Source: an uncultured Candidatus Saccharibacteria bacterium
GTDB taxonomy: Bacteria; Patescibacteriota; Minisyncoccia; Phycocordibacterales; UBA9973
DNA length: 64,000 bases
Direction: 5' to 3'
Assembly (NCBI GenBank): GCA_964646765.1
Contig: CAZYIA010000003.1
Location: 66,815-130,814 of the forward strand
Notes under the pieces: generated by a model
Told to the model about the DNA's origin: nothing
The model's input: only the letters and a program-made list of their open reading frames with translations
Database searches by the model: none
Part shown: positions 1 through 64,000 of the stretch, one piece after another
How the letters are laid out: the number at the start of each line of letters is the position of its first letter
Numbering within the stretch: the first letter of the stretch is position 1
Position numbers and translations under genes: made by a program

Positions 1-5
1 TTGTT

Positions 6-701
6 GTGCACGGCGACGGCAAGGCAGATTTTGAAACTCTCGCTGATCTCGTAGCAATGAATCGGCCGGAAATGCTCGGAGTAGGGGAACCTCTGGTTAT
101 TGGCGAAATAACTATCCCACGACCAGGAATTGTGCACCGACTCGATAAAGAAACTTCTGGCGTAATGATTCTAGCGAAAACCCACGAAGCTTTTTCATTG
201 CTTAAGTCTGCATTCGCCGATCGCGAAGTTCAGAAGGTATACCATGCGTTTACCTACGGCGCGATAAAAAATTCCGAAGGAGTAATTGATACGCCAATCG
301 GTCGTTCGTCAGGCGATATTCGCAAATGGGCTGTAGCTCGCGGTGCTCGTGGTGAGCTTCGAGAAGCAGTTACTGAATATACTGTTCTTGCTCGCCTCGG
401 ACTTCCAGAAGGGAAAGAGAGAGGTAGCACAGAACCAGGAACCTACTCATATATAGAAGCGCGACCAAAGACTGGCCGAACCCACCAAATCCGAGTGCAT
501 ATGCGCTCGATTAACCATCCAATTATTTGCGACGCCCTCTATGCCCCAGGCCGAGAGGGAGGACTTGGTTTTTCACGATTAGCGCTTCACGCTCGTTCGC
601 TTACCTTAACGCTTCCAAATGGTACAGAGCAGACTTTTACAGCTCCATTTCCGGCTGATTTTATAGAAGCTCGAAAAGTTGCGGGATGCGAAAACGTGTG
701 A
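6..701 (+). CDS. RluA-family pseudouridine synthase (window-truncated at the 5' end)
   Basis: Catalytic HRLDKETSG motif and a conserved C-terminal [10 protein letters not shown] block. The N-terminal S4 / early core is missing, so the gene probably starts upstream of the window. Confidence 0.8.
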
Positions 702-718
702 TAGAGTAAGCCCCGTTA

Positions 719-1110
719 TGAAATTGGGTATCAAACTCTCTCCAGCTGAGACTGACGAGCGCAAGAAGCTCGCTTTTTCTTCTGGTGACACGCTCCGCGT
801 ATGGTCAAAAGTGAAGGATAAGGATAAGTTCCGTCTCCAAGCTTTTGAAGGTATTGTTCTTGCTCGTAAACATGGGGCAACTGCTGGGGCAACTTTTACT
901 GTTCGCAAAATATCAAATGGTGTTGGTGTTGAACGTATTTTCCCGCTCTACTCACCAATGATCGATAAGATTGAAGTAGTCCGCCAGGCTCGCGCTCGTC
1001 GTTCGAAGCTCTACTACGTTCGAGAAAAAGCTGTTCGCGATATTCGTCGCAAGATGAAGAGCGTTACAGTTACAACTACTGACGAAGCAGAAGCAACTGC
1101 AACTGAATAA
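719..1110 (+). CDS. rplS: 50S ribosomal protein L19
   Basis: FRxGDTxRVxxKVxExxKxRxQxFEGxVxARK...[30 protein letters not shown] matches L19 along its whole length. ATG at 719 chosen over the longer track ORF. Confidence 0.9.
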
Positions 1111-1114
1111 CTAG

Positions 1115-1139
1115 AAAAATCCCGCTTGGCGGGATTTTT
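1115..1139 (+). terminator. Rho-independent terminator after rplS
   Basis: AAAAATCCCGC-ttg-GCGGGATTTTT hairpin followed by a T run. Confidence 0.7.
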
Positions 1140-1156
1140 CGTTGGTCAGAAAATAC

Positions 1157-1185
1157 TTGAAAAATAAGATAAGTTTGGGTATAGT
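1157..1185 (+). promoter_or_regulatory. Candidate sigma70-type promoter for tRNA-Leu
   Basis: TTGAAA (1157-1162), 17-nt spacer, TATAGT (1180-1185), about 21 nt upstream of the mature tRNA 5' end. Confidence 0.45.
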
Positions 1186-1206
1186 GGGGCACGCACTACT
1201 ATATAT

Positions 1207-1290
1207 GCGCGGGTGGCGAAATTGGTAGACGCACTACCTTGAGGTGGTAGCGGCCGCAAGGCTGTGGAAGTTCAAATCTTCTCCCGCGCA
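1207..1290 (+). tRNA. tRNA-Leu (anticodon GAG), class II with long variable arm
   Basis: Cloverleaf folded by hand. Acceptor GCGCGGG/CCCGCGC, anticodon stem CTACC/GGTAG with loop TTGAGGT, a 15-nt variable arm, T-loop TTCAAAT, discriminator A. CCA is not encoded. Confidence 0.85.
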
Positions 1291-1299
1291 CATGATACA

Positions 1300-1326
1300 A
1301 AAAAGGCGACTGCTCGCCTTTTTTGT
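1300..1326 (+). terminator. Rho-independent terminator after tRNA-Leu
   Basis: GGCGAC-tgc-TCGCC hairpin followed by TTTTTTG. Confidence 0.7.
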
Positions 1327-1332
1327 TTACAT

Positions 1333-1560
1333 GGGCGAGGCGGAGTGATGTTTTGCGAGCACGCAAAACCACGAGCCGGGGTCGCGGAATTGTATGAGCG
1401 ACGGCGAATACAATATCCGTGACCACAAGTAAAAGACGAGCGAAGGCTCGTCTTTTACTATGCGCGGGAAGTGAGCAGCCTGCGTTGCTCACGTGGAGAT
1501 TTGAACGCCGGAGCGATATTCGGCTAGCAAGCCGAATCGCGAGGCGGTGCCCAGACAAAG
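1333..1560 (+). ncRNA. Unclassified structured RNA-like element, copy A of a tRNA-adjacent conserved element
   Basis: A core of about 75 nt (1333-1405) is roughly 80 % identical to 19328-19401. It contains stem GTTTTGCG-agcac-CGCAAAAC (1350-1369), whose two variant positions covary in copy B. Further perfect hairpins follow: GACGAGC-gaag-GCTCGTC, GTGAGCA...TGCTCAC and GCGATATTCGGC...GCCGAATCGC. 1461-1510 carries tRNA-Leu-derived fragments: TATGCGCGGG repeats the tRNA 5' end, and the minus strand reads like a tRNA-Leu T-loop plus 3' acceptor interrupted by a hairpin. There is no credible ORF; the 119-aa antisense track ORF is rejected. Confidence 0.4.
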
Positions 1561-1681
1561 GCGAGTGACGATGAGCCTTTAGTTGCGGGCAAATCTTCTT
1601 GTTATGCTTGTTAACTTGTAACCCAAGAAACTATTCCCAGTTTCTGGAGGTTTTTTAGTATACATACGATATACTTGTCTC

Positions 1682-4600
1682 ATGTTACCAATTGCGATTG
1701 CTCGATCATTCCGAGCCACAGTGTTTTCTCTGGTCGTACTTTTCTCATTAACGGCAGTACCGGTATTTGCCGCTCCTCCAACGTTGGCAAATTATACGTA
1801 CGCAACAACAGCAACAACAACGAGTGCGACAGCTGACTACACATTTACTTTTACAACAGCAACTGAGGTTACTAACGCTAGTGAAATGATTTTCAAAGGA
1901 GATTTTGGATCTTCGTTTGATCTCTCATCAAGTACAGCTGCTGTTACTGTTGGCGGCACTCCTATAACAGTTGGAGAATTTTGGAATGGAGGAGGAAGTG
2001 GCAATGTATATATTCGGTTAACTGATACAGTACCCGCAGGCTCAAACGTTGTAGTTACCATTTCAAATATTGTTAATCCAAGTTCAGCAGGGTACTACAC
2101 TATTGACTCGGTTGGGACAGGGGACAGTGGACGAAACACTATTGATGCTGTGCCGTATACAACAACATTTACTATTGGTGATCCTACGCCAATTTTTGAT
2201 GGTGGTGATGGATCTGATGGATCACCATTTTTAATCAGTACATGTTTACAACTACAAGGAATATCGCACGATCTTACTGCTACAGCTCACTATAAACTTA
2301 CGACCGATGTTGATTGTTCAGAAACATCGTCGTGGAATGGTGGTAAAGGATTTACACCACTTGGTGATGGAGGTCATCCATTCATGGGGACATTCTTGGG
2401 TAATGGTCACATAATTTCAAATCTCTATATTAATGATGCAGCTTCTGCGTATGCTGGTTTATTTGGTAATGCCTATGGTGGAGCTGTTATCCGAGGCGTT
2501 CAACTGAGTGGCGCCACCGTTATTGGTGGAACGAGCGTTGGTTCTCTTGTTGGGAGCATGGCTGGCGTTACATTTGAATATAACAGTGTAATAACTGCAA
2601 CGGTAACTGCTTCAAATGGCGCAGGATCCGCTGGAGGACTCATTGGGTATGCGGGAGAAGCGAACAATATTCATGATTCCTACTCACAAGACGCAACCAT
2701 AAACGGAGGCACAAGCGCCGGTGGTGTTATTGGTTGGCTTAATGATGGAGTATACAGTTTAGTTTCTAATCTTTATTTTGCTGGCACCAACCTTACTGCT
2801 GGTGACTTCGCCGGACCAATTGCAGGAAGTTCAAACAATACAGTTTCAAATTCGTTTTATGATCATGATCTATACGGAAGTGATAATGGGGTTGGAACAG
2901 CTAAGACAACCGGTGAGATGCAAACTGAATCAACATTCACTGATGCCACTTGGGATTTTGAAGATGTCTGGGTGCTTAATGTAGAAAGTTATCCAACACT
3001 GCGATGGACAGAGCCGGTAACAGCAACCTATGGTGGAGGCGATGGCTCGGAAGGTAGTCCGTTTCAGATAAGTTCGTGCGATCAGTTGCAGTACATGTCT
3101 CATGATCTTACCGCACATTATATTTTGACCGGAGATGTAGATTGTTCAGGAATTACCAACTTCAAGCCAGTTGGTACGATTGATACTCCGTTTACTGGTG
3201 GATTTGATGGAGATCATCACACTATTTCAAATCTCAATATTAACCGACCACTTCGTGACACGGGTGTTGGTTTGTTCGGCGCAATTCAAGGAGTTGCCAT
3301 CACAGATCTTGTTTTAAACACCAACATAAATATCTCAGGTCATGATTATGTAGGTTCTCTCGTTGGTAACGCTGTTAACAGTCAGATAACAAATGTGACT
3401 GCAACTGCAACAGTTAGTGGCCACGGACAAGTTGGTGGACTGATCGGAGCAATCAATGGTGGAACAAATGTTACGCATTCCTCAGTGCTAAATGGAACCA
3501 CCGTGAGTGGATCCTCAGCTGTTGGTGGTTTGATTGGGTTGGAAGCTTCATCAACATATGGAGTGTTTTATGTGACACAGTCATCCGCGGCAGCTACAAC
3601 CGTGAGCGGTGATAATGGAAACATTGGTGGCTTGATCGGGTATGTTTCAACTGGAGGTATTGCCGATTCATACTCTCAATCAAATATAAGTCTTGGAGGC
3701 ATTGCCGTTTCTCAGGTTGGTGGTCTTATCGGTGGTATGAGTCATGGCATGTTGCTTCGAACCTATGCAGCAGGAACTGTTTCGACAAATAGTACTAATG
3801 CCACTACCGCTGGCTTAGTTGGAGGAGCATTCTTTAGAGGATCAATTACCGACTCATTTAGTGCGGTCCATAACTCTGGTATTGGTGCAAGTTTCGTGTA
3901 TGGATTGTATGGATCATTTAGTCTGGATACTGGTGATGGCTTTGCACTTTCCAATAACTTTTATGACGGAAGTCAAAATGACAGCAACGCATGTTATGCA
4001 AGTGGTCCTGATAGTGAATTAAACTGTGTGCAAATCAATCCAATTGATCCCGCAACATATTGGAAGCAGGTAATTAACAGTCCAATTGCAGTGTGGGATA
4101 CCACTACTGTTTGGAATGTTGCTACCAGTGGTTCAAATTGGCCTGAACTTTATGCAGAAGGTGAGCACGCCCCAACAGTGTTTGCTGGAACAGGTACCAC
4201 AAACGATCCATATCAAATCGGTAGTTGTGGTCAGCTTCAGGCAATGAACGAACACCTCGACTCACACTTTATTCTTTTAAGTGATATTAATTGTTCTGAA
4301 ACTTCAGCTTGGAACAGCGGTCTTGGCTTTTCACCAGTAGGAGATCAGACGGATAGATTCCAGGGAGAACTCAACGGTGACGGTCATACTATTAGCGGTT
4401 TGACGATTAACCGTCCTGCTCAAGTTGATGTTGGTTTGTTTGGATATACAGATGGTGCGCTTATAAAAAATATATCTTTAACCACCGCAACAATTACTGG
4501 TCTTACGTATGTTGGAGCACTGGCAGGTTTTATCCGCGATACGACTCTCAATGATGTATCTATTAGTGCAACCGTGAGTGGTGAAAGTAATATAGGTGCG

Positions 4601-5914
4601 CTTGCCGGAATTATTACAGAATCAACAGTTGAAGACTCAAATTCGGAAGGAACTGTCACCAGTTCTGCTAGTCTTGCTGGTGGTTTTGCTGGGGAGACAG
4701 CTTGCGGATCAGAATTCTCACGTGATTTTTCTACAGCAACTGTGAGCGGCGAAACAGATATTGGTGGATTTACCGGATTTGATGGTTGTGAAGGACCTGG
4801 ATCAATATTTAATGAAGTGTATGCAACTGGTAGTGTGACTGGGACAAATAAAGGCATAGGAGGATTGATTGGTCATGCAGTTCAATCGACAGTTCAAAAT
4901 GCGTATGCGAGTGGTGATGTACACGGATCTGACTTAGTTGGTGGTCTTGTTGGAAACGGAATGGATGGTACCTATGCAAAAGTATATGCTCGAGGCCATG
5001 TAACCGGAACTACAGGAAATGTTGGTGGATTATTTGGTAAATTAGCTGGCCAAGAAATTACCATCTCTAATACCGATACTTTTTTTGACGCAACTATTAT
5101 GTCTAACGATCCTGGAACTTGGGGGACAGGGAAGACAACAGCGCAAATGAATTCTAATGGAACATTTATTACTGCTGGTTGGGATTTTGAAGAAGTGTGG
5201 GCTCGCCGTGATGTGCACAATGATGGCTACCCATACTTTAAGTGGCAGTTTGAAGAAACAGACACAACAGCCCCAGTTATCATTTTGACTTCACAACCTC
5301 CACGAAATACAACTACTTCAAATGTCATTTGGGCATTTCAAACAAATGAAGCTTGTGAGGTGATTGCCGAACCAATAGTTGCATCTCCAGCATATGAGGC
5401 TGAGCTTCTCTTTGAAGAAGTTCAGGTTGGTACTAATGTTCATGGAACACTACAACCAGTTCAAACAGGGGAAACATACACTATTACATTTAGTTGTCGC
5501 GATAACGCAGGTAATGTTTCAAATGAGCTCACCGTCGGACCATTTACTGTTGGGAATGGCTCAGGTCCTGTTCTTATCACCACTCCTATCCCAGGATATG
5601 GAGGAGTTCCGCCACTTAATTCTTCTACGGGCACTCCTGGATTAAATGGTGGAATCTCAAACACTGAAATTTTCACGCACGATCTCGGCTTTGGTATGAC
5701 TGATCCTGATGTGAAGCGTCTCCAAGAGTACCTTAACAGCCACAATGCTCAAATTGCTAAATCTGGTCCTGGATCTCCAGGAAAAGAAACTACCCGATTT
5801 GGTTCTCTCACGAGAAGCGCTCTTAAGAAATTTCAGAAAGCACACGGCATTACCCCAACAACTGGTTACTTTGGACCAAAGACCCGAAAGTGGGTGAATG
5901 AGCACTGGAATTAG
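1682..5914 (+). CDS. Giant secreted GLUG-repeat surface protein with C-terminal peptidoglycan-binding domain (1410 aa)
   Basis: N-terminal signal peptide (FSLVVLFSLTAVPVFAAPP). Three copies of a roughly 280-aa module (GDGSxGSPFxIxxCxQLQxxxHDLxxHYxLxxDxDCSxT...GHxISNLxIN) followed by arrays of GGLIG/GGLVG (GLUG) motifs. The C-terminal 60 aa form a PG_binding_1-like domain (LQEYLN...GPGSPGKETTRFGSLTRSALKKFQKAHGITPTTGYFGPKTR). Confidence 0.85.
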   Translation: MLPIAIARSFRATVFSLVVLFSLTAVPVFAAPPTLANYTYATTATTTSATADYTFTFTTATEVTNASEMIFKGDFGSSFDLSSSTAAVTVGGTPITVGEFWNGGGSGNVYIRLTDTVPAGSNVVVTISNIVNPSSAGYYTIDSVGTGDSGRNTIDAVPYTTTFTIGDPTPIFDGGDGSDGSPFLISTCLQLQGISHDLTATAHYKLTTDVDCSETSSWNGGKGFTPLGDGGHPFMGTFLGNGHIISNLYINDAASAYAGLFGNAYGGAVIRGVQLSGATVIGGTSVGSLVGSMAGVTFEYNSVITATVTASNGAGSAGGLIGYAGEANNIHDSYSQDATINGGTSAGGVIGWLNDGVYSLVSNLYFAGTNLTAGDFAGPIAGSSNNTVSNSFYDHDLYGSDNGVGTAKTTGEMQTESTFTDATWDFEDVWVLNVESYPTLRWTEPVTATYGGGDGSEGSPFQISSCDQLQYMSHDLTAHYILTGDVDCSGITNFKPVGTIDTPFTGGFDGDHHTISNLNINRPLRDTGVGLFGAIQGVAITDLVLNTNINISGHDYVGSLVGNAVNSQITNVTATATVSGHGQVGGLIGAINGGTNVTHSSVLNGTTVSGSSAVGGLIGLEASSTYGVFYVTQSSAAATTVSGDNGNIGGLIGYVSTGGIADSYSQSNISLGGIAVSQVGGLIGGMSHGMLLRTYAAGTVSTNSTNATTAGLVGGAFFRGSITDSFSAVHNSGIGASFVYGLYGSFSLDTGDGFALSNNFYDGSQNDSNACYASGPDSELNCVQINPIDPATYWKQVINSPIAVWDTTTVWNVATSGSNWPELYAEGEHAPTVFAGTGTTNDPYQIGSCGQLQAMNEHLDSHFILLSDINCSETSAWNSGLGFSPVGDQTDRFQGELNGDGHTISGLTINRPAQVDVGLFGYTDGALIKNISLTTATITGLTYVGALAGFIRDTTLNDVSISATVSGESNIGALAGIITESTVEDSNSEGTVTSSASLAGGFAGETACGSEFSRDFSTATVSGETDIGGFTGFDGCEGPGSIFNEVYATGSVTGTNKGIGGLIGHAVQSTVQNAYASGDVHGSDLVGGLVGNGMDGTYAKVYARGHVTGTTGNVGGLFGKLAGQEITISNTDTFFDATIMSNDPGTWGTGKTTAQMNSNGTFITAGWDFEEVWARRDVHNDGYPYFKWQFEETDTTAPVIILTSQPPRNTTTSNVIWAFQTNEACEVIAEPIVASPAYEAELLFEEVQVGTNVHGTLQPVQTGETYTITFSCRDNAGNVSNELTVGPFTVGNGSGPVLITTPIPGYGGVPPLNSSTGTPGLNGGISNTEIFTHDLGFGMTDPDVKRLQEYLNSHNAQIAKSGPGSPGKETTRFGSLTRSALKKFQKAHGITPTTGYFGPKTRKWVNEHWN
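5693..5905 (+). repeat. Shared C-terminal PG-binding cassette, nucleotide-level repeat (partner at 11861-12075; diverged copy at about 9430-9640)
   Basis: 5693-5737 and 11861-11905 match at 41 of 44 nt (GGyATGACTGAyCCTGATGTGAAGCGTCTCCAAGAGTAyCTTAA). Similarity continues through GGATCTCCAGGA...TTTGGACCAAAGAC, about 80 % identity over roughly 200 nt. Confidence 0.7.
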
Positions 5915-5945
5915 GTCTCAGTACTACAAATTTATCCACACATAT

Positions 5946-5978
5946 AGTAAAGGGAGCCAAGTCTTGGCTCCCTTTACT
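5946..5978 (+). terminator. Perfect 16-bp inverted repeat between surface-protein genes 1 and 2
   Basis: AGTAAAGGGAGCCAAG-tc-TTGGCTCCCTTTACT. There is no T tract, so it could be a terminator, an attenuator or an RNA processing/protein-binding site. Confidence 0.5.
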
Positions 5979-5993
5979 ATATACTTAGAGCAT

Positions 5994-8900
5994 ATGTTTA
6001 TATCACGACGTCTTTTTTCAGTCGTTTTCTTTGCGATTGCTATTGTACTAGTATCGGGAGTTTCATTTCCAACCATCGTTCATGCCGCGGCAACCGATGT
6101 TACTTCGTGTGCAGATTTTGAAAATATCAATAACAGTCTTGATGGTGATTATGTTCTAACCACTAACATTGATTGTACCGACGAAGGTAACGCGATCATG
6201 GTAGGCACTGACGGTAGTCCGTTCACTGGTACATTTGATGGCCAAGGTCATAAAATTACCGTAAACATTAATGTTACAGGTAGTGATTATGTCGGTCTCT
6301 TCCGAGCAATTTCAGATCCGGGTACTCGTGTAGAAAATTTGTGGGTTTCTGGCACAATCGCCGTTACCAACCAACATGGTACTGGTGCGGTAGTTGGAGA
6401 AACAAAAAGTAACTCCACTGTTTCAGAAGTAGTTAGCGATGCAACCATTACTTCTAATTATTACAACGTCGGTGGTCTCATTGGCGAAATGACCGGAAAT
6501 TCTCTTCTGGCTGATTCCTACTTCGTTGGTTCAGTCACGGCAAACATTAATATTGGGGGACTGGTTGGTTCGGCGGCAAATGCAGAAATTACTACTTCAT
6601 ATGCTGCGGGAGAAATTCACACAGACTATTTTCATAATTGGGCTGGTGGGTTAGTGGGTCATACATTCAACAGTGCTGTCTATATTATTTACTCTTTCAA
6701 CGCGAGCTCGATGGACACCAACGGCGGCGGTTTGATCGGTTATAGAGATGATACGCTCAGCGTCAGTGATAGTTACTACGATGCCACTATTTCTGGAGCC
6801 ACTGCCTGCGATCATGAAGACGTCGGTGGATCACTCACAGGTTGTACGGCTATTGTTGGTAATTCAGGTTATTTTAAAGATGACGTAACAAGCACCGCAC
6901 CATTTGCAGGCGGTACTTGGAATTTCACCGACACATGGGAGATTGCTACCAATGACTACCCACGACTCAAAGTGTTTGAAGCACTTTACCCAGTTCCGAC
7001 ATACGCAGGCGGAGTTGGCACACCAGAAAATCCATATCAAATCACTACTTGTGCGGGTATTGAAGATATCGACAACCATCTTTCAGCCTCATATGTGCTT
7101 AACAGTGATATCGATTGTACTTCAGCGCAAAATGACATTATTGTCCGAGGCCAATTCTCCGGAACGTTCAATGGTAATGGTCACACCATCACACTTTATA
7201 TAGACACGACAGATGACGGCATCGGTTTGTTTGAAATACTCTACGGTGCACACGTCAAAAATCTGCATCTTAGTGGTCAAATCATGGGAGGTGGTCTTGA
7301 AGGCGCGCTCGCTGGTACAGCAGATAATGGAACAATCATCCAATATGTAGGCAGTGATGTAAGCGTGTCTACACATACTGGTTCAAACCTGACTGGCGGC
7401 CTTGTTGGATTGCTGACACAGCACTCGTTAATTTCAAATTCGTTTAGCACTGGAGAAATTACAGCAGATGGATACGCAACCGGCGGTTTAGTAGGTTCAC
7501 TCTTTTATAGCGGAAGTATTGATCGTTCGTATGCTTCAGGCGCGGTTCATGGCGGGACAGATACAGGTGGCCTCGTTGGTAAGGGTGATACGCAGGCAGG
7601 ATCAATCACTCAAAGTTTCCAAGCCGGCCATGTGGACGGCGGACCGAATACTGGAAGTATTATTGGAGAAAGAGCGGCAGCAACATTGGCTGATGATTAC
7701 TTTGACGCAGACATAAATGGTCTCGGTGCTGTTTGTGCTGGAGATGCAAGTAACGCATGTACTTTTGTGAATGGCGAGGGAAGTAATCCGAATTATTTCA
7801 TTAACAATAGTGAGAATCCTCCGTTTCCTGAATGGGACTTCAATAACGTATGGATAACCAGCACAGGGAAGCTGCCATATTTGCGGACACCAGTTACCGC
7901 TTCGATGGCATACTATCCGCTCGATGATATCAGCGGTTCGTTTACTCAAACTACTCCAGATCTTACAGGGTTTCGTGATGCAACACTGCACGGTGCTACA
8001 CTCCCATCTCGTGTTACGGGCAACTTCCAGCATGCCCTGTCGTTTAACGGATCAAACTATGCAAGTACCTCACTTCCATTTTCTCAAAGCGGCACAATAT
8101 CGCTCTGGGCATACCCAACGACAACAGGTGCTGGCATAAGTCCTGCAGGTTGGAAGCTCACAGGTCCAGGTAATGGTTATGTGCTTTTGGATGAAGGCGA
8201 TGGAAGTCATTGGCGCGCAAATTTTCAGCCGGATATTGATGGTGCGAGTGGAGTAGTAGTAGAAGATTTAAGTTCAATTGCTACCAATCAATGGAACCAT
8301 TTAGTGATGACGTGGTCATATAATTCAATTGCAAATGAGACCACAGTTCATTTGTACGTAAACGGAGTTGATAAAGGCTCAGAGATTTGGGCTGGCACAC
8401 CAGGTGCTAATGGCCTCGGCGGATTCAATATCGGAAAGTCAGGAGATTCTAATGGCGATTACTTCACTGGTAAAATTGATGAAGTCCGCGTATACGATTA
8501 TGCCCTCGGCGCCGGAGAGGTTGCGGATCTCGCCGGTCTCGCTGTTGATCATGTGAGCGGCGTGCCAACCGTCACTGCTACAAGTCCGGAAGACGGCGCA
8601 ACTGGAGTACAAACTAATCATGAAATGAGCGGCACGATTACTTTCTCGGAGGCGATGAATCCGAACCTAAGCGAACTTTCATTTGCTCCATGTGCTTCTA
8701 CATGTCCAACCGCGGTTCTTGGTTGGGACAATGGTGATACCGTACTTGGGTTCTTGATTAATGATCCAAATCCACTCGCCCCAAATACTGAGTATACCGT
8801 TATTGTACGTGGCCAAAGTGTTGAAGGCGTATTAATGGCTTCACCATATTCGTTCTCATTTACTACTGAAGATACAGTTACGGAAACTCCAATCATGGAA

Positions 8901-9665
8901 ATTACCGCTCCACAGTCAGGTAGTTCTTATAAAACCAATGAAACGATGCATTTTAATTTCACACTTCCAGAGTTAATGTCTGCCGATACTTTGTCTATCA
9001 CATTTACGCGAACTGACACAGATGCCTCCGATATTGTTCTCAATATGAAGGATGCAAATGCAGAACAAGAAAATATCTTTGATTTACCTCTCAATAATCT
9101 AGCTGGTGCAGAAGAAGTAGTACTTGCTCACGTGATGCAGGATACGGTAAACAATATTCCTGCTGGAACCTATACCATTACGCTTTCGTACCAAGATGCT
9201 GCAGGAAATCCTGCTGCTACGGCTTCAATTTCAAATATTGTTATTGCTGAACCGACAGTCACTTCGCACAACGTTACTCTTATTCCTTCAGGCCCTGGTA
9301 GTATTGGACACTTTGTTTCATCTTCAGGTACGAACGCATCCGACTGCCAACCAGGATTTCTTGTTTCGCCAAATACGGGGCAATCCTGTATCCAGGAGCA
9401 ACAGCCCACAGCTATCTTCCTCAAGGACCTCAAAAAGGGAATGGTTGATCCCGACGTCTCTAAACTTCAACACTACCTTGATCTCGCTGGTTTCCCAGTA
9501 GCACTTACTGGCCCAGGCTCGCTTAACCATGAAACTACGACTTTTGGGTCAAAAACAGTGATAGCTTTAAAGAAATTTCAGAAAGCTCATGGTATTCCAG
9601 CAACTGGTTTCTTTGGACCAAAAACGAGAGCCTATGTTAATGCTCATCTCGATATACTCAAATAA
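5994..9665 (+). CDS. Giant secreted GLUG-repeat protein with LamG (concanavalin-like) lectin domain and C-terminal peptidoglycan-binding domain
   Basis: ATG at 5994 gives a signal peptide (MFISRRLFSVVFFAIAIVLVSGVSFPTIVHAAA), whereas the track start at 5898 overlaps gene 1. GLUG motifs are present (VGGLIGEMTG, IGGLVGSAAN, TGGLVGKGD). A Laminin_G_3-like block spans LHGATLPS...GTISLWAYP...NQWNHLVMTW...LYVNGV...GKIDEVRVYDYAL. The C-terminus is PG_binding_1-like (DVSKLQHYLD...FQKAHGIPATGFFGPKTRAYV). Confidence 0.85.
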   Translation: MFISRRLFSVVFFAIAIVLVSGVSFPTIVHAAATDVTSCADFENINNSLDGDYVLTTNIDCTDEGNAIMVGTDGSPFTGTFDGQGHKITVNINVTGSDYVGLFRAISDPGTRVENLWVSGTIAVTNQHGTGAVVGETKSNSTVSEVVSDATITSNYYNVGGLIGEMTGNSLLADSYFVGSVTANINIGGLVGSAANAEITTSYAAGEIHTDYFHNWAGGLVGHTFNSAVYIIYSFNASSMDTNGGGLIGYRDDTLSVSDSYYDATISGATACDHEDVGGSLTGCTAIVGNSGYFKDDVTSTAPFAGGTWNFTDTWEIATNDYPRLKVFEALYPVPTYAGGVGTPENPYQITTCAGIEDIDNHLSASYVLNSDIDCTSAQNDIIVRGQFSGTFNGNGHTITLYIDTTDDGIGLFEILYGAHVKNLHLSGQIMGGGLEGALAGTADNGTIIQYVGSDVSVSTHTGSNLTGGLVGLLTQHSLISNSFSTGEITADGYATGGLVGSLFYSGSIDRSYASGAVHGGTDTGGLVGKGDTQAGSITQSFQAGHVDGGPNTGSIIGERAAATLADDYFDADINGLGAVCAGDASNACTFVNGEGSNPNYFINNSENPPFPEWDFNNVWITSTGKLPYLRTPVTASMAYYPLDDISGSFTQTTPDLTGFRDATLHGATLPSRVTGNFQHALSFNGSNYASTSLPFSQSGTISLWAYPTTTGAGISPAGWKLTGPGNGYVLLDEGDGSHWRANFQPDIDGASGVVVEDLSSIATNQWNHLVMTWSYNSIANETTVHLYVNGVDKGSEIWAGTPGANGLGGFNIGKSGDSNGDYFTGKIDEVRVYDYALGAGEVADLAGLAVDHVSGVPTVTATSPEDGATGVQTNHEMSGTITFSEAMNPNLSELSFAPCASTCPTAVLGWDNGDTVLGFLINDPNPLAPNTEYTVIVRGQSVEGVLMASPYSFSFTTEDTVTETPIMEITAPQSGSSYKTNETMHFNFTLPELMSADTLSITFTRTDTDASDIVLNMKDANAEQENIFDLPLNNLAGAEEVVLAHVMQDTVNNIPAGTYTITLSYQDAAGNPAATASISNIVIAEPTVTSHNVTLIPSGPGSIGHFVSSSGTNASDCQPGFLVSPNTGQSCIQEQQPTAIFLKDLKKGMVDPDVSKLQHYLDLAGFPVALTGPGSLNHETTTFGSKTVIALKKFQKAHGIPATGFFGPKTRAYVNAHLDILK

Positions 9666-9681
9666 ATAATAGAACTTTACT

Positions 9682-9718
9682 AAAAAAAACCAGAACAAAT
9701 CCTCGTTCTGGTTTTTTT
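9682..9718 (+). terminator. Rho-independent terminator after surface-protein gene 2
   Basis: A8-CCAGAAC-aaatcctc-GTTCTGG-T7. Confidence 0.8.
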
Positions 9719-9784
9719 AGTTTTACTAACCGTTACCTGAAACCGTGATATACTTCAAATACTAGTAATAACGTTTTTTTGCAT

Positions 9785-12082
9785 ATGGTAAAGAAAATCC
9801 TGTTTCCGGTCGCTTTTATTTTTCTTAGTTTTGCTGTAGCTGGTGGCCTGTCGGCTAAAGTTGCTTTTGCTGCACCACAGTGTCATGCCATTGCTACGGG
9901 TAATTGGAGCGACCCTGCCATCTGGAGCAACTGTCATGGTGTTGGTGGTCTTCCAGACGCAACCGATATTGTAAGTATTTCTACTGATTCAATAGTTACT
10001 GTTGACGTCTCTAATGCTGTAGCCCGATCATTATATGTTTATGATTCTGTAAATGCTTCACGTGGCTATACGTTTACCCCCTCAGGAGTTCTTACGGTTA
10101 CCGATTACGCTACCCTTTCTGGATCAAGTGGTTCAGGGTCACAATTCATAAACGTTGGCGACGGTACTCTTATTCTCGGGGGAAATCTTCGTATAGATGG
10201 AGGGATTCTTGGTACAGCAACCGTAACTGTTAACAATGGCACTCTTACTGTTGGAGGAAGTATTCTGATGTCAGGTGGCCTAAATGCAAGTCTAGTTTCA
10301 ACTGGAACGAGTACTATCAATGTTGGAGGAGACTTAACCAATGGAGTGTTAACAACCTCAGGAACTGGAACGATAAATTTTAATGGAACTGGGGCCCAGG
10401 AGGTTTCTCCATATGCTACTTTTAATAACGTTATCATCTCGAATACTGGTGGTACTGTAACCATTGATTCAGGAGCCACTGTTATTGGCGGGGACTTATC
10501 TGTTACCTCTGGAGATCTTTATCTTGATGGTGGAACACTTGATGTTTTAGGAGATACCACAATTTCGAGTGGTGCTACATGGAGTGAAGGACCAGGTATG
10601 GCGGTTACTTTTGCTGGGAATCTCGAAAATGAAGGAACGTTTACTGCTGATACTGGTAACCATACGTTTACTGGGACTGGTAAAACAATTAGTGGAGGAA
10701 GTGGAATAGATATTCCTAATTTAGTTATTAGTGGAACTATTACTAACCACAATACTCATGCCCTCACAGCATCTTCCAGCCTATCAGGCGCCGGCACCCT
10801 CACTAATGCTAGTAGTGCAATCTTAGAAATTGGTGGAGATCTTACTATTACTACACTTGTTGCCTCTATTCCTGGTAACTTTGTGAAATACACTAAAGCG
10901 GGTGATCAAACAATTCGGGCGATCGAGTACAGCCTCCTTGCGGTGAAAAATGGGGGAGTGAAAACTATTCCTTCTGGTATTACTGTTGATTTTGCTCTAG
11001 TTATCAATGTGGGAAATGTCGTTGATTTGACGGGAACAACAACCACTCAGGTTCTGTATATGAATAATGCTAGCCAAGATGTTGGCTCTTGGGGTGCGAC
11101 TGGATCAGGGGCTGCAAATATTAACGACACCTTCTTTTCTGGAACCGGAACGGTTAATGTCACTGGTCTGACGGCAACCATTACTATCGACAGTATTTCA
11201 AATGATACCGGCGTTTCTTCGTCTGATTTTATTACCAAAACTGCAGGACAAACAGTGAATGTAACGATGAGTTTCCCCTATATTTCTGGAGAAACAGTTG
11301 AAGGTTCTGTTGATGGAGGAGCAACCTATACTAATATCAGCAGCATGGCTTCTGGAACGTCGGTTGTTTGGACTGGAGTGACATTGGCTAGTGGAACAAA
11401 CACGCTGAAAGTACGAGTTACACTTGCTCCTTCAGATATTTCTGGAACACAGGTTTATACACTTGATACTGATGCTCCAGGAACTATCGCAGCGACACCG
11501 AGCGCTGGGACATTTTCGTCATCTCAGAGCGTAACGCTCAGTTCCTCAGGAGCTACGACTGTGTACTATACGACTGATGGCACTTCTCCTTCGTGCTCAT
11601 CAGGTACACTATACTCTGGGCCGATCACTGTTTCTTCATCCGAAACTATAAACGCGATTGCTTGTGATGATGCTGGTAATGAAACGACTGGATCGTTTAC
11701 CTATACGATACACACTGGTGGGGGATCAGTATTTCTTATTCCTACTTTGCCAGTCATATCAGCTAACCTTTTAGGAAATTTGACTCAGCCACAAACCACT
11801 ACAGGTAGAGCAGGTGAACAGAATACTTCAAAAGAGTTATTCCCAAAGAATTTGTATAAAGGCATGACTGACCCTGATGTGAAGCGTCTCCAAGAGTATC
11901 TTAATGGCACATCATTTATGGTTGCGAAAACCGGCCCAGGATCTCCAGGACATGAAACTTCTCGCTTTGGTCCTGCTACGGCAAAGGCGTTAATGCTCTT
12001 CCAAAAGAGTATCGGTATTACACCGGCAACTGGTGGTTTTGGACCAAAGACGAGAGCGTACGTAAACACACATTCTCACTAA
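9785..12082 (+). CDS. Secreted beta-helix-repeat surface protein with chitobiase/hexosaminidase C-terminal-like domain and C-terminal peptidoglycan-binding domain
   Basis: Signal peptide (MVKKILFPVAFIFLSFAVAGGLSAKVAFAAP). Gly/Thr-rich parallel beta-helix-like repeats. TVYYTTDGTSPSCSSGTLYSGPITVSSSETINAIACDDAGNETTGSF resembles the CHB_HEX_C_1 fold. The C-terminus is PG_binding_1-like (DVKRLQEYLN...FQKSIGITPATGGFGPKTRAYV). Confidence 0.8.
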   Translation: MVKKILFPVAFIFLSFAVAGGLSAKVAFAAPQCHAIATGNWSDPAIWSNCHGVGGLPDATDIVSISTDSIVTVDVSNAVARSLYVYDSVNASRGYTFTPSGVLTVTDYATLSGSSGSGSQFINVGDGTLILGGNLRIDGGILGTATVTVNNGTLTVGGSILMSGGLNASLVSTGTSTINVGGDLTNGVLTTSGTGTINFNGTGAQEVSPYATFNNVIISNTGGTVTIDSGATVIGGDLSVTSGDLYLDGGTLDVLGDTTISSGATWSEGPGMAVTFAGNLENEGTFTADTGNHTFTGTGKTISGGSGIDIPNLVISGTITNHNTHALTASSSLSGAGTLTNASSAILEIGGDLTITTLVASIPGNFVKYTKAGDQTIRAIEYSLLAVKNGGVKTIPSGITVDFALVINVGNVVDLTGTTTTQVLYMNNASQDVGSWGATGSGAANINDTFFSGTGTVNVTGLTATITIDSISNDTGVSSSDFITKTAGQTVNVTMSFPYISGETVEGSVDGGATYTNISSMASGTSVVWTGVTLASGTNTLKVRVTLAPSDISGTQVYTLDTDAPGTIAATPSAGTFSSSQSVTLSSSGATTVYYTTDGTSPSCSSGTLYSGPITVSSSETINAIACDDAGNETTGSFTYTIHTGGGSVFLIPTLPVISANLLGNLTQPQTTTGRAGEQNTSKELFPKNLYKGMTDPDVKRLQEYLNGTSFMVAKTGPGSPGHETSRFGPATAKALMLFQKSIGITPATGGFGPKTRAYVNTHSH

Positions 12083-12089
12083 ATGAAAA

Positions 12090-12122
12090 TAAAAAAACTG
12101 GAGCCAAGGCTCCAGTTTTTTT
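12090..12122. terminator. Bidirectional rho-independent terminator between convergent genes
   Basis: A7-CTGGAGCC-aa-GGCTCCAG-T7. Confidence 0.8.
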
Positions 12123-12123
12123 A

Positions 12124-12531
12124 TTAGTCTTTCTTTTTAAGAATTTCAAGAATCTTATCTAGTTTTTCAACTTCAATACTATTTAACCGAACCTGAAGCG
12201 CCTCGATTTCCTTCTTTGCTTCAAGGTTTGTTTGAAAATCTTCAAGTGCCTGAGCCCGGTCACGCTCATTCTGGCGGTTCTGCGCCATCATAATAATTGG
12301 CGCCGCGTAGGCAGCTTGTGTTGAAAAGAGAAGGTTGAGAAGAATAAATGGATACGGGTCCCAGTGGTGGGTATAGCCATAGAGGTTGAGCCCCATCCAG
12401 AGTATGACAAAAAGGGTTTGGCTGATAATGAAACCCCACGATCCCATACCGTTAGCAACAGCATCGGCAATTTTTTGGCCGATGGTGAGCGTTTCTCGAT
12501 GCTTCTCGTGCCATGTTTTTTCTCTTTTCAT
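12124..12531 (-). CDS. DUF1003-family membrane protein
   Basis: GSWxFIIxQTxxxxxWMxLN...LLNLxxSxQAAYAAPIIMMAQNRQxxRD followed by a coiled-coil tail. Start taken at the internal Met (MKREKTW) to avoid overlap with the divergent ABC gene. Confidence 0.7.
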   Translation of the reverse strand: MKREKTWHEKHRETLTIGQKIADAVANGMGSWGFIISQTLFVILWMGLNLYGYTHHWDPYPFILLNLLFSTQAAYAAPIIMMAQNRQNERDRAQALEDFQTNLEAKKEIEALQVRLNSIEVEKLDKILEILKKKD

Positions 12532-12599
12532 ATATCTTGAAGTATAGCGTGCAAAAGCTTGAGGCTCCAACATGTTATACTACAAAGGCTTTTCTCTCT

Positions 12600-14402
12600 A
12601 TGTCGAAAGATTATGTCCACTTAAATCGCGGGTTGGTGCTCTCCTATTTTTGGAAGGTAATTCGTCAGTTTCCGCGAACCTTTTATTCTGTCGTTTTTTG
12701 CACCATCATTGTCGGTGTTTTGGATGTCTATATTCCATTTCAGTATTTAAAGCTTTGGAACATTCTTTCGGGAGTAACTTCCGGTGGAGCTCACGCTGCT
12801 CGTAATATTATTTTCTATATTTTGGCTTGGAATATTGTTCGACACCTTTTTCGTCGGTACGTTACTTTCGCGAATGATTACTTTCAAGCAGGAGTTATGG
12901 CAGGGCTTCGAAAGCAAGCCTTTGGATATATGATCGGGCATTCGCACGCGTTTTTTGCTTCATCATTTGGCGGCAGCTTAGTCCAAAAAGTAAATAAATA
13001 CGCGCGAGCATTTGAAAAACTGATGGACAAGTTTGTCACGGAAGGACTTCCGCTGTTAGTAAAAAGCGTTGGTACAGTTATTGCTATCTACACCTTAAGT
13101 CACACGTATGCCTTCATTATTACGATTTTCACCTCCATTTTTATTCTAACCGGATTTATTTATACTCGGTTTAAATTAAAATACGATGTTATTGCCGCAG
13201 AAAGCGATACGCATACCACTGGAGCACTTGCTGATTCCATTACTAACCACGCATCTATTCAACTATTCACAGGGCATACTTATGAGCGTACTCGCGTCGG
13301 AGAGGTAATTGAAGAGCAGCGCCAAGCAACTGTCTTTAACTGGTATTTGTGGGATGGATTGAATGCTATCCAAGCAAGTTATATTGTCGCCACAGAATTT
13401 ATATTAATGTGGATTGCTATTGGTGATTGGGAGAATGGGATAACAACTGTTGCAGTATTCGTACTTCTTCAAAACTATTTTATCCGACTGGGTGAAAATC
13501 TCTGGAACTTCTCAAGTCTTGTGCGAGCATTTTATGACTCCTTTGCTGATGCCCAAGAAATGGTACAGATTTTTGAAAAACCATACAGTGTGGATGATGA
13601 ACACGCAGCGAAAAAATTAAAAACGGTTTCAGGCACGGTTGCCTTTAATGACGTTACCTATATTTACGATAGCAATACTCGGCCAGTTATTGATCATCTC
13701 TCAATTACTATTCCTCAAGGTCAAAAAATTGCCCTTGTTGGAACTTCAGGAGCAGGGAAGTCAACTTTCGTTCGTCTTATTATGCGCCTTTTTGATGTAA
13801 CCCGTGGCAGTATTACGATAGATGGTATTGATATTCGCACCGTTACCCAAGAAAGTCTCCGTGAACAAATAGCTTTTGTGCCGCAAGATCCAGTGCTCTT
13901 CCATCGAACACTGACCGAAAATATTCGCTACGGTCGTCGCGATGCAACTGACGAAGAAGTTCGCCGAGCTGCGACGCTTGCTCACTGTGATGAATTTATT
14001 GATAGGTTACCACTTGGCTATGATACATACGTAGGTGAGCGTGGTATCAAACTTTCAGGTGGAGAACGTCAGCGTATTGCCATTGCTCGGGCTATTTTAA
14101 AAAATGCTCCGATCTTGGTGCTCGACGAAGCAACCAGTTCGCTCGATTCGCATTCAGAAGTACTTATTCAGGATGCGCTTCATACGCTTATTCAAGGAAA
14201 AACAACGATTGTCATTGCTCATCGACTTTCTACTATTCGAGAAATGGATCGTATCATTGTGCTCGAAAACGGTCGCATACTTGAAGAGGGAACTCATGAT
14301 AGTTTACTTCGCAAGCGCACCAGTCAGTATAAGAAGCTCTGGGACATTCAAGCGAAAGGATTTTCGAAAAAGCGAGAGATGACTGACTCCGTTCTAGTAT
14401 GA
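12600..14402 (+). CDS. ABC transporter, fused permease/ATPase (MsbA/exporter type)
   Basis: Six-TM N-terminal domain. Walker A GTSGAGKST, ABC signature LSGGERQRIAIARA, Walker B ILVLDEATSSLD, H-loop IAHRLST. Confidence 0.9.
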   Translation: MSKDYVHLNRGLVLSYFWKVIRQFPRTFYSVVFCTIIVGVLDVYIPFQYLKLWNILSGVTSGGAHAARNIIFYILAWNIVRHLFRRYVTFANDYFQAGVMAGLRKQAFGYMIGHSHAFFASSFGGSLVQKVNKYARAFEKLMDKFVTEGLPLLVKSVGTVIAIYTLSHTYAFIITIFTSIFILTGFIYTRFKLKYDVIAAESDTHTTGALADSITNHASIQLFTGHTYERTRVGEVIEEQRQATVFNWYLWDGLNAIQASYIVATEFILMWIAIGDWENGITTVAVFVLLQNYFIRLGENLWNFSSLVRAFYDSFADAQEMVQIFEKPYSVDDEHAAKKLKTVSGTVAFNDVTYIYDSNTRPVIDHLSITIPQGQKIALVGTSGAGKSTFVRLIMRLFDVTRGSITIDGIDIRTVTQESLREQIAFVPQDPVLFHRTLTENIRYGRRDATDEEVRRAATLAHCDEFIDRLPLGYDTYVGERGIKLSGGERQRIAIARAILKNAPILVLDEATSSLDSHSEVLIQDALHTLIQGKTTIVIAHRLSTIREMDRIIVLENGRILEEGTHDSLLRKRTSQYKKLWDIQAKGFSKKREMTDSVLV

Positions 14403-15289
14403 ACGACGCTCGTGCAAAGCAGGGAATAGTGTACGCAGTACTTTCAAATATCCTCTGGGCATTTTTTCCAGTACTGACACTCGTAACTTACCGGGCATTT
14501 CCTTCATTGCTTGCGCTTGCCGTTACAACCGGAATTGCTGCCGTGTTTTTTCTGCTCGTCATGCTTACTCGTAACAAGATGCATGAACTGCGCACACCAA
14601 AACTTTTCTACTATATTTTTTTCATCACTCTTTTTATTGCAATTGGCGGCTACGGATTTTATTACTGGGGGCTTACCTATACGTCGCCCGGAAATGCCGG
14701 CATAATTGGACTATTTGAAGTCTTTACCTCATTTTTATTTTTCAATCTTTTTCATAAGGAAGCATTCTCAAAGGTTCACATGATCGGAGCTTTCTGTATG
14801 ATCCTCGGTGCGCTTGTTGTGCTTTTGCCGAAATCTGGCGGCGGAGTGAGTGCAGGTTCGCTCCTTATTCTGGTTTCAACGATGATTGCTCCGTTTGGTA
14901 ACCGATTTCAGCAAAAAGCTCGCGCCATTGCTTCTGGCGAAACAATTATGTTTCTGCGAAATACTTTTGCGACTCTCGTCTTTCTAGTTCTCGCGTTTCT
15001 TTTTAAACAAACAACTCTCTCAGGCCCTCTTACGAGCACGGTTATCATTGCTCTTTTTGCTAATGCCGTACTTATTTTCGGAATTTCAAAACTGTTTTTT
15101 ATTGAGGCGATCCATAGACTTACTGTCACTCGGGTGATTGCCATTTCCAGTTTGGCGCCGTTCATCACCCTCTTTGTTGCATGGTGGTTTCTTCAAATTA
15201 AGCCTGAACCGATCCAGTTTCTAGCTCTTCTGCCGTTAGCGCTTGGTGTGCTATTGCTCACCGATCAGTTTCCACTTCAAAAAACATAG
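14399..15289 (+). CDS. DMT/EamA-like 10-TM transporter
   Basis: Two halves of five TM helices each, overlapping the ABC gene stop (ATGA). Family assignment from topology only. Confidence 0.55.
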   Translation: MNDARAKQGIVYAVLSNILWAFFPVLTLVTYRAFPSLLALAVTTGIAAVFFLLVMLTRNKMHELRTPKLFYYIFFITLFIAIGGYGFYYWGLTYTSPGNAGIIGLFEVFTSFLFFNLFHKEAFSKVHMIGAFCMILGALVVLLPKSGGGVSAGSLLILVSTMIAPFGNRFQQKARAIASGETIMFLRNTFATLVFLVLAFLFKQTTLSGPLTSTVIIALFANAVLIFGISKLFFIEAIHRLTVTRVIAISSLAPFITLFVAWWFLQIKPEPIQFLALLPLALGVLLLTDQFPLQKT

Positions 15290-15325
15290 CTTCCTACTTT
15301 AGGATCGTGGTAGAATAAAACCACT

Positions 15326-17074
15326 ATGATCCATCAGGAACTTCTCTTTTACGTAAAAGAACAGCAAAAGCGTGGCGTGCCAAACGCTTCAATTAAAGAA
15401 GTACTCATGCGTGAAGGCGGCTGGAATGAAGCTGATATTGATGAAGTGTTTCGTTTTGCGGTTGCTCCGACAACTCCTCTTCAACCAGCATCCGTTCAAA
15501 CGTCCACTGTTTCTTCGGTGGCACCAGCTACAAGCACCACAACCACTGCGCCTATTTCTCAACCAGTTAGTAGTGTTGCTCAAAAGCCAGCCGAGCTTGT
15601 ACCATCACAGCCGGTAACTCCCATTTCAACGACTATTGGATCAGCAGCAACTATAGCGGCTCCACTCGTACCGTCAATGAATGAGCCAAAACCAATGATG
15701 TCATCGCCATATGCACCTACAAAAGCAGGAGCAGTACCAGCATTTTCGGGAATGGAAACTAAGGTGATGCTTGAAAAAGCTAAGCCGCGAAAAAGTCGCG
15801 CAGGAATATTTGCCGTTATTTTGGTAGTTATTCTTCTGGGAGGAGCTGGTGCCTACGCCTATACGAACTATGTAAGTCCATCACCAAATGTGGCCTTTGC
15901 TCGAGGAGCTTCAGCATTTGCAAAACAATCAACATTCCGTTTTTCATTTGACGCCACATCACCAAATCTTTCACCAGCACTCTTCTCGTTTTTGCCAGCC
16001 GAAGCAACTCCAACTGAAACAGCTAACCAGGAAGTTGCCGTTGATACGTCGTCGAAACTTTCTCTTTCGGGGACAGTTGCTCCTAGTGGTACACCCAAAT
16101 ATACACTTACTGGGTCACTTGTAACTCCCTCAGTTCCAGTAACTGTTTCTGTACAAGCAAAAACAGGGGATGGAGGTGTCCTTTTCCAATTTCCTAATCT
16201 CGGCTACTTTATTGAGCGTTTCAATTTACCAAATGATACTCAAGCAGAAACTTGGTATAAGGCAACTGGAGCTGATATAGAAGAAGCAATCAATCCAGGA
16301 TTTGTAGCTCTCCGTGCTCTCGCTCCACTTATTACTCCAGGAGCTAATACTCTGGCAAGTGTTTCAAATCTCCTTGCTAAATATCCAATTCTTGTCCCAA
16401 CAACTTCACTACCACGAGGAACTGATGACGGTTCTTCATATCTCCGTTACCAAGTCACGGTAAGTAAAGAAGCTCTCCGTGCTCTATCACTTGAAGTAAT
16501 TAAACAAGGACAAGGAACAGCGGCAACGGCAGAGCAAACCGCAAGTGTAGATCAGATGCTCGAGAATCTCACATTCTCAAATGGAGAACTCTGGCTCGCC
16601 CCATTTACTTTTTTGCCACATCGTCTTTCTTTAACCATAACCTCTAAAGCGGGTTCAGGACTCCCGTTCGATAGTATCAATACTATGCTGACACTGTCTG
16701 GTTACGGCGATGCATTCCCAGTTGAAGCTACGCCAGCATCTACTACTTCAGTCAGAGATGTCATAGATAGTGCTGTTACAAAGCAGAAAGATGCTAGTGT
16801 TCAATCACTTATGTCTCAGTCACGAGTAGAAGCTGAAATGTTTTATGGTAAGCGTCGCTCTTACTACAACTTATGTAAGGGATCAACGGAACTTGTTGGA
16901 ACTTTTGCCGAAATTAAAACTATTACCGGCACTGACCCAACTTGTGTCGCTACTGCGCGTGCGTATGCGATTGCAACGCCGCTTCCAAGTGATACTACGA
17001 AGATTGCCTGTGTTGATAGTTCTGGAACTAATGGTACGGTGTCTTCTGTTCCAACAAAGACGGTATGCCAGTAA
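15326..17074 (+). CDS. Hypothetical membrane-anchored protein (cytosolic N-domain, Ser/Thr/Pro-rich linker, single TM, large extracytoplasmic domain)
   Basis: TM segment IFAVILVVILLGGAGAYAY after a low-complexity linker. No family recognised. Confidence 0.5.
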   Translation: MIHQELLFYVKEQQKRGVPNASIKEVLMREGGWNEADIDEVFRFAVAPTTPLQPASVQTSTVSSVAPATSTTTTAPISQPVSSVAQKPAELVPSQPVTPISTTIGSAATIAAPLVPSMNEPKPMMSSPYAPTKAGAVPAFSGMETKVMLEKAKPRKSRAGIFAVILVVILLGGAGAYAYTNYVSPSPNVAFARGASAFAKQSTFRFSFDATSPNLSPALFSFLPAEATPTETANQEVAVDTSSKLSLSGTVAPSGTPKYTLTGSLVTPSVPVTVSVQAKTGDGGVLFQFPNLGYFIERFNLPNDTQAETWYKATGADIEEAINPGFVALRALAPLITPGANTLASVSNLLAKYPILVPTTSLPRGTDDGSSYLRYQVTVSKEALRALSLEVIKQGQGTAATAEQTASVDQMLENLTFSNGELWLAPFTFLPHRLSLTITSKAGSGLPFDSINTMLTLSGYGDAFPVEATPASTTSVRDVIDSAVTKQKDASVQSLMSQSRVEAEMFYGKRRSYYNLCKGSTELVGTFAEIKTITGTDPTCVATARAYAIATPLPSDTTKIACVDSSGTNGTVSSVPTKTVCQ

Positions 17075-17256
17075 TTGGTTCGCTCCAAGAAACAGTCACC
17101 CTTCGCTTAATGATTCTTTGCGGAATCGCTCTTGTAGTTTTTGGAATTTTTCTTTCGCAACAGGTAACTATTCTGGCTGCAGATATTGCGTATCATCAGA
17201 CAGAAAATGAACATGCGTTAAACGAAACAGGAACTATAAAAAATCTCACCCAATGA
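17065..17256 (+). CDS. Small single-TM protein, translationally coupled (ATGCCAGTAA overlap) to the upstream gene
   Basis: 63 aa with one hydrophobic helix. Start and stop overlap the flanking genes. Confidence 0.35.
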   Translation: MPVIGSLQETVTLRLMILCGIALVVFGIFLSQQVTILAADIAYHQTENEHALNETGTIKNLTQ

Positions 17257-17597
17257 GCCTCTCAAACAAAAAATGTGTTCCGTGTGAGGACCCAAACAAA
17301 AGTTATTTACTCTCTCAAGATGCGCAAACCAACCTGCTTAATGAACTTACTGGCTGGAGCGTAGATGGTGATGGAAAAAGTATCAGTAAGGAGTATCACT
17401 TCTCAGATTTTGTCCACGCCCTTTCATTTGTAAACCAGGTAGGGGATGTTGCTGAAGGAGAAGGGCATCATCCGGATATTGCCATATGGTACAATCGAGT
17501 ACGCCTCACTCTTACCACGCATTCACAAGGGGGACTTACTGAAAACGATTTTATTGTAGCTAGCAAGATTGATACGATAACTGAAGCGCTCGCCTAA
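17253..17597 (+). CDS. Pterin-4a-carbinolamine dehydratase (PCD/DCoH)
   Basis: EGHHPDIAIWYNRVRLTLTTHSxGGLTENDFIxASKID matches the PCD signature ([EDKH]HHP...W..V.L.TH). Confidence 0.85.
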   Translation: MSLSNKKCVPCEDPNKSYLLSQDAQTNLLNELTGWSVDGDGKSISKEYHFSDFVHALSFVNQVGDVAEGEGHHPDIAIWYNRVRLTLTTHSQGGLTENDFIVASKIDTITEALA

Positions 17598-17608
17598 TTG
17601 TAGTTTCT

Positions 17609-18607
17609 ATGTATATTCTTCTTGATTCCGCATCACTTGTACTTGGCCTCATGGGCTTCGGTATTGCTCAGCATATTTATGGTAAAAAGCGAAGCGGTAA
17701 GACCCTCGTTTGTCCACTTCGATCAAATTGCAATCTCGTCATTAACTCTGACTATTCCAAATTTTTTGGTATCCCAGTTGAGATTCTTGGCATGGTGTAT
17801 TATGGCACCGTCGTTGTATACCATCTTGCTCATATTCTTTTTCCGGAAATACTAGGTTCCTCTGTTATTCTCGCGGCACTTGCCTTCTCTACTATTGCTT
17901 TTCTTTTTTCCATGTACCTCACCGCAGTACAGGCTTTTATTCTTAAGCAGTGGTGCGCGTGGTGTTTAACTTCTGCTGGCCTCTCGCTCTCCATATTCCT
18001 GCTCACTATTTTTGCGACACCCATACCAATTGCAGTATTGCTTGGAGAGCATACCCGTTTGTTTACTATTTTACATTTGGCTGGGGTTGCCATCGGTGTT
18101 GGGTCGGCAACAGTTACCGACGTCTTATTCTTTCGATTTTTGCATGATTACCGCATCTCTTTAGAGGAAAGTAGCGTCATGCAGGTACTCTCTCAGGTTA
18201 TTTGGGCAGCTCTGGTTATCTTGATCCTTTCCGGTATCTCTCTCTTTATTCCTTCATCTGAACGTTTGCTCGATTCTGGAAAATTTATCACTAAAATGAT
18301 AGGGATTGGCGTTTTGATTATCAACGGATTTGTCTTAAATGGCATTATCGCGCCTAAACTCGTACAGATTTCTTTTGCCGACGAAAATAGTCCAGAACTT
18401 CGCCGTATGCGCAAATTAGCATTTGCCTGCGGAGCAATTTCTATCACTACTTGGTATTTTGTCTTCATTCTTGGAGCCCTTCGTGGGGTTACATTCCCGT
18501 TTCTTCCTTTGTTTTTATTGTATATTGTTCTTTTCCTATTTGCAGTTACTGGAAGCCAGATTGCTGAGTATCTGGTTTCTAAAAAACAGTTTCCAGGAAT
18601 GGAGTAA
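17609..18607 (+). CDS. VKOR (vitamin K epoxide reductase) domain membrane protein fused to an extra C-terminal polytopic domain
   Basis: Loop cysteine pair CPLRSNC, then GIPVEILGMVYY, then the active-site CxxC (KQWCAWCLTSAG) at the start of a TM helix. About 170 additional C-terminal residues add 4-5 more TM helices. Confidence 0.7.
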   Translation: MYILLDSASLVLGLMGFGIAQHIYGKKRSGKTLVCPLRSNCNLVINSDYSKFFGIPVEILGMVYYGTVVVYHLAHILFPEILGSSVILAALAFSTIAFLFSMYLTAVQAFILKQWCAWCLTSAGLSLSIFLLTIFATPIPIAVLLGEHTRLFTILHLAGVAIGVGSATVTDVLFFRFLHDYRISLEESSVMQVLSQVIWAALVILILSGISLFIPSSERLLDSGKFITKMIGIGVLIINGFVLNGIIAPKLVQISFADENSPELRRMRKLAFACGAISITTWYFVFILGALRGVTFPFLPLFLLYIVLFLFAVTGSQIAEYLVSKKQFPGME

Positions 18608-18612
18608 AAGTT

Positions 18613-19113
18613 TTATTCGCTCTTTTCGGTTCCGGCGGCTTTCTCATTAATACTGTCCTCGGCAAGTTCTGAAAGGCGTTCGTCGCCACTTTTTTCTTCT
18701 TCCAATGTTTCACTAAGAAGTTCGTGTGCACGGGCGTGATCCATTGCTTTTGCCCAACTTGAAGCGGTGCCGTAGAGGGCTATTTCTAAATGTTCAATAG
18801 CTTGCACCGAAGCAATAATGATTGCATCGCGCAACGAAAGATCTTCTATCTCAAGTGATGGCTCACTTTCCTCTAGTAGGACATCGAGCGGGGGAAAGGG
18901 AATGCCGTTCGGTTCTTCCCCAAATGATTCAAGAAGTTCACCAACTCGCTCCAATTGTTTTTTGGTTTCTTCGAGATGAGACTCAAGAGCATCTTTTAGT
19001 TCTGAGTCCCGAGCATGTTCAATTCGTCTGGGAACTCGCTTAATGAGTTCTTCCTCAATGTAGTACAGAATATGTAGTTTTTCGATAAAAAGTTTATGAA
19101 ATGTTTCGTTCAT
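18613..19113 (-). CDS. DUF892/YciE-like ferritin-like protein
   Basis: Four-helix-bundle pattern with H..E...L...ET..QLERV and Glu/His ligand spacing as in YciE/YciF. Start at MNETFHK. Confidence 0.65.
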   Translation of the reverse strand: MNETFHKLFIEKLHILYYIEEELIKRVPRRIEHARDSELKDALESHLEETKKQLERVGELLESFGEEPNGIPFPPLDVLLEESEPSLEIEDLSLRDAIIIASVQAIEHLEIALYGTASSWAKAMDHARAHELLSETLEEEKSGDERLSELAEDSINEKAAGTEKSE

Positions 19114-19221
19114 GGTGTAGATATAAAATAGATACAAAGATAGTGAGGAAAGCAAAAACTAGATTTTCCTCGCTATTTTTGGTATAACGAGCACGCTTCA
19201 CCTTGCGTGACGCAGTAGCAT

Positions 19222-19296
19222 GGTGCCCATGGTGTAACGGTTAACACAGAGGTTTGTGGAACCTTTAATTCGAGTTCGATTCTCGATGGGCACCCA
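19222..19296 (+). tRNA. tRNA-His (anticodon GTG) with genome-encoded G-1
   Basis: G-1 plus acceptor GTGCCCA/TGGGCAC, discriminator C. Anticodon stem GAGGT/ACCTT with loop TTGTGGA. T-arm TCGAG-TTCGATT-CTCGA. Confidence 0.85.
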
Positions 19297-19305
19297 AGAC
19301 GAAAC

Positions 19306-19330
19306 AAACGGCAACTACTTGCCGTTTTTT
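19306..19330 (+). terminator. Rho-independent terminator after tRNA-His
   Basis: GGCAA-ctact-TTGCC followed by T6. Confidence 0.7.
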
Positions 19331-19500
19331 CGTACTTGGGTGAGCCGGAGCCATGTTTCGCGAGCACGCGAAACCGGCGAGGCGGGGTCGCGAGCAAAAT
19401 TGCTCGACGGAGCAGTTTTGACTTGTGACCCCAAGGCTAGTGCCCAAGTGACTGGCGAGCCAAGAGTCGCGGACGATTCTCGATGGGCGATGATACTTTT
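19328..19500 (+). ncRNA. Unclassified structured RNA-like element, copy B of the tRNA-adjacent conserved element
   Basis: Core 19328-19401 is homologous to 1333-1405. Stem GTTTCGCG-agcac-CGCGAAAC (19345-19364) differs from copy A by a compensatory pair (U.A to C.G). A second hairpin CGAGCA-aaat-TGCTCG follows. The element ends with CGATTCTCGATGGGC (19474-19488), a 15-nt direct repeat of the tRNA-His T-arm/acceptor 3' end (19277-19291). Confidence 0.4.
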
Positions 19501-19515
19501 GCTACACTATAGTTC

Positions 19516-19875
19516 ATGAAAATCATCTTCATTGCCGGCCCAGTTCGTGGGGACGGCTCGCTTGAATCAAAGCGAAAAAATATTGAGAGTGCTCGCGTAC
19601 TTATACGCGAGTGTATTACCCAGGGGATCCCATTTTATTCACCACATTTAAATGTGGATCAGGAAAGTATCGAAATGATAGGGGATCTTGGTCAATTTGC
19701 TTGGAATTTAAATGCTGAAATGCTTCGCCGCTCAGATGCTCTCGCAGTTCTTCCAGGATTTGAAGATTCGGTTGGTACAAAAAAAGAAATTTCAATTGCT
19801 ACAGATAGCGGGAAACCAGTGTTTTATCTTCCTAACGATTTTGCCAAAATTGTAAGTTGGCTTTCAGAATCGTAA
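19516..19875 (+). CDS. DUF4406-like protein (nucleoside 2-deoxyribosyltransferase-like fold)
   Basis: MKIIFIAGP...DALAVLPGFEDSVGTKKEISIATDSGKPVFY follows the DUF4406 pattern (Y/FIAGP ... D..v.L.gWe.S.G...E...A...gkpV). Confidence 0.5.
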   Translation: MKIIFIAGPVRGDGSLESKRKNIESARVLIRECITQGIPFYSPHLNVDQESIEMIGDLGQFAWNLNAEMLRRSDALAVLPGFEDSVGTKKEISIATDSGKPVFYLPNDFAKIVSWLSES

Positions 19876-20133
19876 AAGTGTGAGAAGAAAAATACATACA
19901 ATACTAAACAGAGAACCTGTTAGCGTTGCTAAAATATCAAGGAGCTCTACATTTCCTCCTGTCACGGAGTCGTAGGCTTCTTTGCTTATAGCTGAGAAAA
20001 TCCCAAGGAGAAGCGCTATCGTTATACTCTCGATTGGGGAGTGTCCGAATAGAAAAAAAGACAGGATCCAAGAGAAAAGCGTAATACTAAAACCAGCGAG
20101 GAGGTGTTTCTGTTTATCTTCTGGGAAAAACAT
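19864..20133 (-). CDS. Small hypothetical membrane protein (3 TM)
   Basis: Hydrophobic helices. Start taken at the internal Met. No family recognised. Confidence 0.35.
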   Translation of the reverse strand: MFFPEDKQKHLLAGFSITLFSWILSFFLFGHSPIESITIALLLGIFSAISKEAYDSVTGGNVELLDILATLTGSLFSIVCIFLLTLLRF

Positions 20134-20248
20134 AATTATATTCCAGCACACCTGTTACAAAAATCAATATTTTACGCGTCACGGGATAGAGAACACTCCC
20201 GTTATTTCTTGAGGTCGATTTAGTAAATCTACTAGATATTCTTACGCT

Positions 20249-20905
20249 ATGAAAAAAATTCTAACATTTATGGTTGGCGCTGCATTTATTATTGCTGCTG
20301 TTGTTCTCTCAGGAGCACAGGCAAAGGCGCAGACTTTTCCGTCTGGTTGTTCTTCGTCTAGCGGTTATAGTACGACAACAGGTGTAGCATGTAATGGCAC
20401 AACAAGTTATCCAGCAGGATGTATCTCTTCATCTGGATATAGTTCGATAAGTGGTGTTCCATGTAACGGAATGGCGCTTGGTGCAAATGGCGGCTCACCA
20501 ACAATATATGGTTGTTCAGCTGGATACACGTATAGTGTCTATACCGGTGCACCATGTAATGGAGCAACTGGGCCAAACGTTGGTTCCCCTGGTGTTACCT
20601 ACTATGTCGCTGGTTGTACTTCTGCAACAGGCTATAGTTCAGTCTCAGGACTTTCCTGTGGCACCGTAGCAAGCTCTCCTGGATCGGTTAATGGTTACGC
20701 CATTCTTCCAGGTTGTGCTAATGCAGCGAGTGGATACAGTGTTGTAACAGGCCAATCATGTTATATTGCCGCGGCGAATATTAATACAGGTACGGTACCG
20801 GGAGTCCCAAATACTGATGGTGACCCAATTCGTCTTGTAGCACTTATTCTCGCAGGACTTTCTCTCTTCGGTATTGCGTATAGTATGAAACGTGTACTTG
20901 CGTAG
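20249..20905 (+). CDS. Secreted cysteine-rich repeat protein with C-terminal hydrophobic anchor / candidate sorting signal
   Basis: Signal peptide, then five tandem copies of GC-x(3-5)-GYS-x(3)-G-x(2)-C-NG (for example GCSSSSGYSTTTGVACNG, GCISSSGYSSISGVPCNG). The C-terminus is VPNTDGD-PIRLVALILAGLSLFGIAYS-MKRVLA: an LPxTG-like pentapeptide (VPNTD), a hydrophobic span and a basic tail. Confidence 0.7.
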   Translation: MKKILTFMVGAAFIIAAVVLSGAQAKAQTFPSGCSSSSGYSTTTGVACNGTTSYPAGCISSSGYSSISGVPCNGMALGANGGSPTIYGCSAGYTYSVYTGAPCNGATGPNVGSPGVTYYVAGCTSATGYSSVSGLSCGTVASSPGSVNGYAILPGCANAASGYSVVTGQSCYIAAANINTGTVPGVPNTDGDPIRLVALILAGLSLFGIAYSMKRVLA

Positions 20906-20912
20906 TTCTTAA

Positions 20913-20947
20913 CAAAAACGGATACCGAAAACGGGTATCCGTTTTTG
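20913..20947 (+). terminator. Rho-independent terminator
   Basis: AAAAACGGATACC-gaaaa-CGGGTATCCGTTTTTG. Confidence 0.65.
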
Positions 20948-20957
20948 TGTCGATAGT

Positions 20958-21593
20958 ATGAAAAAAAATTTTCTCATTTTTATATGTTTCCTGCTCATTA
21001 TCTTTATTGGAAGTGTGTGGTACATTCGCACTTCATCAGACCAGGAAGAAGCTATCCAGGCACCACTTATGGTGGTTTCTAGTCCTAGTGATGTGACCCA
21101 GCCACTCCCACAAAATACTTCGGTACTTCCGCAAGATACAACTGATACGACACTTCCCACACAGCTATCTATTCCTACTATTGGCGTAGAAACTTCTATA
21201 CAACAAGTTGGAGTAACCACGAGCGGCAATATGGCTACGCCGACAAATTATACGGATGTTGGTTGGTATAAGTATGGACCGCGGCCTGGTGAAATGGGAA
21301 GCGCCGTTATTGCTGGTCACCGTCGAAATGCAGCTTTTCTCCCTGCAGTTTTTTATCACATTAAAGATCTTGCGATAGGTGACGAAATTTTTATAACACG
21401 AAAGGATGGTACAAAACTCCGATTTAAAGTTATTCGGAGTGAGTTTTATAACTATGAAGATGTGCCAACACGACAATTATTTTTGGAAACTGGTGCCGCG
21501 TATCTAAAATTGGTTACCTGCGAAGGTGAGTGGCGAGAAGTTGATCGGACTGCTCGTGAGCGCCGAATTATAACCGCGATTCTAGAATCCTAG
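20958..21593 (+). CDS. Class F-like sortase (transpeptidase)
   Basis: N-terminal TM anchor and Pro/Thr-rich linker. Sortase core LSIPTIGVETSIQQVG...GSAVIAGHR (catalytic His) ... LVTCEG (TLxTC-type Cys) ... R (catalytic Arg). Confidence 0.8.
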   Translation: MKKNFLIFICFLLIIFIGSVWYIRTSSDQEEAIQAPLMVVSSPSDVTQPLPQNTSVLPQDTTDTTLPTQLSIPTIGVETSIQQVGVTTSGNMATPTNYTDVGWYKYGPRPGEMGSAVIAGHRRNAAFLPAVFYHIKDLAIGDEIFITRKDGTKLRFKVIRSEFYNYEDVPTRQLFLETGAAYLKLVTCEGEWREVDRTARERRIITAILES

Positions 21594-21845
21594 ACCAGAA
21601 TCATTGGTGATCGCATTGATCTGACTGTAGTTTGAAAGGAAACTTGGAATAGCGAGAGCAAGACCAATAAGCGGAAGAATAAAAAGTGCCACAGTGATAA
21701 TTGCCGACCAGAGAAAATATTTTCTGGTTTTTTCAACCGATTGGTAGATTTGATCAATCTTTTGCTCTAACGCGGCCAAGCGCTCTTCGGTGCTTTGCAT
21801 ACTAAAAGTGTACCACAGAAAAAATTTGTTTTTTAAATCACGCAA
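21582..21845 (-). CDS. Small hypothetical membrane protein
   Basis: 87 aa with a coiled-coil N-terminus and one or two TM helices. Confidence 0.35.
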   Translation of the reverse strand: MRDLKNKFFLWYTFSMQSTEERLAALEQKIDQIYQSVEKTRKYFLWSAIITVALFILPLIGLALAIPSFLSNYSQINAITNDSGLGF

Positions 21846-21868
21846 AAATCCCCAAAAGGGGATTTTTG
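21845..21868 (-). terminator. Rho-independent terminator after the DUF1328 gene
   Basis: AAAAATCCCC-aaaa-GGGGATTTTT. Confidence 0.6.
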
Positions 21869-21874
21869 TTGTAG

Positions 21875-22060
21875 TTACTTCAATGCGTTCTTAGCTCCGC
21901 CGACAAAGGCTCCTCCGGCAATGAGTGTAACAAGGAAGAGTACTAAGAAGACATAAAAGAGAACTTTAGCGATTGCAATTGAAGCACCAGCGATCGTTGT
22001 AAAACCAAAAATTGCAGCAACAATAGCAACAACTAAGAAAATTAAACTCCATTTAAGCAT
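21875..22060 (-). CDS. DUF1328/YtjA-like small membrane protein
   Basis: [47 protein letters not shown] matches the UPF0391 pattern. Confidence 0.6.
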
Positions 22061-22201
22061 AGCGTAACTCATATATAACTAAGCTCTAATAACCTGGTAC
22101 GCATCTTTTAAGGGTTGTACCCCCTCCTAAAGCTAACGATTTCTTAAAAAGTGCTGTGACAGTGCATTTTTGAAACAAATAAAATCTGATATAGTCCTCG
22201 T

Positions 22202-22576
22202 ATGAAAGAAGGGTCCAAGGGAAGAGTTATTGCTTTTGACTTTGATGGAGTGATTGCGCACTACGCGGGATTTGTGGCAAAAGATCATGTGCGTGAGCCT
22301 AATGAACAGGTTGTAGAAGCAATGAGAACACTTCAAAAAGATGGTTATAAAATCCTCGTGCACTCAACTCGCGGCGAGGCGTTCCTAAAATCATATTGCG
22401 AGAAGTTTGGTATTCCACACGATTACATAAATCGCCGACCTGACCGAGAAGGTGAAAATCCTGGTAAACCAATTGCCTACGTATATATTGATGATAACTC
22501 TATTTGTTATCACGGCCAGAGTGCTGGTGAGTTGGTCCAGCAGATTGAGGAGTTTAAGCCGTACTGGAGAAGTTAA
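22202..22576 (+). CDS. Small HAD-like phosphatase
   Basis: VIAFDFDGVIA (DxDG nucleophile motif) ... YVYIDDNS. Confidence 0.45.
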   Translation: MKEGSKGRVIAFDFDGVIAHYAGFVAKDHVREPNEQVVEAMRTLQKDGYKILVHSTRGEAFLKSYCEKFGIPHDYINRRPDREGENPGKPIAYVYIDDNSICYHGQSAGELVQQIEEFKPYWRS

Positions 22577-22578
22577 GT

Positions 22579-22914
22579 ATGGATCAGATTTCGTGGAACG
22601 ATTTTGAAAAAGTAGAACTTCGAGTTGGTACGGTACTTGCTGTTGATGATTTCCCGGAAGCTCGTAAACCAGCTTGGAAATTGACTATTGATTTTGGTCA
22701 ATTTGGTATAAAGCGTTCTAGTGCTCAGATTACCAAGCACTATACCAAAGAGAATCTCGTGGGAACTCAGGTGCTTGCCGTTATTAATTTCCCGGCCAAA
22801 CAAGTTGGTCCATTCATGTCAGAGTGTCTCACCACGGGGTTTGCTGATGACCAAGGAGATATCGTTCTTGCTCGACCAGAAAAACCAGTACCTAATGGGA
22901 CAAAGCTCCTCTAG
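22579..22914 (+). CDS. csaA: tRNA-binding protein CsaA/Trbp111-like
   Basis: F.KVELRVGTV...FPEARKPAWKLTIDFG...SSAQIT..Y..E.L.G.QV.AV.NFP.KQ. Confidence 0.8.
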   Translation: MDQISWNDFEKVELRVGTVLAVDDFPEARKPAWKLTIDFGQFGIKRSSAQITKHYTKENLVGTQVLAVINFPAKQVGPFMSECLTTGFADDQGDIVLARPEKPVPNGTKLL

Positions 22915-22938
22915 CCCTCTTCGTGGTACTATAGTGAT

Positions 22939-23529
22939 ATGTTTCAAGAAGGCGTGTATTACCGTTTTGGCAAGAAAACACTTACTCTTGCTCTTTCTCG
23001 ATCATTCTCTTTTCTCATCTTTGCGGTTCTTGCATTCATGGTACTTTTTTTTGCCCGAGGGAAAGTCGCTCTTCTTTCGATCGCTCACCAGGGAACATTT
23101 CTTACGCTCTTTGATTCAATCTTAAAAAACATTACCTTTTACGGAATGATTGCTCTCGGGATTATTTTTGTCATTCTTGTTTTTTCAGCGTGGCTTGATT
23201 ATCAAAGTCGTGAGTTTATGCTCGATCAGTATGCTTTACGAATCAGAAGCGGTATATTTTCCCGCCATGAAATTACGATTCCTTACGGAGAAATTCAGAA
23301 CGTGAACATGAATGAAACTTTTTCTGGTCGGATGATGGGAGTCGTTGAGTTGTTGGTGCTCACCGCTGGTCACGAGGACAAAGGAGAAGAGTCCTCAGGA
23401 ATATTCCAGATGATTGATCGAAATGTTGCTACTAATCTTCAGGATGAATTATTGCGTCGAGCCAGTGCTTCTAATTTTCATTTTGGGTCCGGAGCTCCCG
23501 CTTCCTCTATACCATCGCATGTCGAATGA
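22939..23529 (+). CDS. Membrane protein with bacterial PH domain (YdbS/bPH_2-like)
   Basis: Two N-terminal TM helices, then YALRIRSGIFSRHEITIPYGEIQNVNMNETFSGRMMGVVELLVLTAG. Confidence 0.6.
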   Translation: MFQEGVYYRFGKKTLTLALSRSFSFLIFAVLAFMVLFFARGKVALLSIAHQGTFLTLFDSILKNITFYGMIALGIIFVILVFSAWLDYQSREFMLDQYALRIRSGIFSRHEITIPYGEIQNVNMNETFSGRMMGVVELLVLTAGHEDKGEESSGIFQMIDRNVATNLQDELLRRASASNFHFGSGAPASSIPSHVE

Positions 23530-24886
23530 TTTTCTTAAAAAAATAGTTAGTGAGCCAGCTGAACTACTCGAAAAGGGGATAGAAGTGGCAGAACAAGCTG
23601 AGCATACTGTCGCCTCAAAGAAGACAGTAGCGAAAATTTCAGGTTACTTGAATGCGCTGGGTCCTGGGCTTATTACCGGAGCAGCTGATGATGATCCTTC
23701 TGGTATTGCTACCTACTCACAAACAGGGGCTCAGTTCGGTTTTCAATTTATTTGGCTTTCGCTTTTTACGTTTCCCTTGATGGCGGTGGTACAAGAAATG
23801 TGTGCACGTATCGGACTCTCTACTGGCAGGGGATTAGCCGCAAATGTCCGTATGCATTTCCCAAAATGGTTTCTGTATGGTTCCACTTTTTTTCTTGTCG
23901 TAGCAAACACTTTTAATATTGCTGCTGACCTAGGAGCTATGGCAGAAGCAACGAAGCTTGTATTTGCAGGAGCCTCATTTACACTCCTCGTGGTATTTTT
24001 TGCCTTAGCATCGTTACTGCTTCAGATTTTTACTACGTATCAAACGTACGCCCGATACCTAAAATATCTTACGTTCATCCTTTTTTCGTACGTTGCAGTT
24101 GTTTTTTTTATCCATATCAATTGGCATGATCTTTTTATTCACTTAGTTGTTCCAACTATTTCGTTTACCAAAGACGAGCTACTTATTGTTTGTGCTGTGT
24201 TGGGAACTACAATCTCACCATACCTTTTCTTCTGGCAAAGTTCACAAGAAGTAGAGGAGGAGGTGCTTCACGGAAAAACTACTGTTACTCTTCGCAAAGA
24301 AGCAGTTGAACCAACCATGATTCGAGATATGCGTCTTGATGTCTGGAGTGGCATGTTGGTTTCAAATGTAGTGATGTTCTTTATTATTGCTGCATGTGGA
24401 GCAACACTTCATCAGGCAGGTATAACAACGATACAGACAGCAGGGGACGCGGCTCTAGCTTTAAAGCCGTTCGCCGGAAATTTTGCTTTTACACTTTTCG
24501 CTTTAGGTATTATCGGTACTGGCATGCTTGCAACCCCAGTGCTTGCTGGAGCATCATCGTATGCAGTCTCTGAAACTTTTCGTTTTAAAGAAGGACTCTA
24601 TCGAAAATTAAAAGATGCCTACGCATTCTACGGGGTGATTATTATTGGCATGGTGCTCGGGATTCTCTTAAACTTTGTTGGCCTTGATCCAATTAGAATG
24701 CTTTTGTATGCCGCTGTACTTAATGGATTAGTTGCGCCGCTTATTCTTGTTGCCATTGTCTATCTAGCTTCAAATAAAAAAGTTATGGGAGTCTGGGTAA
24801 ATCGCAAGGGAACGTCGCTTCTTGGTTGGTTCATCATTATTATGATGGTTATCTCAGGTACGTGTGCGGTAGTTGCTCTGTTTTAA
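23519..24886 (+). CDS. Nramp-family divalent metal cation transporter
   Basis: LGPGLITGAADDDPSGIATYSQTGAQFGF...LMAVVQEMCARIGLSTGRGLA matches the Nramp consensus. 11-12 TM helices. Start at MSNDFLKK. Confidence 0.8.
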   Translation: MSNDFLKKIVSEPAELLEKGIEVAEQAEHTVASKKTVAKISGYLNALGPGLITGAADDDPSGIATYSQTGAQFGFQFIWLSLFTFPLMAVVQEMCARIGLSTGRGLAANVRMHFPKWFLYGSTFFLVVANTFNIAADLGAMAEATKLVFAGASFTLLVVFFALASLLLQIFTTYQTYARYLKYLTFILFSYVAVVFFIHINWHDLFIHLVVPTISFTKDELLIVCAVLGTTISPYLFFWQSSQEVEEEVLHGKTTVTLRKEAVEPTMIRDMRLDVWSGMLVSNVVMFFIIAACGATLHQAGITTIQTAGDAALALKPFAGNFAFTLFALGIIGTGMLATPVLAGASSYAVSETFRFKEGLYRKLKDAYAFYGVIIIGMVLGILLNFVGLDPIRMLLYAAVLNGLVAPLILVAIVYLASNKKVMGVWVNRKGTSLLGWFIIIMMVISGTCAVVALF

Positions 24887-24928
24887 GCATTTGTCTCTAC
24901 TACATACTCTCGGTATACTCTACGATAT

Positions 24929-25897
24929 ATGTCTACTGGAACGCTTATTGCTACTATTACGGCCTTAGTTGCCGTTTTTCTCTTTGCGATAACAAAATTT
25001 TCTCATCAAATTGAACGTAATGCTGGTCCAAAATTTCGCTCGTTCATTCATCATGTTACCGGAACACCCATTACGGGAGCATTGGCCGGATTTGTAACCT
25101 CCGCAGTTTCTCAATCGAGTAGTGTAACCTCAGTATTGGCTGTCTCTTTAGCTGAAGCAGGAATGCTCTCTTTTAGCGGGAGCCTCGGGGTTATTATTGG
25201 AGCCAATGTTGGCACCACGATTACGTCGCAACTCGTAGCTTTCAAGCTTACGGCGATTGCTCCGTATTTTGTTATTTTAGGCCTCGTGCTTCACTATACG
25301 CCAAGCTCTTTTAGACGATATGGCAAGCCCATTTTTTATTTTGGGTTACTTTTCTTCACGTTGTTTCTCATGCAAGATAAGCTTGCTACTCTCGCGCAGA
25401 CCCCTTTTATGGTTCGTTTTCTTACCCTCTCAAGCGCTCCTATCTTAGCTGCGTTGGTTGGAGCCTTTGCTGCCTTAATTTTTCAATCAAGCACGCTCGT
25501 AACCACGATTGCTATTCTTTTAGTTGGTTCAGGCGGTATCCCATTTTCTCAAGCGTTGCCGATTATTCTTGGTGCTAATGTTGGTACAACTTCAACTGCG
25601 ATTATTGCGTCGTTGCCGCTATCTGCCCGTGCACGAGAGGTTGCTGTTGCGCACGCCATTTTTAACGTTGTTGGTTCTGTTGTGTTCATGTTTATTTTGA
25701 ATCCATTTTCAAAACTTATTTATTTTATTGGCGGTACTCCTGAGCAGTATGTTGCTAATGCGCATCTCATCTTTAATGCAACATGTGCTATCGTTGCGTT
25801 ACTTCTCTTTCCTCTTTATGAACGCGCAACACGATTTATATCAGTTTGGTTTGAAAAAGTAGTTGCTCCCTTGCCACGTAATCACGAATTGTCATAA
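24929..25897 (+). CDS. Na/Pi-cotransporter family protein (NptA/YjbB-like)
   Basis: Duplicated GANVGTT motifs (GANVGTTITSQ and GANVGTTSTAIIAS) in a polytopic membrane protein. Confidence 0.75.
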   Translation: MSTGTLIATITALVAVFLFAITKFSHQIERNAGPKFRSFIHHVTGTPITGALAGFVTSAVSQSSSVTSVLAVSLAEAGMLSFSGSLGVIIGANVGTTITSQLVAFKLTAIAPYFVILGLVLHYTPSSFRRYGKPIFYFGLLFFTLFLMQDKLATLAQTPFMVRFLTLSSAPILAALVGAFAALIFQSSTLVTTIAILLVGSGGIPFSQALPIILGANVGTTSTAIIASLPLSARAREVAVAHAIFNVVGSVVFMFILNPFSKLIYFIGGTPEQYVANAHLIFNATCAIVALLLFPLYERATRFISVWFEKVVAPLPRNHELS

Positions 25898-25952
25898 AGT
25901 GAAATGTGCGCATGTGATATACTAATGCTTGTAAGTAACTAATGTTAATTCT

Positions 25953-26735
25953 ATGGCCAACGACACTGTCGCAAAAAAAATAGTTGAAGGAACAGATCTT
26001 CCAACTCATGTTCCACTCCAAGATTTTCGTAAAACACCAACCACTGGTTTAGTTCCAGAAGAAATAAAAAAAATTTGTCGTGGTCTTGCCCCAAAAGATC
26101 GCGAGAAGCAACTTCTCTGTGTGATTGAAGAAGAAACGAAGCAGGGATTTGAGTTTCTAAAACAGTATCCACGTATCGTTACTATTTTGGGTTCAGCTCG
26201 AACACCAGAAGGGGATATGTACTACGAAGCTGCTCGAGAATGCGGTCGCCGCCTTGTTGAAGATTTTGGTGTTGCGGTTGCTACTGGTGGTGGTCCCGGC
26301 ATTATGGAAGCAGCAAATCGTGGAGCAAAAGAGGCAAACGGTAAGTCTCTCGGTATTGCTATTGCGCTTCCACATGAACAAGCAACCAATCCCTACGTTA
26401 CTGATTCACTAACATTTCACTTTTTCTTTACCCGTAAAGTGATTATGAGTTATGCCGCTAAAGCATATATCTTTTTCCCTGGTGGTTTTGGGACACTCAA
26501 TGAACTTTTTGAATTTTTGACTTTAGTTCAAACAGAAAAGGTTCCGCCAATGCCAATTTTCCTTTTTGGTAGCGAATATTGGAATCCACTCCTCTCCCTT
26601 GTTGAAGATGAACTTCGCGGCAGACGTTATATCGATCCAAAAGATGAGCACCTTTTTGTTATTTCTGACTCTCTTGATGAGATCATGGAGAGCCTCTCCC
26701 ACTTTTTGAAGCGAGAAGAGGGGAATGCTCTCTAA
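25953..26735 (+). CDS. LOG-family (TIGR00730) nucleotide 5'-monophosphate phosphoribohydrolase
   Basis: VTILGSAR...GVAVATGGGPGIMEAANRGA...PGGFGTLNELFE. Confidence 0.8.
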   Translation: MANDTVAKKIVEGTDLPTHVPLQDFRKTPTTGLVPEEIKKICRGLAPKDREKQLLCVIEEETKQGFEFLKQYPRIVTILGSARTPEGDMYYEAARECGRRLVEDFGVAVATGGGPGIMEAANRGAKEANGKSLGIAIALPHEQATNPYVTDSLTFHFFFTRKVIMSYAAKAYIFFPGGFGTLNELFEFLTLVQTEKVPPMPIFLFGSEYWNPLLSLVEDELRGRRYIDPKDEHLFVISDSLDEIMESLSHFLKREEGNAL

Positions 26736-26774
26736 ACAGGTAAAAAATTTTTTCCATCATAGTATTTTTCTTTT

Positions 26775-26800
26775 AAAAAGAGCTCTCCGGAGCTCTTTTT
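26775..26800 (+). terminator. Rho-independent terminator after the LOG gene
   Basis: AAAAAGAGCTC-tccg-GAGCTCTTTTT. Confidence 0.75.
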
Positions 26801-27064
26801 AAAGCGTCGTTTGGCGTGCATATTGACCCCTGCGAGAGACCATGTCCAAAGCCCCAAAAAAGTACTTTTCCACTATTAAACCCGACCTCGCCACGTGCTA
26901 AAATCTGACTCCAACCGAGGTAGGCTGGGAAAAACGAGGATACGCAGCTCCCAAAAAAGCGCGTTCTTTCCTCTCCACGGAAAGGTACATCTTCTCATTG
27001 GCATGGTAGCCACACGTGAGTACAGAGAACACCTCTCCTTTATAAAGTAAGCGAGAAATATTTT

Positions 27065-29761
27065 ATGACAACCAGTATCACCAAGCGTGACGGCACAAAA
27101 GAAGAGTTCAATGCCGACCGTATCAACCGTTCAATTGAACGTGCTTGTTACGGAATTCAAAATCCGATCGAAAAGGTGACACAGATTGCTTCTGAAACTC
27201 AGCTTACCCTCTACGAAGGTATTACCACTGAAGAAATGGATCAGGCTACCATCAATGCTGCTCTTCAAAATGCTCAGTACGACCTCGACTACGATAAAAT
27301 TGCTACCCGCCTCCTCCTCAAAACTATTTACAAGCGTGTACTTGGTGACTATGAAACCAAAGAAGAGCTTGTAACGATGCACAAAGGTCACTTCAAACAC
27401 TATATTCGTCTTGGTATTGAACTTGGATTGCTCGATAAAAAACTACAGAGCAAGTTTGATCTTGATGAACTCGGCAAGCACTTAAAACTTGATCGTGATG
27501 AGCTCTACAAATATTCTGGTGTGTCGACAATGCTCGATCGTTATCTCATTAAAGATGAGAAGCGTCACCCCCTTGAAGCGCCGCAGTATTTTTGGATGCG
27601 TGTAGCGATGACGATGGCGCTTCCTGAAAAGAATCCAACCGAATGGGCAAAAAAGTTTTACGACAAAATGTCTCGTCTCGAGTATCTTTCAGCAGGAAGT
27701 ACAAACGTAAACGCGGGAACAAACTCACCATCATTCTCAAATTGTTACTTGATGCAGGTTGAAGATGACATGGATCATATTGGGAAGACGGTACGCGATG
27801 TGCTCATGCTCTCAAAAGCAACCGGTGGTATTGGTTTGGCAGTCACCAAACTTCGTGCATCGGGATCTCTCCTTCGTTCATCAAATACTGTTTCCTCTGG
27901 TCCAATTCCGTTCCTGCACATTATCGACTCAGCAATCAGAGCAGTGCAGCGTGGTGGAAAAAAACTTGGTGCCCTCTGTTTCTATATGGAAAACTGGCAC
28001 CTTGATTTCCAGGACTTCCTCGATTTGAAGCAAAATGCTGGTGATGACTACCGTCGAACCCGCACTGCCAATATCGCCGTCTACCTTTCTGATGAATTTA
28101 TGGCTCGTGTCCGTGACGATAAAGACTGGTACCTCTTTGATCCAAAAGAAACCCCTGACCTCGTTGAGCTTTACGGTAAGGCTTTCTCGAAGCGTTACCA
28201 AGAGTACTGCGACCTTGCCGAAAAAGGAGAAATTACTCTCTGGAAGAAGCTTCCAGCTCGTCAACAATATAAAAATATCTTAGTTTCTCTGCAGACTACT
28301 TCTCACCCATGGCTTACCTGGAAGGATACTATTAATGTTCGCGCACTAAATAACAACACCGGCACTATTCACTGTTCAAACCTTTGTACCGAAGTAACAC
28401 TTCCTCAGAACAAAGATAATGTGGCCGTCTGTAACCTGATTTCTGTAAACCTGCCGAAACACTTAGTAGGGAAGCAGATGGACTGGATGCGTCTCGAAGA
28501 ATCAGTTCGTCTTTCAATTCGCCAGCTCGATAACTTGATCGATATTAACCAACCGCCAATCCCTGAAGCAAAGCGTGCTGACAGTGAGAATCGCGCTGTT
28601 GGTCTTGGTCTCATGGGTCTCTCTGACACGATTGAACAACTTGGATATTCATATGAAGATACGGCCGCTCACGACTTCGTCGATAAAGTTTTTGAGTTCA
28701 TGAGTTATATGGCAATCGACGAGAGTGCTAAACTCGCTGAAGAACGCGGAGCGTACAAAAATTTTGATGGTTCAGGGTGGAGTAAGGGAATGGTTCCAAT
28801 GGATACACTTTCTAAACTGGCAGCTGATCGTGGTATTGAGCTCGCTATTCCAACTGGCCCAGTCGGTGGAATTCCAGAACTTGATTGGGAAGCACTTCGC
28901 AAGAAGGTGCGCAAAGGTGTACGTAATGCAACTGTGATGGCAATTGCTCCAAACGCAAACATTGGTTTGGTTGCTGGAACTTCTCCTGGTATTGATCCTC
29001 GTTTTGCTCAGATGTTCTCCCGCAACAAGATTTCTGGTAAGTATCTCGAAGTGAACTCAAACTTGGTAAATGACTTGAAAGAAGAAGGTCTTTGGGAAAA
29101 ATATCAAAGTGAAATTCTGGAAAACCATGGAGATATCCAAAACATTGCTGGTATCCCAGAATCTCTTAAGCGAATTTATAAAACTTCATTTTCTACTTCA
29201 CCATACGCGTTCATTGAAATAGCCGCTCGTGCTCAGAAATGGGTAGACCAAGCAATTTCTCGCAACATGTATCTTGATGTGCGTGATATCGACGAAGTGA
29301 TGAATATTTACAGTTCGGCATGGGAGAAGGGTTTGAAAACTACGTACTATCTCCACATGAAGCCAAAGCATACCGTTGAGCAATCAACTGTTGCCGTTAA
29401 TAAAGCAGCAGCTATGGGTAAGAAAGGTTTCTCCTCACTCTTTAATACTGCTCCAAAATCTGATACTCAAGCTACAGCTGTAGTTGTTGAAGAAGTCGTG
29501 AAAGTAGAAACGACTGAATCAACTCCATCACCAGTCATTATCGAGGCAACTGTCGCGGTTGCTGCTGCTCCTGTTATAGAACCTATCCAGGTAAAAGAGG
29601 AAGCAGTGCAGCAAAAACCTCAGCTTGAGAAACGAAAAGCCGCCTTTGCTCCACTTTCAGAACTCGCGAACGTTGCCAAAGCAGTGGATCGAAAACCAAA
29701 AGTAGTCATTCATGGTCCTGTGGACCCAAATGATGCCCTCTTGTGTGAAGGCTGTCAGTAG
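27065..29761 (+). CDS. nrdA: Ribonucleoside-diphosphate reductase alpha subunit (class I, with ATP-cone)
   Basis: N-terminal ATP-cone (ITKRDGTKEEFNADRINRSI). Active-site NLCTEV. C-terminal CEGCQ redox cysteines. Confidence 0.9.
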   Translation: MTTSITKRDGTKEEFNADRINRSIERACYGIQNPIEKVTQIASETQLTLYEGITTEEMDQATINAALQNAQYDLDYDKIATRLLLKTIYKRVLGDYETKEELVTMHKGHFKHYIRLGIELGLLDKKLQSKFDLDELGKHLKLDRDELYKYSGVSTMLDRYLIKDEKRHPLEAPQYFWMRVAMTMALPEKNPTEWAKKFYDKMSRLEYLSAGSTNVNAGTNSPSFSNCYLMQVEDDMDHIGKTVRDVLMLSKATGGIGLAVTKLRASGSLLRSSNTVSSGPIPFLHIIDSAIRAVQRGGKKLGALCFYMENWHLDFQDFLDLKQNAGDDYRRTRTANIAVYLSDEFMARVRDDKDWYLFDPKETPDLVELYGKAFSKRYQEYCDLAEKGEITLWKKLPARQQYKNILVSLQTTSHPWLTWKDTINVRALNNNTGTIHCSNLCTEVTLPQNKDNVAVCNLISVNLPKHLVGKQMDWMRLEESVRLSIRQLDNLIDINQPPIPEAKRADSENRAVGLGLMGLSDTIEQLGYSYEDTAAHDFVDKVFEFMSYMAIDESAKLAEERGAYKNFDGSGWSKGMVPMDTLSKLAADRGIELAIPTGPVGGIPELDWEALRKKVRKGVRNATVMAIAPNANIGLVAGTSPGIDPRFAQMFSRNKISGKYLEVNSNLVNDLKEEGLWEKYQSEILENHGDIQNIAGIPESLKRIYKTSFSTSPYAFIEIAARAQKWVDQAISRNMYLDVRDIDEVMNIYSSAWEKGLKTTYYLHMKPKHTVEQSTVAVNKAAAMGKKGFSSLFNTAPKSDTQATAVVVEEVVKVETTESTPSPVIIEATVAVAAAPVIEPIQVKEEAVQQKPQLEKRKAAFAPLSELANVAKAVDRKPKVVIHGPVDPNDALLCEGCQ

Positions 29762-29835
29762 GATAGTCTCCCGTTAGTCACTATTAGCCCGTCAGGATTG
29801 TCGCCTGGCGCAGTACTTCTAACCCTCAATTATTT

Positions 29836-30837
29836 ATGCTCGTCGGAAAAGCTACCCCTGAAGACACAAGTCTTCACCCAATGCACTATAAGTGGGCCTA
29901 TGATCTCTATAACCAAGCAGTGCGCAACACCTGGTTCCCACACGAAATTCCACTCGGTGAAGATCTCAAAGACTGGAACGAAATGACCCAAGATGAACGC
30001 CATGCGGTGAAGTTCTTGATGTCATTTTTTAACCCAGCCGAACTTATCGTGAATCGTTCACTCGCACTTGGCGTATACCCATACATCAAATCGCCAGAGT
30101 GTCACCTCTATCTCGCGAAGCAAATGTGGGAAGAAGCAAACCACTGCGTGGCTTTTGAATACGTACTTGAAACATTTCCGATGGATCGCGATACCATCTA
30201 TAAAATTCACACCGAAACTGAATCGATGGTAAAGAAAGAGGCCTTCATCACGAAATACTTGAAGCGCATGACCGAAGATCTTCTTGATATTGATACACCA
30301 GAAGGGAAGAAGGACTTTATCCGAAACCTTGTTGCTACCAACATTGTGATGGAAGGTATCTGGTTCTACTCAGGATTCATGGTGGTGCTTTCATTCCGCC
30401 AGCGCAACAAATTGCGAAACTTTGCTTCGATGGTGAACTGGGTAATTCGTGATGAATCGCTCCACCTTAAATTCGGTATGAGTCTTATCATGAACATTCT
30501 TGAAGAAAATCCAGAACTTCTTACCCAAGAATTTGCTGAAGAACTTCGCAATATTGTGATTGAAGGAGTTGATCTTGAAGTAGCCTACAACAAAGATCTC
30601 TTCCCAACAGGTATTCTTGGTTTGAATGCTGAATACGTAAACCAGTATGTGAAGTACGTTGCTGATCGTCGTCTCGAAGAGCTCGGCATGCCAAAACACT
30701 ACGGTGCAACGAACCCAGCAAAGTGGATGAGTACTGCAACCGACGTCTACGAATTGGTGAATTTCTTCGAAGCCCAGAACACCGCCTACGAAGTGGACGC
30801 CCACGGCCACTCAAAAAAGGACGGAGAAAAGAAATAA
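29836..30837 (+). CDS. nrdB: Ribonucleoside-diphosphate reductase beta subunit
   Basis: Di-iron ligand motifs EEANHCVAFEYV and VIRDESLHLKFG. C-terminal Tyr/Glu-rich tail. Confidence 0.9.
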   Translation: MLVGKATPEDTSLHPMHYKWAYDLYNQAVRNTWFPHEIPLGEDLKDWNEMTQDERHAVKFLMSFFNPAELIVNRSLALGVYPYIKSPECHLYLAKQMWEEANHCVAFEYVLETFPMDRDTIYKIHTETESMVKKEAFITKYLKRMTEDLLDIDTPEGKKDFIRNLVATNIVMEGIWFYSGFMVVLSFRQRNKLRNFASMVNWVIRDESLHLKFGMSLIMNILEENPELLTQEFAEELRNIVIEGVDLEVAYNKDLFPTGILGLNAEYVNQYVKYVADRRLEELGMPKHYGATNPAKWMSTATDVYELVNFFEAQNTAYEVDAHGHSKKDGEKK

Positions 30838-30848
30838 TCTCTCTGCGA

Positions 30849-30873
30849 CAAACCCGCCTGTACGGCGGGTTTT
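30849..30873 (+). terminator. Rho-independent terminator after nrdB
   Basis: AAACCCGCC-tgtac-GGCGGGTTTT. Confidence 0.75.
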
Positions 30874-30892
30874 AGCGTGCTAGAATCGCTCT

Positions 30893-32632
30893 ATGACCGA
30901 AAGCCGAAACTGCCAGAACTGTAAGGCTACTTTTACTATTTATCCGGAAGACGTTCTGTTTTACGAGCGAATTTCAGTTCCAAAACCAACTTTTTGCCCT
31001 GATTGTCGGATGGCTCGAAGAATGAGTTTCCGGAATCTTCGAAGTTTATATCGTCGAGTATGTGGTTTGTGCGCAAGAGCAATTATTACGATGTATCATA
31101 CTGATGATCCGGCTCCGGTTTTTTGTAATGAGTGCTGGCTCAGTGATGGATGGGATGGGTCAGAATACGCCCAAGATATTGACTGGTCTCGGCCGTTCTT
31201 AGCCCAGTGGCACGAGCTTTATCAAAAAGTGCCACGATATGCGCTTTGGAAACCTGGGGGCGCAATGCAAAATTCTGAATATACAAATTATTCTATAGAT
31301 AACAAAAATTGTTATTTGTCGTACTCTGTTGTTCGATGCGAAGATGTTGCATATTCTGAAAACATTGACGATTCAAAAGAATGCCTGGATTGTTTGTATA
31401 TGAAAGGCGGAGAACTCTGTTATGAGAACATTGAGAGTAGTAAGAATTCTCGTTGTCGATATACCTTCCAATGTCGTGATTCAATAGATTCGTGGTTTAT
31501 CTATGACTGTGCCAATTGCCAGGATTGTTTTATGTCCGCTAATCTTCGCAATAATCGATATGTTTTCCGCGGTGAACAGCTTTCGCGAGAAGAATACCAA
31601 AAAAGAATGGCAAACATTGATACTGAGGATCAGGAAGTTATTAATTCCCTAAGAGAGGAATTTCGTGCACTCATACAGTCAAGTATTCATCGTTTTGCTA
31701 ATATTTTGCAGAGTCCGGACGCAACCGGAGAACAGATCCAAAACGCTCGCAGTGTCTTTCGGTCGTTTGGTGTTTACAATGCCGAGTACGTCCGTTATGG
31801 TGCCCGTGTTTTATCAGGGTCAGATCTTTTCGATGTCTATGGAATTTCTGAAACTGAACTTGCCTACGAATCCATGGCGACATCGTTCGGTATGCAAAAC
31901 AGTAAGTGCTCTTTTTTGTGTGATAATACAACGAGTGATATTACCTATTGTGTTCTTTCAAAAGGCCTTTCGAATTGTTTTGGTTGCATTGGTTTAAAGA
32001 AAAAATCATATTCAATTTTGAACAAGCAATATTCCCAAGAAGAATATGAAATTCTTGTACCGAAACTCATTGAGCATATGAATGTGATGCCATATATCGA
32101 TAGAAAAGGACATGAGTACAAGTATGGAGAGTTTTTCCCATTTGAATTTTCCCCGTTTGCATATAACGAAACTGTCGCCCATGATTATTTCCCGATAACA
32201 GAGGTAGGAGCTGACAGTTTTGGATATCTATGGAAAGGGAAAGAAGAGCGAGACTATAAAATAACTATTCCTATGGGATCGTTTGCTGCTACCCCAAGTG
32301 AAATGGATGAGGCTGTTACAAAGGAAGTTGTGGGGTGTGTAAATCAAGGAAGTTCTGAAACTCAATGTACAACAGCTTTCCGCATTACGTCGGATGAACT
32401 GCTACTGCTGCAACGTCTGAAATTACCATTTCCTAAAAAATGCCCAAACTGTCGTCATTATGAGCGACTAGCAATACGCGCACCGATGTGTCTTAACCAG
32501 GGAAGTTGTATGTGCGAAGTAAAAACTCATAACCACGGTGATGTTTGTGGTAAGAATTTTGAAACTCCATGGAATCCGGGCAAAATCTCAAAACTCTACT
32601 GTGAACCTTGTTACCAACAAGAAGTAAGTTAA
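30893..32632 (+). CDS. Hypothetical cysteine-rich (about 27 Cys) protein with N- and C-terminal zinc-ribbon-like CxxC pairs and internal Cys-led repeats
   Basis: N-terminus CQNC...CPDCR...CGLC...CNEC. Middle region has repeated approximately 20-aa units each beginning with Cys (CYLSYSVVRCEDVAYSENIDDSKECLDCLYMKGGELCYENIESSKNSRCRYTFQCRDSIDS...). C-terminus CPNCRHYE...CMCE...CGKN...CEPC. No family recognised. Confidence 0.5.
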   Translation: MTESRNCQNCKATFTIYPEDVLFYERISVPKPTFCPDCRMARRMSFRNLRSLYRRVCGLCARAIITMYHTDDPAPVFCNECWLSDGWDGSEYAQDIDWSRPFLAQWHELYQKVPRYALWKPGGAMQNSEYTNYSIDNKNCYLSYSVVRCEDVAYSENIDDSKECLDCLYMKGGELCYENIESSKNSRCRYTFQCRDSIDSWFIYDCANCQDCFMSANLRNNRYVFRGEQLSREEYQKRMANIDTEDQEVINSLREEFRALIQSSIHRFANILQSPDATGEQIQNARSVFRSFGVYNAEYVRYGARVLSGSDLFDVYGISETELAYESMATSFGMQNSKCSFLCDNTTSDITYCVLSKGLSNCFGCIGLKKKSYSILNKQYSQEEYEILVPKLIEHMNVMPYIDRKGHEYKYGEFFPFEFSPFAYNETVAHDYFPITEVGADSFGYLWKGKEERDYKITIPMGSFAATPSEMDEAVTKEVVGCVNQGSSETQCTTAFRITSDELLLLQRLKLPFPKKCPNCRHYERLAIRAPMCLNQGSCMCEVKTHNHGDVCGKNFETPWNPGKISKLYCEPCYQQEVS

Positions 32633-32711
32633 AAATGTATATATACACTCCACGTCAGGGGTGAGAAATGTATATAAAGACAAAAAGGGCTTACTTTGCT
32701 ATAGTTTTTTC

Positions 32712-33035
32712 ATGGAAAACCCTAATGTGCAGCATGAGCAAGCAACTGCCCACGTGTCTTATAAAGAAACTCGAGAGCTTTTAGATGAACTTCGGGTTGA
32801 CCGGTTAGCGAACCAATTTTCAAATCGAGTAGCCACATTGGTGATTGCTTCACTTGGTTTAACTACTGCGCTTGCTTGGGACGATACCCTTCGTGGAATT
32901 TTCCATGCCATCTTCGGCGCTAGTGAGTCGCTTGGTGAAAAAATTCTCTATTCGGTTTTAGTTACTCTATGCGCGGTTATCATTACCATTGTTCTGGCTC
33001 GCTCGATTCGCCGGAAAGATAAAATAAAGGAATAA
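32712..33035 (+). CDS. Small hypothetical 2-TM membrane protein
   Basis: Two hydrophobic helices. Start at MENPN. Confidence 0.35.
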   Translation: MENPNVQHEQATAHVSYKETRELLDELRVDRLANQFSNRVATLVIASLGLTTALAWDDTLRGIFHAIFGASESLGEKILYSVLVTLCAVIITIVLARSIRRKDKIKE

Positions 33036-33907
33036 TGATTCTCACTACTAAACCAGAAAAAGACTACGAACTACTCGATAGTGGTAGCGGCTTAAAACTC
33101 GAACGTTACGGCTCGTTCGTTCTTTCTCGTCCTGATCCGCAGGCATTGTGGCAGCCGCTTTTGAAAGGCGAGTGGCAAACTGCCGATGCAACGTTTATTC
33201 GGAAAGGGAAACATGTTGAGTGGAAAAAGAAAAAAACTTTTCCGGCTGCTTGGCCGATACAGTTTGGTGGACTCACGTTTGAAATCAGACCATCTTCATT
33301 TAAGCATACCGGCTTATTTCCTGAGCATCTTTCGAGTTGGCAATGGATGGCCTGGAAGATAGAGCAAAGAACAACCCCAGTAAAGGTATTGAATCTTTTT
33401 GGCTATACCGGCGGAGCAACTCTCGCGTGTGCCAAGGCAGGTGGAGAAGTGACTCATGTTGATGGCTCAAAAATGGCCATTGCTTGGGCGCGCAAAAATC
33501 AAGAACTCTCAGGTCTTTCTGAAAAACCAATTCGCTGGATTCTTGATGACGCTGTGCAGTTTCTAAAACGTGAAGTAAAGCGTGGAAACAAATACGACGG
33601 TATCGTGATGGATCCACCAGCTTTTGGGCATGGAGCGAAAGGGGAAGTGTGGAAAATTGAAGAGAATTTCCAAGAACTAATGAGCTTATGTTTCCAAGTT
33701 CTCTCGGATAAACCGCTGTTCTTTTTGATCAACGGTTATGCTTCCGGCTATTCACCGATTGCGTACCAAAACAATCTTTTGCCGCTTACTGAAAAGTTCG
33801 GTGGCATAGTCGAAACAGGGGAATTAGCTATCGAAGAATCAAACAAAACGTCTGGTAACCTAGGCCGGCTGTTGCCGTGTGGTATTTTTGCCCGTTGGAG
33901 CAAATAG
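33035..33907 (+). CDS. Class I SAM-dependent methyltransferase (RlmI/YccW-like rRNA methyltransferase core)
   Basis: Rossmann SAM motif LNLFGYTGGATLACAKAGG and DPPAFG catalytic motif. Confidence 0.65.
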   Translation: MILTTKPEKDYELLDSGSGLKLERYGSFVLSRPDPQALWQPLLKGEWQTADATFIRKGKHVEWKKKKTFPAAWPIQFGGLTFEIRPSSFKHTGLFPEHLSSWQWMAWKIEQRTTPVKVLNLFGYTGGATLACAKAGGEVTHVDGSKMAIAWARKNQELSGLSEKPIRWILDDAVQFLKREVKRGNKYDGIVMDPPAFGHGAKGEVWKIEENFQELMSLCFQVLSDKPLFFLINGYASGYSPIAYQNNLLPLTEKFGGIVETGELAIEESNKTSGNLGRLLPCGIFARWSK

Positions 33908-33999
33908 TTGCTTCTCTATAAAAAGGGTTTACACTGTACATAACAGATCACTTTTTAAAGTTTGATCACTGAAAATTTCATACACAAAACCTACTTTCT

Positions 34000-34269
34000 A
34001 TGGCTAGGAAAACGAAATTCTATTACCGGATTGAAGGGGAATTTCATCAAAGAAAGTACGCTCCGTTTGAATTTGAATTCTATGCAGAAACACACCGAAC
34101 CCTTGAAAGCCTGGGTATCGCAGATATTCTCGATATTCTTACCCAGATATCTCCCCAAGATAGTATTGGGGCAGAAGAAGTAAAAGGATGGTCGTTTGAG
34201 CCCATTACCAAAAAAGAATTTAAATCACAGGATGCAACTTTTATTATTCCCGTACCACAAACAAAGTGA
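34000..34269 (+). CDS. Hypothetical protein
   Basis: 89-aa ORF. No family recognised. Confidence 0.3.
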   Translation: MARKTKFYYRIEGEFHQRKYAPFEFEFYAETHRTLESLGIADILDILTQISPQDSIGAEEVKGWSFEPITKKEFKSQDATFIIPVPQTK

Positions 34270-34336
34270 AACTGAGCGGTATATATAGTATCGCTCTTTT
34301 TCTAATTTCATTTGACGCCCATGCTATAGTGAACGT

Positions 34337-34963
34337 ATGGGGTTTTTAGACAAACTGAATTGGCGCTACGCTGTCAAAAAATTCAATACCCAAGTTGTTT
34401 CAGAGGATGCTCTTACAAAGATTATTGAGGCTATTCGTATGGCTCCATCGGCTTCAGGGCTCCAGCCGTACCATATTACCGTGGTTCGTGATCAGGCACT
34501 CCGCGAAAAGTTGTTTGAACACGCCAAAGGTAATCCAAAAATTTTGAATTGCTCACATTTATTTGTGTTTTCTTCCCGAGTAGATTTTCCAAAACGTGTC
34601 GAAGATTTTATTGCCGAAGTAAAAAAGACTCGAAATCAAACTGATGAAGATGTCCTACTCTATCGAGAGAGTCTTTTAAAAGGTGTTACTGTAAAAACTC
34701 CTGACGAGCTTCGGGTATGGGCAGGGAAGCAAACCTACCTTGCGTTAGGTTTTGGGTTAGCAGCGGCAGCAGAACTTGGCGTTGATTCTGGCCCGATGGA
34801 AGGATTCAAAAAAGACGAATTCAAACGAGTGCTCGAGCTTCCAGACTATATGTATCCAGAAGCACTTATGGCTATTGGTTATCGCGATCCAACTGACGAG
34901 AATCAGCCAGAATTTCGTAAAAAAGTACGGTTCCAAAAAGATGAGCTTTTTGATTTTCGCTAA
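34337..34963 (+). CDS. Nitroreductase-family NAD(P)H flavin oxidoreductase
   Basis: RYAVKKF...IEAIRMAPSASGLQPYHITVV at the N-terminus and a nitroreductase C-terminal fold. Confidence 0.75.
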   Translation: MGFLDKLNWRYAVKKFNTQVVSEDALTKIIEAIRMAPSASGLQPYHITVVRDQALREKLFEHAKGNPKILNCSHLFVFSSRVDFPKRVEDFIAEVKKTRNQTDEDVLLYRESLLKGVTVKTPDELRVWAGKQTYLALGFGLAAAAELGVDSGPMEGFKKDEFKRVLELPDYMYPEALMAIGYRDPTDENQPEFRKKVRFQKDELFDFR

Positions 34964-35196
34964 GCTATTGATGTGGAAAAGAGATTTTGCTCTTACCAGT
35001 CGAGTGCTACCATAGGTGTATGACACTTACGCAAATTTGGAACGGTATCGCGCTCGCCATTAATAATATTGGTGTTGTCTTGTTTCTCATTCTTCTCCTT
35101 ATTGATGCCGTTCTGTGGCGAATTCACCCGGTACTCGGTACTTTAGGAGCACTCTTTATTTTCGCGCTTCTTTTTGGCCTTATTCACATTTAAGTC

Positions 35197-35793
35197 ATGC
35201 GACACGTTTCTCGCGAGAACTTAATAACCGTTCTCGCTCTCTCGATCATTTTCTCTCTGATTCTTGGAGTGAGTACTTTTTGGTTTGCGCCAACAGGACT
35301 TACTTATAGCAAAGCATCCTTTATTAATTTTGCTTGGTTAGTATTTGGGCTTGGTCTCGCAAGGTTTTTTGCTCGAGATACTCTAGAGTCAATTCATCTT
35401 TCAAAAATTGGAAGCCTTCTTATTATTTGTGTGAGTATAACAGCAGTCATTCTTGCCTTTTTTGCCGGTGATCCTATGACTCGGGCAATTAAGCTTTTAG
35501 AAATCTTATTTCAAGATTTGGTGATTGCTGGTGTTCTTGTGTCTCTGTTTCCGGTACTCGAAAAAACTAAAGAACGTTTAGTATTAGCATTTTCTTTTGC
35601 AGCAATTCATCTGCCTTTAATCGCTGTTGCTCCACTTGCTCATGCTGGGGTGGTGGTTATTGCTTCATATATTGTGGCGTATCTCACACCGCACTGGTTT
35701 GTGCAGTCAAAACGGGATATGGCATTTATTATCGTGCCACACATTGTTTTCTATTTACTTTTCGGGAGCTACCTTGTTGGGATTACGTGGTAG
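35197..35793 (+). CDS. Hypothetical polytopic membrane protein
   Basis: Five or six TM helices. No firm family assignment; the CPBP motifs are not clearly present. Confidence 0.35.
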   Translation: MRHVSRENLITVLALSIIFSLILGVSTFWFAPTGLTYSKASFINFAWLVFGLGLARFFARDTLESIHLSKIGSLLIICVSITAVILAFFAGDPMTRAIKLLEILFQDLVIAGVLVSLFPVLEKTKERLVLAFSFAAIHLPLIAVAPLAHAGVVVIASYIVAYLTPHWFVQSKRDMAFIIVPHIVFYLLFGSYLVGITW

Positions 35794-36981
35794 TTAGACA
35801 ATGGTAAGTATTGCGACTTCAGGGTCTGTTCCGATACGGAGAAGCGGACCTGCAGTGCCGACTCCAACGGAAGTGAAACCAGCGGTTTCACCCAAGGTGT
35901 AGTGACCCTTTGTTTTCTTTTTATAAATTGCCTTCACAAACAACGTAAGAGGGAAAAATTGGCCGCTATGAGTGTGGCCTGAGATGATAAGTGAAATACC
36001 TGCCTCTGCCAGAGCCTCAGCGTTTTTAGGATCATGGAGAATGGCAATTGAAGGCTTATCGTTTTTAGTGAAGCCGGCACGACTTAGTCGTTCGCGTGTT
36101 GCTGTAAATTTTTCGTGAGCATAAATGAGGCCAACAATAGTTGTATCGTTTATCGTAACTGTTTGATCATTGAGTACCGTTACATGCTTACCTAAGGCCT
36201 GATAGTACGCTTCCTGATCACGGTTGTATTCATCGTGATTGCCGGCTGTATAGAAGGCACCAAAAGTACTTTTAAGTTCCGAGAGTGGTGCCAGTGCTTC
36301 TTCGTAGGGAATTACTGGACCATCGATGAGATCGCCAGCAATGAAAATAATATCCGGTTTTTCAGCATTCGTGAGATCAACCACTTTCTTCATGAACCGT
36401 TCGCGGCGTACCATGCCGAGGTGAACATCAGAAATTACTGCAATTTTTTTGCCACTCCACAGCGGTGAAAGAGTTGGTGCGGTAATTCTGTAGTGAACCG
36501 CATTTGGGGTGAGGGCATTATAAATACCATAGATAAGTAAAGCCGCAATTCCGAGAAGGGTTATTACTAGCGTAGTAACGAGCGGAAGATGAATTCCAAT
36601 CGTTATAGTAACGATATACAGAATAGTAAGTAGTGCTGATGCAAAGAAGAGATAAATTAGAATTGGTATCCAAAAAATGACGATACTATATACAAGTGCT
36701 AATGCCCCGTGGTAACGGAATCGGCCAAAAATCATTGTTGCTACAATGAAGAGTGGTCCAAAGAGCATCGTCATCTTAAGTGCTACAACGAGGGCAAGTA
36801 GCTTCCCTGAAGCAAAGGTTGTAACCGTTGTAAGGGTTACAAACGAACAGGCAGCAATAATAACTAAGAAGAGGATGATCGAAAAAAGATACATGCGGTT
36901 TAACATCCGAGTGAGTATAACATACCGCCCTAGAGTGATTGGAACACGGCCGTTCTTCATGTACAATACAAGCCTAATCAT
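35794..36981 (-). CDS. Membrane-anchored metallophosphoesterase (calcineurin-like, YkuE-type)
   Basis: Multiple N-terminal TM helices, then SDVHLG...DIIFIAGDLID...AGNHDEY...GHTHSGQ metal-ligand motifs. The true start may be an internal Met. Confidence 0.75.
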   Translation of the reverse strand: MIRLVLYMKNGRVPITLGRYVILTRMLNRMYLFSIILFLVIIAACSFVTLTTVTTFASGKLLALVVALKMTMLFGPLFIVATMIFGRFRYHGALALVYSIVIFWIPILIYLFFASALLTILYIVTITIGIHLPLVTTLVITLLGIAALLIYGIYNALTPNAVHYRITAPTLSPLWSGKKIAVISDVHLGMVRRERFMKKVVDLTNAEKPDIIFIAGDLIDGPVIPYEEALAPLSELKSTFGAFYTAGNHDEYNRDQEAYYQALGKHVTVLNDQTVTINDTTIVGLIYAHEKFTATRERLSRAGFTKNDKPSIAILHDPKNAEALAEAGISLIISGHTHSGQFFPLTLFVKAIYKKKTKGHYTLGETAGFTSVGVGTAGPLLRIGTDPEVAILTIV

Positions 36982-36995
36982 AAGTTGTACCTCGT

Positions 36996-37547
36996 ATGCA
37001 AAAATCTGACCTTGTATTTCCCATTGTTTTGATTATTGTATGTGCACTCGTGTTTGGTGGCATCTATTATGCTGCCTCTCGTGATAAGGGAACGACACAA
37101 TCTTCATCAACTAGTGGAGATTTATCAGCTAATAACAATCAATCTATGAGTACCGCAGAGAAGAATTTACAAGATGGTCAGGCTTTTTTGGCAGAAAATG
37201 GCAAGCGTTCGGAAGTGCATACAACCACTAGTGGACTTCAGTATGAAATTCTTCGTGAAGGAACTGGACCAAAGCCAACCAAAAATCAAACAGTTAAAGT
37301 TGATTACGAAGGAACATTAATTGACGGCACTGTTTTTGATAGTTCATACAAGCGAGGTGAACCGATCGAATTCGGTGTCACCCAGGTAATTGCGGGTTGG
37401 ACAGAAGCACTTCAGCTTATGCCAGTTGGTTCTAAATGGAAACTCTATATTCCATCCAATTTAGCCTATGGCCCATACGGGGCAGGTGGAGCAATTGGCC
37501 CGAATGAGACGCTTATTTTTACTGTCGAACTTCTTGGTGTCCGCTAA
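36996..37547 (+). CDS. FKBP-type peptidyl-prolyl cis-trans isomerase
   Basis: [12 protein letters not shown]...[40 protein letters not shown]...[10 protein letters not shown]. Confidence 0.85.
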
Positions 37548-37556
37548 ATAGCATAT

Positions 37557-39116
37557 ATGCGTCGTACAGGAGATTTTTTTGCCCACCTCGGAGGATGGAT
37601 ATGGGCTCATAAATGGAAAAGTGTCGGAGTTCTTATTCTTATTGCCGTCATTCTTTTTAGTGTTCTTTCACCAAAAAAACCAAAAACACCGATTGTCTTT
37701 GAATCAGTGAAAGAGGGAAACTTGAAAGCAACCGTGCTTGCAACAGGAACGGTTACGTCGGTTACCGACCTCGCACTCTCATTTCCAGCTTCAGATATTC
37801 TTCGGAAACTCTCTGTGGTTGTTGGCGATAAAGTAAAATCAGGTACCATACTCGCAACTCTTGATAATCGTGACGAGCGAGCCGCTCTTACTTCTGCGCA
37901 AGGAGCCGTGGCTTCTGCAGAAGCTGCTAAGCAAAAACTTATTGAGGGAGCTTCAAACGAAGAAATTAAAGTTGCTCAAACAGCAGTTGATAATGCTCAA
38001 GCTGAACTTACTCAGACAACTAAAGAACAGAATCAGCTTGTTGAAAATGCTCACCGGGCTCTCTTAAGTGGGGGGCTTGCAGCAATTCCTGTCGATACCA
38101 AGACAACCATACCAGCTCCAACAATTTCTGGAACATATACAAGTAGCCAAGAAGGTACATATACGATCGATATCTCGAGTACTGGAGGCGGAGGCCAATT
38201 CTCAATTTCTGGGCTCGAGACCGGTGGAGGATTGGTTTCGACAACCGCTCCAGTTGCACTTGGTACTCGAGGACTTTTTATAGAGTTTCCATCGAACTTT
38301 ACTGCAGTTTCTGGTACTTCTTGGACTGTTCAAATTCCAAATACCCAAGCTTCCGTTTATGCTGCTAACTACAATGCGTATCAAGCCGCAATACAAATGC
38401 GTGAAAGTGCCCTCGTTTCTGCTCAAGCAGTTGTAAATGCACGACAAGCTGACCTCGCTCTAAAGCAGGCAGATGCTCGCCCAGCTGAAATTGCAGCTGC
38501 TGAAGCTGATATCCTTTCTGCCCGCGGCAAGCTTGAAGCTGCTCAGGTTGCATACGACAATACACTCCTTCGGGCTCCAGCGTCCGGCACTATTACCGCT
38601 GTTGATGTAAAACTTGGCGAGCAGGTAACGGCACAGAAACCAGTTATTACACTCGAAGATGTATCAAATATTTATATTGAGGCAAATATTAATGAGTCTG
38701 ATATTCCTCGCGTTGTTGTAGGACAAAAAGTAAATGTGACCTTTGATGCGTTTGGTCCAGAAAAAGTTTACGATGCAACAGTCTCAAGTATTGATCCTTC
38801 TTCAACGACGGTTTCAGGAGTGGTTAACTATAAAGTTAAAGCGACCTTAGCTGACAGTACTGGAGTCTTGCCAGGTATGACCGCAAATATGACTATTGTG
38901 ACGGGCGAAAAAGATACTGTTCTCTATATACCCAAAGCCGCTATCCATACTGATGGGGTAGGGTCATTTGTGTATGTTGTCACTGATCAAAAAGGAAATA
39001 AGTATGAACGGCGCGCTGTAACAACTGGTTTTGTGGGTGACGGTAATCAAGTTGAAATTACAACTGGGCTAACAGAAAATGATCGGGTAATTGTCTCCGA
39101 TATCAGTACTCTATGA
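37557..39116 (+). CDS. Efflux-system periplasmic adaptor (HlyD/MacA-like membrane fusion protein)
   Basis: N-terminal TM helix, biotinyl-lipoyl-like hairpin, long coiled coil, beta-barrel (LLRAPASGTITAVDVKLGEQV). Confidence 0.8.
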   Translation: MRRTGDFFAHLGGWIWAHKWKSVGVLILIAVILFSVLSPKKPKTPIVFESVKEGNLKATVLATGTVTSVTDLALSFPASDILRKLSVVVGDKVKSGTILATLDNRDERAALTSAQGAVASAEAAKQKLIEGASNEEIKVAQTAVDNAQAELTQTTKEQNQLVENAHRALLSGGLAAIPVDTKTTIPAPTISGTYTSSQEGTYTIDISSTGGGGQFSISGLETGGGLVSTTAPVALGTRGLFIEFPSNFTAVSGTSWTVQIPNTQASVYAANYNAYQAAIQMRESALVSAQAVVNARQADLALKQADARPAEIAAAEADILSARGKLEAAQVAYDNTLLRAPASGTITAVDVKLGEQVTAQKPVITLEDVSNIYIEANINESDIPRVVVGQKVNVTFDAFGPEKVYDATVSSIDPSSTTVSGVVNYKVKATLADSTGVLPGMTANMTIVTGEKDTVLYIPKAAIHTDGVGSFVYVVTDQKGNKYERRAVTTGFVGDGNQVEITTGLTENDRVIVSDISTL

Positions 39117-40390
39117 ACGCCCGTTCTCGCGTTGAAAATTCATTCTCTCAAAACATAAAAGTGGGATGGTTTTTGGCGTCTCGAGATATTAAACGAGCGA
39201 ATATTTGGACAACACTCCTTATTACCTTGGTGATGACGCTTACTTTCCTTAACCTTGTAGTAGTCTCAGGAATTCTTGTCGGTCTTATTCAAGGTTCAGA
39301 AGATGCTGAAAAAAAATATGCCATTGGTGATTTAGTTATTTCGCCTTTTCTCAACAAAGTTGCCATTGATGAAACACCAGATGTCGTTAATATTGTTAAA
39401 ACAATTCCAGGATATAAGAATCACACCGTCCGCTATACAGGAAGTGCTCGAGTTGAATCAAATTATCGCACTACTATTGCTCCAGATGAAATTCGTGATG
39501 GAGCAGGGGCTGCGTTTTTAGGCATCGATCCTATTCAAGAAGAAAAATTTTCCGGACTTTCAAAATTTGTTATCCGAGGATCGTACTTATCGCCTGAAGA
39601 TCAAGATAGTATTTTGATTGGGAAAAATTTGCTGTATGAATTTACGCCAATTGAAGCTCCAGGCTTTCAAACTCTCAAAAATGTTGCAATCGGCTCACGA
39701 ATAAAAATAACTGTCGGGGATGTTTCAAAGGAATACGTCCTTAAGGGGATTATCTCAAGTAAGGTTGATACCTTTGATACTTCTGTTATTGCTCTCTCAT
39801 CTGAAGTTCGTAAAATGACCGGACGAAGTGATTTAGATGCTGGCACTATTGCGATTCAGCTTTTACCAGATACAACGCCTGAGTCAGCCCAGCAATTTCT
39901 GATTGCCAATGGTGTCGATCGTTTAGCGCGAATACAAACCGCGGAGGAAGCTTTTCCAAAGTTTTTGAAGGATATTAAAGCCACGTTTAATATTTTAGGT
40001 GTGGCGATTTCAAGTATTGGTTTAGTGGTTGCTTCCATCACTATTTTTATTGTGATTTTCGTCAATGCTATTACCCGTCGTCGCTTCATTGGTATTTTGA
40101 AGGGAATCGGTATCCATCAAAAGGCCATTTTATATTCGTATATTATGCAAGCGCTCATCTATGCGTTTCTAGGAACGGCGATTGGTCTTGTTTTAGTATT
40201 CTTTTTGATTAAGCCGTATTTTGCAGCACACCCAATTAATTTTCCATTCTCTGATGGTATTCTCGTAGCAACGCTCTCTGGTACCTTTATTCGTGCAGGA
40301 GTCCTCATGCTTGCAACACTGATTGCCGGCTATATTCCTGCCCGTATTGTTATTAAGCAAAATACGTTAAGTGCCATCCTTGGCCGATAG
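39113..40390 (+). CDS. ABC transporter permease (FtsX/MacB-type)
   Basis: N-terminal TM helix, large extracytoplasmic domain, C-terminal FtsX-like four-TM bundle. Confidence 0.8.
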   Translation: MNARSRVENSFSQNIKVGWFLASRDIKRANIWTTLLITLVMTLTFLNLVVVSGILVGLIQGSEDAEKKYAIGDLVISPFLNKVAIDETPDVVNIVKTIPGYKNHTVRYTGSARVESNYRTTIAPDEIRDGAGAAFLGIDPIQEEKFSGLSKFVIRGSYLSPEDQDSILIGKNLLYEFTPIEAPGFQTLKNVAIGSRIKITVGDVSKEYVLKGIISSKVDTFDTSVIALSSEVRKMTGRSDLDAGTIAIQLLPDTTPESAQQFLIANGVDRLARIQTAEEAFPKFLKDIKATFNILGVAISSIGLVVASITIFIVIFVNAITRRRFIGILKGIGIHQKAILYSYIMQALIYAFLGTAIGLVLVFFLIKPYFAAHPINFPFSDGILVATLSGTFIRAGVLMLATLIAGYIPARIVIKQNTLSAILGR

Positions 40391-40394
40391 GAAT

Positions 40395-41072
40395 ATGATT
40401 AAAGCCGAAGCATTACGAAAAGAATTTCAAAGTGGCGACACAAAAATTGTTGCCGTGAATAGTCTTTCATTTGATATTCCCAAAGGACAGTTTTTAACTG
40501 TAACGGGAAAGTCAGGATCCGGTAAATCAACTCTTTTGTACCAGCTTGGTCTTCTTGATACTCCCACTTCAGGTGAAGTTTTTATTGATGGAGAGGAGGT
40601 TATCAATATTCCTGAAAAGGAACGTACGATGATTCGGCTAAATGAGTTAGGTTATATATTCCAAGACTATGCCATTATTCCATCACTTACTGCTCTTGAA
40701 AATACACTCGTTCCGCTTTTAATGCAGGGATATGCAACAAGCACTGCAGAGAAAAAGGCAAAAGTAGCTCTTGGGCGAGTAGGACTTACTGATCGCATGC
40801 ATAACTTACCGAGTCAGCTTTCTGGTGGTCAGCAACAACGAGTTGCAATCGCGCGAGCAATTGCTCACGAACCAAAAATTATTTTTGCCGACGAGCCGAC
40901 AGCAAACCTCGACTCAGAAACATCTGATCAAGTTATCAACGCTTTTCTTGATTTAAATAGGGAAGGACAAACCATTGTTATGGTGACGCATGAACCTGAG
41001 TATGCTGCTCTCGCTCACCGTACATTCGTAATGGCGGACGGCTCAATTATTAACGATATTGTAAATCGCTAG
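40395..41072 (+). CDS. ABC transporter ATP-binding protein (MacB/LolD-type)
   Basis: Walker A GKSGSGKST, signature LSGGQQQRVAIARA, Walker B IIFADEPTANLD. Confidence 0.9.
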   Translation: MIKAEALRKEFQSGDTKIVAVNSLSFDIPKGQFLTVTGKSGSGKSTLLYQLGLLDTPTSGEVFIDGEEVINIPEKERTMIRLNELGYIFQDYAIIPSLTALENTLVPLLMQGYATSTAEKKAKVALGRVGLTDRMHNLPSQLSGGQQQRVAIARAIAHEPKIIFADEPTANLDSETSDQVINAFLDLNREGQTIVMVTHEPEYAALAHRTFVMADGSIINDIVNR

Positions 41073-41073
41073 T

Positions 41074-42108
41074 ATGTTGTATCGAGGTCTACGCACGATT
41101 CTGTTCTGGTTTAACCCAGAAGATGTGCACTATGTGACGTTGTATATATTTCGTAGTGTGCGCCGTGTTCCAGTACTAGGAGCGCTCGTAAAGCGGATGA
41201 TTGGTGTTTCGAATATTACAAAACCAATCCAAGCGCTTGGTCTGACATTTAAAAACCAGGTTGGTCTTGCCGCTGGTTTCGACAAAGACGCTCGCTTTAT
41301 TCCTGAATTTGCTGAACTAGGTTTTGGGTTTATTGAAGTGGGGACGGTAACACCACTCGCACAGTCAGGAAATCCGAAGCCACGATTGTTTCGGTTGCCA
41401 AAAGATCAGGCGATTATTAATCGAATGGGATTTAATAATGCCGGCGCAGACGAAATGGCAAAACGTTTACAAAAAAAACCAGCAGGAATTATTGTCGGTG
41501 TTAATATTGGGAAAAATAAAGTTACTCCTAATGAAGAAGCTCTCCACGATTACGAAATGTGCTTCACAACATTGTACGATGGTGCTGACTATTTTGTGAT
41601 TAATGTAAGTTCCCCTAATACTCCGGGTCTTCGGGCATTACAAGATAAAGAACCGCTTCGAAAACTTTTGGAGCACATACTCTCTCTTCGAGTGAAAGAG
41701 GTCCAGGCAGGAAAAATACAAAAGCCGGTACTCTTAAAAATTGCTCCTGATCTTTCACAACCAGAGCTCGACGACGTTATTGACTTAGTACTTGAAACTA
41801 AAATTGATGGTATCGTGGCAACCAACACCACTATTTCACGAGCTGACTTAATAACCGAAACACAGGAGATTGAAGGTATCGGTGCTGGTGGACTTTCAGG
41901 GAAACCACTCTTTAATCGAGCAACAGACGTCGTTCGCTATATTTCTGAAAAAAGTGGAGGAAAGATTTTCATTATTGGTGTCGGTGGCATTTTTTCTGCT
42001 CTCGATGCCAAAGCAAAATTTGCCGCAGGGGCAAGTCTTGTACAACTATACTCTGGTTTTATTTATCAAGGACCTGGGCTTATCAGAGACATTCTTGAGT
42101 CACAGTAA
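41074..42108 (+). CDS. pyrD: Dihydroorotate dehydrogenase, class 2 (quinone-dependent type)
   Basis: N-terminal membrane-association extension; GLTFKNQVGLAAGFDKD...GFIEVGTVTP...NPKPRLFRL...NRMGFNN. Confidence 0.85.
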   Translation: MLYRGLRTILFWFNPEDVHYVTLYIFRSVRRVPVLGALVKRMIGVSNITKPIQALGLTFKNQVGLAAGFDKDARFIPEFAELGFGFIEVGTVTPLAQSGNPKPRLFRLPKDQAIINRMGFNNAGADEMAKRLQKKPAGIIVGVNIGKNKVTPNEEALHDYEMCFTTLYDGADYFVINVSSPNTPGLRALQDKEPLRKLLEHILSLRVKEVQAGKIQKPVLLKIAPDLSQPELDDVIDLVLETKIDGIVATNTTISRADLITETQEIEGIGAGGLSGKPLFNRATDVVRYISEKSGGKIFIIGVGGIFSALDAKAKFAAGASLVQLYSGFIYQGPGLIRDILESQ

Positions 42109-42406
42109 CTATTCCTTGACTTGGAAGGGGAGAACGATACTATTGAGATATGGCGCAGCACGAACTGTATAATTTTGGGGAGTCGAACGATCACGATAAT
42201 CCACTCTTGAAACATATCTTGAAAGGGATGAATCTCACCAAAGAAAGCCAGGAAGAACAAGCCCAAAAAATAAAAAAGGCCCTTGAAGAAAAAGCAAAGC
42301 GGGAGCAGCTCTTTCAAGAGGGGAAACAGGGAGAAATCAACTTTCCTAATAAGCTTTCGTAAGAAAAAGTACCGTCGTTCGTCATTAGTAGTGTTAAAAG
42401 TTAAGT

Positions 42407-43222
42407 ATGCAAACTATGTTTGGAGACTATACGCCACGTGTGGCAAAAATGTCAGCGACCCTCTTAGCGGTCCTCGCTGTTTTTTTCGTTTTTAAAACGA
42501 TAACTGTTATTAAGCAACTTCCGTTTATTGCCAGTGGTACCACGGCAACGAACACCATCGCCGTTTCTGGAGAAGGTGAGGCGTTTGCTGTACCAGATAT
42601 TGCCCAAATTACGGCAACTATTGAGAAGGATGGAAAATCTGCAAAAGATGCGCAGACTACCGTAAGTGCACAAGAAAAAGCATTGCTCTCGTACCTTAAG
42701 AGTGCGGGGATTGCTGATAAGGATATTAAGACAACCAACTACAGTTCATATCCAAAGTATGAATGGCAGGAAGGTGGCGTGGTTACCTGTGCCCTAAACA
42801 CAGCTTGTCCACCACGACCAGGAAAAAATGTCTTAACCGGATACACGGTGAGCGAAACAATTACGATTAAAGTTCGTGACACTGATAAGGCAGGTGATAT
42901 CGTTGACGGCATTGCAAAGGCTGGTATTAATCAAGTCTCTGGTCCTGACTACACTGTTGATGACGATACTGCAATCCAAGCGCAGGCTCGTGATAAAGCA
43001 ATTGCTGACGCAAAAACTAAGGCAGAAGCTTTAGCTAAATCACTCGGTGTTCACATCGTTCGCATTGTAAACTTTAGTGAAAATGGTGGTGGTTACCCAA
43101 TGCCAATGTACGCCAAAATGGAGTTTGCTTCCGCTGACAGTGGCGGCTCATCTGCTCCATCACTTCCAAAAGGAGAAAATAAGTACACGTCCAACGTTAC
43201 TATTACCTACGAAATTCGTTAA
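42407..43222 (+). CDS. SIMPL/DUF541 (YggE-like) periplasmic protein
   Basis: N-terminal TM helix, then IAVSGEGEAFAVPDIAQITATIEKDGKSAKDAQ matching the SIMPL family. Confidence 0.7.
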   Translation: MQTMFGDYTPRVAKMSATLLAVLAVFFVFKTITVIKQLPFIASGTTATNTIAVSGEGEAFAVPDIAQITATIEKDGKSAKDAQTTVSAQEKALLSYLKSAGIADKDIKTTNYSSYPKYEWQEGGVVTCALNTACPPRPGKNVLTGYTVSETITIKVRDTDKAGDIVDGIAKAGINQVSGPDYTVDDDTAIQAQARDKAIADAKTKAEALAKSLGVHIVRIVNFSENGGGYPMPMYAKMEFASADSGGSSAPSLPKGENKYTSNVTITYEIR

Positions 43223-43235
43223 ATTTTCTTGTTAG

Positions 43236-43272
43236 AACAAGCGCCAAACCTAAAAGTTTGGCGCTTGTTTCT
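43236..43272 (+). terminator. Rho-independent terminator
   Basis: AACAAGCGCCAAAC-ctaaaa-GTTTGGCGCTTGTT. Confidence 0.7.
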
Positions 43273-43358
43273 TACTTGCAGGGTTTCTGGAAGCGTGGTA
43301 ATCTTACGACAGACGTCCCTCGCGGGCGTTTTAAATTAGCCAAAATACGTTTATCTAT

Positions 43359-43544
43359 ATGTCTATTACCTCATATCTTAAAGAAACACGTGCTGAACTC
43401 TCTCAAGTAACGTGGCCAACTTGGAACCAGGCAGTTCTCTTTACTGTTGCTGTTATTGTTATTTCACTTGCAGTCGCGTATTTTCTTGGCTTCTTTGATT
43501 TCCTCTTCTCACTCGGTCTTGGCAAACTCCTACAGCTCCGCTAA
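43359..43544 (+). CDS. secE: Preprotein translocase subunit SecE
   Basis: KETRAELSQVTWPTW...single TM helix. Conserved position upstream of nusG. Confidence 0.85.
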   Translation: MSITSYLKETRAELSQVTWPTWNQAVLFTVAVIVISLAVAYFLGFFDFLFSLGLGKLLQLR

Positions 43545-43578
43545 CGACCGTCTACGTTACTAACTAACTCTAGAATTT

Positions 43579-44127
43579 ATGGCAAAACAAGAACTCCAAG
43601 GTGAGCGAAACTGGTATGCAGTGCATACCTATGCTGGATACGAAAATGCAGTGCAGCGTAACTTAAAGCAGCGTATCGAATCGCTCGGCATGCAAGACAA
43701 AATTTTTAATGTCGTCGTGCCAACCGAAAAGAAAATCAAAATCAAAGCAGGGAAGCGCGTAGAAGTTGAAGAAAAAGTCTACCCAGGTTACGTACTCGTT
43801 GATATGGTGGTAACTGATGACTCCTGGTATGTTGTGCGTAACACCCCACGCGTAACCGGTTTCGTTGGTGCCGGTGTAAATCCAGTGCCGCTTAATAAGG
43901 ACGAAATGGCGATGCTCTTTAAATCAATGGATGATACTCAGACAGCTCGTCACAACATTGATCTCGTTACCGGTGAAATTGTTCGCATTGCAGACGGTCC
44001 GTTTAAGGATCTCGAAGGCAAAGTAGACGCAGTAGACCAAGAGCGTGGCAAGGTTCGAGTACTTGTTTCAATGTTCGGTCGCGAAACCCCGGTAGAACTT
44101 GATTTCTTACAGGTAAAAAAGATTTAG
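43579..44127 (+). CDS. nusG: Transcription termination/antitermination factor NusG
   Basis: NWYAVHTYAGYENAV (NGN domain) ... GEIVRIADGPFKDLEGKV (KOW domain). Confidence 0.9.
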   Translation: MAKQELQGERNWYAVHTYAGYENAVQRNLKQRIESLGMQDKIFNVVVPTEKKIKIKAGKRVEVEEKVYPGYVLVDMVVTDDSWYVVRNTPRVTGFVGAGVNPVPLNKDEMAMLFKSMDDTQTARHNIDLVTGEIVRIADGPFKDLEGKVDAVDQERGKVRVLVSMFGRETPVELDFLQVKKI

Positions 44128-44232
44128 TTTACAAGGTTTTTAAACCGTGCTAAAGTAATGCCCGTTACGCTTTCCAATTAAGAAATTAGACAGCTTCTAC
44201 GTTCTAATTTCTAGTATCTAAATTCTAAATTT

Positions 44233-44661
44233 ATGGCCGCAAAGAAAGTAACAAAAAAAGTAAAAGTTCGCGTTATAGGGGGCAAAGCTACCCCAGCGCC
44301 ACCACTTGGTCCAGCTCTTGGTCAGGCGGGTGTAAACATCGGTGACTTCGTACAGAAGTTTAACGCCGCTTCTCAGCAATTTGTTGGAGAAACTGTCGGT
44401 GTTGTTATCTCTGTCTACGAAGATCGAACCTATGATTTCGTCATTAAGACTCCACCGGTAATTAATTACCTTACGAAAGCCGCTGGAATTGAAAAAGGTT
44501 CAGGTAAGCCAAACACATCGAAAGTAGGCAAGATTACGAGAGCTCAGCTTAAGGAAATCGCCGAAAAGAAAATGCCTGATCTTAATGCTAATGACATCGA
44601 AGCCGCAATGAAAATCATCGCTGGCTCCGCTCGTCAGGCAGGTATCACGATCGTTGACTAA
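44233..44661 (+). CDS. rplK: 50S ribosomal protein L11
   Basis: [35 protein letters not shown]. Confidence 0.9.
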
Positions 44662-44677
44662 GTCTCTTGTTTTCAAA

Positions 44678-44702
44678 CAAAACCCCCAGAAAGGGGGTTT
44701 TG
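44678..44702 (+). terminator. Rho-independent terminator immediately after rplK
   Basis: AAAACCCCC-agaa-AGGGGGTTTTG. Confidence 0.75.
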
Positions 44703-44717
44703 TGTTATAGTGCCCAC

Positions 44718-45368
44718 ATGCAAAATCTCACCCAGCGCGATTATACAAAGCTTTTTATTTGTCTCACGCTCTATATTACGGCTCTTATTGCTTCAAATAC
44801 TTTAGGCATTAAGGTCATGCCATTTCTTTTTGGAACCCATCTTTCAGTTTCGGTATTTTACTTTCCAATCGTATTTTTGATGACTGACATTATCGGGGAA
44901 GTGTATGGTAAAGAGTGGGCTCGCCGCTTTGTGCTCGCTGGTTTTATTTCGGTGCTTGCCTTTCTCTTGTTTAATATTCTCTCAGTTATTACACCGTGGT
45001 CGGGGGCTGGGGCATGGGCGCATACTGCGTACAATACGCTCTACAGCGTTTCAATGCGAATCTCTGTTGCTTCAGTGCTCGCGTTCGTCATCGGCGAATA
45101 CCAAGATGTTTTTACTTTTTTCTTTTTTAAGGCAAAACAAGGAGACAAATATTTTTGGCTGCGTTCAAATCTTTCTAATATCTGGAGCCAATTTCTTGAC
45201 ACGGTGATCTTCATGACTGTGGCTTTTGCTGGGGTGTATTCTTGGCCAACACTTTTTATGATGATTATTCCGTGGTGGATATATAAAGTACTCATGGGTG
45301 TAGCTTTCACTCCGCTTTCATACCTAGGACTCGCCTTATTAAAGAGAGATGAAACCAAGCAAGCCTAA
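44718..45368 (+). CDS. YhhQ-family queuosine-precursor transporter
   Basis: FPIVFLMTDIIGEVYGKEWARRFV matches the YhhQ signature. Six TM helices. Confidence 0.7.
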   Translation: MQNLTQRDYTKLFICLTLYITALIASNTLGIKVMPFLFGTHLSVSVFYFPIVFLMTDIIGEVYGKEWARRFVLAGFISVLAFLLFNILSVITPWSGAGAWAHTAYNTLYSVSMRISVASVLAFVIGEYQDVFTFFFFKAKQGDKYFWLRSNLSNIWSQFLDTVIFMTVAFAGVYSWPTLFMMIIPWWIYKVLMGVAFTPLSYLGLALLKRDETKQA

Positions 45369-45873
45369 ATTAAAGACTCACTTTGTTGCCTATGTGGCAG
45401 CAAGTATAGATGGCCGCATTTCACTCGACGAAAAAACTGTGCCTGATTGGACAAGTAAAGAAGACTGGAAATTTTTTCAAAAAGGTCTTTCAAAAGCAGA
45501 TGCAGTTATTGCTGGCCGAAATACCTATCTAGCCGCACAAAAGAGGTTAGACAAAAGAAATACGTTTGTTTTTACAAGTACAGTGACGAAGTTAAGCAAA
45601 AAAGGTAACGTCATGTTTCTAAATCCGAAACATACAAACCTAAGTCAGCTGTTTCAAGAATATACAACCGTTGTTATTGTCGGTGGTGCACGAGTATATC
45701 AAACAATGCTTGAGCATAACATGCTTGATGAGCTGTTTGTTACTATCGAACCTTTAGTATTTGGCCGTGGCCAAACAATGTTTAGTAATGGAACAAAAAA
45801 TAGTAGACTCAAACTCAAAAATGTTCGAAAGTTAAATAAAAAAGGGACTCTACTTCTTCACTATGTACGTTAA
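45349..45873 (+). CDS. RibD C-terminal-domain / dihydrofolate-reductase-family protein
   Basis: HFVAYVAASIDGRISLDEKT...FKNAGLSKADAVIAGRNTY...VVIVGGARVYQ. Confidence 0.7.
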   Translation: MKPSKPKLKTHFVAYVAASIDGRISLDEKTVPDWTSKEDWKFFQKGLSKADAVIAGRNTYLAAQKRLDKRNTFVFTSTVTKLSKKGNVMFLNPKHTNLSQLFQEYTTVVIVGGARVYQTMLEHNMLDELFVTIEPLVFGRGQTMFSNGTKNSRLKLKNVRKLNKKGTLLLHYVR

Positions 45874-46561
45874 AGCAATTACAACAAAAGTTTTTCAGGA
45901 AAAAGAAAATCTTAACGATTTTATTCTCAAGTATCTTCCTCGTGTTTCTGAAGGTTCAGTTATTGTGGTGACCTCAAAAATTGTCGCCTTGGCTGAAGGG
46001 CGAACGGCTGTTTTTAAAAATCAAAAAGAAAAAGAAGTTCTCATCAAGAAAGAAAGTACTTTTGCCATCAAAACACCATTGGTGTGGCTCACTATTAAGG
46101 ATGGCACAGTTATGGCGAATGCTGGGGTAGACGAGTCAAATGCTCAGGGGAAAATTATTCTTTTGCCACAAGATAGTTTCCAGGCTGCAGAAAAACTGCG
46201 AATAGCACTTAAAAAGCATTACAAGGTTAAAAAGCTTGGCATCTTAATTACCGATTCTCGTCTTATGCCGCTCAGAGCTGGAGTGGTTGGTGTGGCGCTT
46301 GGGTACGCAGGATTTCAGGGATTAAAAAATTATGTTGGCAAAAAAGATATTTTTGGTCGGAAATTTAAATTTGAACAAACGGATATTGCTGATAGTTTAG
46401 CTACGGCCGCAGTGCTTACGATGGGTGAGGGTGCAGAACAAAAACCGTTAGCTCTTATAATAGAGGCTCCAGTTACCTTTACTAACCAAGTAAACAAAAA
46501 AGAGCTTCGCATTGATCCTAAGAAGGATCTCTATGCTCCTTTATTTAAGAAATTGAAATAA
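45863..46561 (+). CDS. CofE-like (F420-0:gamma-glutamyl ligase family) protein
   Basis: VIVVTSKIVALAEGR...GTVMANAGVDESNA...ITDSRLMPLRAGVVGVALGYAGF follows the CofE/F420_ligase fold. Confidence 0.65.
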   Translation: MYVKAITTKVFQEKENLNDFILKYLPRVSEGSVIVVTSKIVALAEGRTAVFKNQKEKEVLIKKESTFAIKTPLVWLTIKDGTVMANAGVDESNAQGKIILLPQDSFQAAEKLRIALKKHYKVKKLGILITDSRLMPLRAGVVGVALGYAGFQGLKNYVGKKDIFGRKFKFEQTDIADSLATAAVLTMGEGAEQKPLALIIEAPVTFTNQVNKKELRIDPKKDLYAPLFKKLK

Positions 46562-46563
46562 GT

Positions 46564-47568
46564 ATGGCAGTTCCACTACTTTCAAAAATTTTACCTCGCA
46601 TTGCTAAAAAAATCGGAGCTACAGTAGTTGTTGAACCAAAGTACGGTTATGTAGGTCAGATTATTTTTAAAAACGGCAAAAAGAAATATTTTCGGGTTTC
46701 TACTCTTGATATTAATACGGTTGGCTCTGTCGACATTGCTAAAGACAAAGGTTACGCCAAATTTTTTATGGAGCGAATGGGATATCCGGTAGCAGAAGGG
46801 AAAGTATTTTTTCGACCAAATTTTGCCAAAGCGATTGGTTCCCGAGAGAGTATTGAAGCTGCTTGGCGCTATGCTAAAAAACGAGGCGTACCGGTTATCG
46901 TTAAACCCAATAGTTTAAGTATGGGATTTGGTGTCGCTAAAGTTTCCACCAAGCAATCGTTTTTCCGTGCTGCGCGAGAAATTTTTAAAGCCGATCGCGT
47001 CATGCTTGTTGAAGAAGTGCTCATCGGTCGCGATTATCGCATTGTAGTGCTCGACAATAATGTTATTTCTGCCTACGAGCGCATGCCACTTGCAGTAATT
47101 GGTGATGGTAAAAGCAGTATCCGAGCGCTGCTAAAAAGATTACAGCAAGAGTTTGTGGCTAATGATCGTGATACAGTGATAAAAATGGACGACCCGCGAA
47201 TGCGCGAGGTACTTCTTCGGAGCAAAAAAACTTTTGCATCAGTTCCAAAGAAAGGGGAGCGCGTACAACTTCTTGATAACGCGAATCTTTCAACCGGAGG
47301 CAAAGCAATTGATGTAACTTCCGAGCTTCATCCTTCAATCAAAAAACTAGCCATCAAACTCACCAAAGATATGGGTCTCCGAATTTGCGGTGTTGATTTG
47401 ATGCTTTCGGAAAATGCAAAAGTTTCGCTCTCACAACAAAAGTACTGGGTTATTGAAGTAAACGGAGCTCCAGGACTTGACCACTATTTTGAAACAGGTA
47501 AGAAGCAACAAAAAATTGTTGAAGCGATGTATCTCAAAGTACTGAAAGCAATGGAGAAAGGCGCCTAG
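46564..47568 (+). CDS. ATP-grasp ligase (RimK/CofF/MptN-like)
   Basis: GVPVIVKPNSLSMGFGV (ATP-binding loop) ... RIVVLDNNVISAYERMP ... GVDLMLS ... EVNGAPG. Confidence 0.7.
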   Translation: MAVPLLSKILPRIAKKIGATVVVEPKYGYVGQIIFKNGKKKYFRVSTLDINTVGSVDIAKDKGYAKFFMERMGYPVAEGKVFFRPNFAKAIGSRESIEAAWRYAKKRGVPVIVKPNSLSMGFGVAKVSTKQSFFRAAREIFKADRVMLVEEVLIGRDYRIVVLDNNVISAYERMPLAVIGDGKSSIRALLKRLQQEFVANDRDTVIKMDDPRMREVLLRSKKTFASVPKKGERVQLLDNANLSTGGKAIDVTSELHPSIKKLAIKLTKDMGLRICGVDLMLSENAKVSLSQQKYWVIEVNGAPGLDHYFETGKKQQKIVEAMYLKVLKAMEKGA

Positions 47569-48158
47569 CGACTATTCATGTTTTTGAAAATGGTATAGAG
47601 CGGACCAGAACAAGTTGGGTTTTTTGCGGCAACTGCTGTTTCAAATACTTTTTGAAAAGCGTTCTGGAATGAGAGAGTGTTGTCGTAAGTGCACGTGAGA
47701 TCTTGGTTTACCCAAGCAGGGTTAGCAACTTCTGTGTAGCGAAAAGTAACTTGGCAGCCACCTGATACTTTTTTCACAATGGTTAATTTTTCGCCGCCGA
47801 GGCCTGAAACGGTCGTGGTGACAGTCGCCGGGGAACATGTTTTGAAATTTTCCTCAAAGCAGCTTTGTGTTCCACAGGTTACTGTTGAAGTTACTGACCC
47901 TTCGTATGAAATGTTTGCGTGTAACGTACCAACCTGTTGATCATCTTGGGTTGTGAGCGGGTAGTCGTTTTCTACTTTTGTAGAAACAGATTCAGTGGTT
48001 GTTATAGGGGAGTCACTAACTAGAGTGGGTGGTGGAGTAAACTCAGTTTCAGGAGGCGTTGCTATTTTTGGCTGTGACTCGAAAAAGATTCCCAAAGCAA
48101 TTATGGCTATAAGGCCAAAACCGAGAATCCCCAAAGCAAATACTTTTGGTGACATATG
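47565..48158 (-). CDS. Hypothetical secreted/membrane-anchored protein
   Basis: Signal-anchor MSPKVFALGILGFGLIAIIALGIFF, a Pro/Thr linker, a Cys-containing globular domain. Confidence 0.4.
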   Translation of the reverse strand, partial: HMSPKVFALGILGFGLIAIIALGIFFESQPKIATPPETEFTPPPTLVSDSPITTTESVSTKVENDYPLTTQDDQQVGTLHANISYEGSVTSTVTCGTQSCFEENFKTCSPATVTTTVSGLGGEKLTIVKKVSGGCQVTFRYTEVANPAWVNQDLTCTYDNTLSFQNAFQKVFETAVAAKNPTCSGPLYTIFKNMNSR

Positions 48159-48210
48159 GCAAAGTATACCACTGTAGCCCCTCGTTCGCTCTTTTGCTAT
48201 GCTAGGAGCT

Positions 48211-48699
48211 ATGATGTCTGACGTACATAAACGCCCTTCTTGGGATGAATACTTTATGGGTATTGCCAAGATGGTGGCTACTCGAGCTACTTGTGATCGT
48301 GGCCGCTCTGGTGCTGTAACTGTAATGGGTCATCACATTTTAACTACCGGCTATGTTGGTGCGCCGCCAGGCATTGCGCATTGTGATGATGTTGGTCATG
48401 AAATGTCGACGGTTATTGATGACGCAGGGAATGAATCCAAACACTGTATCCGCTCAACCCATGCCGAACAGAATGCTATTGTTCAAGCTGCTCGAAATGG
48501 AGTCACCCTTAAAGGAGCAACACTCTATTGTAAAATGACTCCATGCTATACCTGCGCCAAACTTATTATTACTGCTGGTATTGCGCGCGTTGTTGCCGAA
48601 AAAGATTATCATGTCGGGAATCGTACGAAGGAGGTCTTTAAAGAAGCTGGTATCCAGTTTGACCTTTTAGGAGAAATAGAAGCATATCCAAATCAATAA
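48211..48699 (+). CDS. dCMP deaminase / CMP-dCMP-type zinc deaminase
   Basis: HAEQNAI...PCYTCAKLI zinc-ligand motifs (HAE plus PCxxC). Confidence 0.85.
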   Translation: MMSDVHKRPSWDEYFMGIAKMVATRATCDRGRSGAVTVMGHHILTTGYVGAPPGIAHCDDVGHEMSTVIDDAGNESKHCIRSTHAEQNAIVQAARNGVTLKGATLYCKMTPCYTCAKLIITAGIARVVAEKDYHVGNRTKEVFKEAGIQFDLLGEIEAYPNQ

Positions 48700-48702
48700 T
48701 AT

Positions 48703-49035
48703 ATGTCAGTTGATCTCAAACAACTTCAAAAAGAAGTAATGCGCAACAAAATAGAGAAGGGTTTTAATACTCAAGATATGGCTCTTGAATTTTGTCGTGC
48801 ACACGAGGAACTATCCGAGGCATTTTCTAAATATAATAAAGCTGAAGCAGGCGTGGCAGAGGAATTTGCCGATGTCGCCATTTTTCTCTTGGGAATGTGT
48901 GAAACCCTTGGGTACGATTTGGAGGCTGAATTGGTTCGAAAAATTGAGATAAATAAAAAACGAAAATACCGTAAGGAAAAATCCCCCGATGGTAAAGACG
49001 TTTTCATTCGCGTAAAAACCGATGAAGATCCATGA
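48703..49035 (+). CDS. MazG-like nucleotide pyrophosphohydrolase
   Basis: EExxEAxxK...EEFADVAIFLLGM pattern (EExxE / ExxD metal motifs). Confidence 0.7.
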   Translation: MSVDLKQLQKEVMRNKIEKGFNTQDMALEFCRAHEELSEAFSKYNKAEAGVAEEFADVAIFLLGMCETLGYDLEAELVRKIEINKKRKYRKEKSPDGKDVFIRVKTDEDP

Positions 49036-49639
49036 TCCTATTGAAATAATTACTTTCGATTTTTTCGGAGTGCTTTGTGCCCCAATGTACGGGGGATTAT
49101 TACGCGATTTATTTCCTGGTGATCAGGTCGCGTGGAGAAAATGGATGGACCTTGTTGAGTTTGAAGTTGATATCGGAACAGTCACTGAAGATGCTTTTAT
49201 TGAGCTTCTTTCTAAAGAGTGCGGTGTTCCTGCGCCAGAATTAAAGAATCGTTCCTATGAATACGCAAAACTGAATGAATCACTCTTTGAGATTATTGCC
49301 GACCTTAAGCATTACTATCGTGTTGGTCTTTTAACTAACGCTCCACGAAGTATCATTGAGACAGCACTTAAGGAAAAATTGGAGCTTTTTAATACGGTGA
49401 CCATTTCAGGTGATATTGGCATTATCAAGCCGCACGCGGAAATTTACGAACAGTACATTAAAGCTTGTGCGCTGCCGGCGGACAGAATATTTTTTACTGA
49501 TGATAACGTACGAAATGTTGCCGCAGCTCGAGTTTCAGGAATAATTGCAACCCAGTATCTCACCATTCCTCAGTTTTTACTTGATCTTGAGCACGAGGGT
49601 GTTGTATTCCCCCGATACCAAACACTCGAGAGTATCTAA
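49022..49639 (+). CDS. HAD-superfamily hydrolase
   Basis: ITFDFFGVL (motif I) ... LLTNAP (motif II) ... FFTDDNVRN (motif IV). Confidence 0.7.
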   Translation: MKIHDPIEIITFDFFGVLCAPMYGGLLRDLFPGDQVAWRKWMDLVEFEVDIGTVTEDAFIELLSKECGVPAPELKNRSYEYAKLNESLFEIIADLKHYYRVGLLTNAPRSIIETALKEKLELFNTVTISGDIGIIKPHAEIYEQYIKACALPADRIFFTDDNVRNVAAARVSGIIATQYLTIPQFLLDLEHEGVVFPRYQTLESI

Positions 49640-50127
49640 AGGTGCTTCTCGTAGATTACAAATGAATAGGGATAGGCATGAGCTTCATCTGGAGCGTAAT
49701 CGTCTCGGAAGGCCTCTTTCCATTCTTGGTCAATTTCAGGAAAGAAAGCATCTGCGTCAAAAGAACTATTAACACGGGTAATATATAGCCGGTTAGCATA
49801 GGGGAGAAAGAGTTTATAAATTTGTGCTCCTCCAATGACAAAAATTTCTTCATCAGAATCCTTAAAAAGATTCAACGCTTCTTCAACACTGCTCACATTT
49901 TCACATCCCGGAGCTTGATAATTTTCAGTACTTCGAGAGAGGACAATGTTGCGGCGGTTAGGAAGTGGTCGGCCAATAGATTCGAACGTTTTACGGCCCA
50001 TAATTACCGGGTGGCCACTAGTAGTCTCCCGAAAATGTCGCATATCTGCTGGCAAATCCCACAGAAGCTTATTATCTTTCCCGAGTTCATTATTTATACC
50101 AATGGCTGCAATCAGAGAGAGAATCAT
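49636..50127 (-). CDS. folA: Dihydrofolate reductase
   Basis: ISLIAAIGINNELGKDNKLLWDLPADMRHFRETTSGHPVIMGRKTFESIG...FVIGGAQIY. Confidence 0.9.
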   Translation of the reverse strand: MILSLIAAIGINNELGKDNKLLWDLPADMRHFRETTSGHPVIMGRKTFESIGRPLPNRRNIVLSRSTENYQAPGCENVSSVEEALNLFKDSDEEIFVIGGAQIYKLFLPYANRLYITRVNSSFDADAFFPEIDQEWKEAFRDDYAPDEAHAYPYSFVIYEKHL

Positions 50128-50217
50128 AGAGAGAGTGTACCACGGATCATAAAAAGTTAATCCTCTGTTTAGAGTTTCATTAGCAGCGATTTTCTATAGT
50201 TTTAAAAACCGTTCCCA

Positions 50218-50850
50218 ATGAAAAATCTATATTTCCTTACGTTATTACTCATAGCAGTAATCCTCCCCACAGCACGTGCACAAGTTGGACCTTGCCTGCA
50301 CAATCCAATTTTTTCTGACACCTGCTGCCCAATTGTAATGAATGAAATCCTTCCTGAAGGCTACAGCGGCGAAACTTGGGTTGAACTGTATAATTGCAAC
50401 CCTGATACCGCTGTAGTTCTGGAAGGGTGGTTTCTTTCTCCAAAACCGGATAGTACTTTCTTTGTTCCGTTTCCTCTCGGATACACAGTCTTACCAAATT
50501 ATTATCGAGTATTTTCGCTTCCGTTTACCATTTCGCGGTCGTTTGGGTTACTACAACTCTTTCGGCCAGACTCAACACTCGCGTACGGCATTACCTTTGA
50601 TAATGTTGCTATCGGCGAGTCGGTTGGTTATTGCGATTTAATAATTACTCGACAAACTCCCACTCCTGGATTGCCAAATAGTTGTACGGTAACAAGTATT
50701 TCTGAAGTTCCTTATACGGAAGGGAAACAGACGTTTCTCTATGACCTACTTGGCCGTAGGGTTGCTAGCCCTGTGTCAGGAATCTTTATTTCAGTCACAG
50801 AAGAACGAGGACTACGTTTAGTTAAGAAACTAACTTTACTTCGCGAATAG
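50218..50850 (+). CDS. Secreted lamin-tail-domain (LTD) protein with T9SS-type C-terminal sorting domain
   Basis: Signal peptide. INEILPEGYSGETWVELYNCNPDTAVVLEGWFL matches LTD (iNEi...ewvElyN...v.L.gw.L). The C-terminus FLYDLLGRRVASPVSGIFISVTEERGLRLVKK resembles the Por_Secre_tail / T9SS type-A CTD. Confidence 0.6.
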   Translation: MKNLYFLTLLLIAVILPTARAQVGPCLHNPIFSDTCCPIVMNEILPEGYSGETWVELYNCNPDTAVVLEGWFLSPKPDSTFFVPFPLGYTVLPNYYRVFSLPFTISRSFGLLQLFRPDSTLAYGITFDNVAIGESVGYCDLIITRQTPTPGLPNSCTVTSISEVPYTEGKQTFLYDLLGRRVASPVSGIFISVTEERGLRLVKKLTLLRE

Positions 50851-50853
50851 AAC

Positions 50854-50876
50854 AAAACCCGGTACCTGCCGGGTTT
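50854..50876 (+). terminator. Rho-independent terminator
   Basis: AAAACCCGG-tacctg-CCGGGTTT. Confidence 0.65.
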
Positions 50877-50920
50877 CGCGCTGCTAAGCTAGCATTGACT
50901 CCATTTGTGCTTGTGGTGCA

Positions 50921-51370
50921 ATGAAGAAACAACCCTTTTATATGAGCAATAAAAATAATGATGTACAAGATAAGCTAAAAGAGAGGATTAGGGGAGTTAC
51001 CAATAATCCCAGCCTTCAAAGAAACATTTACAAAGATGTAAAAGAATACTCTGAGGGTGTTCAAATAAATTTCCTCTTCTTTTTAGAAGACCGTGAAGCC
51101 ATTATTAGACGACCACTCAAAGTTGAGTGCCATAAAGTTGATTTACCAGAAGATGACCCTCTATCATGGACAGAATTCTGCATTCCCGGAGATATTCTTT
51201 TGTCAGTTAATCGTTTCTGGTTTCAAGGTTTTCTAATAGATGGTCAGGAAAGCAACAAGGTATTTCCCGTTCTTTACTTCTATATAGAAAATTTTAGGTT
51301 ACCTTCTCTTCCTTATGGAAAAAGAATCCTCACTCGCTGTTTTCTCAGCGACTTCATCAAAGCAGTGTAA
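50921..51370 (+). CDS. Hypothetical protein in a low-GC islet
   Basis: 149-aa ORF. Local GC is lower than the surroundings. No family recognised. Confidence 0.3.
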   Translation: MKKQPFYMSNKNNDVQDKLKERIRGVTNNPSLQRNIYKDVKEYSEGVQINFLFFLEDREAIIRRPLKVECHKVDLPEDDPLSWTEFCIPGDILLSVNRFWFQGFLIDGQESNKVFPVLYFYIENFRLPSLPYGKRILTRCFLSDFIKAV

Positions 51371-51410
51371 ATAGCAGATTGCTTGTATATCCCACACGCG
51401 ATCTGTTTTT

Positions 51411-51836
51411 TTATTTACGTCGATTTTGAAAATACGCAACTGCTGGAAATGATGCTTTAGCGATAGGTGAGGGAAGCGCATTAAGTGAAAACCACTCCAG
51501 CGCCTCACATTTTTCTGGCTCCTGAATTTTTGGAACACCTCTAATAATTTTCGCCTTAAAAATATTAGTTACCCAATGTTGGCTTTCTTCAGGTAAAAGA
51601 ACCTCATAAGCTGGAAGTTGTTCTAGAATTTCAATAGCTACATCAAGCTCTTCTTTCACTTCGCGAATAGCGGTTTGTTTGAGTGTTTCGCTAAAATCAA
51701 CTGTACCGCCAGGCACGCTCCATGCACCAACCTCATTTTTTGATTTTACCCCGCGCTTCATGAGTAAAAGCTCATCTTTTTCATTGAAGATGAAAACACC
51801 AACACCAAGGCCAATATAATCAACGCCAGCTTTCAT
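51411..51836 (-). CDS. NUDIX hydrolase (MutT-like)
   Basis: Nudix box GGTVDFSETLKQTAIREVKEELDV, matching Gx5Ex7REUxEExGU. Confidence 0.8.
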   Translation of the reverse strand: MKAGVDYIGLGVGVFIFNEKDELLLMKRGVKSKNEVGAWSVPGGTVDFSETLKQTAIREVKEELDVAIEILEQLPAYEVLLPEESQHWVTNIFKAKIIRGVPKIQEPEKCEALEWFSLNALPSPIAKASFPAVAYFQNRRK

Positions 51837-51838
51837 AT

Positions 51839-52777
51839 TTATACTGCAATCGGTGCACGAATCCCTTCATGCGACGTGTAGTTTTCGAGCGTGAAGTCAT
51901 CGATAGTAAAGTCGGCGATATTTTTTACATTTGGATTTAATTTCATTGTTGGCATTGGGTAGAGAGAATCTTTTCGTGAAAGTTGCAGTTTAGCCTGTTC
52001 GATATGATTTGAATACAAGTGAACATCACCACCGGTCCACACAAAATCTCCTGGTTCGAGGCCGGTTACTTGTGCAACCATCATAACTAAAAGGGCATAC
52101 GAGGCGATATTAAATGGAACACCCAAGAAGGTATCGCAACTTCGCTGATAGAGCTGGCATGAAAGTTTTCCGTTCGCTACATAGAACTGAAAGAAACAGT
52201 GACATGGCGGCAGTCCTGCTTTTGCCATCTCATCGATGTCGGCAACATTCCATGCTGAAACAATTAATCGGCGAGAGTTCGGATTATTTTTGATGTCCTC
52301 AATAACTTTTCCAAGTTGGTCGATGTGTTTACCGTTCGGTGCTGGCCAACTTCGCCACTGGTATCCATAAATTGGGCCAAGGTTGCCATATTCTTTGGCA
52401 AATGCCGGATCGGTTTTTATTTTCTCTACGAACCCTTTCATTTGGCTGTTCCAGTCTTCACCATTCACTTCAGGAATCGGGAGATTGTTTCTTTGAAGAT
52501 ATGCCTTAAATGGCCACTCGTTCCAGATAGGGACATTGTTGTCGGCCAAGTATTTTAAATTAGTGTCACCACGAACAAACCAAATGAGTTCGTGAATAAT
52601 TGATTTCAGCGGTACTTTTTTTGTAGTGAGTAGGGGGAAGCCTTTAGAAAGATCAAATCGCATCTGGTATCCAAAGATGCTTTTTGTGCCGGTACCGGTG
52701 CGGTCACTTTTATCCGTGCCCTCGTTTATAAGCTTTTCGAGGAGAGGGAGGTACTCTCGGTCAACGTGATATTCCAT
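51839..52777 (-). CDS. thyA: Thymidylate synthase (ThyA)
   Basis: [30 protein letters not shown]...[32 protein letters not shown]...[26 protein letters not shown]. Start at the internal Met (MEYHVD); the track ORF extends 14 codons further. Confidence 0.9.
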
Positions 52778-52916
52778 AGGCCGATTATAGGGCAAAGTGC
52801 ACTCTTTTTCCATTTGCAAAAAATATAGGAGGAGTACAATGAAAATAAGTCCGGTCCTGTACCGTCCCCAAACTGAATATTTGTTATAACCCTTTTAAAA
52901 ACCAAAACTTAAGCAC

Positions 52917-53234
52917 ATGAAAGCTAAATTACTCATTGTGACTGTAGCTCTGCTGTTATGCCAGCTCTGTCACGCACAGCAAAACGTTTTAAACGCATCA
53001 AGCGAAGTAAAGATTTACCCCAATCCTGCTGCCGGTACGTTATATGTAGTTGTAGATACTGCATCTAAAGTAACTATCTTTAACCTATTGGGAGAACCGC
53101 TGCCTGCTGCGAATGACAAATTAGTCTCTGCTGGTCGCACCGGCTTTGATTTTACTGAAGTACCGCAAGGGTACTATCTGGTGCAAGTACTTTCGAGAGA
53201 TGAAAAGTACACAAAACGAATTTTGAAGGAATAA
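52917..53234 (+). CDS. Small secreted protein consisting of a signal peptide plus a T9SS C-terminal sorting domain (Por_Secre_tail-like)
   Basis: SP MKAKLLIVTVALLLCQLCHA. Then VKIYPNPAAGTLYVVVDTASKVTIFNLLGEPL...DFTEVPQGYYLVQVLSRDEKYTKRILKE, matching the KIYPNPA ... IFNLLG ... G.YLV.V ... K.LK CTD pattern typical of Bacteroidota. Confidence 0.6.
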   Translation: MKAKLLIVTVALLLCQLCHAQQNVLNASSEVKIYPNPAAGTLYVVVDTASKVTIFNLLGEPLPAANDKLVSAGRTGFDFTEVPQGYYLVQVLSRDEKYTKRILKE

Positions 53235-53431
53235 TTTTTACCCAACATGTTTTAAAAGATTAGCCCTGGCTTCCCGTCAGGTGCTTTTCTTACCTGGATG
53301 AGGGTTGACAAATACATATGGTTGTGTTAATTTTTAACTACCATTCTCACTTATACATAATCGGGAATGACGATTATGGAAATCAGCGTACGCAGTTGTT
53401 GTGTTAGTTCTGATTAGCCATACACAACAAT

Positions 53432-54889
53432 ATGCAGAATATGCACCGAAGTGGTGCGCGCGGTAAAAATCCGACGCGTACCGGAACTTCGCAGGGAGGG
53501 CGAAAACCCCGCTCTAGCGGAGGACATTTTAATAGAGACGTCCAGCACCATGGAGGAGCGTTTCGGGCCGAAGGCCCACGACCATCATTTGGTCGTCGTA
53601 TTCACGTGCCTGGCGAAAGTCTTGGGCAGGGCAGCGAAAGCCGTCAATCAAAGCCGCAAGGCTTCCGTAGCCACGGAAGCAGTACTTTTCGTGCTCCGCG
53701 AACCGGAGGCTTTCGTGGCCGCTCGCAGGGCGGTTTTCGTGGAGGTGGAAGTCGTGGTGGTAATCGAGGCGGTGGTCGCAGTCGCGGCGAACGCATTGAT
53801 TACAGTCGTTTTATTCGTAAGGCAGAACTCGTAGAAGTAAAACCATACGTAGCCCAGCATTCATTTGTTGATTTTCCTTTTGACGCTCGTCTTGCAAAAA
53901 ATATAGAAAAGAAAGGATACGAAAAACCAACGCCAATTCAAGATCAAGCGATTCCATTTAGTTTGCTTGGCCGTGACATTTTTGGTTTGGCTAATACAGG
54001 AACAGGTAAAACAGCAGCCTTTCTCTTGCCGCTCATTCAAAAAGTATTAAACAGTCGCAAAGAACAAGTTCTTATTCTTGCGCCAACACGTGAACTTGCT
54101 CTCCAAATTGAAAAAGAATTTATTGAGTTTACCTACGGCACCAGCTTGTTTTCTGTGTCAGCTGTTGGTGGTATGCCAATTTTCCGTCAGATTACGAAAC
54201 TTAAGCGCGGAGTTTCCTTTGTTATTGGAACCCCAGGCCGTGTAAAAGATCTGATTGATCGCAAAGCACTTAATCTGGGAACTTTCAAATCAATCGTGCT
54301 CGATGAAGCTGATCGCATGCTTGATATGGGATTCCGTGATGACATGGAGTTTGTGATGAATAAAATGGGGGAAGATCGCCAAACGCTCTTTTTCTCAGCA
54401 ACAATCTCGCCAGACATTCGTAAACTTTCTGAAAAGTATCTCAAGGATCCTGAGTTTATTTCAGTTGTTGTTCGCGAAACTTCAAAGAATATTGATCAGG
54501 ATGTTGTCCGAGTTCTTTCTCGTGACAAGAAAATTGATCAGCTCCACGATATTCTTATCGGTGAGCAGGACAGCAAGATTCTTATCTTTAGTGAAACTAA
54601 GCGTGATGTTGATCGCCTTGCACGTGAATTAGTCGCTCGCGGTTTCCGCGTTGGGGCTATTCACGGCGACAAGCGTAACCGTGAACGTGTACGCACTCTT
54701 GAAGATTTCAAAACTGGCCGCATCGGTATTTTGATTGCTACCGACGTTGCTGCTCGCGGACTTGATATCCCAGATGTGACACATGTTATTAACTACGATG
54801 TGCCGCAAACGTACGATACCTACGTACACCGCATTGGCCGAACTGGCCGCGCAGGGAAGACTGGAAAAGCGTTAACCTTCGTTCATTAG
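53432..54889 (+). CDS. DEAD-box ATP-dependent RNA helicase with N-terminal Arg/Gly-rich (RGG) extension
   Basis: Q-motif/PTPIQ, GTGKT (motif I), PTRELA, DEAD (LDEADRMLDMGF), SAT, HRIGRTGRAG. The N-terminal approximately 120 aa are RGG/FRG repeats. Confidence 0.9.
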   Translation: MQNMHRSGARGKNPTRTGTSQGGRKPRSSGGHFNRDVQHHGGAFRAEGPRPSFGRRIHVPGESLGQGSESRQSKPQGFRSHGSSTFRAPRTGGFRGRSQGGFRGGGSRGGNRGGGRSRGERIDYSRFIRKAELVEVKPYVAQHSFVDFPFDARLAKNIEKKGYEKPTPIQDQAIPFSLLGRDIFGLANTGTGKTAAFLLPLIQKVLNSRKEQVLILAPTRELALQIEKEFIEFTYGTSLFSVSAVGGMPIFRQITKLKRGVSFVIGTPGRVKDLIDRKALNLGTFKSIVLDEADRMLDMGFRDDMEFVMNKMGEDRQTLFFSATISPDIRKLSEKYLKDPEFISVVVRETSKNIDQDVVRVLSRDKKIDQLHDILIGEQDSKILIFSETKRDVDRLARELVARGFRVGAIHGDKRNRERVRTLEDFKTGRIGILIATDVAARGLDIPDVTHVINYDVPQTYDTYVHRIGRTGRAGKTGKALTFVH

Positions 54890-54894
54890 GACTA

Positions 54895-54930
54895 AAGTCA
54901 AAAAGCCGCCTAAAGGCGGCTTTTTGACTT
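54895..54930 (+). terminator. Rho-independent terminator
   Basis: AAGTCAAAAAGCCGCC-taaa-GGCGGCTTTTTGACTT, a perfect 16-bp stem. Confidence 0.8.
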
Positions 54931-55003
54931 TATCGGTATTTTTAGTACAGTTCGGATAACCTATAAAAACATTAAATATTTTTTTTAACCTCAATCAATT
55001 TTT

Positions 55004-55378
55004 ATGAAGCCACAAAACAGCAATGGCGTTACTTTGGTTAGCTATATTCGCCAAATAGCTATTTTACTTAGCAATGTTCTTTACTTATTCGATGCTCCCG
55101 AGCGCGAAAAACATAAGGACCATAGCGAGCCCCCGAAAGATAAGACCTTAGGCGGCAATATTCCGCACGCATCATGGGTATTACCTATCATCATCAATAT
55201 CCTTCGGAGCGTACCCGCCCCTGACATGGAGCAGGAACTAAAGTTCCTAACTGCCGACCTCGACCTGACCGTGGAGGATAATTTCAAAAAGTTGCAGGAT
55301 TTTGTGGCTAAGCTCAAAGCGTTTAACAGCGCCTTTTCGCAAACCAGCGACAAGTATGAAGAGCATATCCACGATTAA
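55004..55378 (+). CDS. Hypothetical protein in a compositionally atypical islet
   Basis: 124-aa ORF with GC-richer codons than its neighbours, followed by hairpin GTGCAG...CTGCAC plus a T run (55407-55446). No family recognised. Confidence 0.3.
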   Translation: MKPQNSNGVTLVSYIRQIAILLSNVLYLFDAPEREKHKDHSEPPKDKTLGGNIPHASWVLPIIINILRSVPAPDMEQELKFLTADLDLTVEDNFKKLQDFVAKLKAFNSAFSQTSDKYEEHIHD

Positions 55379-55546
55379 CCAATTCAGCCGGTTACAAAAT
55401 GAGAAGGTGCAGCTAAACTTTACGGTTTATCTGCACTTTTTCTTTTTATCTTTTTCAGTGTATGATGGGGGCACGTAACCTCGTTCAGGCTTATGGTATA
55501 ACGATTCCACAACGCTTTTCCTATTATTTCTTAAGCTTATTTTGCT

Positions 55547-56803
55547 ATGCACTATCTCGAACAAGACCCTGAAATTTTCGCCGCTTTAAAAGGTGAAGAA
55601 AAGCGCCAAAAAGAAGGCCTCGAACTTATTCCTTCGGAAAACTACGTTTCCAAAGCCGTGCTTGAAGCGAACGGTTCTATTTTCACCAACAAATACTCAG
55701 AAGGATATCCAGGTCGCCGTTACTATGGTGGACAAGAATTTACTGATGTTGTTGAGCGTTTAGCAATTGAGCGCATTTGTAAACTCTTTAACTGTAAATT
55801 TGCCAACGTTCAGCCGCACTCAGGTGCACCAGCAAACTTAGCTGTGTATGCCGCACTCCTTGAACCAGGCGACACTGTGCTTGGTATGGATCTCTCACAT
55901 GGCGGTCACTTAACGCACGGTCACCCAATGACGCTGCCTGCTAAGATCTACAAATTCGTCACCTACAAGATGAAAGATCCTGACACAGGTGAAATTGATT
56001 ACGATCATCTCCGTCAAATGACACTTGAACACAAACCAAAAATTATTTTGGCTGGTTTTTCTGCATACCCTCGCACTCTCGACTACAAAAAATTTGTTGA
56101 GATTGCTAAAGAAGTTGGGGCAATTACGATGGCTGACATGGCACACATCGCAGGTTTGATTGCTGGTAAGGCGCTCCGCAATCCATTTGATGATGGTTTT
56201 GATATCATCACGTCAACTACTCATAAAACTCTTCGTGGTCCACGCGGGGGGATCATTCTCACTCGAGAAAATGAAGAGATCGCCAAGAAAATCGACAAAT
56301 CTATTTTCCCTGGAATTCAAGGTGGTCCACACATGCACACTATCGCTGCGAAGGCCGTTGCCTTCGGCGAAGCATTAACGCCTGCGTATCAAACCTACGT
56401 ACAGCAGATTTTGAAAAATGCCAAGGCAATGGAAGCTGTGCTCAAAGAGAAAGGTGTTCGGATGATTGGTGGGGGAACCGATAACCACCTTATCCTCGCC
56501 GACGTATTTGGCTCACTTGGTGTTACTGGAAAAGAAGCGCAAACAGTACTCGACGAAGTTGGAATTACACTCAACATGAACTCAATTGCTGGTGACACGC
56601 GCAAGCCGCTCGATCCATCAGGTATTCGTTTTGGCACTCCAGCTATCACTACTCGTGGCTTTAAAGAAAAAGAATGTGCCGAAGTTGCCGAACTCTTGAT
56701 TGAAACACTCAAAAATAAAGACGACGCAGAAAAGAAAAAAGAAATTCGGGCAAAAGTTTTGGCACTTGCTGAAAAATTCCCGATTCCGGAGAAGTTTGTG
56801 TAG
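55547..56803 (+). CDS. glyA: Serine hydroxymethyltransferase
   Basis: YYGGQEFTDVVERLAIERI...VQPHSGAPANLAVY...LSHGGHLTHG...TTHKTLRGPRGG (PLP lysine region). Confidence 0.9.
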   Translation: MHYLEQDPEIFAALKGEEKRQKEGLELIPSENYVSKAVLEANGSIFTNKYSEGYPGRRYYGGQEFTDVVERLAIERICKLFNCKFANVQPHSGAPANLAVYAALLEPGDTVLGMDLSHGGHLTHGHPMTLPAKIYKFVTYKMKDPDTGEIDYDHLRQMTLEHKPKIILAGFSAYPRTLDYKKFVEIAKEVGAITMADMAHIAGLIAGKALRNPFDDGFDIITSTTHKTLRGPRGGIILTRENEEIAKKIDKSIFPGIQGGPHMHTIAAKAVAFGEALTPAYQTYVQQILKNAKAMEAVLKEKGVRMIGGGTDNHLILADVFGSLGVTGKEAQTVLDEVGITLNMNSIAGDTRKPLDPSGIRFGTPAITTRGFKEKECAEVAELLIETLKNKDDAEKKKEIRAKVLALAEKFPIPEKFV

Positions 56804-56807
56804 CTCT

Positions 56808-57506
56808 ATGTCGGCTACGAAGAAAAAAGGAAAATTAATTGTTATTGATGGAACTGACGGCTCGGGTAAAGCAACTCAAGCTGCGCTTTTGGCTGCGCAT
56901 TTAAAGAAAGCAGGCTATAAAGTAGCAACCATTGATTTTCCGCAATATGGCGATAATTTTTTTGGTGAATTTCTTGGACGTTGTCTGTCGCGTCAGTACT
57001 ATAACTTCGTGAAGGTCCACCCTAAAATTGCTTCAGTTTTGTATGCAGCAGACCGTTGGGAGTCAAAAGAAAAAATTGAAGGTTGGCTTAACAAAGGTTA
57101 CATCGTGATTGCTGATCGCTATGTGTCAGCAAACCAAATTCACCAAGGTGGAAAAATAACGAGCACTAAGAAGCGCCGAGACTTTTTGAAGTGGCTCGAT
57201 GAGATGGAATACAACGTATTTAAAATTCCACGACCAAACCTGGTACTATACTTGTCACTACCACTTACTACCATGCGCTCTCTGATTAAAGAGCGCAATA
57301 AAAAAGAAGTCCGTGCCTATCTTGGCAAGGGGAAGGACGTACACGAAAAAGACATGGCGCACTTAGCGAATGCTCGCGAGAGTGCACTCAAGTTAGTGAA
57401 AGAGCTCAACAATTTCAAAAAAATTGACTGTGCTCCTGAAGGTAACCTTTTACCACCACCAGTTATTCACGAAAAAGTTTTTGAAGAAGTCTCAAAAATT
57501 ATATGA
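56808..57506 (+). CDS. tmk: Thymidylate kinase (dTMP kinase)
   Basis: P-loop IVIDGTDGSGKATQ, DRY-like ADRYVSANQIHQGG, and a lid region. Confidence 0.85.
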   Translation: MSATKKKGKLIVIDGTDGSGKATQAALLAAHLKKAGYKVATIDFPQYGDNFFGEFLGRCLSRQYYNFVKVHPKIASVLYAADRWESKEKIEGWLNKGYIVIADRYVSANQIHQGGKITSTKKRRDFLKWLDEMEYNVFKIPRPNLVLYLSLPLTTMRSLIKERNKKEVRAYLGKGKDVHEKDMAHLANARESALKLVKELNNFKKIDCAPEGNLLPPPVIHEKVFEEVSKII

Positions 57507-58018
57507 ACGCACGCATTCCAGTCGTTAATGAACAAGATGAAGTAATTGGCTACCGTATTCGCCGAGAATTGCAACCTGGCGATATTTTTCGAGTCACTGG
57601 TCTTTGGATTTATGATACCGAAGGTACTATTTTACTAGCTCGTCGAGCGGAAACTAAAGCGCTCCATCCAGGTTTATGGGCCCTTGGCGTTGCCGGGACT
57701 GTTGAAGAAGGGGAAACATATGACAGTAATATCGTGAAAGAAATGGGAGAAGAAATTGGCCTTACAGGTTACACCCCAACGTTCTTAAATAAAGAATTAC
57801 GCGACACTCCAGTGAAGGGGCTTCGTCGGTTTGCTTCGCACTACGCGGTGACTATCCCGCACGATTACCCATTTAAATTAAAGGAAGATGAAGTGGCAGA
57901 AGTTAAATGGTTCACCCCATCTGAAATTGACCAAGCAGTAACCGAGCATCCTGAATTATTTGTGCCAACATTTGTTTTGTACTATAAAGATTTTCTCTAT
58001 GCGGATTCCCATCGTTAA
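57503..58018 (+). CDS. NUDIX-family hydrolase (paralog 1)
   Basis: IPVVNEQDEVIGY...LLARRAETKALHPGLWALGVAGTVEEGETYDSNIVKEMGEEIGL (Nudix box). Confidence 0.7.
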   Translation: MNARIPVVNEQDEVIGYRIRRELQPGDIFRVTGLWIYDTEGTILLARRAETKALHPGLWALGVAGTVEEGETYDSNIVKEMGEEIGLTGYTPTFLNKELRDTPVKGLRRFASHYAVTIPHDYPFKLKEDEVAEVKWFTPSEIDQAVTEHPELFVPTFVLYYKDFLYADSHR

Positions 58019-58553
58019 TGAACAAGATGAAATAATTGGAGAGGAGGAGCGCGCAGTCATTCACCGTGATGGTTTACGACATCGGGAGATTCACGTATGG
58101 CTCGTTACTCCTCAAAAAGAATTTATCTTCCAAAAACGAGGTCCTCATCAAGATACCTGGCCCGGATATTTAGACGTTACCGTTGGGGGACATGTTGATA
58201 CTAAAACTGAATCATACGAAGAGTGTGCGAAACGAGAACTGTATGAGGAGACAGGGACGAAACTACCGATTACTCTTATCATAAAGCGTTATTCAGAAAG
58301 TTATGATCCAAATACTCAAACCAAGAACCACGCTTTTCGTGCCGTATTCGGGGCGATTTATACGGGAGCATTACATGATTTAAAAGTTGAAGAGGGTAAT
58401 GGTCAAGGTTTTATAAAATATTCCCTCGAAGAATTGAAATCTCTATCAGAAGAAGATAGAAAGAAATTTATTCCGCGATATTTTACCGAAGCTTATTTTG
58501 ATTTATTTCAGAAAATTATAACTACTCTTTTTAGTCATGAATCTCAAAATTAA
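57999..58553 (+). CDS. NUDIX-family hydrolase (paralog 2, tandem duplicate)
   Basis: IPIVNEQDEIIGE...FQKRGPHQDTWPGYLDVTVGGHVDTKTESYEECAKRELYEETG (canonical Nudix box). Confidence 0.7.
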   Translation: MRIPIVNEQDEIIGEEERAVIHRDGLRHREIHVWLVTPQKEFIFQKRGPHQDTWPGYLDVTVGGHVDTKTESYEECAKRELYEETGTKLPITLIIKRYSESYDPNTQTKNHAFRAVFGAIYTGALHDLKVEEGNGQGFIKYSLEELKSLSEEDRKKFIPRYFTEAYFDLFQKIITTLFSHESQN

Positions 58554-58959
58554 AAAACTGAAACCGGAAGCTAAACTTCCTCGCTATGCGCATCCTGGCG
58601 ATGTTGGTTTGGATTTGTTTGCCATGGAAACAGTAACGATTGCTCCAGGCGAGCACTATCGTTTTTGGCACGGTTTCGCGCTTGAATTTCCAGAAGGTTT
58701 CGCCGCGTGTGTGATGGATAAATCGAGCATTTCAAAAGCAGGGCTTAAAACCATGGGCGGTGTATTTGATGCTGGCTACAGAGGTGAATACAATACACAC
58801 TTAGTAAACCTTGGAAAAGAAGCGTACACATTTGAAGCAGGTGATAAAGTTGCTCAATTAGTTATTTTCCCAGTTGCACAGGCCAACATTGAAGAGGTGA
58901 GTGAGCTCACAGAATCATCTCGTGGTGAGGGAAGCTTTGGTTCCACAGGGAAAAAATAA
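58537..58959 (+). CDS. dut: dUTP diphosphatase
   Basis: dUTPase motifs AHPGDVGLDL, GVFDAGYRGE, RxxQLV and the C-terminal SSRGEGSFGSTG motif V. Confidence 0.9.
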   Translation: MNLKIKKLKPEAKLPRYAHPGDVGLDLFAMETVTIAPGEHYRFWHGFALEFPEGFAACVMDKSSISKAGLKTMGGVFDAGYRGEYNTHLVNLGKEAYTFEAGDKVAQLVIFPVAQANIEEVSELTESSRGEGSFGSTGKK

Positions 58960-58980
58960 AAAGTCTGGTACAATTTAGGT

Positions 58981-61900
58981 ATGTCCAGTCTGTGGGGCGT
59001 CCTCGTTAGGTATAAAACACTCGTTGTTACTTTGAGTGTGGTTTTTCTGTATTCCGGAAGTGTCGCTCTTGCTGCAATGACGTATGTTGCACCCGGAGCA
59101 ACCACTGATCCTGCTGGAACTCCTGGGAACTATACTGTTGGCCCGCTTCTCTCTTACGGCTTTACCGCAACTTCGGGTCACAATAATGAAGCTCTCTACA
59201 TTGATGGGTCAGGAAACGTGGCAAGCGATCCGCTGTTCTATCGCTACTCAAGTACTGGTGATTTTGGTGTTGCTGGAAGTTTTGCAACGAATGAAATGGC
59301 CGCACTTAATTTAAATAGCAACAAGCAACAGGCTAGTTTAATGTATCAAAATACCGTAACTGGCGAACGAGCCCAGTATAGTGCAGGTGGCGGCGGATCT
59401 ATTGGTCTTGAGGCATCCTATGAAGACGGGGGGAACATGCTTAATACTTTTGACATGAACGCAAATGCTACGACACTTACCTGGGATCCAGATACTACTG
59501 ATGGTGTAACCACAAAAATTATTCAGTCGCAAAATGGGAGCGCATTTGCTGTTCCAGGAACATTTCTTTTATGGGACGATACAGCAGCAAATATTGAAGG
59601 GGCAATTGGGGTAGCTGATACTACAGCGCTGGGCGGTACACCAGGAACAGCCGCAATGACTAGTCGGAATACTGCAACGGGGAATATTGCTAGTTGGAAT
59701 ACAACCTATGATCCTGGACTCGGTGAAGCAGATGCTTCTGGGAGTGCTCAGAATGGTTCCACAATTGCCGTTATTGATTTAAATAGTACCCATTCAAATT
59801 TTGTTTTTTCAAACGATGGAGGTTCTACCTATTCATTAGTACAAGCTGAGGCAAGCAAGTCCTATATGGGGGTTAATACTGGTATTGCCCTATATCAGGC
59901 CATGATCAACTCATCAGGCAGTTTTAAAGTGAAAGATTCAGTACTCGACCAGCATGTGCTTGAGGCTAATGTTTCCAACTTTCATTTTGCAGTTGGAGAT
60001 CTCGATGAGGCAGTAAATAAAACTATGCTTACTCTCGATGACTTCAGTCGAGCAATTACATTTAGTTACGGTACAGGTACTCACGATTGGTATACATTCC
60101 CAGTTGGTGATGGAAATTCTGGCGAGGTATTAATGACTGACGGGAATGGACAGTTAAGTTGGGGAATCCCAGCAAGTAGCGGTTGGTCTCTTTCGGGTAA
60201 TACCGGAACAACTTATGGAACAAATTTTTTAGGAACAATTGATTCTGAAAATTTGCAGTTTCGAGTAAATAATCAACCATCTGGAATGATCGAGTGGCAG
60301 GGTACTTCTAATACTGGTTTTGGTTATTCAACCCTCACGAGTATTGTTTCGGGAGCTCAAAATGCGGCGTTTGGAATTTCGGCATTACAAAACAATCAGA
60401 ATGGTTTATTTAATTCAGCAATCGGAGCTTTTTCTTTATTCTCAAATACCGATGGTGATGAAAATACTGCAGTTGGTGCATATTCTCTCTATTCAAACCT
60501 TGCGGACTATAACGTTGCGGTAGGTCGATCAGCATTGACCACCAATACAACTGGTTCGAGCAACACAGCTATTGGACATCAAGCAGGGTATTCAATTACA
60601 TCTGGAAGTAATAATACTCTTGTTGGTTTTCATGCTGGTTACAATCAACAGACCGCTTCAAATAATATTGCTATCGGACGAGAAGCATTATTTGGATCCG
60701 GAACTCTCGCGAATAATACAGGAGCTTATAATATTGCAGTGGGATACCATTCTGGATATGCAAACTCTACAGGTAATTACAATCTATTTGCTGGATATAA
60801 TGCTGGTAGTGTAAATGATATAGGTTATGAAAACGTTTTTTTAGGGTATCAATCCGGATCGAATAATAGTAACGGTGGGCAAAATACATTTATAGGGCCT
60901 TCATCGGGTTATGCAAACACCTCGGGAAGTAATAACGTGTTTGTTGGAAATGGGGCTGGAAATGACAACAATAGTGGATTCTTTAATACCTACCTTGGAT
61001 CACAGGCGGGGAATCACACTACTTCTGGCTGGGAAAATACTGCAGTCGGAACATATGCAGGTGCCGCCAATACTACTGGAAAGACGAATATTTACGTAGG
61101 ATATCAGGCTGGTGCAAACGTTACCACCGGTAGTAGTAATATTATTATCGGACATGATATTAACGCTCCTTCTGCAACTACTGATGGCCAACTTTCAATT
61201 GGTAATCTCATTTTTGGTACCAATGTTGATGGTACCGGTACAACCATCTCAACCGGAAATGTTGGTATTGGTTTAAATAATCCGTCATATCGTCTTGATG
61301 TAAAAGCAAACTCTGGAGATGATGTTGCTCGATTCCAAGGTTCAACTGGCTCAGTTGCCTGTACGCTTTCTGGCGCAAACGGAATTATTAACTGTTCATC
61401 AGACCAACGACTAAAGAAAGATATAACATCCTTAGATACGACAACGCTCGGTAAGATTCTTTTACTCAACCCAGTAACATACCACTGGAATCAAGAAGAT
61501 TCTTCAGTAGCTCCTCATGCAGGTTTTATTGCTCAAGAAGTACAACAAGTATTTCCAGAACTTGTTGGGACAGATAAAGATACAGGATATCTCACGCTCT
61601 CTACCGTTGGGATGACGCCGTACATTGTTGAAGCAATTAAAGAAATCAATATGAAGATTAAACCTCTCGAAGATCTTCTATCTCAAGAAAATTCTTTTGC
61701 TGATCTACTGCGTACGTTCTTTGCAACAGCGGAGAATGGTATCGGTGATTTCTTTGCGAGCCGCGGGATGTTTAAAGAATCAATTTGTGTTGATGGAGAA
61801 TGTCTTACGAAAGACGATATTCATGCTCTTCTTCTACAAGCACGTGGAGGAACAACGGTAACTACAACGAACTCGGGAGGAGAGGAAGGAACAAACACTG

Positions 61901-62100
61901 ATAGTGGTAATACCACGGGAACTACTAATGGAGATGGCGGACAAGTCACTCCAACTGATACTGGAGGAACTACAGGAAATGATACTGACGTAACATCCAA
62001 CGATACAAGCTCTTCTGGAGATACTGGAATTTCTTCTGATACAGGTACTACTGGCGATACAGGAGGAGCGTCTCTTGATGGAGGTGAAGTAAGTTCATAG
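58981..62100 (+). CDS. Large secreted tail-fibre-like protein with repetitive fibre repeats and C-terminal peptidase-S74 intramolecular-chaperone (endosialidase chaperone) domain
   Basis: N-terminal signal-anchor. Long array of NTAxG/NNxxxG heptad-like fibre repeats (SNTAIGHQAGY...NNTLVGFHAGY...NNIAIGREAL...). Hallmark SDQRLKKDI ... GFIAQEVQQVFPELV chaperone motif. Thr/Gly/Asp-rich C-terminal tail. Confidence 0.75.
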   Translation: MSSLWGVLVRYKTLVVTLSVVFLYSGSVALAAMTYVAPGATTDPAGTPGNYTVGPLLSYGFTATSGHNNEALYIDGSGNVASDPLFYRYSSTGDFGVAGSFATNEMAALNLNSNKQQASLMYQNTVTGERAQYSAGGGGSIGLEASYEDGGNMLNTFDMNANATTLTWDPDTTDGVTTKIIQSQNGSAFAVPGTFLLWDDTAANIEGAIGVADTTALGGTPGTAAMTSRNTATGNIASWNTTYDPGLGEADASGSAQNGSTIAVIDLNSTHSNFVFSNDGGSTYSLVQAEASKSYMGVNTGIALYQAMINSSGSFKVKDSVLDQHVLEANVSNFHFAVGDLDEAVNKTMLTLDDFSRAITFSYGTGTHDWYTFPVGDGNSGEVLMTDGNGQLSWGIPASSGWSLSGNTGTTYGTNFLGTIDSENLQFRVNNQPSGMIEWQGTSNTGFGYSTLTSIVSGAQNAAFGISALQNNQNGLFNSAIGAFSLFSNTDGDENTAVGAYSLYSNLADYNVAVGRSALTTNTTGSSNTAIGHQAGYSITSGSNNTLVGFHAGYNQQTASNNIAIGREALFGSGTLANNTGAYNIAVGYHSGYANSTGNYNLFAGYNAGSVNDIGYENVFLGYQSGSNNSNGGQNTFIGPSSGYANTSGSNNVFVGNGAGNDNNSGFFNTYLGSQAGNHTTSGWENTAVGTYAGAANTTGKTNIYVGYQAGANVTTGSSNIIIGHDINAPSATTDGQLSIGNLIFGTNVDGTGTTISTGNVGIGLNNPSYRLDVKANSGDDVARFQGSTGSVACTLSGANGIINCSSDQRLKKDITSLDTTTLGKILLLNPVTYHWNQEDSSVAPHAGFIAQEVQQVFPELVGTDKDTGYLTLSTVGMTPYIVEAIKEINMKIKPLEDLLSQENSFADLLRTFFATAENGIGDFFASRGMFKESICVDGECLTKDDIHALLLQARGGTTVTTTNSGGEEGTNTDSGNTTGTTNGDGGQVTPTDTGGTTGNDTDVTSNDTSSSGDTGISSDTGTTGDTGGASLDGGEVSS

Positions 62101-62136
62101 TTCGACAGGGAAGCATCATCCTGTTACTATAATCGC

Positions 62137-63846
62137 GTGCAGGAACAACTCCGAAAATATCTTGAAGAAACCCTTACAACGCTTGCCATTTCTGCAGGTG
62201 ACTTTGTTATTGAGCATCCAGCTGATATGGCTCACGGTGACTACTCAACCAATGTGGCACTAGCGACCGCAAAAAAGGTTGGGAAAAATCCACGTGAACT
62301 TGCCCAAAAAATTACTGAGACGCTTATAGAAAAACAGTATCCGGAAATTAAAGACGTCTCAGTTGCCGGTCCTGGATTCATCAACATCACACTTACTCCA
62401 GAATTTTTCACTAACGCAACTAAAACTATTGTTGATGACGGTGTTACGTGGGGTCATAACAAAAAACTTTCAGGTAAGAAAATTATGGTTGAGTACACGG
62501 ATCCTAATCCGTTTAAACCATTTCATATTGGTCATTTGATGACGAACGCTATTGGCGAATCTCTTGCGCGTATTGTCGAATTTTCTGGTGCAACGACGGT
62601 GCGAGCAAACTACCAAGGTGATGTTGGCCAGCATGTGGCAAAAGCAATCTATGGACTCCAAAAAAATCCAATGCCAGAAGATATCACAACCGTTGCAAAA
62701 CAATCAGAATATATTGGTACTTGCTATGTGAAGGGGAGCGAGGCATACGAGAACGATCCAGAAGCAAAAAAAGAAATTGATCGTATTAACAAAGCAGTGT
62801 ACGAAAAGAGTGATCCGGAAATAAACAAGATGTATGACTGGGGAAGAAAAGTAACTCTCGAAGCGTTCGAAGACCTCTATGTTCTCCTAGGTACCAAGTT
62901 TAATCACTACTTTTTTGAGAGTGACATGGCGAAGAGCGGTACAGCTATTGTTCAAGCGAATGTTCCGAAAGTATTTGAAGAAAGCGATGGCGCTATTGTT
63001 TTTAAGGGAGAAAAGTATGATCCAAAGTTACATACTCGCGTTTTTATCAATGCAGCTGGCTTGCCAACGTATGAAACTAAAGAAATTGGTCTAACGAAAA
63101 CAAAATTTGAGAAGGAGCCTGATCTCGAGAAATCAATCGTTATTACTGCGGTTGAGCAGGGTGAGTACATGAAAGTTGTTACTAAAGCAATTTCACTACT
63201 CTATCCTGATATTGCGCCGCGCATGCAGCATATTACGCACGGCATGATGCGCTGGGCGCACGGGAAGATGAGTTCACGAAAAGGGAATGTGGTTACCGGT
63301 GAATCTCTTATTCATGACTCCTGCGAAATTATTTTTGAGAAAATTAAAGATCGTGAGTTTAGTGAAGAAACTCAGAAACATATTGCTGAGGCTGTTGGTA
63401 TTGGTGCAATTAAATATTCTATTCTTCGTCAGGCAATTGGCGGCGATATTATTTACGATATGGAGAAATCGTTTTCGTTTGAAGGTGATTCTGGCCCGTA
63501 TCTTCAGTATGCAACTGTTCGAGCAAAATCAATTTTAGAAAAAGCAAAAGTTGCTGGCATTACTCCGCTCGCTAAACCTCTCGATTGGCAAGTTACTTCT
63601 CTCGAGCGATACCTCTATCGTTTTCCTGAAGTTGTTGAGCGGGCACTTACAGACTTAGAACCCCATCATATTGCTACGTACTTAATTGAACTTTCAAGTT
63701 TGTTCAATGCTTTTTATGCTAATCACCAAATCATTAATGTGGAAGATGCGCATTCACCGTATAAGGTTGCTTTAACCAACGCTTTTGCCATTACGATGGA
63801 AAATGGTCTCAAACTCCTTGGTATTCGGGTGCCAACAGCAATGTAA
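62137..63846 (+). CDS. argS: Arginine--tRNA ligase
   Basis: Class I HIGH-type motif region (PNPFKPFHIGHL), KMSSR (KMSKS equivalent), and an anticodon-binding DALR domain at the C-terminus. Confidence 0.9.
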   Translation: MQEQLRKYLEETLTTLAISAGDFVIEHPADMAHGDYSTNVALATAKKVGKNPRELAQKITETLIEKQYPEIKDVSVAGPGFINITLTPEFFTNATKTIVDDGVTWGHNKKLSGKKIMVEYTDPNPFKPFHIGHLMTNAIGESLARIVEFSGATTVRANYQGDVGQHVAKAIYGLQKNPMPEDITTVAKQSEYIGTCYVKGSEAYENDPEAKKEIDRINKAVYEKSDPEINKMYDWGRKVTLEAFEDLYVLLGTKFNHYFFESDMAKSGTAIVQANVPKVFEESDGAIVFKGEKYDPKLHTRVFINAAGLPTYETKEIGLTKTKFEKEPDLEKSIVITAVEQGEYMKVVTKAISLLYPDIAPRMQHITHGMMRWAHGKMSSRKGNVVTGESLIHDSCEIIFEKIKDREFSEETQKHIAEAVGIGAIKYSILRQAIGGDIIYDMEKSFSFEGDSGPYLQYATVRAKSILEKAKVAGITPLAKPLDWQVTSLERYLYRFPEVVERALTDLEPHHIATYLIELSSLFNAFYANHQIINVEDAHSPYKVALTNAFAITMENGLKLLGIRVPTAM

Positions 63847-64000
63847 CAAGGCGTGAGATAGACTCGTTATATGTAGCAGAACAACGTTGTTCGTAAACAG
63901 GTTATGCCTTGTGAGCATAGCCTGTTTCTTGCTTTTTTACTCTTACTCCCTATACTTTAAGAAAGCGATACAGGAGCTATCACTCCTGTGCTCCGGAAAG

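Follow-up and report, generated by a model that had tools for sequence, protein, structure and literature searches.

A predicted cysteine-loop sortase substrate with an aspartate in its sorting signal, and its neighbouring sortase, in a Patescibacteria genome

The cell envelope of Patescibacteria (CPR), organisms that live by contact with host cells, is poorly understood. The literature searched reports an enrichment of sortases and disulfide enzymes in CPR (PMC6744442) and is silent on sortase substrates. In the locus described here, part of a 64-kb stretch of DNA that was analysed as a whole (the window), a gene for a small cysteine-rich repeat protein precedes a sortase gene, and the C-terminus of the repeat protein resembles a sorting signal with an aspartate at the place of the usual glycine. 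This raises the question as to whether the two products are a sortase and its substrate and, if so, whether the aspartate belongs to a recognition motif of their own or is a change confined to this copy. Our best reading of the 218-aa protein is that of a predicted wall-anchored, disulfide-stapled surface protein. To the explanation as a whole, i.e. a substrate-plus-sortase cassette in which a class F-like sortase would anchor a protein of disulfide-stapled loops to the wall, we assign a probability of roughly 0.7. The features of the locus are collected in Table 1.

Table 1. Positions of the features discussed, numbered along the 64-kb window.
Feature	Position	Strand	Remarks
VKOR-family membrane protein (PF07884)	17609..18607	+	CxxC-type motifs; outside the operon
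Cysteine-loop repeat protein gene, predicted sortase substrate	20249..20905	+	218 aa; from the ORF and the layout of relatives
Predicted Sec signal peptide	20249..20329	+	residues 1 to ~27: MKK, hydrophobic core, AQAKA; putative cleavage site
Five Cys-loop units	20345..20761	+	residues 33-50, 57-74, 88-105, 122-139, 155-171
Sorting pentapeptide V186-P-N-T-D190	20804..20818	+	aligns with LPxTG of homologues
C-terminal hydrophobic segment L196-M213 and basic tail K214 R215 VLA	20834..20902	+	from the sequence; AlphaFold helix
Terminator-like hairpin between the genes	20912..20948	+	15-bp stem, 7-nt loop, U-run
Membrane-anchored sortase	20958..21593	+	211 aa; TM helix 2-33, linker 34-65, catalytic beta-barrel 66-211
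Catalytic His121, then Arg122-Arg123	21318..21326	+	family has H-[VL]-[DN]
Cys188 (LVTC), β7-β8 loop EGEWREVDRTARE, Arg202, Arg203	21519..21566	+	from the family alignment

The repeat protein and its Cys-loop family

Ten cysteines, arranged in five GC-x13/14-C units (pairs 34/48, 58/72, 89/103, 123/137 and 156/171), dominate the repeat protein. The pattern GC-x(9-11)-G-x2-C matches it five times, against a maximum of two matches in 50,000 composition-preserving shuffles. The five units and ten cysteines described in the earlier note are thus all present, and only its unit pattern needs amending, as unit 3 has TYS in place of GYS and the second cysteine is followed by NG in units 1-3 only. Tandem Repeats Finder detects no DNA-level repeat in the gene, which argues against a recent tandem duplication. 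The mature protein is uncharged, with not one Asp, Glu, Lys or Arg in its 161 residues.

The AlphaFold model of the repeat protein is of medium confidence (pLDDT 70, pTM 0.38) and has a beads-on-a-string appearance, with one isolated beta-bridge per Cys-loop unit (pLDDT ~75-80 in units 1, 2 and 4), a helix at residues 2-21 in the signal peptide region and a C-terminal helix at residues 193-217 (pLDDT ~88-90). A fold search of the PDB with this medium-confidence model gave no match. From the cysteine spacing together with the model, we infer that each loop is closed internally by a disulfide. Two kinds of profile match were set aside, one to the Pfam Galaxin_repeat (E 0.095, 13 bits vs. a cut-off of 28), which we attribute to chance cysteine spacing, and several to NCBIfam enoyl-CoA hydratase models (E 0.016-0.085), which are noise.

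Across the family, 349 units give the consensus xxGC[TS]SxxG[YF]SxTTGxPCNG, and the spacing between the two cysteines is 13 residues in 339 of them. We therefore define the Patescibacteria Cys-loop repeat as tandem GC[TS]SxxG[YF]SxTTGxPC in which 13, or in rare cases 14, residues separate the cysteines, a definition that takes in the window protein. The earlier note did not recognise the repeat, and indeed neither Pfam nor NCBIfam has a model for it, nor did our literature searches turn up a description of either the repeat or this sortase cassette; the repeat is far from rare, however, as a profile of the family matches 561 protein clusters with many architectures, 190 of them at E<=1e-10. 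Relatives of the window protein combine a signal peptide, 3-5 Cys loops, an xPxTG motif, a TM helix and a basic tail, and all close relatives come from Patescibacteria/CPR genomes, in agreement with the CPR-like origin suggested for this DNA from its sequence. In many other Patescibacteria proteins the Cys-loop module directly follows PG_binding_1 domains, and PG_binding_1 is also present in 72 of the 86 larger Cys-loop carriers; it is for this reason that we read the module as a putative wall-proximal stalk or wall-glycan-contacting element. The window itself encodes three PG_binding_1 proteins, in line with a peptidoglycan-directed envelope.

The adjacent sortase and the two-gene unit

The sortase gene begins 52 bp downstream of the repeat-protein gene. 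The same order, with a sortase directly downstream, is found in all six homologue loci inspected, and conversely a small gene with an xPxTG tail lies just upstream in 57 of 79 related sortase loci from Patescibacteria genomes, which were found via a sortase alignment; at least two Cys loops are present in 24 of those 57 tail-bearing genes. The closest relative of the sortase (P0248, 54% identity) has a gene of 232 aa directly upstream. The earlier note had proposed a sortase and substrate pair and had named a lack of sortase-linked homologues elsewhere among the findings that would speak against it; the linkage seen from both sides supports the proposal. The pair is one copy of a two-gene unit of predicted substrate and sortase that is common in Patescibacteria/CPR. 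A six-frame scan of the window returned this candidate sortase substrate and no other. The genes flanking the pair are unrelated.

Between the two genes lies a strong hairpin (-25.3 kcal/mol, z = -5.85), with none of 200 shuffled sequences folding as well. Similar hairpins are present in three of five homologous intergenic regions, and a consensus scan does not list the one in the window. The presence of a strong hairpin at this place suggests that more substrate than sortase is produced.

The enzyme is a clear member of the Pfam Sortase family (PF04203, peptidase C60; E 1.4e-19, 70.5 bits vs. a cut-off of 26.6). As proposed from the sequence at the outset, its catalytic residues are intact: His121, Cys188 (in KLVTC) and Arg202 fall in columns that are invariant across 62 relatives. 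The AlphaFold model (mean pLDDT 88.4 and, in blocks of 10 residues, at least 93 for the greater part of the catalytic domain) has an N-terminal helix at residues 2-33 and a beta-rich domain at 66-211, agreeing with the eight-stranded beta-barrel and membrane anchor of sortases, and Foldseek relates it to sortases of several classes, including many solved structures, with E ~1e-9 and probability 1.0. Assignment to a class is less sharp. Among the NCBIfam class profiles, class F (NF033748) scores best, as the earlier note had it, but its 125.1 bits are below the curated cut-off of 166; class E follows with 42 bits and class C with 24.8 bits. Six Patescibacteria relatives score 117-131 bits for class F, also below 166, and several of the six are annotated as class F at NCBI. 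In actinobacterial class F sortases an Asn is reported to replace the catalytic Arg (PMC8703055), whereas the Arg is kept in the window sortase and its Patescibacteria clade, and in our alignment Asn is confined to a minority of the non-Paceibacterota members (L071, L073, L075 and L083-L085). We therefore call the enzyme class F-like. LPXTG is the sorting signal reported for class F enzymes (PMC8225981).

The earlier note also considered a pilus-like system; copies of the repeat protein would then be joined into a fibre by the sortase. A dedicated sortase beside a single small, probably abundant substrate would suit such a polymer, as would the high substrate-to-enzyme ratio suggested by the hairpin, and pili-like appendages on CPR cells have been mentioned (PMC8672522). 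However, with no lysine in the mature protein, and none in 92 of 108 relatives, the nucleophile that forms the isopeptide bonds in known pilins is missing. Moreover, there is one substrate gene and no second pilin gene, the sequence profiles place the sortase closer to class F than to class C, and type IV is the kind of pilus described from CPR to date. Assembly into a pilus is therefore very unlikely, and the substrate-plus-sortase cassette with wall anchoring remains the reading that we follow.

The sorting signal and its aspartate

The C-terminus of the repeat protein has the architecture claimed for it in the earlier note, running from P184-G-V-P-N-T-D190-G-D into the hydrophobic segment and basic residues of Table 1. 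It aligns column for column with the LPxTG tails of the homologues, with Pro187 and Thr189 kept. The sorting motif of the family is an ordinary [LFVI]PxTG, so that Val is among the residues that the family uses at position 1; the fifth position is Gly in 123 and Ala in four of 128 family tails, and Asp in none. The closest relatives carry VPNTG (P0030 and L087), and no recognisable xPxTG-type tail adjoining related sortases has Asp at P1'. At the DNA level, VPNTD is two point changes away from LPNTG, one base each (GTC vs. CTC for Leu, and GAT, at 20816-20818, vs. GGT for Gly). Judged by these comparisons, VPNTD is a single-genome Gly-to-Asp change and the sole odd feature of this copy. The idea of a divergent recognition motif as a property of the system, put forward when the locus was first noticed, is not borne out.

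The LPXTG_anchor model TIGR01167 (cut-off 15.9 bits) does not match the window protein at E<=1. Four of seven homologues tested pass it (P0162, P0001, P0003 and P0002, with 16.3-16.7 bits), and P0030, with its VPNTG, stays below the cut-off at 14.0 bits. Compared with what is expected of an LPXTG anchor, the window protein lacks the Gly at position 5 and has the hydrophobic segment, the basic residues, the homology to proteins with canonical signals and the sortase linkage. NCBI names one of the homologues an LPXTG cell wall anchor protein. The VP start also brought a PEP-CTERM/exosortase-type signal into consideration; we rejected it in view of the alignment with LPxTG tails and of the neighbouring gene, which encodes a sortase and not an exosortase.

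A further explanation would be an error of assembly or consensus at the Asp codon, the true tail being VPNTG. The difference from a Gly codon is a single base, the sequence is metagenome-derived and the Asp is unique in the family. On the other hand, an independent Logan assembly of run SRR11845619 shows no difference along 8.6 kb, GAT codon included, and the locus is carried by three contigs, although this assembly and that of the window possibly derive from the same reads. An exact-DNA scan of metagenome contigs for the stretch that encodes the tail, with any codon allowed in place of the Asp codon, gave no matches. We regard an error at this codon as highly improbable and treat the Asp as real.

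Since Gly appears to be strongly constrained at P1' in this clade, the window signal may be defective. The Gly-to-Asp change would then block cleavage, leaving a surface protein that is tethered by its helix and not wall-linked, next to a sortase that is idle or serves other substrates encoded elsewhere in the genome. The distribution of Asp in the family and beside related sortases, the missing TIGR01167 match where several homologues pass, and the confidently predicted C-terminal helix all fit such a decayed signal, as does the Gly specificity of S. aureus SrtA at P1' (PMC8361268). However, both genes are intact, the Pro, Thr, helix and basic tail have all been kept, as have all invariant residues of the sortase, and the window holds no other candidate substrate. 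In addition, natural signals with a residue other than Gly at P1' exist, an example being the L. plantarum sorting signal LPQTXE (PMC3619620). Decay is a possibility to be taken seriously, but a rather unlikely one, and we put slightly better than even odds on processing of the Asp signal still taking place, possibly with lower efficiency or helped by unusual arginines in the enzyme.

These arginines could also point to something more specific, namely that enzyme and substrate have shifted together to VPNT|DGD, with new arginines around the leaving-group/nucleophile site (R123, R193 and R200) as partners of the acidic side chains at P1' and P3'. In class A sortases, P1' selectivity is governed by the β7-β8 loop and can be broad (PMC8361268), and it is in this loop and beside the catalytic His that the window sortase stands out. 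HRRN after the His occurs only in the window enzyme among 68 locus-derived and ~98 database sequences; the family pattern C-x-G-x-W-x4-[RK]-T-[YH]-[DNS]-x-R-L is altered to include A199, R200 and R203; and the His-flank and β7-β8 segments together hold seven Lys/Arg, the most of all, against at most five in 67 relatives. The substrate, for its part, has gained the acidic D190 and D192 at the matching place. However, the pattern is partly common to two relatives (R122 and A199 to P0248 and P0249, R203 and E189/E191 to P0248), yet the P0249 substrate has a tail of the ordinary kind, VPNTGGG, and these observations are explained as well by drift in a small population. As VPNTD together with the arginines is a single case, no statistics are possible. 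The extra arginines beside the His and in the β7-β8 loop may represent compensation or drift, and a co-evolved specificity seems doubtful to us. Similarly improbable is its extended form, in which lineage-specific arginines reading an acidic P1'/P3' go together with an uncharged, disulfide-stapled Cys-loop protein that serves Paceibacterota as an abundant and major wall-anchored coat or as a host-contact element; if true, the Cys loop would define a protein module absent from all domain databases.

Proposed mechanism and comparison with known systems

For the substrate-plus-sortase cassette that we favour, the 218-aa protein would be exported via Sec, and its five Cys-to-Cys loops of 15-16 residues would each be closed by extracytoplasmic oxidation of the MdbA/VKOR type, giving a chain of small stapled loops that carries no charge and is rich in Ser/Thr/Gly/Tyr. 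The C-terminal helix and basic tail would hold the protein in the membrane until the membrane-anchored sortase cuts after Thr189 of the xPxT-G-type signal and, by analogy with other members of its family, transfers the protein to a peptidoglycan precursor, fixing it covalently to the wall. Without processing, the repeat protein would stay tethered by its helix. With regard to the oxidation step, CPR are reported to be enriched in MdbA-like proteins, VKOR and sortase (PMC6744442). A VKOR gene is located 1.6 kb upstream of the repeat-protein gene and could re-oxidise the machinery that closes the loops, though it does not adjoin the pair and may act for secreted proteins of any kind. No DsbA-like gene is present among the 20 ORFs scanned in the window; a DsbA-like gene lies directly upstream of the homologue P0003.

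The locus and its relatives point to a concrete and very common candidate substrate encoded directly upstream of a CPR sortase. The candidates are small, uncharged proteins with Cys loops or, in other lineages, rich in Thr/Gly, and they offer a testable handle on wall decoration in CPR. In a clade of uncharacterised sortases, the Gly-to-Asp change amounts to a natural experiment on what is tolerated at P1' and, should the window sortase really accept Asp, may be of interest to sortase engineers. The basic picture of sortase biology is unchanged.

Among known housekeeping or dedicated sortases, the class F sortase of Cutibacterium acnes and the class E SrtE of Streptomyces are membrane-anchored Cys transpeptidases of the same type, with a His-Cys-Arg triad and a sortase beta-barrel, and the LPXTG substrates of monoderms share with the window substrate the signal peptide, xPxT-x motif, hydrophobic helix and basic tail. 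The passenger of the window system differs from those of C. acnes and Streptomyces in being an unrelated Cys-loop repeat, and P1' is Asp. The chaplins ChpA-C, which go with SrtE in Streptomyces, resemble this passenger in being small and repetitive, with low charge and paired cysteines. The LPQTXE signal of Lactiplantibacillus plantarum is similar in that its Thr need not be followed by Gly, but it is a species-wide consensus of many substrates, whereas the window Asp occurs in one protein of a family that otherwise has Gly. Sortase-handled secreted proteins that need extracytoplasmic disulfide formation, as proposed here, are known from the MdbA/VKOR systems of Actinomyces oris and Corynebacterium diphtheriae. 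These systems act on Ig-like pilins that contain one or two disulfides, in contrast to the five minimal disulfide loops of the window passenger; the VKOR of the window is linked to the pair by proximity only, and the parallel between CPR and MdbA/VKOR folding has already been drawn in general terms (PMC6744442). Finally, the PG_binding_1 (PF01471) wall proteins of Patescibacteria carry the same GC[TS]SxxGYSxTTGxxC module beside a wall-attachment element, as does the window protein. They attach non-covalently and bear large distal domains (PKD, Ig-like, Kre9_KNH), whereas the window protein consists of loops only and ends in an anchor signal of the covalent type.

The substrate-sortase gene pair and its relatives

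The interval that an earlier note had singled out is exactly filled by two same-strand ORFs, a predicted sortase substrate followed by a sortase (see table); ORFs on the minus strand or in other frames also overlap the pair, but are mechanical and without support. At its N-terminus the substrate has a predicted signal peptide of typical form (MKK, then a hydrophobic core and AQAKA); it continues with five Cys-loop units (in order GCSSSSGYSTTTGVAC, GCISSSGYSSISGVPC, GCSAGYTYSVYTGAPC, GCTSATGYSSVSGLSC and GCANAASGYSVVTGQSC) and ends in PGVPNTDGD, PIR, LVALILAGLSLFGIAYSM and KRVLA. Its ten cysteines make five pairs, the partners lying 14 or 15 positions apart, and the pattern GC-x(9-11)-G-x2-C matches five times, compared with at most two when the same residues are shuffled 50,000 times. 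We found no DNA-level repeat in the gene, and the periodicity is therefore kept at the protein level. The mature protein (161 residues) contains no Asp, Glu, Lys or Arg. The sortase matches Pfam Sortase (E 1.4e-19), and His121, Cys188 (in KLVTC) and Arg202 occupy alignment columns that show no variation among 62 relatives. In its AlphaFold model (high confidence, pLDDT 88.4), which matches solved sortases of several classes in a fold search, a membrane helix at the N-terminus is joined by a disordered linker to a sortase beta-barrel. ORFs, Cys pattern and Pfam match thus bear out the proposal of a five-unit, ten-Cys secreted protein beside an intact sortase. The original wording of the repeat is off in small details only: unit 3 has TYS rather than GYS and NG follows units 1-3 only.

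Substrate relatives from a search of 5.8 billion proteins share its layout, in which a signal peptide and 3-5 Cys loops are followed by the tail motif, then a helix with basic residues after it, and a profile search yields more than 100; the named ones belong to genomes of Paceibacterota, Nomurabacteria, Yanofskybacteria and 'Patescibacteria group'. A sortase gene lies immediately 3' of the substrate homologue in all four independent contigs inspected, and the locus of P0249, a close relative of the window sortase, has the same arrangement; a 232-aa gene is located directly upstream of the gene for P0248, the closest sortase relative. Scanning from the sortase side, with one genome per species, gave 79 loci, nearly all from Patescibacteria, and at 57 of these a small same-strand ORF with tail motif, helix and basic residues ends just 5' of the sortase. 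At least two Cys loops are present in 24 of the 57, and most of the remaining ORFs are 75-140 aa long and consist almost exclusively of Thr, Ser and Gly. Given these homologues and the 57 loci, the possibility raised in the earlier note that the repeat protein lacks sortase-linked homologues elsewhere is clearly contradicted. Tiny Thr/Gly/Ser substrates, with for example TTGTTGTTGTTG before xPxTG, precede the same sortase type in many Patescibacteria, and are predicted to be minimal wall-anchored peptides.

The gap between the two window genes contains a strong hairpin with a U-run (-25.3 kcal/mol, z = -5.85), and comparable hairpins are present in three of the five homologous gaps compared (4/6 loci counting the window). 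A consensus terminator scan does not list the window hairpin, probably since base pairing with an A-run upstream occupies its U-run. We infer attenuation that would hold the substrate in excess over the sortase.

Locations of features in the window and at related loci (L-numbers)
Feature	Location	Strand	Size	Basis
Three consecutive large secreted proteins	window 1682-12082	+	1410, 1255, 767 aa	
VKOR-family protein	window 17609-18607	+	332 aa	
Substrate ORF	window 20249..20905	same as sortase ORF	218 aa	called ORF + DNA
Terminator-like hairpin, substrate-sortase gap	window 20912-20948			
Sortase ORF	window 20958..21593	same as substrate ORF	211 aa	called ORF + DNA
Methyltrans_SAM, FKBP_C, SIMPL genes	window 33035, 36996, 42407			
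Peptidase_S74 protein	window 58981-62100	+	1039 aa	
DsbA/thioredoxin-like gene	L001 5030-5815			
Terminator-like hairpins, substrate-sortase gap	L001 6677-6757; L005 about 5517-5545; L087 about 2939-2980			
Tiny Thr/Gly/Ser substrates (examples among others)	L007 2550-2828; L016 2469-2714; L020 1359-1673; L052 2649-2933			

The Cys-loop module and its surroundings

No model in Pfam or NCBIfam covers the Cys-loop repeat. The repeat, although it appears to be undescribed, is not rare: our family profile, run against 1.84 billion proteins, finds 561 cluster representatives, of which 190 score at E<=1e-10 (lengths 77-1675 aa). The consensus of 349 family units is xxGC[TS]SxxG[YF]SxTTGxPCNG, with an inter-Cys distance of 13 residues in 339. 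AlphaFold renders the window substrate as beads on a string with one small beta-bridge per unit (medium confidence, pLDDT 70, pTM 0.38), and a PDB fold search with this model gave no match. Larger Cys-loop carriers have PG_binding_1 in 72 of 86 cases, usually in the order signal peptide, PG_binding_1, 2-3 Cys loops and large variable domains. Because the module adjoins a wall-attachment element, either PG_binding_1 (non-covalent) or sortase-type, we interpret it as a putative wall-proximal stalk or wall-glycan contact.

A VKOR-family gene is located 1.6 kb upstream of the substrate gene. Its product is far longer than the minimal VKOR core; after the CxxC-bearing part, towards the C-terminus, several additional membrane segments are predicted. 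At locus L001, the gene for the Cys-loop protein P0003 has a DsbA/thioredoxin-like gene directly on its 5' side, giving a row of three genes for oxidoreductase, substrate and sortase. These neighbours fit oxidative closure of each Cys loop. CPR enrichment of MdbA-like oxidoreductases, VKOR and one sortase family has been reported, with substrates unnamed (Méheust et al., PMC6744442). L001 and the window also have Methyltrans_SAM, FKBP_C and SIMPL genes in common, which suggests wider synteny.

The window encodes three further secreted proteins with C-terminal PG_binding_1, which also bear Glug/Peptidase_M26_N, Laminin_G_3/Big_5 or CHB_HEX_C_1 domains and have no Cys loop. Judged by their domains, they appear to form a block of surface proteins bound to the wall non-covalently, which fits an envelope that contains peptidoglycan. 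Peptidase_S74 acts as an intramolecular chaperone in endosialidase and tail-fibre proteins; the window protein with this domain would be a fibre-like surface protein or else the product of a phage-derived gene.

Possible processing of the Asp-variant sorting signal

In the alignment, VPNTD occupies the very columns that hold LPxTG in the homologues. Among 128 family tails, position 1 is Leu in 113, Phe in 12 and Ile, Val and Ser in one each, and position 5 (P1', the residue after the cleaved Thr) is Gly in 123, Ala in four, Thr in one (a spurious match within a truncated sequence) and Asp in none. Substrates beside related sortases commonly have Val, Ile, Phe or Ala at position 1 (VPNTG 5, IPNTG 2, APNTG 2), and every credible tail among them has Gly at position 5. 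Since P0030, the nearest relative on the substrate side (52% identity; PGVPNTGANNP), and the substrate beside P0249 (PGVPNTGGGN) also have VPNTG, position-1 Val is normal for the subclade, and Asp is the sole oddity. The divergent motif of the earlier note is not a feature of the family as a whole, whose tails are of the ordinary [LFVI]PxTG type. The NCBIfam LPXTG_anchor model accepts four of seven tested homologues and does not match the window substrate. Asp is one base from Gly (GAT vs GGT); an independent Logan assembly of run SRR11845619, possibly from the same reads, is identical over 8.6 kb at the locus, so the codon is not a single-assembler artefact. The tails of P0020, P0095 and P0176 read LPTTAG/LPTTAGS rather than LPTTG, Ala being the only tolerated P1' alternative to Gly seen in the family.

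We put the probability that the Asp-variant signal is still processed at about 55%. That Asp makes it a dead signal is a less likely reading, favoured by the strong conservation of Gly in the substrate's family and the strict Gly specificity of S. aureus SrtA (PMC8361268), but both genes are intact, all other signal elements are retained and P1' varies in nature, as in L. plantarum LPQTXE (PMC3619620). How tolerant class A sortases are at P1' is tuned by the β7-β8 loop, with some loop variants taking 14-15 different residues (PMC8361268).

The window sortase has HRRN after the catalytic His, compared with H-[VLIFY]-[DNS]-x in 67 relatives, and HRRN occurs in none of about 98 other database relatives; its β7-β8 loop is CEGEWREVDRTARERR, against C-x-G-x-W-x4-[RK]-T-[YH]-[DNS]-x-R-L in the family. 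When SrtA is in complex with its substrate, both the β7-β8 loop and the stretch that follows the catalytic His flank the leaving-group/nucleophile site. New arginines at these P1'-relevant places could pair with Asp190 and Asp192. True co-evolution of enzyme and substrate specificity, which overlaps with continued processing, nevertheless seems improbable: this is a single case, R122 and A199 are common to P0248 and P0249 and R203 to P0248, and P0249, sharing part of the pattern, has an ordinary VPNTG substrate.

Sortase class and comparison with known systems

A sortase adjoining its substrate is an already known kind of system, and at NCBI some relatives already carry the names LPXTG anchor protein and class F sortase. 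In the literature searched, we found no description of what appear to be the new elements: the frequency of the cassette in Patescibacteria, the Cys-loop module together with its association with PG_binding_1, the charge-free passenger and a single-genome P1' Asp with an arginine-enriched active-site rim. The suggested pilus-like system finds little favour. A pilus of known type was rejected on three counts: the mature protein lacks Lys, as do 92 of 108 relatives, no second pilin gene is present among the neighbours, and the sortase resembles class F rather than class C.

The class F label holds as the best-scoring class, but the window sortase and six relatives from Patescibacteria reach 117-131 bits, all below the NCBIfam cut-off of 166 bits, and they keep the catalytic Arg; from these sequence features, 'class-F-like sister clade' is the accurate label. 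Asn occupies the catalytic Arg column in the sortases at L071, L073, L075, L083, L084 and L085, which lie outside the main Paceibacterota clade; among them are Acidimicrobiia, Actinomycetota and Protofrankia records, as well as some labelled Parcubacteria or Saccharibacteria. Their Asn agrees with the report of Asn at this position in actinobacterial class F enzymes (PMC8703055), from which the window sortase and the main Patescibacteria clade differ in retaining Arg.

What the first reader, a model, noticed from the sequence alone, without database searches (positions are those of the whole stretch)
45349..47568. RibD_C (DHFR-like), CofE-like and ATP-grasp (CofF/RimK-like) gene triad in a genome with no F420 biosynthesis context
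CofE (gamma-glutamyl ligase) and CofF/MptN-type ATP-grasp (alpha-glutamyl ligase) are the two enzymes that poly-glutamylate F420 and methanopterin in archaea and actinobacteria. Homologs of both sit adjacent here, directly downstream of a dihydrofolate-reductase-family (RibD_C) gene. No cofC/D/G/H genes are visible in the window. The same window contains pterin-4a-carbinolamine dehydratase, folA, thyA and glyA. One inference is that this pair glutamylates a folate or pterin-like cofactor, possibly a FolC-independent route, or otherwise modifies a salvaged cofactor. That would be an undescribed cofactor-tailoring module.
Basis: inference. Interest (0 to 1): 0.65.

Follow-up and report, generated by a model that had tools for sequence, protein, structure and literature searches.

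The report
Folate uptake-and-trapping operon in Patescibacteria
The three genes are real and belong to a four-gene operon that most likely imports, reduces and glutamylates scavenged folate in a tiny-genome bacterium; the "F420 ligase" is a relative of the known Chlamydia FolC substitute, and the attached ATP-grasp enzyme is an undescribed folate-linked partner.

Summary
Three tightly packed, co-oriented ORFs sit at 45349-47568. They encode a DHFR-family reductase, a CofE-family ligase and an ATP-grasp ligase. No F420 or FolC gene is present in the window.

- The CofE-like protein scores best on NCBIfam TIGR04132, "putative folate metabolism gamma-glutamate ligase". I take this (from memory) to be the FolC2/CT611 family, whose Chlamydia member complements E. 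coli folC. A FolC-independent glutamylation route is therefore already described.
- The "RibD_C" protein is a Thermotoga-type DHFR homologue.
- The ATP-grasp is not CofF/MptN/RimK-like. It belongs with the cyanophycin-synthetase G domain and the GshF ATP-grasp domain.

Across about 100 related loci, the CofE-like gene follows a small membrane protein in 45 of 57 loci. This is Vut_1 or an unrelated ECF-S-like family, and once a Vut_1::ligase fusion. Folate and thymidylate genes surround it. The ATP-grasp recurs next to it in several gene orders, and also next to SHMT, FolD and 5-formyl-THF cyclo-ligase.

Best reading: a folate salvage and retention module. The ATP-grasp is probably a tail-modifying amino-acid ligase, which is inferred and untested.

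The parts
44683..44701 (+). GC hairpin followed by a T-run (CCCCC-AGAAA-GGGGG-TTTT), lying between the rplK stop (44659-44661) and the transporter ATG. It is a possible terminator or attenuator separating the module from rplK.
   Evidence: Read directly from the sequence. The consensus scan reports the same hairpin on the minus strand. Function is not shown.
44718..45368 (+). Vut_1 / YhhQ-family (COG1738) membrane transporter. Proposed importer of folate or a folate-related compound. Its 3' end overlaps the next ORF by 20 nt.
   Evidence: PF02592 at 4.5e-39. TIGR00697 at 131.7 bits. The listed ORF starts at TTG 44667, but the ATG at 44718 gives an N-terminus (MQNLTQRDY) that matches homologues such as L001 (MQTLTERDY). 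It lies immediately upstream of the CofE-like gene in 30 of 57 surveyed loci. It is fused to the ligase in P0277.
45349..45873 (+). It is a second DHFR-like gene alongside the canonical folA.
   Evidence: RibD_C 66.3 bits and DHFR_1 50.4 bits. Best PDB match is T. maritima DHFR 1cz3/1d1g, E 6e-20 over residues 16-172. The catalytic Asp (W-T-S-x-E-D), G-x-N-T-Y and GG motifs are kept across 22 homologues. It is present next to the ligase in 16 of 57 loci. One ligase::reductase fusion, P0369, was seen on a single contig.
45863..46561 (+). CofE-superfamily gamma-glutamyl ligase of the FolC2-like clade. Proposed folyl(poly)glutamate synthase.
   Evidence: PF01996 at 1.5e-37. TIGR04132 at 216.6 bits (cut-off 350) against CofE TIGR01916 at 138.3 bits (cut-off 180.65). 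It is 35% identical to Af-CofE, with NAGxDxSN, the TD(S/T) Asp and MGEG kept but the chromophore-contact segment changed. Genomic context is shown.
46564..47568 (+). Stand-alone ATP-grasp ligase of the cyanophycin-synthetase G-domain / GshF clade. Proposed amino-acid (probably glutamate) ligase acting on the folate glutamyl tail.
   Evidence: NCBIfam: cyanophycin synthetase 179.5, GshAB 151.4, RimK family 62.9, MptN 48.6, CofF 28 bits. PDB sequence hits are GshAB 3ln7 (4.3e-30) and CphA 7lgm/7wac. The AF2 model has pLDDT 84. Foldseek gives CphA1 6e-23 and GshF 1e-21, against Ddl 2.6e-12 and RimK 6.6e-11. It is linked to the ligase in 15 of 37 loci and, independently, to folate genes.
48199..50127 (.). 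Adjacent thymidylate and folate genes: dCMP deaminase (48199-48699 +), MazG-like (48703-49035 +), HAD phosphatase (49022-49639 +) and canonical FolA (49636-50127 -).
   Evidence: Pfam. The same neighbours recur in related loci.
51839..58959 (.). Rest of the island: ThyA (51839-52819 -), DEAD helicase (53432-54889 +), SHMT (55547-56803 +), thymidylate kinase (56700-57506 +), NUDIX proteins (57503-58018 and 57960-58553 +) and dUTPase (58537-58959 +).
   Evidence: Pfam.

Best explanation
The triad is the enzymatic part of a four-gene operon: Vut_1 transporter, Thermotoga-type DHFR homologue, FolC2-like CofE-family ligase, ATP-grasp ligase. It serves folate salvage and retention in a Patescibacteria (CPR) genome.

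Proposed mechanism:
1. The small membrane protein imports a folate or folate-related vitamer. This step is inferred.
2. The DHFR-like enzyme reduces it to the di- or tetrahydro form. The family assignment is shown; the substrate is inferred.
3. The CofE-like enzyme adds gamma-linked glutamate(s), presumably nucleotide-triphosphate-dependent as in CofE. This traps the cofactor in the cell and makes it a good substrate for ThyA, SHMT and FolD. The family and context are shown. The activity is inferred from the FolC2 precedent.
4. The ATP-grasp enzyme, via an acyl-phosphate, ligates an amino acid, most likely glutamate, to a free carboxylate of the glutamyl tail. This would give an alpha-linked cap or extension, analogous in role to CofF and MptN but from a different ATP-grasp clade. 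This is the most speculative step.

Sub-confidences:
- The module is folate-related: about 0.8.
- The CofE-like protein is a folate gamma-glutamyl ligase: about 0.75.
- The membrane proteins import a folate-type compound: about 0.55.
- The ATP-grasp acts on the folate tail: about 0.35-0.4.
For: **Family**
- The ligase's best model is TIGR04132, "putative folate metabolism gamma-glutamate ligase". It scores 216.6 bits, against 138.3 for CofE.
- Ten representatives of different clades of the same group all show the same ranking: 165-272 bits against 92-150.
- All 130 full-length representatives carry D-S-x-x-x-P-x-R where CofE has D-T-N-G-R-C-F-R. That segment contacts the F420 chromophore in Af-CofE (G153-C155; PMC10861534).

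**Precedent**
- The CofE homologue CT611/FolC2 complements E. coli folC (PMC1971073; PMC4161248).

**Context**
- In a Ca. Nomurabacteria contig (L004) the ligase follows FolP (293 bits) and a CADD/CT610-like protein (194.7 bits, cut-off 200). These are the Chlamydia cluster partners.
- Elsewhere it is directly followed by FolA or SHMT (L043, L053, L006, L005, L081).
- It usually sits in a block of dCMP deaminase, MazG-like, FolA and ThyA genes.

**Transporter coupling**
- 45 of 57 loci have Vut_1 (30) or one of two related 6-TM proteins (15) directly upstream.
- Those 6-TM proteins are not homologous to Vut_1 (hhalign probability below 2%). Their model's best PDB matches are ECF S-components, including FolT.
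- A Vut_1::ligase fusion (P0277) occurs on 5 contigs from at least two samples.
- The Vut_1-ligase pair persists at 40% identity in an unrelated context.

**ATP-grasp**
- It lies beside the ligase in at least five arrangements: Vut1-DHFR-lig-ATPg, memA-DHFR-lig-ATPg, ATPg-memA-DHFR-lig, ATPg-lig-DHFR and ATPg-5FCL-lig.
- Without the ligase it lies next to DCD-SHMT-FolD (L092). In L095 it lies about 3.6 kb from a DHFR-DCD-ThyA block, with GTP-cyclohydrolase-like genes in between.

**Absence of alternatives**
- No F420 genes, FolC or riboswitch are present in the window.
Against: - No biochemical data exist for any of the four proteins.
- The ligase is below the TIGR04132 trusted cut-off (216.6 against 350). 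I could not obtain a Chlamydia FolC2 sequence to place it in a tree.
- NCBIfam would name the transporter a queuosine-precursor transporter (TIGR00697, 131.7 bits against cut-off 50.95). I could not check the genome for tgt.
- Whole-genome absence of folC could not be tested.
- Many surveyed loci come from related Paceibacteria that share secE-nusG-rplK synteny, so the raw counts overstate independence.
- The ATP-grasp and the DHFR-like gene are optional (about 40% and 28% of loci), so they are accessories.
- The nearest relatives of the ATP-grasp act on non-folate substrates, and nothing identifies its substrate directly.
- The ECF-S-like fold match is weak (E 0.12-1.3, model pLDDT 70.7).
- The ligase::DHFR fusion rests on one short contig.
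Confidence: 0.6

Rival explanations
1. The ATP-grasp is folate-related but does a different ligation from tail capping. Candidates are adding the first glutamate to (dihydro)pteroate (DHFS-like), making or re-using p-aminobenzoyl-glutamate, or ATP-dependent formate activation onto THF through a formyl-phosphate, as in PurT-type ATP-grasp enzymes.
For: The ATP-grasp sits beside C1-interconversion enzymes (FolD, SHMT, 5-formyl-THF cyclo-ligase) even where the ligase is not adjacent. ATP-grasp chemistry fits any carboxylate-amine ligation (PMC3249071).
Against: Its sequence and fold neighbours are peptide and amino-acid ligases (CphA G domain, GshF, Ngg synthetase), not PurT, PurK or PurD (GARS_A only 24.8 bits). 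Its commonest partner is the glutamate ligase. The de novo-type locus L004 (FolP, CADD, ligase) has no ATP-grasp, so DHFS activity there must come from the CofE-like enzyme.
Confidence: 0.2
2. The ATP-grasp has nothing to do with folate. It makes a small peptide or polymer (glutathione-like or cyanophycin-like) or modifies a protein. Its position is genome-compaction hitch-hiking.
For: NCBI annotates homologues as "cyanophycin synthetase". The best PDB and HMM matches are CphA and GshAB. It is absent from about 60% of loci that carry the ligase.
Against: It is only the G-domain-sized part (334 aa), with no CphA N or M domains and no GshA domain. It recurs beside folate genes in at least five different gene orders and in unrelated contexts, which hitch-hiking does not explain.
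Confidence: 0.15
3. The Vut_1 protein is a queuosine-precursor (preQ0, preQ1 or queuine) transporter, as annotated. The CofE-like enzyme modifies that or another imported non-folate compound.
For: TIGR00697 "queuosine precursor transporter" scores 131.7 bits, above its cut-off of 50.95. The only characterised COG1738 members transport Q precursors (PMC5372724).
Against: No glutamylated Q precursor is known (my own knowledge). The slot is alternatively filled by an unrelated ECF-S-like protein. The ligase is found next to, and once fused with, DHFR-type reductases, and next to FolP, CADD, FolA and SHMT. No preQ1 riboswitch is present. The E. coli-type YhhQ model scores only 59 bits against a cut-off of 252.
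Confidence: 0.07
4. The ligase is a genuine CofE acting on salvaged F420-0 or F0-derived cofactor, as public annotation says ("coenzyme F420-0:L-glutamate ligase").
For: It matches PF01996. The databases use this name. A nitroreductase-family gene lies 10 kb upstream.
Against: It is below the CofE equivalog cut-off (138.3 against 180.65) and scores higher on the folate model. The chromophore-contact motif is changed in the whole clade. No F420 biosynthesis or typical F420-dependent enzyme families appear in the window or in about 100 neighbourhoods.
Confidence: 0.03

Closest known systems
FolC2 (Chlamydia trachomatis CT611; COG1478; NCBIfam TIGR04132 'putative folate metabolism gamma-glutamate ligase')
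   Same: A CofE-superfamily protein of about 235 aa in an organism without F420 genes. It is clustered with folate genes. In L004 these include FolP and a CADD/CT610-like protein, as in Chlamydia. TIGR04132 is the best-scoring model over the full length (positions 1-236 of 241).
   Different: It scores 216.6 bits, below the 350-bit trusted cut-off. Most CPR loci lack de novo folate genes and instead pair the ligase with a transporter, which points to salvage rather than synthesis. It also has DHFR-like and ATP-grasp partners that are not described for Chlamydia.
CofE / FbiB N-domain (F420-0:L-glutamate ligase; PDB 2g9i, 2phn, 7uld)
   Same: Same fold family. It is 35% identical to Af-CofE over the core. 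The metal- and nucleotide-site motifs NAG(I/V)D(A/E)SN, the Asp of TD(T/S), and MGEG are conserved.
   Different: It is below the CofE cut-off. The segment that contacts the deazaflavin (Af-CofE N152-C155, "TNGRC") is "SRLMP" here and D-S-x-x-x-P in the whole clade. The C-terminal R234 region is not alignable. There is no F420 context.
CofF, MptN, MyfA/MyfB (ATP-grasp glutamate ligases that tailor F420, tetrahydromethanopterin and methylofuran)
   Same: An ATP-grasp ligase genetically coupled to a C1 or redox coenzyme pathway, and in the CofE/CofF case to a CofE-type gamma-ligase. The proposed role, adding an alpha-linked amino acid to a coenzyme's glutamyl tail, is the same (PMC3249071; PMC8141765).
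   Different: It is not a member of their RimK-type subfamily: CofF 28 bits, MptN 48.6 and RimK family 62.9, and RimK ranks only 34th by fold. If the role is the same, it arose in a different ATP-grasp clade.
Cyanophycin synthetase G domain (CphA1/CphA2) and the GshF (GshAB) ATP-grasp domain
   Same: These are the closest relatives by HMM (179.5 and 151.4 bits), by PDB sequence search (E 4e-30 to 1e-22) and by fold (Foldseek 6e-23 and 1e-21, TM about 0.70). From my own knowledge of these families, all of them extend a peptide's C-terminal alpha-carboxylate with an amino acid.
   Different: It is a stand-alone 334-aa protein without the CphA N and M domains or the GshA domain. Its genomic context is folate and thymidylate metabolism, not nitrogen storage or thiol metabolism.
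Thermotoga maritima DHFR (PDB 1cz3/1d1g) and stand-alone RibD_C proteins (YyaP 2gd9, 3jtw)
   Same: The best PDB match is TmDHFR (E 6e-20, near full length). The catalytic Asp27 equivalent and the NADPH-site motifs are conserved.
   Different: It coexists with a canonical FolA 3.8 kb away (203 bits on DHFR_1), so it is not the sole DHFR. Its substrate (folate, DHF or another pterin) is unknown.
YhhQ/QPTR (COG1738, Vut_1) queuosine-precursor transporters, and ECF S-components such as FolT
   Same: The transporter is a clear Vut_1 member. The alternative membrane protein family has an ECF-S-like predicted fold. Both are small vitamin-type carriers.
   Different: The context is folate enzymes, not Q genes or preQ1 riboswitches. 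A folate role for COG1738 is not mentioned in the Q-transporter papers I read. No ECF energising module was seen next to the ECF-S-like genes.

Membership tests
FolC2 / TIGR04132 (CofE-type folate gamma-glutamate ligase) | Scores above the curated NCBIfam cut-off for TIGR04132 (350 bits) | tested here: not met
   216.6 bits, E 3.1e-64, full-length alignment. It is the best-scoring model but below the cut-off. Ten diverse clade representatives score 165-272 bits, and none reaches 350.
FolC2 / TIGR04132 (CofE-type folate gamma-glutamate ligase) | Closer to the folate-type model than to CofE proper | tested here: met
   TIGR04132 at 216.6 bits against TIGR01916 at 138.3, PRK13293 at 130.5 and PRK13294 at 112. 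The same ranking holds in 10 of 10 representatives.
FolC2 / TIGR04132 (CofE-type folate gamma-glutamate ligase) | Clusters with folate biosynthesis or usage genes in a genome without F420 genes | tested here: met
   Window: two DHFR-type genes, ThyA and SHMT, and no cof genes. L004: FolP, CADD-like, ligase, FolA. Other loci are shown.
FolC2 / TIGR04132 (CofE-type folate gamma-glutamate ligase) | Replaces FolC (no COG0285 FolC in the genome) and has DHFS/FPGS activity | not testable with these tools
   Only 64 kb of a 208-kb contig, plus flanks of other loci, could be read, and no FolC was found in them. The activity needs complementation or an enzyme assay.
FolC2 / TIGR04132 (CofE-type folate gamma-glutamate ligase) | Phylogenetic grouping with Chlamydia CT611 | not tested
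   A CT611 sequence could not be retrieved.
CofE (coenzyme F420-0:L-glutamate ligase, TIGR01916) | Scores above the equivalog cut-off (180.65 bits) | tested here: not met
   138.3 bits.
CofE (coenzyme F420-0:L-glutamate ligase, TIGR01916) | Conserved deazaflavin-contact segment (Af-CofE G153-C155 within D-T-N-G-R-C) and the stacking residues F92 and R234 | tested here: not met
   The window protein has D-S-R-L-M-P. All 130 representatives have D-S-x-x-x-P. F92 aligns with Leu here, and with Tyr in the alignment consensus. The R234 region is not aligned.
CofE (coenzyme F420-0:L-glutamate ligase, TIGR01916) | Co-occurrence with F420 biosynthesis genes (cofC, cofD, cofG/H or fbiC) | tested here: not met
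   None is present in the window or in the Pfam-annotated neighbourhoods. The rest of the genome was not examined.
CofF / MptN / RimK-type alpha-L-glutamate ligases | Membership of the RimK subfamily (TIGR00768 cut-off 143.4; MptN cut-off 350; CofF cut-off 300) | tested here: not met
   62.9, 48.6 and 28 bits. RimK structure 5zct ranks only 34th (E 6.6e-11), against CphA1 at 6e-23.
Cyanophycin synthetase (TIGR02068) | Full three-domain architecture (N, G and M domains, about 870 aa) and a score above 850 bits | tested here: not met
   Only residues 52-323 align, to model positions 204-471 of 862. The score is 179.5 bits and the protein is 334 aa.
ATP-grasp superfamily | ATP-grasp fold with conserved nucleotide and Mg-binding motifs | tested here: met
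   Multiple ATP-grasp Pfam hits. The AF2 model has pLDDT 84 and 563 PDB matches at E <= 0.001; the 50 listed are all ATP-grasp enzymes. E298 and N300 in "IEVNGAPG" are invariant in 33 homologues.
Dihydrofolate reductase family (DHFR_1 / RibD_C fold) | Pfam gathering scores passed, and the catalytic acid and NADPH-binding glycine motifs conserved | tested here: met
   RibD_C 66.3 bits (cut-off 24.1) and DHFR_1 50.4 bits (cut-off 25). TmDHFR hit at E 6e-20. The Asp27 equivalent, G-x-N-T-Y and GG motifs are conserved. DHFR activity itself is not testable here.
Queuosine precursor transporter (TIGR00697 / COG1738) | Scores above the family cut-off | tested here: met
   131.7 bits against 50.95. 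The E. coli-type YhhQ model PRK11212 scores only 59.4 against 252.
Queuosine precursor transporter (TIGR00697 / COG1738) | Association with Q genes (tgt, queF and others) or preQ1 riboswitches | tested here: not met
   No Rfam riboswitch is present in the window. No Q genes appear in the window or in the annotated neighbourhoods. Genome-wide presence of tgt was not testable.

The most novel reading that the evidence does not exclude
Two linked claims:
1. The CphA-G/GshF-like ATP-grasp is a folylpolyglutamate alpha-ligase, or another tail-branching ligase. To my knowledge it would be the first gene assigned to the alpha-linked folate glutamylation reported biochemically in E. coli in 1986.
2. 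The Vut_1 proteins and the unannotated ECF-S-like family are the missing folate importers of Patescibacteria.

Together these would define a FolC-independent "import, reduce, gamma-glutamylate, alpha-cap" cofactor-capture pathway. In some lineages the transporter is physically fused to the ligase.
Probability: 0.3. Interest if true: 0.75.

Novelty: new variant of a known kind. Interest (0 to 1): 0.58.

Why it matters
**Misannotation.** Patescibacteria make up a large share of bacterial diversity. They keep folate-dependent enzymes such as FolA, GlyA and FolD. A 2025 survey of 4,581 CPR genomes reported no folate transporter and did not mention FolC (PMC11974145). If this reading is right, public annotation mislabels three of the four genes:
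- "coenzyme F420-0:L-glutamate ligase";
- "queuosine precursor transporter", the name NCBIfam rules would assign to the transporter here;
- "cyanophycin synthetase".

**Pathway holes.** The module would fill both the uptake and the polyglutamylation holes in CPR folate metabolism.

**New assignments.** It would extend FolC2 from Chlamydia to a huge radiation. It would give the COG1738 family a second substrate class. It would also provide a concrete, clonable candidate for a folate-tail ATP-grasp ligase.

**Testability.** All four genes are small and testable in E. coli mutants.

Tried and rejected
As a result I could not fetch Chlamydia CT611 by its published primer sequence, and no FolC2, CofE or FbiB tree could be built.
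- The search of 50%-identity representatives did not knowingly reach Chlamydia-type sequences: the few of the 150 best that carry a taxon name are CPR.
- Pfam and NCBIfam gave nothing for the alternative membrane proteins memA and memB. hhalign against Vut_1 was negative. The fold match to ECF S-components is only suggestive, at E of 0.12 or worse.
- Rfam found no THF, preQ1 or ZTP riboswitch. The promoter and terminator scan was at background level.
- Literature searches found no paper that links cofE/COG1478 or folylpolyglutamate synthesis with CPR. The 'folC' + Patescibacteria search returned 46 papers; none of the 10 listed concerns CPR folate glutamylation, and I did not open them.
- I considered that the nitroreductase gene at 34337-34963 might be an FbiB-C-domain analogue. 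I dropped this because it lies 10 kb away and has no linkage in other loci.
- I considered that the pterin-4a-carbinolamine dehydratase might be part of the module. I rejected this because it is 28 kb away and absent from related neighbourhoods.

Full report
**1. What is there**

The window has 40-48% GC and reads as a small-genome bacterium. Exact and near-exact copies of the proteins occur on contigs that NCBI and JGI label Patescibacteria or Paceibacterota.

At the reported coordinates there are three co-oriented ORFs:
- 45349-45873 (174 aa): Pfam RibD_C 4.3e-18 and DHFR_1 2.6e-13.
- 45863-46561 (232 aa): F420_ligase 1.5e-37.
- 46564-47568 (334 aa): several ATP-grasp families.

The first two overlap by 11 nt. 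The third starts 2 nt after the stop of the second.

It is a Vut_1/YhhQ-family membrane protein whose 3' end overlaps the reductase ORF by 20 nt. Its listed ORF starts at a TTG (44667). However, the ATG at 44718 gives the N-terminus shared with homologues. It lies 17 nt after a CCCCC-AGAAA-GGGGG-TTTT hairpin that follows the rplK stop.

So the unit is a four-gene operon downstream of secE-nusG-rplK.

**2. The rest of the window**

I scanned essentially every ORF of at least 110 aa against Pfam. The region from 44.7 to 59 kb is a thymidylate and folate island. It holds the four-gene module, dCMP deaminase, a MazG-like protein, a HAD phosphatase, canonical FolA, NUDIX proteins, ThyA, SHMT, thymidylate kinase and dUTPase.

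Upstream are a class I ribonucleotide reductase and dihydroorotate dehydrogenase. A pterin-4a-carbinolamine dehydratase exists at 17253-17597, 28 kb away.

The window contains no FolC/Mur-ligase, no FolP/K/B/E and no CofC/D/G/H. Rfam finds only two tRNAs and no riboswitch.

**3. The CofE-like protein**

Against NCBIfam its best hit is TIGR04132, "putative folate metabolism gamma-glutamate ligase". The score is 216.6 bits (E 3e-64, full length) against a cut-off of 350. The CofE equivalog TIGR01916 scores 138.3 against a cut-off of 180.65.

An exhaustive search of 1.84 billion cluster representatives found 2,034 relatives. I took one representative from each of ten clades among the best 150. 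All ten score best on TIGR04132 (165-272 bits) and lower on CofE (92-150).

Compared with Archaeoglobus CofE (35% identity), the NAGxDxSN, TD(S/T) and MGEG motifs are kept. The segment that lines the deazaflavin in the CofE-F420 complexes differs. In Af-CofE this is G153-C155 within D-T-N-G-R-C (PMC10861534). Here it is D-S-R-L-M-P, and it is D-S-x-x-x-P in all 130 full-length representatives. The C-terminal region carrying R234 does not align.

This is the pattern expected of a ligase with the same chemistry and a different cofactor head-group.

The precedent is explicit. De Crecy-Lagard et al. predicted that the COG1478 member clustered with chlamydial folate genes replaces FolC. They showed that CT611 complements E. 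coli folC mutant SF4 (PMC1971073). It is now called FolC2 (PMC4161248).

**4. Context across genomes**

A metagenome scan seeded with an alignment returned 80 loci. Six more came from other look-ups. I located homologues of the window's proteins in these loci by tblastn.

Of 57 loci with at least 1.4 kb upstream of the ligase:
- 30 have Vut_1 immediately upstream on the same strand.
- 15 have one of two related 6-TM proteins (memA or memB) in the same slot.
- 16 have the DHFR-like gene between the membrane protein and the ligase.

The memA and memB proteins have no Pfam or NCBIfam match. They are homologous to each other (hhalign E 1e-39) and not to Vut_1 (probability below 2%).

memA is a widespread Patescibacteria family. 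One member carries a UniRef name that begins "ECF tran". Its AlphaFold model is of moderate quality (pLDDT 70.7). Its best PDB matches are ECF S-components: BioY, RibU, an S-component of 4HUQ, and two folate-specific FolT chains. The E-values are weak, at 0.12-1.3.

Two unrelated small vitamin-type carriers alternate in the same slot. This is the classic signature of a salvage operon whose first step is uptake.

Further evidence for the coupling:
- One clade encodes a Vut_1::ligase fusion (P0277, 463 aa), seen on five contigs from at least two samples.
- The overlapping Vut_1-ligase pair persists at 40% identity in an unrelated (ATP synthase) context.

**5. Folate partners of the ligase**

- In a Ca. 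Nomurabacteria contig (L004) the slot between rplK and the ligase holds dihydropteroate synthase (TIGR01496, 293 bits) and a CADD/CT610-family protein (TIGR04305, 194.7 bits, cut-off 200). dCMP deaminase, a MazG-like protein and FolA follow the ligase. FolP, CADD and FolA are also the partners of FolC2 in Chlamydia.
- Elsewhere the ligase is directly followed by FolA (L006, L043, L053) or by SHMT (L005, L081).
- In loci with at least 4 kb on both sides, FolA and ThyA-like genes each occur in 16 of 31.
- One protein (P0369) fuses the ligase to a RibD_C/DHFR domain and sits two genes from SHMT. It rests on a single 4.7-kb contig.

**6. The reductase**

Its best solved relative is the genuine DHFR of Thermotoga maritima (1cz3/1d1g, E 6e-20, near full length). 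Stand-alone RibD_C proteins come next.

Across 22 homologues, three features align with TmDHFR and with the window's own FolA:
- the Asp27 equivalent of TmDHFR (W-T-S-x-E-D);
- the G-x-N-T-Y motif;
- the GG motif.

It coexists with a canonical FolA here and in many loci. In ATPg-ligase-DHFR loci (L087, L089), however, no other DHFR lies within 6 kb. Its exact substrate is unknown. Reducing salvaged oxidised folate or DHF ahead of glutamylation is the simplest role.

**7. The ATP-grasp**

It is not CofF-, MptN- or RimK-like in any specific sense.
- NCBIfam scores: cyanophycin synthetase 179.5, GshAB 151.4, N-acetylglutaminylglutamine synthetase 97.6, RimK family 62.9, MptN 48.6, CofF 28.
- PDB sequence hits: GshAB (4e-30) and CphA1/2.
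- AlphaFold model (pLDDT 84): it matches CphA1 (6e-23, TM 0.70-0.72) and GshF (1e-21), about ten orders of magnitude better than Ddl or RimK.

It corresponds to just the G-domain-sized unit. From my own knowledge of these families, its relatives all add an amino acid to the C-terminal alpha-carboxylate of a peptide. In GshF that peptide is gamma-glutamyl-linked.

Genomically it is an accessory, in the module in 15 of 37 loci. Its linkage survives rearrangement, in these orders:
- Vut1-DHFR-ligase-ATPg (the window);
- memA-DHFR-ligase-ATPg;
- ATPg-memA-DHFR-ligase;
- ATPg-ligase-DHFR;
- ATPg, then 5-formyl-THF cyclo-ligase, convergent with the ligase.

Starting from ATP-grasp homologues whose ligase is not adjacent gave two further contexts:
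- In a Liptonbacteria contig it sits at the end of a DCD-SHMT-FolD row.
- In a Kaiserbacteria contig it sits next to GTP-cyclohydrolase-II-like genes, with DHFR-DCD-ThyA a few kb further on.

So its tie to folate and C1 metabolism does not depend on the ligase.

**8. Mechanism proposed**

Four steps:
1. **Import by Vut_1 or the ECF-S-like carrier.** Inferred.
2. **Reduction by the TmDHFR-like enzyme.** The family is shown; the substrate is inferred.
3. **Gamma-glutamylation by the FolC2-like ligase.** This retains the cofactor and improves its use by ThyA, SHMT and FolD. Polyglutamylation as a retention device is established knowledge (PMC1971073 background). The activity here is inferred.
4. 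**Modification of the tail by the ATP-grasp.** Most likely this is an alpha-linked glutamate.

Precedents for the fourth step as a kind of reaction:
- CofF on gamma-F420-2 and MptN on H4MPT (PMC3249071).
- MyfA and MyfB on methylofuran (PMC8141765).
- Alpha linkages in the distal tail of E. coli folates, made by an enzyme preparation described in 1986 (PMC1971073 and its reference 14). To my knowledge the gene for that activity was never identified.

Step 4 is the weakest link. Rival roles remain open: DHFS-like activity, pABA-Glu ligation, formate activation, or an unrelated peptide.

**9. Comparison and novelty**

The gamma-ligase is a new, and very large, branch of a known kind (FolC2). It is not an undescribed route. 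Strict TIGR04132 membership is not met by score, and a tree with CT611 could not be made.

In the literature I could search, the following appear not to be described:
- the coupling of this ligase to Vut_1 or ECF-S-like carriers, including a fusion;
- a TmDHFR-like second reductase in the same module;
- a CphA-G/GshF-type ATP-grasp as a folate-linked partner.

A 2025 CPR folate study found no folate transporter in its CPR genomes and does not mention folC. Public names for the ligase and ATP-grasp ("coenzyme F420-0:L-glutamate ligase", "cyanophycin synthetase"), and the NCBIfam-derived name for the transporter ("queuosine precursor transporter"), are probably misleading.

**10. Limits**

- There is no biochemistry.
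- Whole-genome absence of folC, cof genes and tgt was not testable.
- Many surveyed loci are related Paceibacteria with shared synteny, so the counts are not independent events. The independent support comes from the distinct arrangements, contexts and fusions listed above.
- The ECF-S-like fold assignment is tentative.

**Verdict.** This is a real, conserved operon. Its novelty is overstated for the CofE-like gene, and the ATP-grasp subfamily is mislabelled. The module as a whole is a new variant of folate salvage and polyglutamylation, and it gives a testable candidate for a folate-tail ATP-grasp ligase.

Noticed in passing
L009:5778-6485, L017:6300-7001 and homologues (e.g. L014:3279-3986, L055:5762-6490): An unannotated family of 6-TM proteins of about 230-240 aa (two subtypes, memA and memB). 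It has no Pfam or NCBIfam hit. It is 70-94% conserved across Patescibacteria. It replaces Vut_1 directly upstream of the DHFR-like and CofE-like genes. Its predicted fold weakly resembles ECF S-components, including FolT.
   Followed up: partly
P0277 (L097:6001-7392; L098): A natural fusion of a Vut_1 transporter domain (residues 45-203) with the CofE-like ligase (224-422). It is found on five contigs from at least two samples, after RNase HII and before a divergently oriented Fur gene.
   Followed up: partly
window 44683-44701: A strong GC hairpin with a T-run lies between the rplK stop and the transporter start. rplK is followed here by the folate module rather than by rplA, so the usual rplKA arrangement is broken.
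   Followed up: no
window 47565-48269 (-): A 234-aa ORF convergent with the ATP-grasp gene. It overlaps that gene's stop by 4 nt and the dCMP-deaminase ORF by about 70 nt. It has one hydrophobic segment and a Cys-rich C-terminal part, and no family hit. A similarly placed 198-aa unannotated gene exists in a related contig.
   Followed up: no
window 17253-17597 (+) and 17609-18607 (+): Pterin-4a-carbinolamine dehydratase (Pterin_4a, 109.8 bits) lies immediately upstream of a VKOR-family membrane protein. No aromatic amino-acid hydroxylase was seen in the window.
   Followed up: no
window 34337-34963 (+): A stand-alone nitroreductase-family protein (88.9 bits) lies 10 kb upstream of the module. 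I noted it because the C-domain of FbiB is nitroreductase-like. No linkage was seen in other loci.
   Followed up: partly
window 1682-12082 (+) and 58981-62100 (+): Three consecutive very large proteins (1410, 1255 and 767 aa) carry C-terminal PG_binding_1 domains, with GLUG, laminin-G or Big_5 modules in the first two and chitobiase/Fn3-associated domains in the third. A separate 1039-aa protein has a Peptidase_S74 (endosialidase chaperone) domain. They are probable cell-surface or host-attachment proteins.
   Followed up: no
L095:7124-9993 (Kaiserbacteria contig SICE01000002.1): The ATP-grasp homologue is followed by two GTP-cyclohydrolase-II-family genes, one with a GTP_CH_N domain, and two unannotated genes, just before DHFR-DCD-ThyA. 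This may be an unusual pterin-branch route, comparable with the use of RibA for folate synthesis in Chlamydia.
   Followed up: no
L100:3898-7792: A more distant CofE-like protein (P0311, 271.6 bits on TIGR04132) sits in a flagellated, probably non-CPR organism. It lies between a DNA photolyase, an enzyme class that uses either MTHF or a deazaflavin antenna, and a short-chain dehydrogenase.
   Followed up: no
L013:3785-6319: This contig carries two rplK copies, two dCMP-deaminase copies and an ATP-grasp gene between them, ahead of Vut1 and the ligase. It is either a local duplication or a metagenomic mis-assembly.
   Followed up: no

Follow-up and report, generated by a model that had tools for sequence, protein, structure and literature searches.

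The locus and its neighboring genes

[quoted passage not shown] The first (50218..50850) encodes a 210-aa protein with a predicted signal peptide, a Cys-rich linker, an LTD-like domain, and a truncated CTD-like tail, and the second (52917..53234) encodes a 105-aa protein, here also called CTD-only, with a predicted signal peptide and a T9SS-type CTD of type A. Both open reading frames lie where the original prediction had placed them, and the four stretches that it quoted (KIYPNPA, IFNLLGE, GYYLVQV, and KRILKE) are all present. The genes are interleaved with folA, thyA, and a NUDIX gene, as had been described: folA (DHFR, PF00186; 49636..50127, reverse strand) and the 210-aa gene are divergently transcribed with 90 bp between them, and thyA, followed by the NUDIX gene (PF00303 and PF00293; 51411..52819, reverse strand), is divergent from the 105-aa gene across a gap of ~97 bp. 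Consensus scans placed a promoter-like site, TTTGCA-16-TACAAT, upstream of the 105-aa gene (52813..52840, forward strand), the number of such sites not being above shuffle expectation, and a terminator-like hairpin with a T-run downstream of it (53265..53281, forward strand), one of 9 such sites, compared with 3.2±2.1 expected from shuffles.

In base composition, the two CTD genes are ordinary for the window in both GC (z of +0.1 and −0.3) and GC3. The shifted composition previously reported for two short ORFs nearby was recovered. One of them, an AT-rich ORF of 149 aa (50921..51370, forward strand; GC 0.358, z −2.8), has no match in Pfam or NCBIfam and occupies a variable slot beside the 210-aa gene, which in relatives holds a Cys-rich gene of 577 or 565 aa or a 140-aa gene. 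The other, at 55004-55378, has a GC3 of 0.544 (z +3.5) and a codon-use z of −4.2.

A passenger-less protein with a type A CTD

The 105-aa protein matches both curated models of the domain over residues 33-104, with 39.3 bits against PF18962 (gathering score 27) and 39.9 bits against TIGR04183 (cut-off 23), and these matches set the limits of the CTD proper (53013..53228, forward strand), which stops one residue short of the stop codon and contains the motifs YPNPA, FNLLGE, GYYLVQV, and KRILK. An exhaustive phmmer search with this protein returned 282 matches at E≤1e-3, located at the extreme C-termini of proteins of every length. The family profile also matches CTD chains of solved structure in the PDB, most strongly 5jvk (2.7e-8), 8glk_D (6.4e-7), and 8glj_D (9.7e-7), and more weakly the CTDs of mirolase (8qb1, 7.9e-5) and RgpB (5hfs, 0.036). 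Two features have been described as important in T9SS recognition, namely a glycine in the Lβ3β4 motif (FDMNGRR in RgpB) and a lysine in β7 (PMC11285876), and the corresponding elements of the 105-aa protein are FNLLG59E and K100RILK104, with G59 invariant among orthologs.

Ahead of the CTD lies a predicted signal peptide (residues 1-20; 52917..52976, forward strand), MKAKLLIVTVALLLCQLCHA, followed by QQ so that Gln stands at +1; judged by eye, it has a hydrophobic core (2.67) and then an AxA-like H-A↓Q site. Orthologs are 98-106 aa long (alignment A2), and M1, K2, L6, V8, L13, C15, A20, and Q21 are invariant in all five. Reading of the 105-aa and 210-aa sequences revealed neither an LPXTG motif nor a lipobox ([LVI][ASTVI][GAS]C) in either protein, and the residue before the conserved Cys15 of the 105-aa family is L, I, V, or F, whereas a lipobox would have G, A, or S there. 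By these features, the 105-aa protein is a predicted Sec signal peptide joined to a genuine type A T9SS CTD and almost nothing else; removal of the signal peptide would leave a mature product of ~85 aa. Its fold is supported indirectly, at the level of sequence, by the matches to solved CTDs. Predicted 3D models reached a pLDDT of only 53 and 40, the former for a single-sequence AF2 model of the 105-aa protein in which five strands lie where expected, against the seven (3+4) of the Ig-like CTD β-sandwich, and the middle is unmodelled.

An LTD-like protein with a shortened tail

In the 210-aa protein, the predicted signal peptide (residues 1-21; 50218..50280, forward strand) reads MKNLYFLTLLLIAVILPTARA followed by QV, again with Gln at +1, and the A-Q junction, as read from the sequence, is kept in all four full-length homologs. 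The LTD-like region (lamin tail domain, an Ig-like fold) covers residues ~38-150 (50329..50667, forward strand). The protein had been called an LTD protein. All members of its family of six proteins (alignment A1) match PF00932 at E≤0.1 (best 1.3e-7), and the match of the window copy (residues 38-84) scores 19.7 bits, below the gathering score of 34.3. One family member, P0006, carries PF00932 in its precomputed annotation, residues 41-156 form a densely invariant block, and a distant relative is an LTD-repeat lipoprotein from a contig labelled Eggerthellaceae (31% identity over residues 39-174).

The last 59 residues (50671..50847, forward strand; LPNSC...FLYDLLGRRV...SGIFISV...VKKLTLLRE) form the CTD-like tail. 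No Pfam or NCBIfam match to Por_Secre_tail was obtained in this protein at E≤1, and a custom CTD HMM built from 144 sequences gave 0.4-4.3 bits. Profile-to-profile comparison with hhalign, in which the CTD alignment came from matches to the 105-aa protein and the E-value is that of a single comparison, aligned the last ~60 columns of the 210-aa family with the CTDs over 59 columns at a probability of 91% and a score of 33.0; scores after 100 column shuffles averaged 9.6 (sd 1.9) and peaked at 15.7, and the reversed alignment scored 8.9. Relative to CTDs, the tail has a 14-residue deletion between the LLG and GxF/Y motifs, and its counterparts of FNLLGE and KRILK are YDLLGRR and VKKL. Because the tail fails the curated models yet aligns profile-to-profile, we regard it as a shortened relative of CTDs, not as a canonical Por_Secre_tail, and read it as a truncated derivative that has probably lost about one β-hairpin. 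The tails of the two proteins are unequal in length and no more similar to each other than to CTDs generally. The statement that both proteins carry Por_Secre_tail was thus right for the 105-aa protein (39.3 and 39.9 bits) and too strong for the 210-aa one.

Conservation, synteny, and selection

The same proteins in the same gene order are found on independent contigs from SRR11845619 (110 kb) and SRR11845634 (26 kb) and on another of 208 kb. More widely, the pairing of folA with the 210-aa gene is kept in L004, L006-L010, and JGI 3300050046, and the order of a reverse-strand thyA, the CTD-only gene, and a DEAD helicase gene, the latter two on the forward strand, is kept in L006-L010, L012, and JGI 3300050046, so that both genes hold their slots even in relatives with as little as 55-80% identity in the DEAD helicase. 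The CTD-only gene is absent from the matching slot in L004, the locus from a Saccharibacteria MAG. Signal peptides, start codons, and reading frames are intact in all orthologs of both genes, and dN/dS is 0.23 for the 105-aa gene (L006 vs. L009) and 0.15-0.19 for the 210-aa gene, with dS saturated between lineages. Between L006 and L009, the CTD-only gene has 88% amino acid identity, against 99-100% for the flanking genes. Both genes are stably and vertically inherited under purifying selection, and the oddity is real and inherited, not an assembly error.

Host lineage and search for T9SS components

The contig is syntenic with a MAG contig labelled Candidatus Saccharibacteria (NusG 85%, L11 82%, and thyA 75% identity), and a sortase as well as three giant proteins with peptidoglycan-binding (PG_binding_1) tails are encoded in the window. 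On these grounds, one MAG record title and gene content, the lineage is taken to be Saccharibacteria, in agreement with the earlier description of the genome as CPR or Gram-positive-like. No T9SS component (PorK/L/M/N, Sov/SprA, PorV, or PorU) was detected among the window ORFs of at least 120 aa, nearly all of which were scanned against Pfam, and the earlier observation that the window has no T9SS machinery stands at that scope. CPR bacteria have been proposed to be without an outer membrane (10.1101/2025.01.22.634366), T9SS genes are reported to be absent outside FCB phyla, and CTD proteins and T9SS genes are reported in review to co-occur, species without the machinery having no CTD proteins (PMC11285876). 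From lineage and literature, the remainder of the genome beyond these 64 kb is likewise expected to lack T9SS and outer-membrane genes.

Proposed origin and function

Where might such domains have come from? The 105-aa protein belongs to a six-cluster family with scores of 134-171 bits, and below it (≤66 bits, 19-38% identity) come Bacteroidota proteins of ~100-115 aa named “T9SS type A sorting domain-containing proteins”, among them those of Flavobacteriaceae and Maribacter. One such small Bacteroidota-type CTD-only protein adjoins lpxD, a marker of a diderm genome. Horizontal acquisition from Bacteroidota, one of the possibilities raised originally, is supported as an old event, given that the nearest outside relatives are Bacteroidota, but not as a recent one, given the host-like composition and vertical inheritance. 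The donor phylum suggested here is taken from the best matches of a short, fast-evolving domain rather than from a phylogeny.

On balance, we think it somewhat probable that the genes came from an old Bacteroidota/FCB transfer and were then retained vertically, with products that are small, Sec-exported β-sandwich proteins functioning independently of a T9SS. An ancestor of this Saccharibacteria subclade would have acquired both genes long ago by horizontal transfer, both being descendants of Bacteroidota/FCB-type T9SS cargo. One cargo gene would have been pared down to a signal peptide and a type A CTD, and the other would have come to encode a signal peptide, an Ig-like LTD, and a CTD short of ~14 residues, or about one β-hairpin. 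Since then, the genes would have been passed down beside folA and thyA, evolving fast under purifying selection. Because this cell type is thought to have neither an outer membrane nor a T9SS, the CTD cannot be a tag for secretion across the outer membrane here. Most likely, the proteins would be exported by Sec, cleaved at A↓Q, and then released or retained at the cell surface, and the mature products may be compact, Ig-like β-sandwich modules for binding or structure, plausibly at a cell-cell interface. The extracellular location and function of both proteins we infer. The idea that the domain serves as a stand-alone Ig-like module, which had been listed as a third option, would seem to be the most plausible reading.

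Other accounts deserve to be weighed against ancient transfer and retention. The CTD could still be a C-terminal sorting signal, with both proteins as cargo of an undescribed CPR-specific pathway for export or attachment. In the 210-aa protein, a passenger domain does precede the tail, which ends the chain as classical CTDs do and is kept in 6/6 homologs, and the neighborhood also encodes a sortase and further devices for wall anchoring. A dedicated pathway is nevertheless very improbable: the 64 kb contain just two tails of this kind, the remaining ORFs of the relatives’ contigs examined contain none, and in the 105-aa protein there is no passenger for a tail to sort. Moreover, the mutual similarity of the two tails, which are unequal in length, does not exceed their similarity to general CTDs, and both proteins lack an LPXTG-type motif and a lipobox.

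Alternatively, the genes might be decaying leftovers of transferred cargo genes, without present function and due to disappear. The passenger is gone from one of them and part of the CTD from the other, and the Saccharibacteria MAG locus (L004) is without the CTD-only gene in the matching slot, all of which would suit decay. We nevertheless judge decay very unlikely in view of a dN/dS of 0.15-0.23 and of frames, start codons, and signal peptides that are intact across lineages with saturated synonymous sites. Small CPR genomes, moreover, tend to lose useless DNA quickly.

Finally, the epibiont could secrete the CTD protein, and perhaps the LTD protein, as a mimic or decoy that engages the T9SS of a Bacteroidota host or neighbor. 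Such a protein could dock onto the PorV shuttle, the SprA/Sov translocon, or a PorY-like sensor, and it would thereby promote adhesion or disturb secretion or gliding in the other cell. The known hosts of cultivated Saccharibacteria, however, are Actinomycetota, which are not known to have a T9SS. In support of mimicry, T9SS-recognition motifs have been kept through long vertical descent in a lineage without apparent need of them, and isolated CTDs do bind T9SS parts, with 75-aa CTD chains solved in PDB 8glj and 8glk and the CTD of PorA alone acting as the ligand of PorY and also found bound to PorV (PMC12152298). The CTD-only gene also outpaces its neighbors (88% vs. 99-100%, L006 vs. L009), as would fit an interaction protein. 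Yet CTDs swap poorly even among Bacteroidota species (PMC11285876), a CTD supplied from outside would need to reach the periplasmic side of the translocon, and the same motifs double as core elements of the fold; we hold mimicry to be very unlikely. The retention of motifs read by the T9SS could reflect continued contact with a T9SS-like partner or, equally, the needs of folding.

An artefact, through a chimeric join or Bacteroidota contamination, or a contig that comes entirely from a T9SS-bearing FCB diderm, is extremely unlikely. In favor of such a reading, Por_Secre_tail is elsewhere tied to FCB bacteria with a T9SS (PMC11285876) and two neighboring short ORFs are odd in composition, but these are separate genes in variable slots. 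Against it, both CTD genes have the mean GC and GC3 of the window, a sortase, PG_binding_1 tails, and synteny with a Saccharibacteria MAG mark the contig, and the identical arrangement recurs in at least three independent contigs, with both genes in conserved slots in diverged relatives. The last two observations refute the chimeric assembly that had been put forward as an option.

Significance

We found no link in the literature between T9SS-type CTDs and Saccharibacteria or Patescibacteria. Contrary to the reviewed co-occurrence of CTDs and T9SS (PMC11285876), a bona fide type A CTD is kept here under purifying selection in a Saccharibacteria subclade, and it comes both as a passenger-less protein with a mature length of 85 residues and, shortened, as the tail of an LTD protein. 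This would offer a clean case of a secretion tag outliving its secretion system, a natural minimal CTD for separating folding motifs from recognition motifs, and a record of gene flow from Bacteroidota-like donors to CPR bacteria. If mimicry were true after all, the protein, aimed at a neighbor’s T9SS, would represent a new class of factor for interaction between phyla, CPR epibionts would have co-opted the secretion signal of another phylum for attachment or interference, and the clade might live on Bacteroidota rather than Actinomycetota.

Comparison with known systems

The 210-aa family resembles bacterial LTD (PF00932) surface proteins, in that 6/6 members match LTD. It differs from them in having a single LTD with a truncated CTD-like tail and no enzymatic partner domain. 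A parallel for the 105-aa protein is Bacteroidota cargo bearing type A CTDs (PF18962/TIGR04183): the domain passes both models, is C-terminal behind a Sec signal peptide, and has PNPA, LLG, GxYxV, and KxxxK-type motifs, and the family matches solved CTDs. Unlike such cargo, the window proteins belong to a Saccharibacteria/CPR host that presumably has no outer membrane, and no T9SS part was detected in the window. In addition, the 105-aa protein comes without a passenger, and the tail of the 210-aa protein, 14 residues shorter, is missed by the curated models.

Of similar design are the small (~100-115 aa) CTD proteins of Bacteroidota, which are likewise a minimal signal peptide plus CTD and are the next-best relatives of the 105-aa family, although identity is just 19-38% (≤66 bits) and a T9SS is expected in their genomes, unlike in that of the 105-aa protein. 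The smallest verified type A cargo has been described as PorA (PGN_0123) of Porphyromonas gingivalis (PMC12152298). Unlike the 105-aa protein, PorA is 246 aa long, has a 135-residue region before its CTD, and acts inside a T9SS-bearing cell. Even so, it is a small CTD protein whose CTD is the functional part, and its signal peptide is cleaved at A↓Q (PMC12152298), as is predicted for the window proteins.

Identity of the two C-terminal domains

The 105-aa protein (window 52917–53234) matches both models of the type A T9SS C-terminal sorting domain (CTD) over residues 33–104, with 39.3 bits for PF18962 (cut-off 27) and 39.9 bits for TIGR04183 (cut-off 23), as expected from the original prediction that two proteins here carry Por_Secre_tail-type domains. 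Searched exhaustively with phmmer against 1.84 billion representatives, it gave 282 matches at E<=1e-3, nearly all aligning query residues ~25–105 with the last ~80 residues of proteins of 80 to >3000 aa. Because these matches lie at the C-termini of proteins of such widely differing length, the domain behaves like a C-terminal tag. A word-indexed search with the protein alone returned only its self-match, and it took the exhaustive search and an alignment of the family to reach the homologs. Among solved structures, the family profile matched the C-terminus of 5jvk (E 2.7e-8), the 75-residue CTD chains 8glk_D and 8glj_D (E ~1e-6), the mirolase CTD 8qb1 (E 7.9e-5), and the RgpB CTD 5hfs (E 0.036). 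The CTD family itself is already well known, and we have little doubt that the domain belongs to it. An AF2-type prediction from the 105-aa protein alone reached a pLDDT of 53, too poor a model to use, and its Foldseek search against the PDB returned only FERM and lipocalin matches, which we read as noise. Only a signal-peptide-like segment (MKAKLLIVTVALLLCQLCHA↓QQ, the arrow marking predicted cleavage) and ~12 residues precede the domain, so the mature protein would essentially be a free CTD of ~85 residues. Within the signal peptide of this CTD-only family, Cys15 is invariant and forms no lipobox.

The 210-aa protein (window 50218–50850) begins with a signal-peptide-like segment (…PTARA↓QV), followed by a Cys-rich linker, an LTD-like region, and a C-terminal tail (…LPNSC…FLYDLLGRRV…SGIFISV…VKKLTLLRE). 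The window copy scores 19.7 bits against PF00932, under the 34.3 threshold, and PF00932 is matched by all six members of the family (best E 1.3e-7). Here the prediction of a canonical Por_Secre_tail does not hold. The tail has no Pfam or NCBIfam match at E<=1, and it went undetected both by our own CTD HMM of 144 C-termini (~0–4 bits) and by a narrow two-sequence CTD HMM. Its relation to CTDs appears in profile–profile comparison only, where the last ~60 columns of the family were set against a CTD alignment built from the matches of the 105-aa protein: 59 columns align in order with 91% probability and a score of 33.0, the E-value being that of a single comparison. Controls scored 9.6±1.9 (100 column shuffles, maximum 15.7) and 8.9 (reversed). 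A single 14-residue deletion falls between the LLG and GxY motifs, and we conclude from these alignments that the tail is a shortened CTD derivative, without roughly one hairpin. In-genome duplication is not supported as its origin, since the tail scores 27.8 against the 105-aa family, compared with the 33.0 against CTDs in general, and is thus no closer to the former than to the latter. Structure prediction for the 210-aa family with its six-sequence alignment gave a pLDDT of 40, again too poor to use.

Experiments have shown the Lβ3β4 glycine (FDMNGRR in RgpB) and the β7 lysine to be important in T9SS recognition (PMC11285876), and both residues are kept in both families. A so far undescribed, CPR-specific sorting pathway that reads these domains is one explanation of their presence, which we consider improbable. 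Predicted signal peptides with Gln at +1 occur at 52917–52976 (…HA↓QQ), 50218–50280 (…ARA↓QV), and 20249–20340 (…AKA↓QT), the last in an unrelated secreted protein; in four further secreted window proteins the junction is A↓A. Bacteroidota cargo likewise has Gln at this position (the “Q-rule”), which is at best weak evidence of a link.

Genomic arrangement, conservation and selection

Among the window ORFs, the two genes lie on the plus strand amid minus-strand nucleotide-metabolism genes. The order is folA (49636–50127, −), also identified from Pfam labels of public contigs, the 210-aa ORF (50218–50850, +), a 149-aa ORF (50921–51370, +), a NUDIX gene (51411–51836, −), thyA (51839–52819, −), the 105-aa ORF (52917–53234, +), and a DEAD-box helicase gene (53432–54889, +). 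Each of the two is divergent from a neighbouring gene of the thymidylate cycle, 90–97 bp away. Public contigs with identical proteins show the same layout in their gene calls and Pfam labels, and the interleaving with folA and thyA-NUDIX noted originally is therefore confirmed. By consensus match only, the 105-aa gene is flanked by a promoter-like site (52813–52840) and a terminator-like hairpin (53265–53281).

Identical proteins in the same order are found on independently assembled contigs of different runs (110 kb, 26 kb, and 208 kb). In the relative loci L006–L010 and JGI 3300050046, folA is again divergent from a homolog of the 210-aa gene, and thyA from a CTD-only gene followed by the DEAD gene. 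The order thyA, CTD gene, DEAD is kept even on a 1.7-kb contig with a helicase of only 55% identity, and in the Saccharibacteria MAG locus L004 the 210-aa homolog is kept with a membrane protein in place of the CTD gene. The independent contigs and the same positions in diverged relatives rule out the chimeric assembly originally offered as one explanation, and the pair is, we are practically certain, not an artefact, an account that we give next to no weight. Recent insertion is likewise ruled out, by these conserved positions and by the GC and GC3 of both genes, which are at the window norm (z +0.1 and −0.3).

Between lineages, synonymous sites are saturated, with dN/dS of about 0.2. Between L006 and L009, identity is 88% for the CTD protein (dN/dS 0.23) and 99–100% for the flanking ThyA and SHMT. 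The 210-aa and CTD-only genes are both real, passed on vertically and changing fast under purifying selection; that they are decaying remnants is accordingly unlikely. As a separate observation, the CTD-only gene has a dS of 0.24 between these otherwise near-identical genomes, vs. 0.02–0.13 in flanking genes, which hints at local recombination or hypervariability.

The shifted composition reported for two short ORFs was reproduced: GC is 0.358 (z −2.8) at 50921–51370, and at 55004–55378 GC3 is 0.544 (z +3.5) with a codon-use z of −4.2. Both are without family assignment. In relatives, the slot of the first holds a 577/565-aa gene or a 140-aa gene, and comparison ruled out that the 149-aa ORF is a fragment of the 577-aa gene. 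The slot of the second holds nothing or a 96-aa gene, and this ORF is perhaps not a genuine gene. A ~575-aa CxxC-rich protein with no Pfam match (window 30893–32632; L006 10664–12397, −; L004 10665–12362, −) belongs to a multi-copy family whose position shifts between genomes; the window protein shares 40% identity (E 3e-158) with the product of the gene directly after the 210-aa homolog in relatives.

Host genome

The “CPR/Gram-positive-like” label given to this genome stands, based on gene content, synteny, and the literature. The window codes for a sortase and three giant proteins (767–1410 aa) with PG_binding_1 at the end, as well as VKOR, ribonucleotide reductase, SecE-NusG-L11, and a long nucleotide-metabolism run. 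It is syntenic with L004, the locus carrying a 210-aa homolog on a GTDB-representative contig labelled Candidatus Saccharibacteria (NusG 85%, L11 82%, thyA 75%, and DEAD 69% identical). CPR bacteria have been proposed to be without an outer membrane (10.1101/2025.01.22.634366), and we regard a CPR host as highly probable. As noted before, no T9SS machinery is evident: the scanned ORFs of the 64-kb window include no T9SS or outer-membrane component, and T9SS is presumably absent from the remainder of the genome.

The giant secreted proteins are consecutive (1682–12082; 1410, 1255, and 767 aa), each ending in PG_binding_1, and carry GLUG, M26-N, Laminin_G_3, Big_5, and CHB_HEX_C_1 modules; the cluster looks like wall-anchored surface proteins typical of an epibiont. 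Nucleotide-metabolism genes are unusually dense for a CPR genome (27065–30837 and 41074–58959), comprising both RNR subunits (large and small), DHODH, dCMP deaminase, MazG-like, HAD, thyA, three NUDIX genes, SHMT, thymidylate kinase, and dUTPase, and there are two DHFR-type genes (45349–45873, RibD_C/DHFR, and 49636–50127). Directly after the dUTPase gene, 58981–62100 codes for a 1039-aa protein with Peptidase_S74 (endosialidase chaperone, phage tail-fibre type), whose position is kept in relatives (1010–1115 aa). On L005, a contig with an Eggerthellaceae label, a lipoprotein of 524 aa that carries repeated LTD modules (7797–9371) adjoins a protein resembling a β-barrel, whose signal peptide is of Gram-negative style, and this contig may therefore be mis-binned.

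Origin and possible role

The CTD-only proteins are closely grouped in six clusters of 90% identity (134–171 bits), followed by a gap down to <=66 bits. Below it are ~100–115-aa “T9SS type A sorting domain-containing proteins” of Flavobacteriaceae, Maribacter, Aquimarina, and other Bacteroidota, one of which adjoins lpxD. A scan of JGI metagenome contigs gave 80 loci with generic CTD similarity only (23–38% identity), none with thyA/folA/p210 (210-aa gene) synteny. No relative was found on viral contigs, and hence no sign of a phage vector. Judging from best hits, a Bacteroidota-like donor would most simply have supplied the CTD-only gene once, long ago, as a minimal signal peptide plus CTD, and the LTD-CTD gene would have arrived in a separate or an earlier event.

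Both proteins have Sec-substrate features and C-terminal CTD-type β-rich modules, and are maintained by selection. With no outer membrane, Sov/SprA translocon, PorV, or PorU, the domain would be unable to serve as a T9SS tag. We somewhat favor reading them as orphan CTD proteins, exported β-sandwich modules working without T9SS. Once exported, they would be free or loosely wall-associated small modules with a role in binding or in the structure of the surface, perhaps where epibiont and host meet. The idea of a T9SS mimic directed at neighbouring Bacteroidota is appealing, given that PorV and PorY bind isolated CTDs; we nevertheless think it quite unlikely.

T9SS genes are described as absent outside the FCB phyla, and species without T9SS as also without CTD proteins (PMC11285876). 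Conserved passenger-less and truncated CTD copies in one Saccharibacteria lineage contradict this rule, and our literature search found no paper reporting T9SS-type CTDs in Saccharibacteria or Patescibacteria. The smallest verified type A cargo described is PorA of P. gingivalis, at 246 aa (PMC12152298), compared with 105 aa for the CTD-only protein of the window, and PorA has the same A↓Q junction that is predicted for both window proteins.
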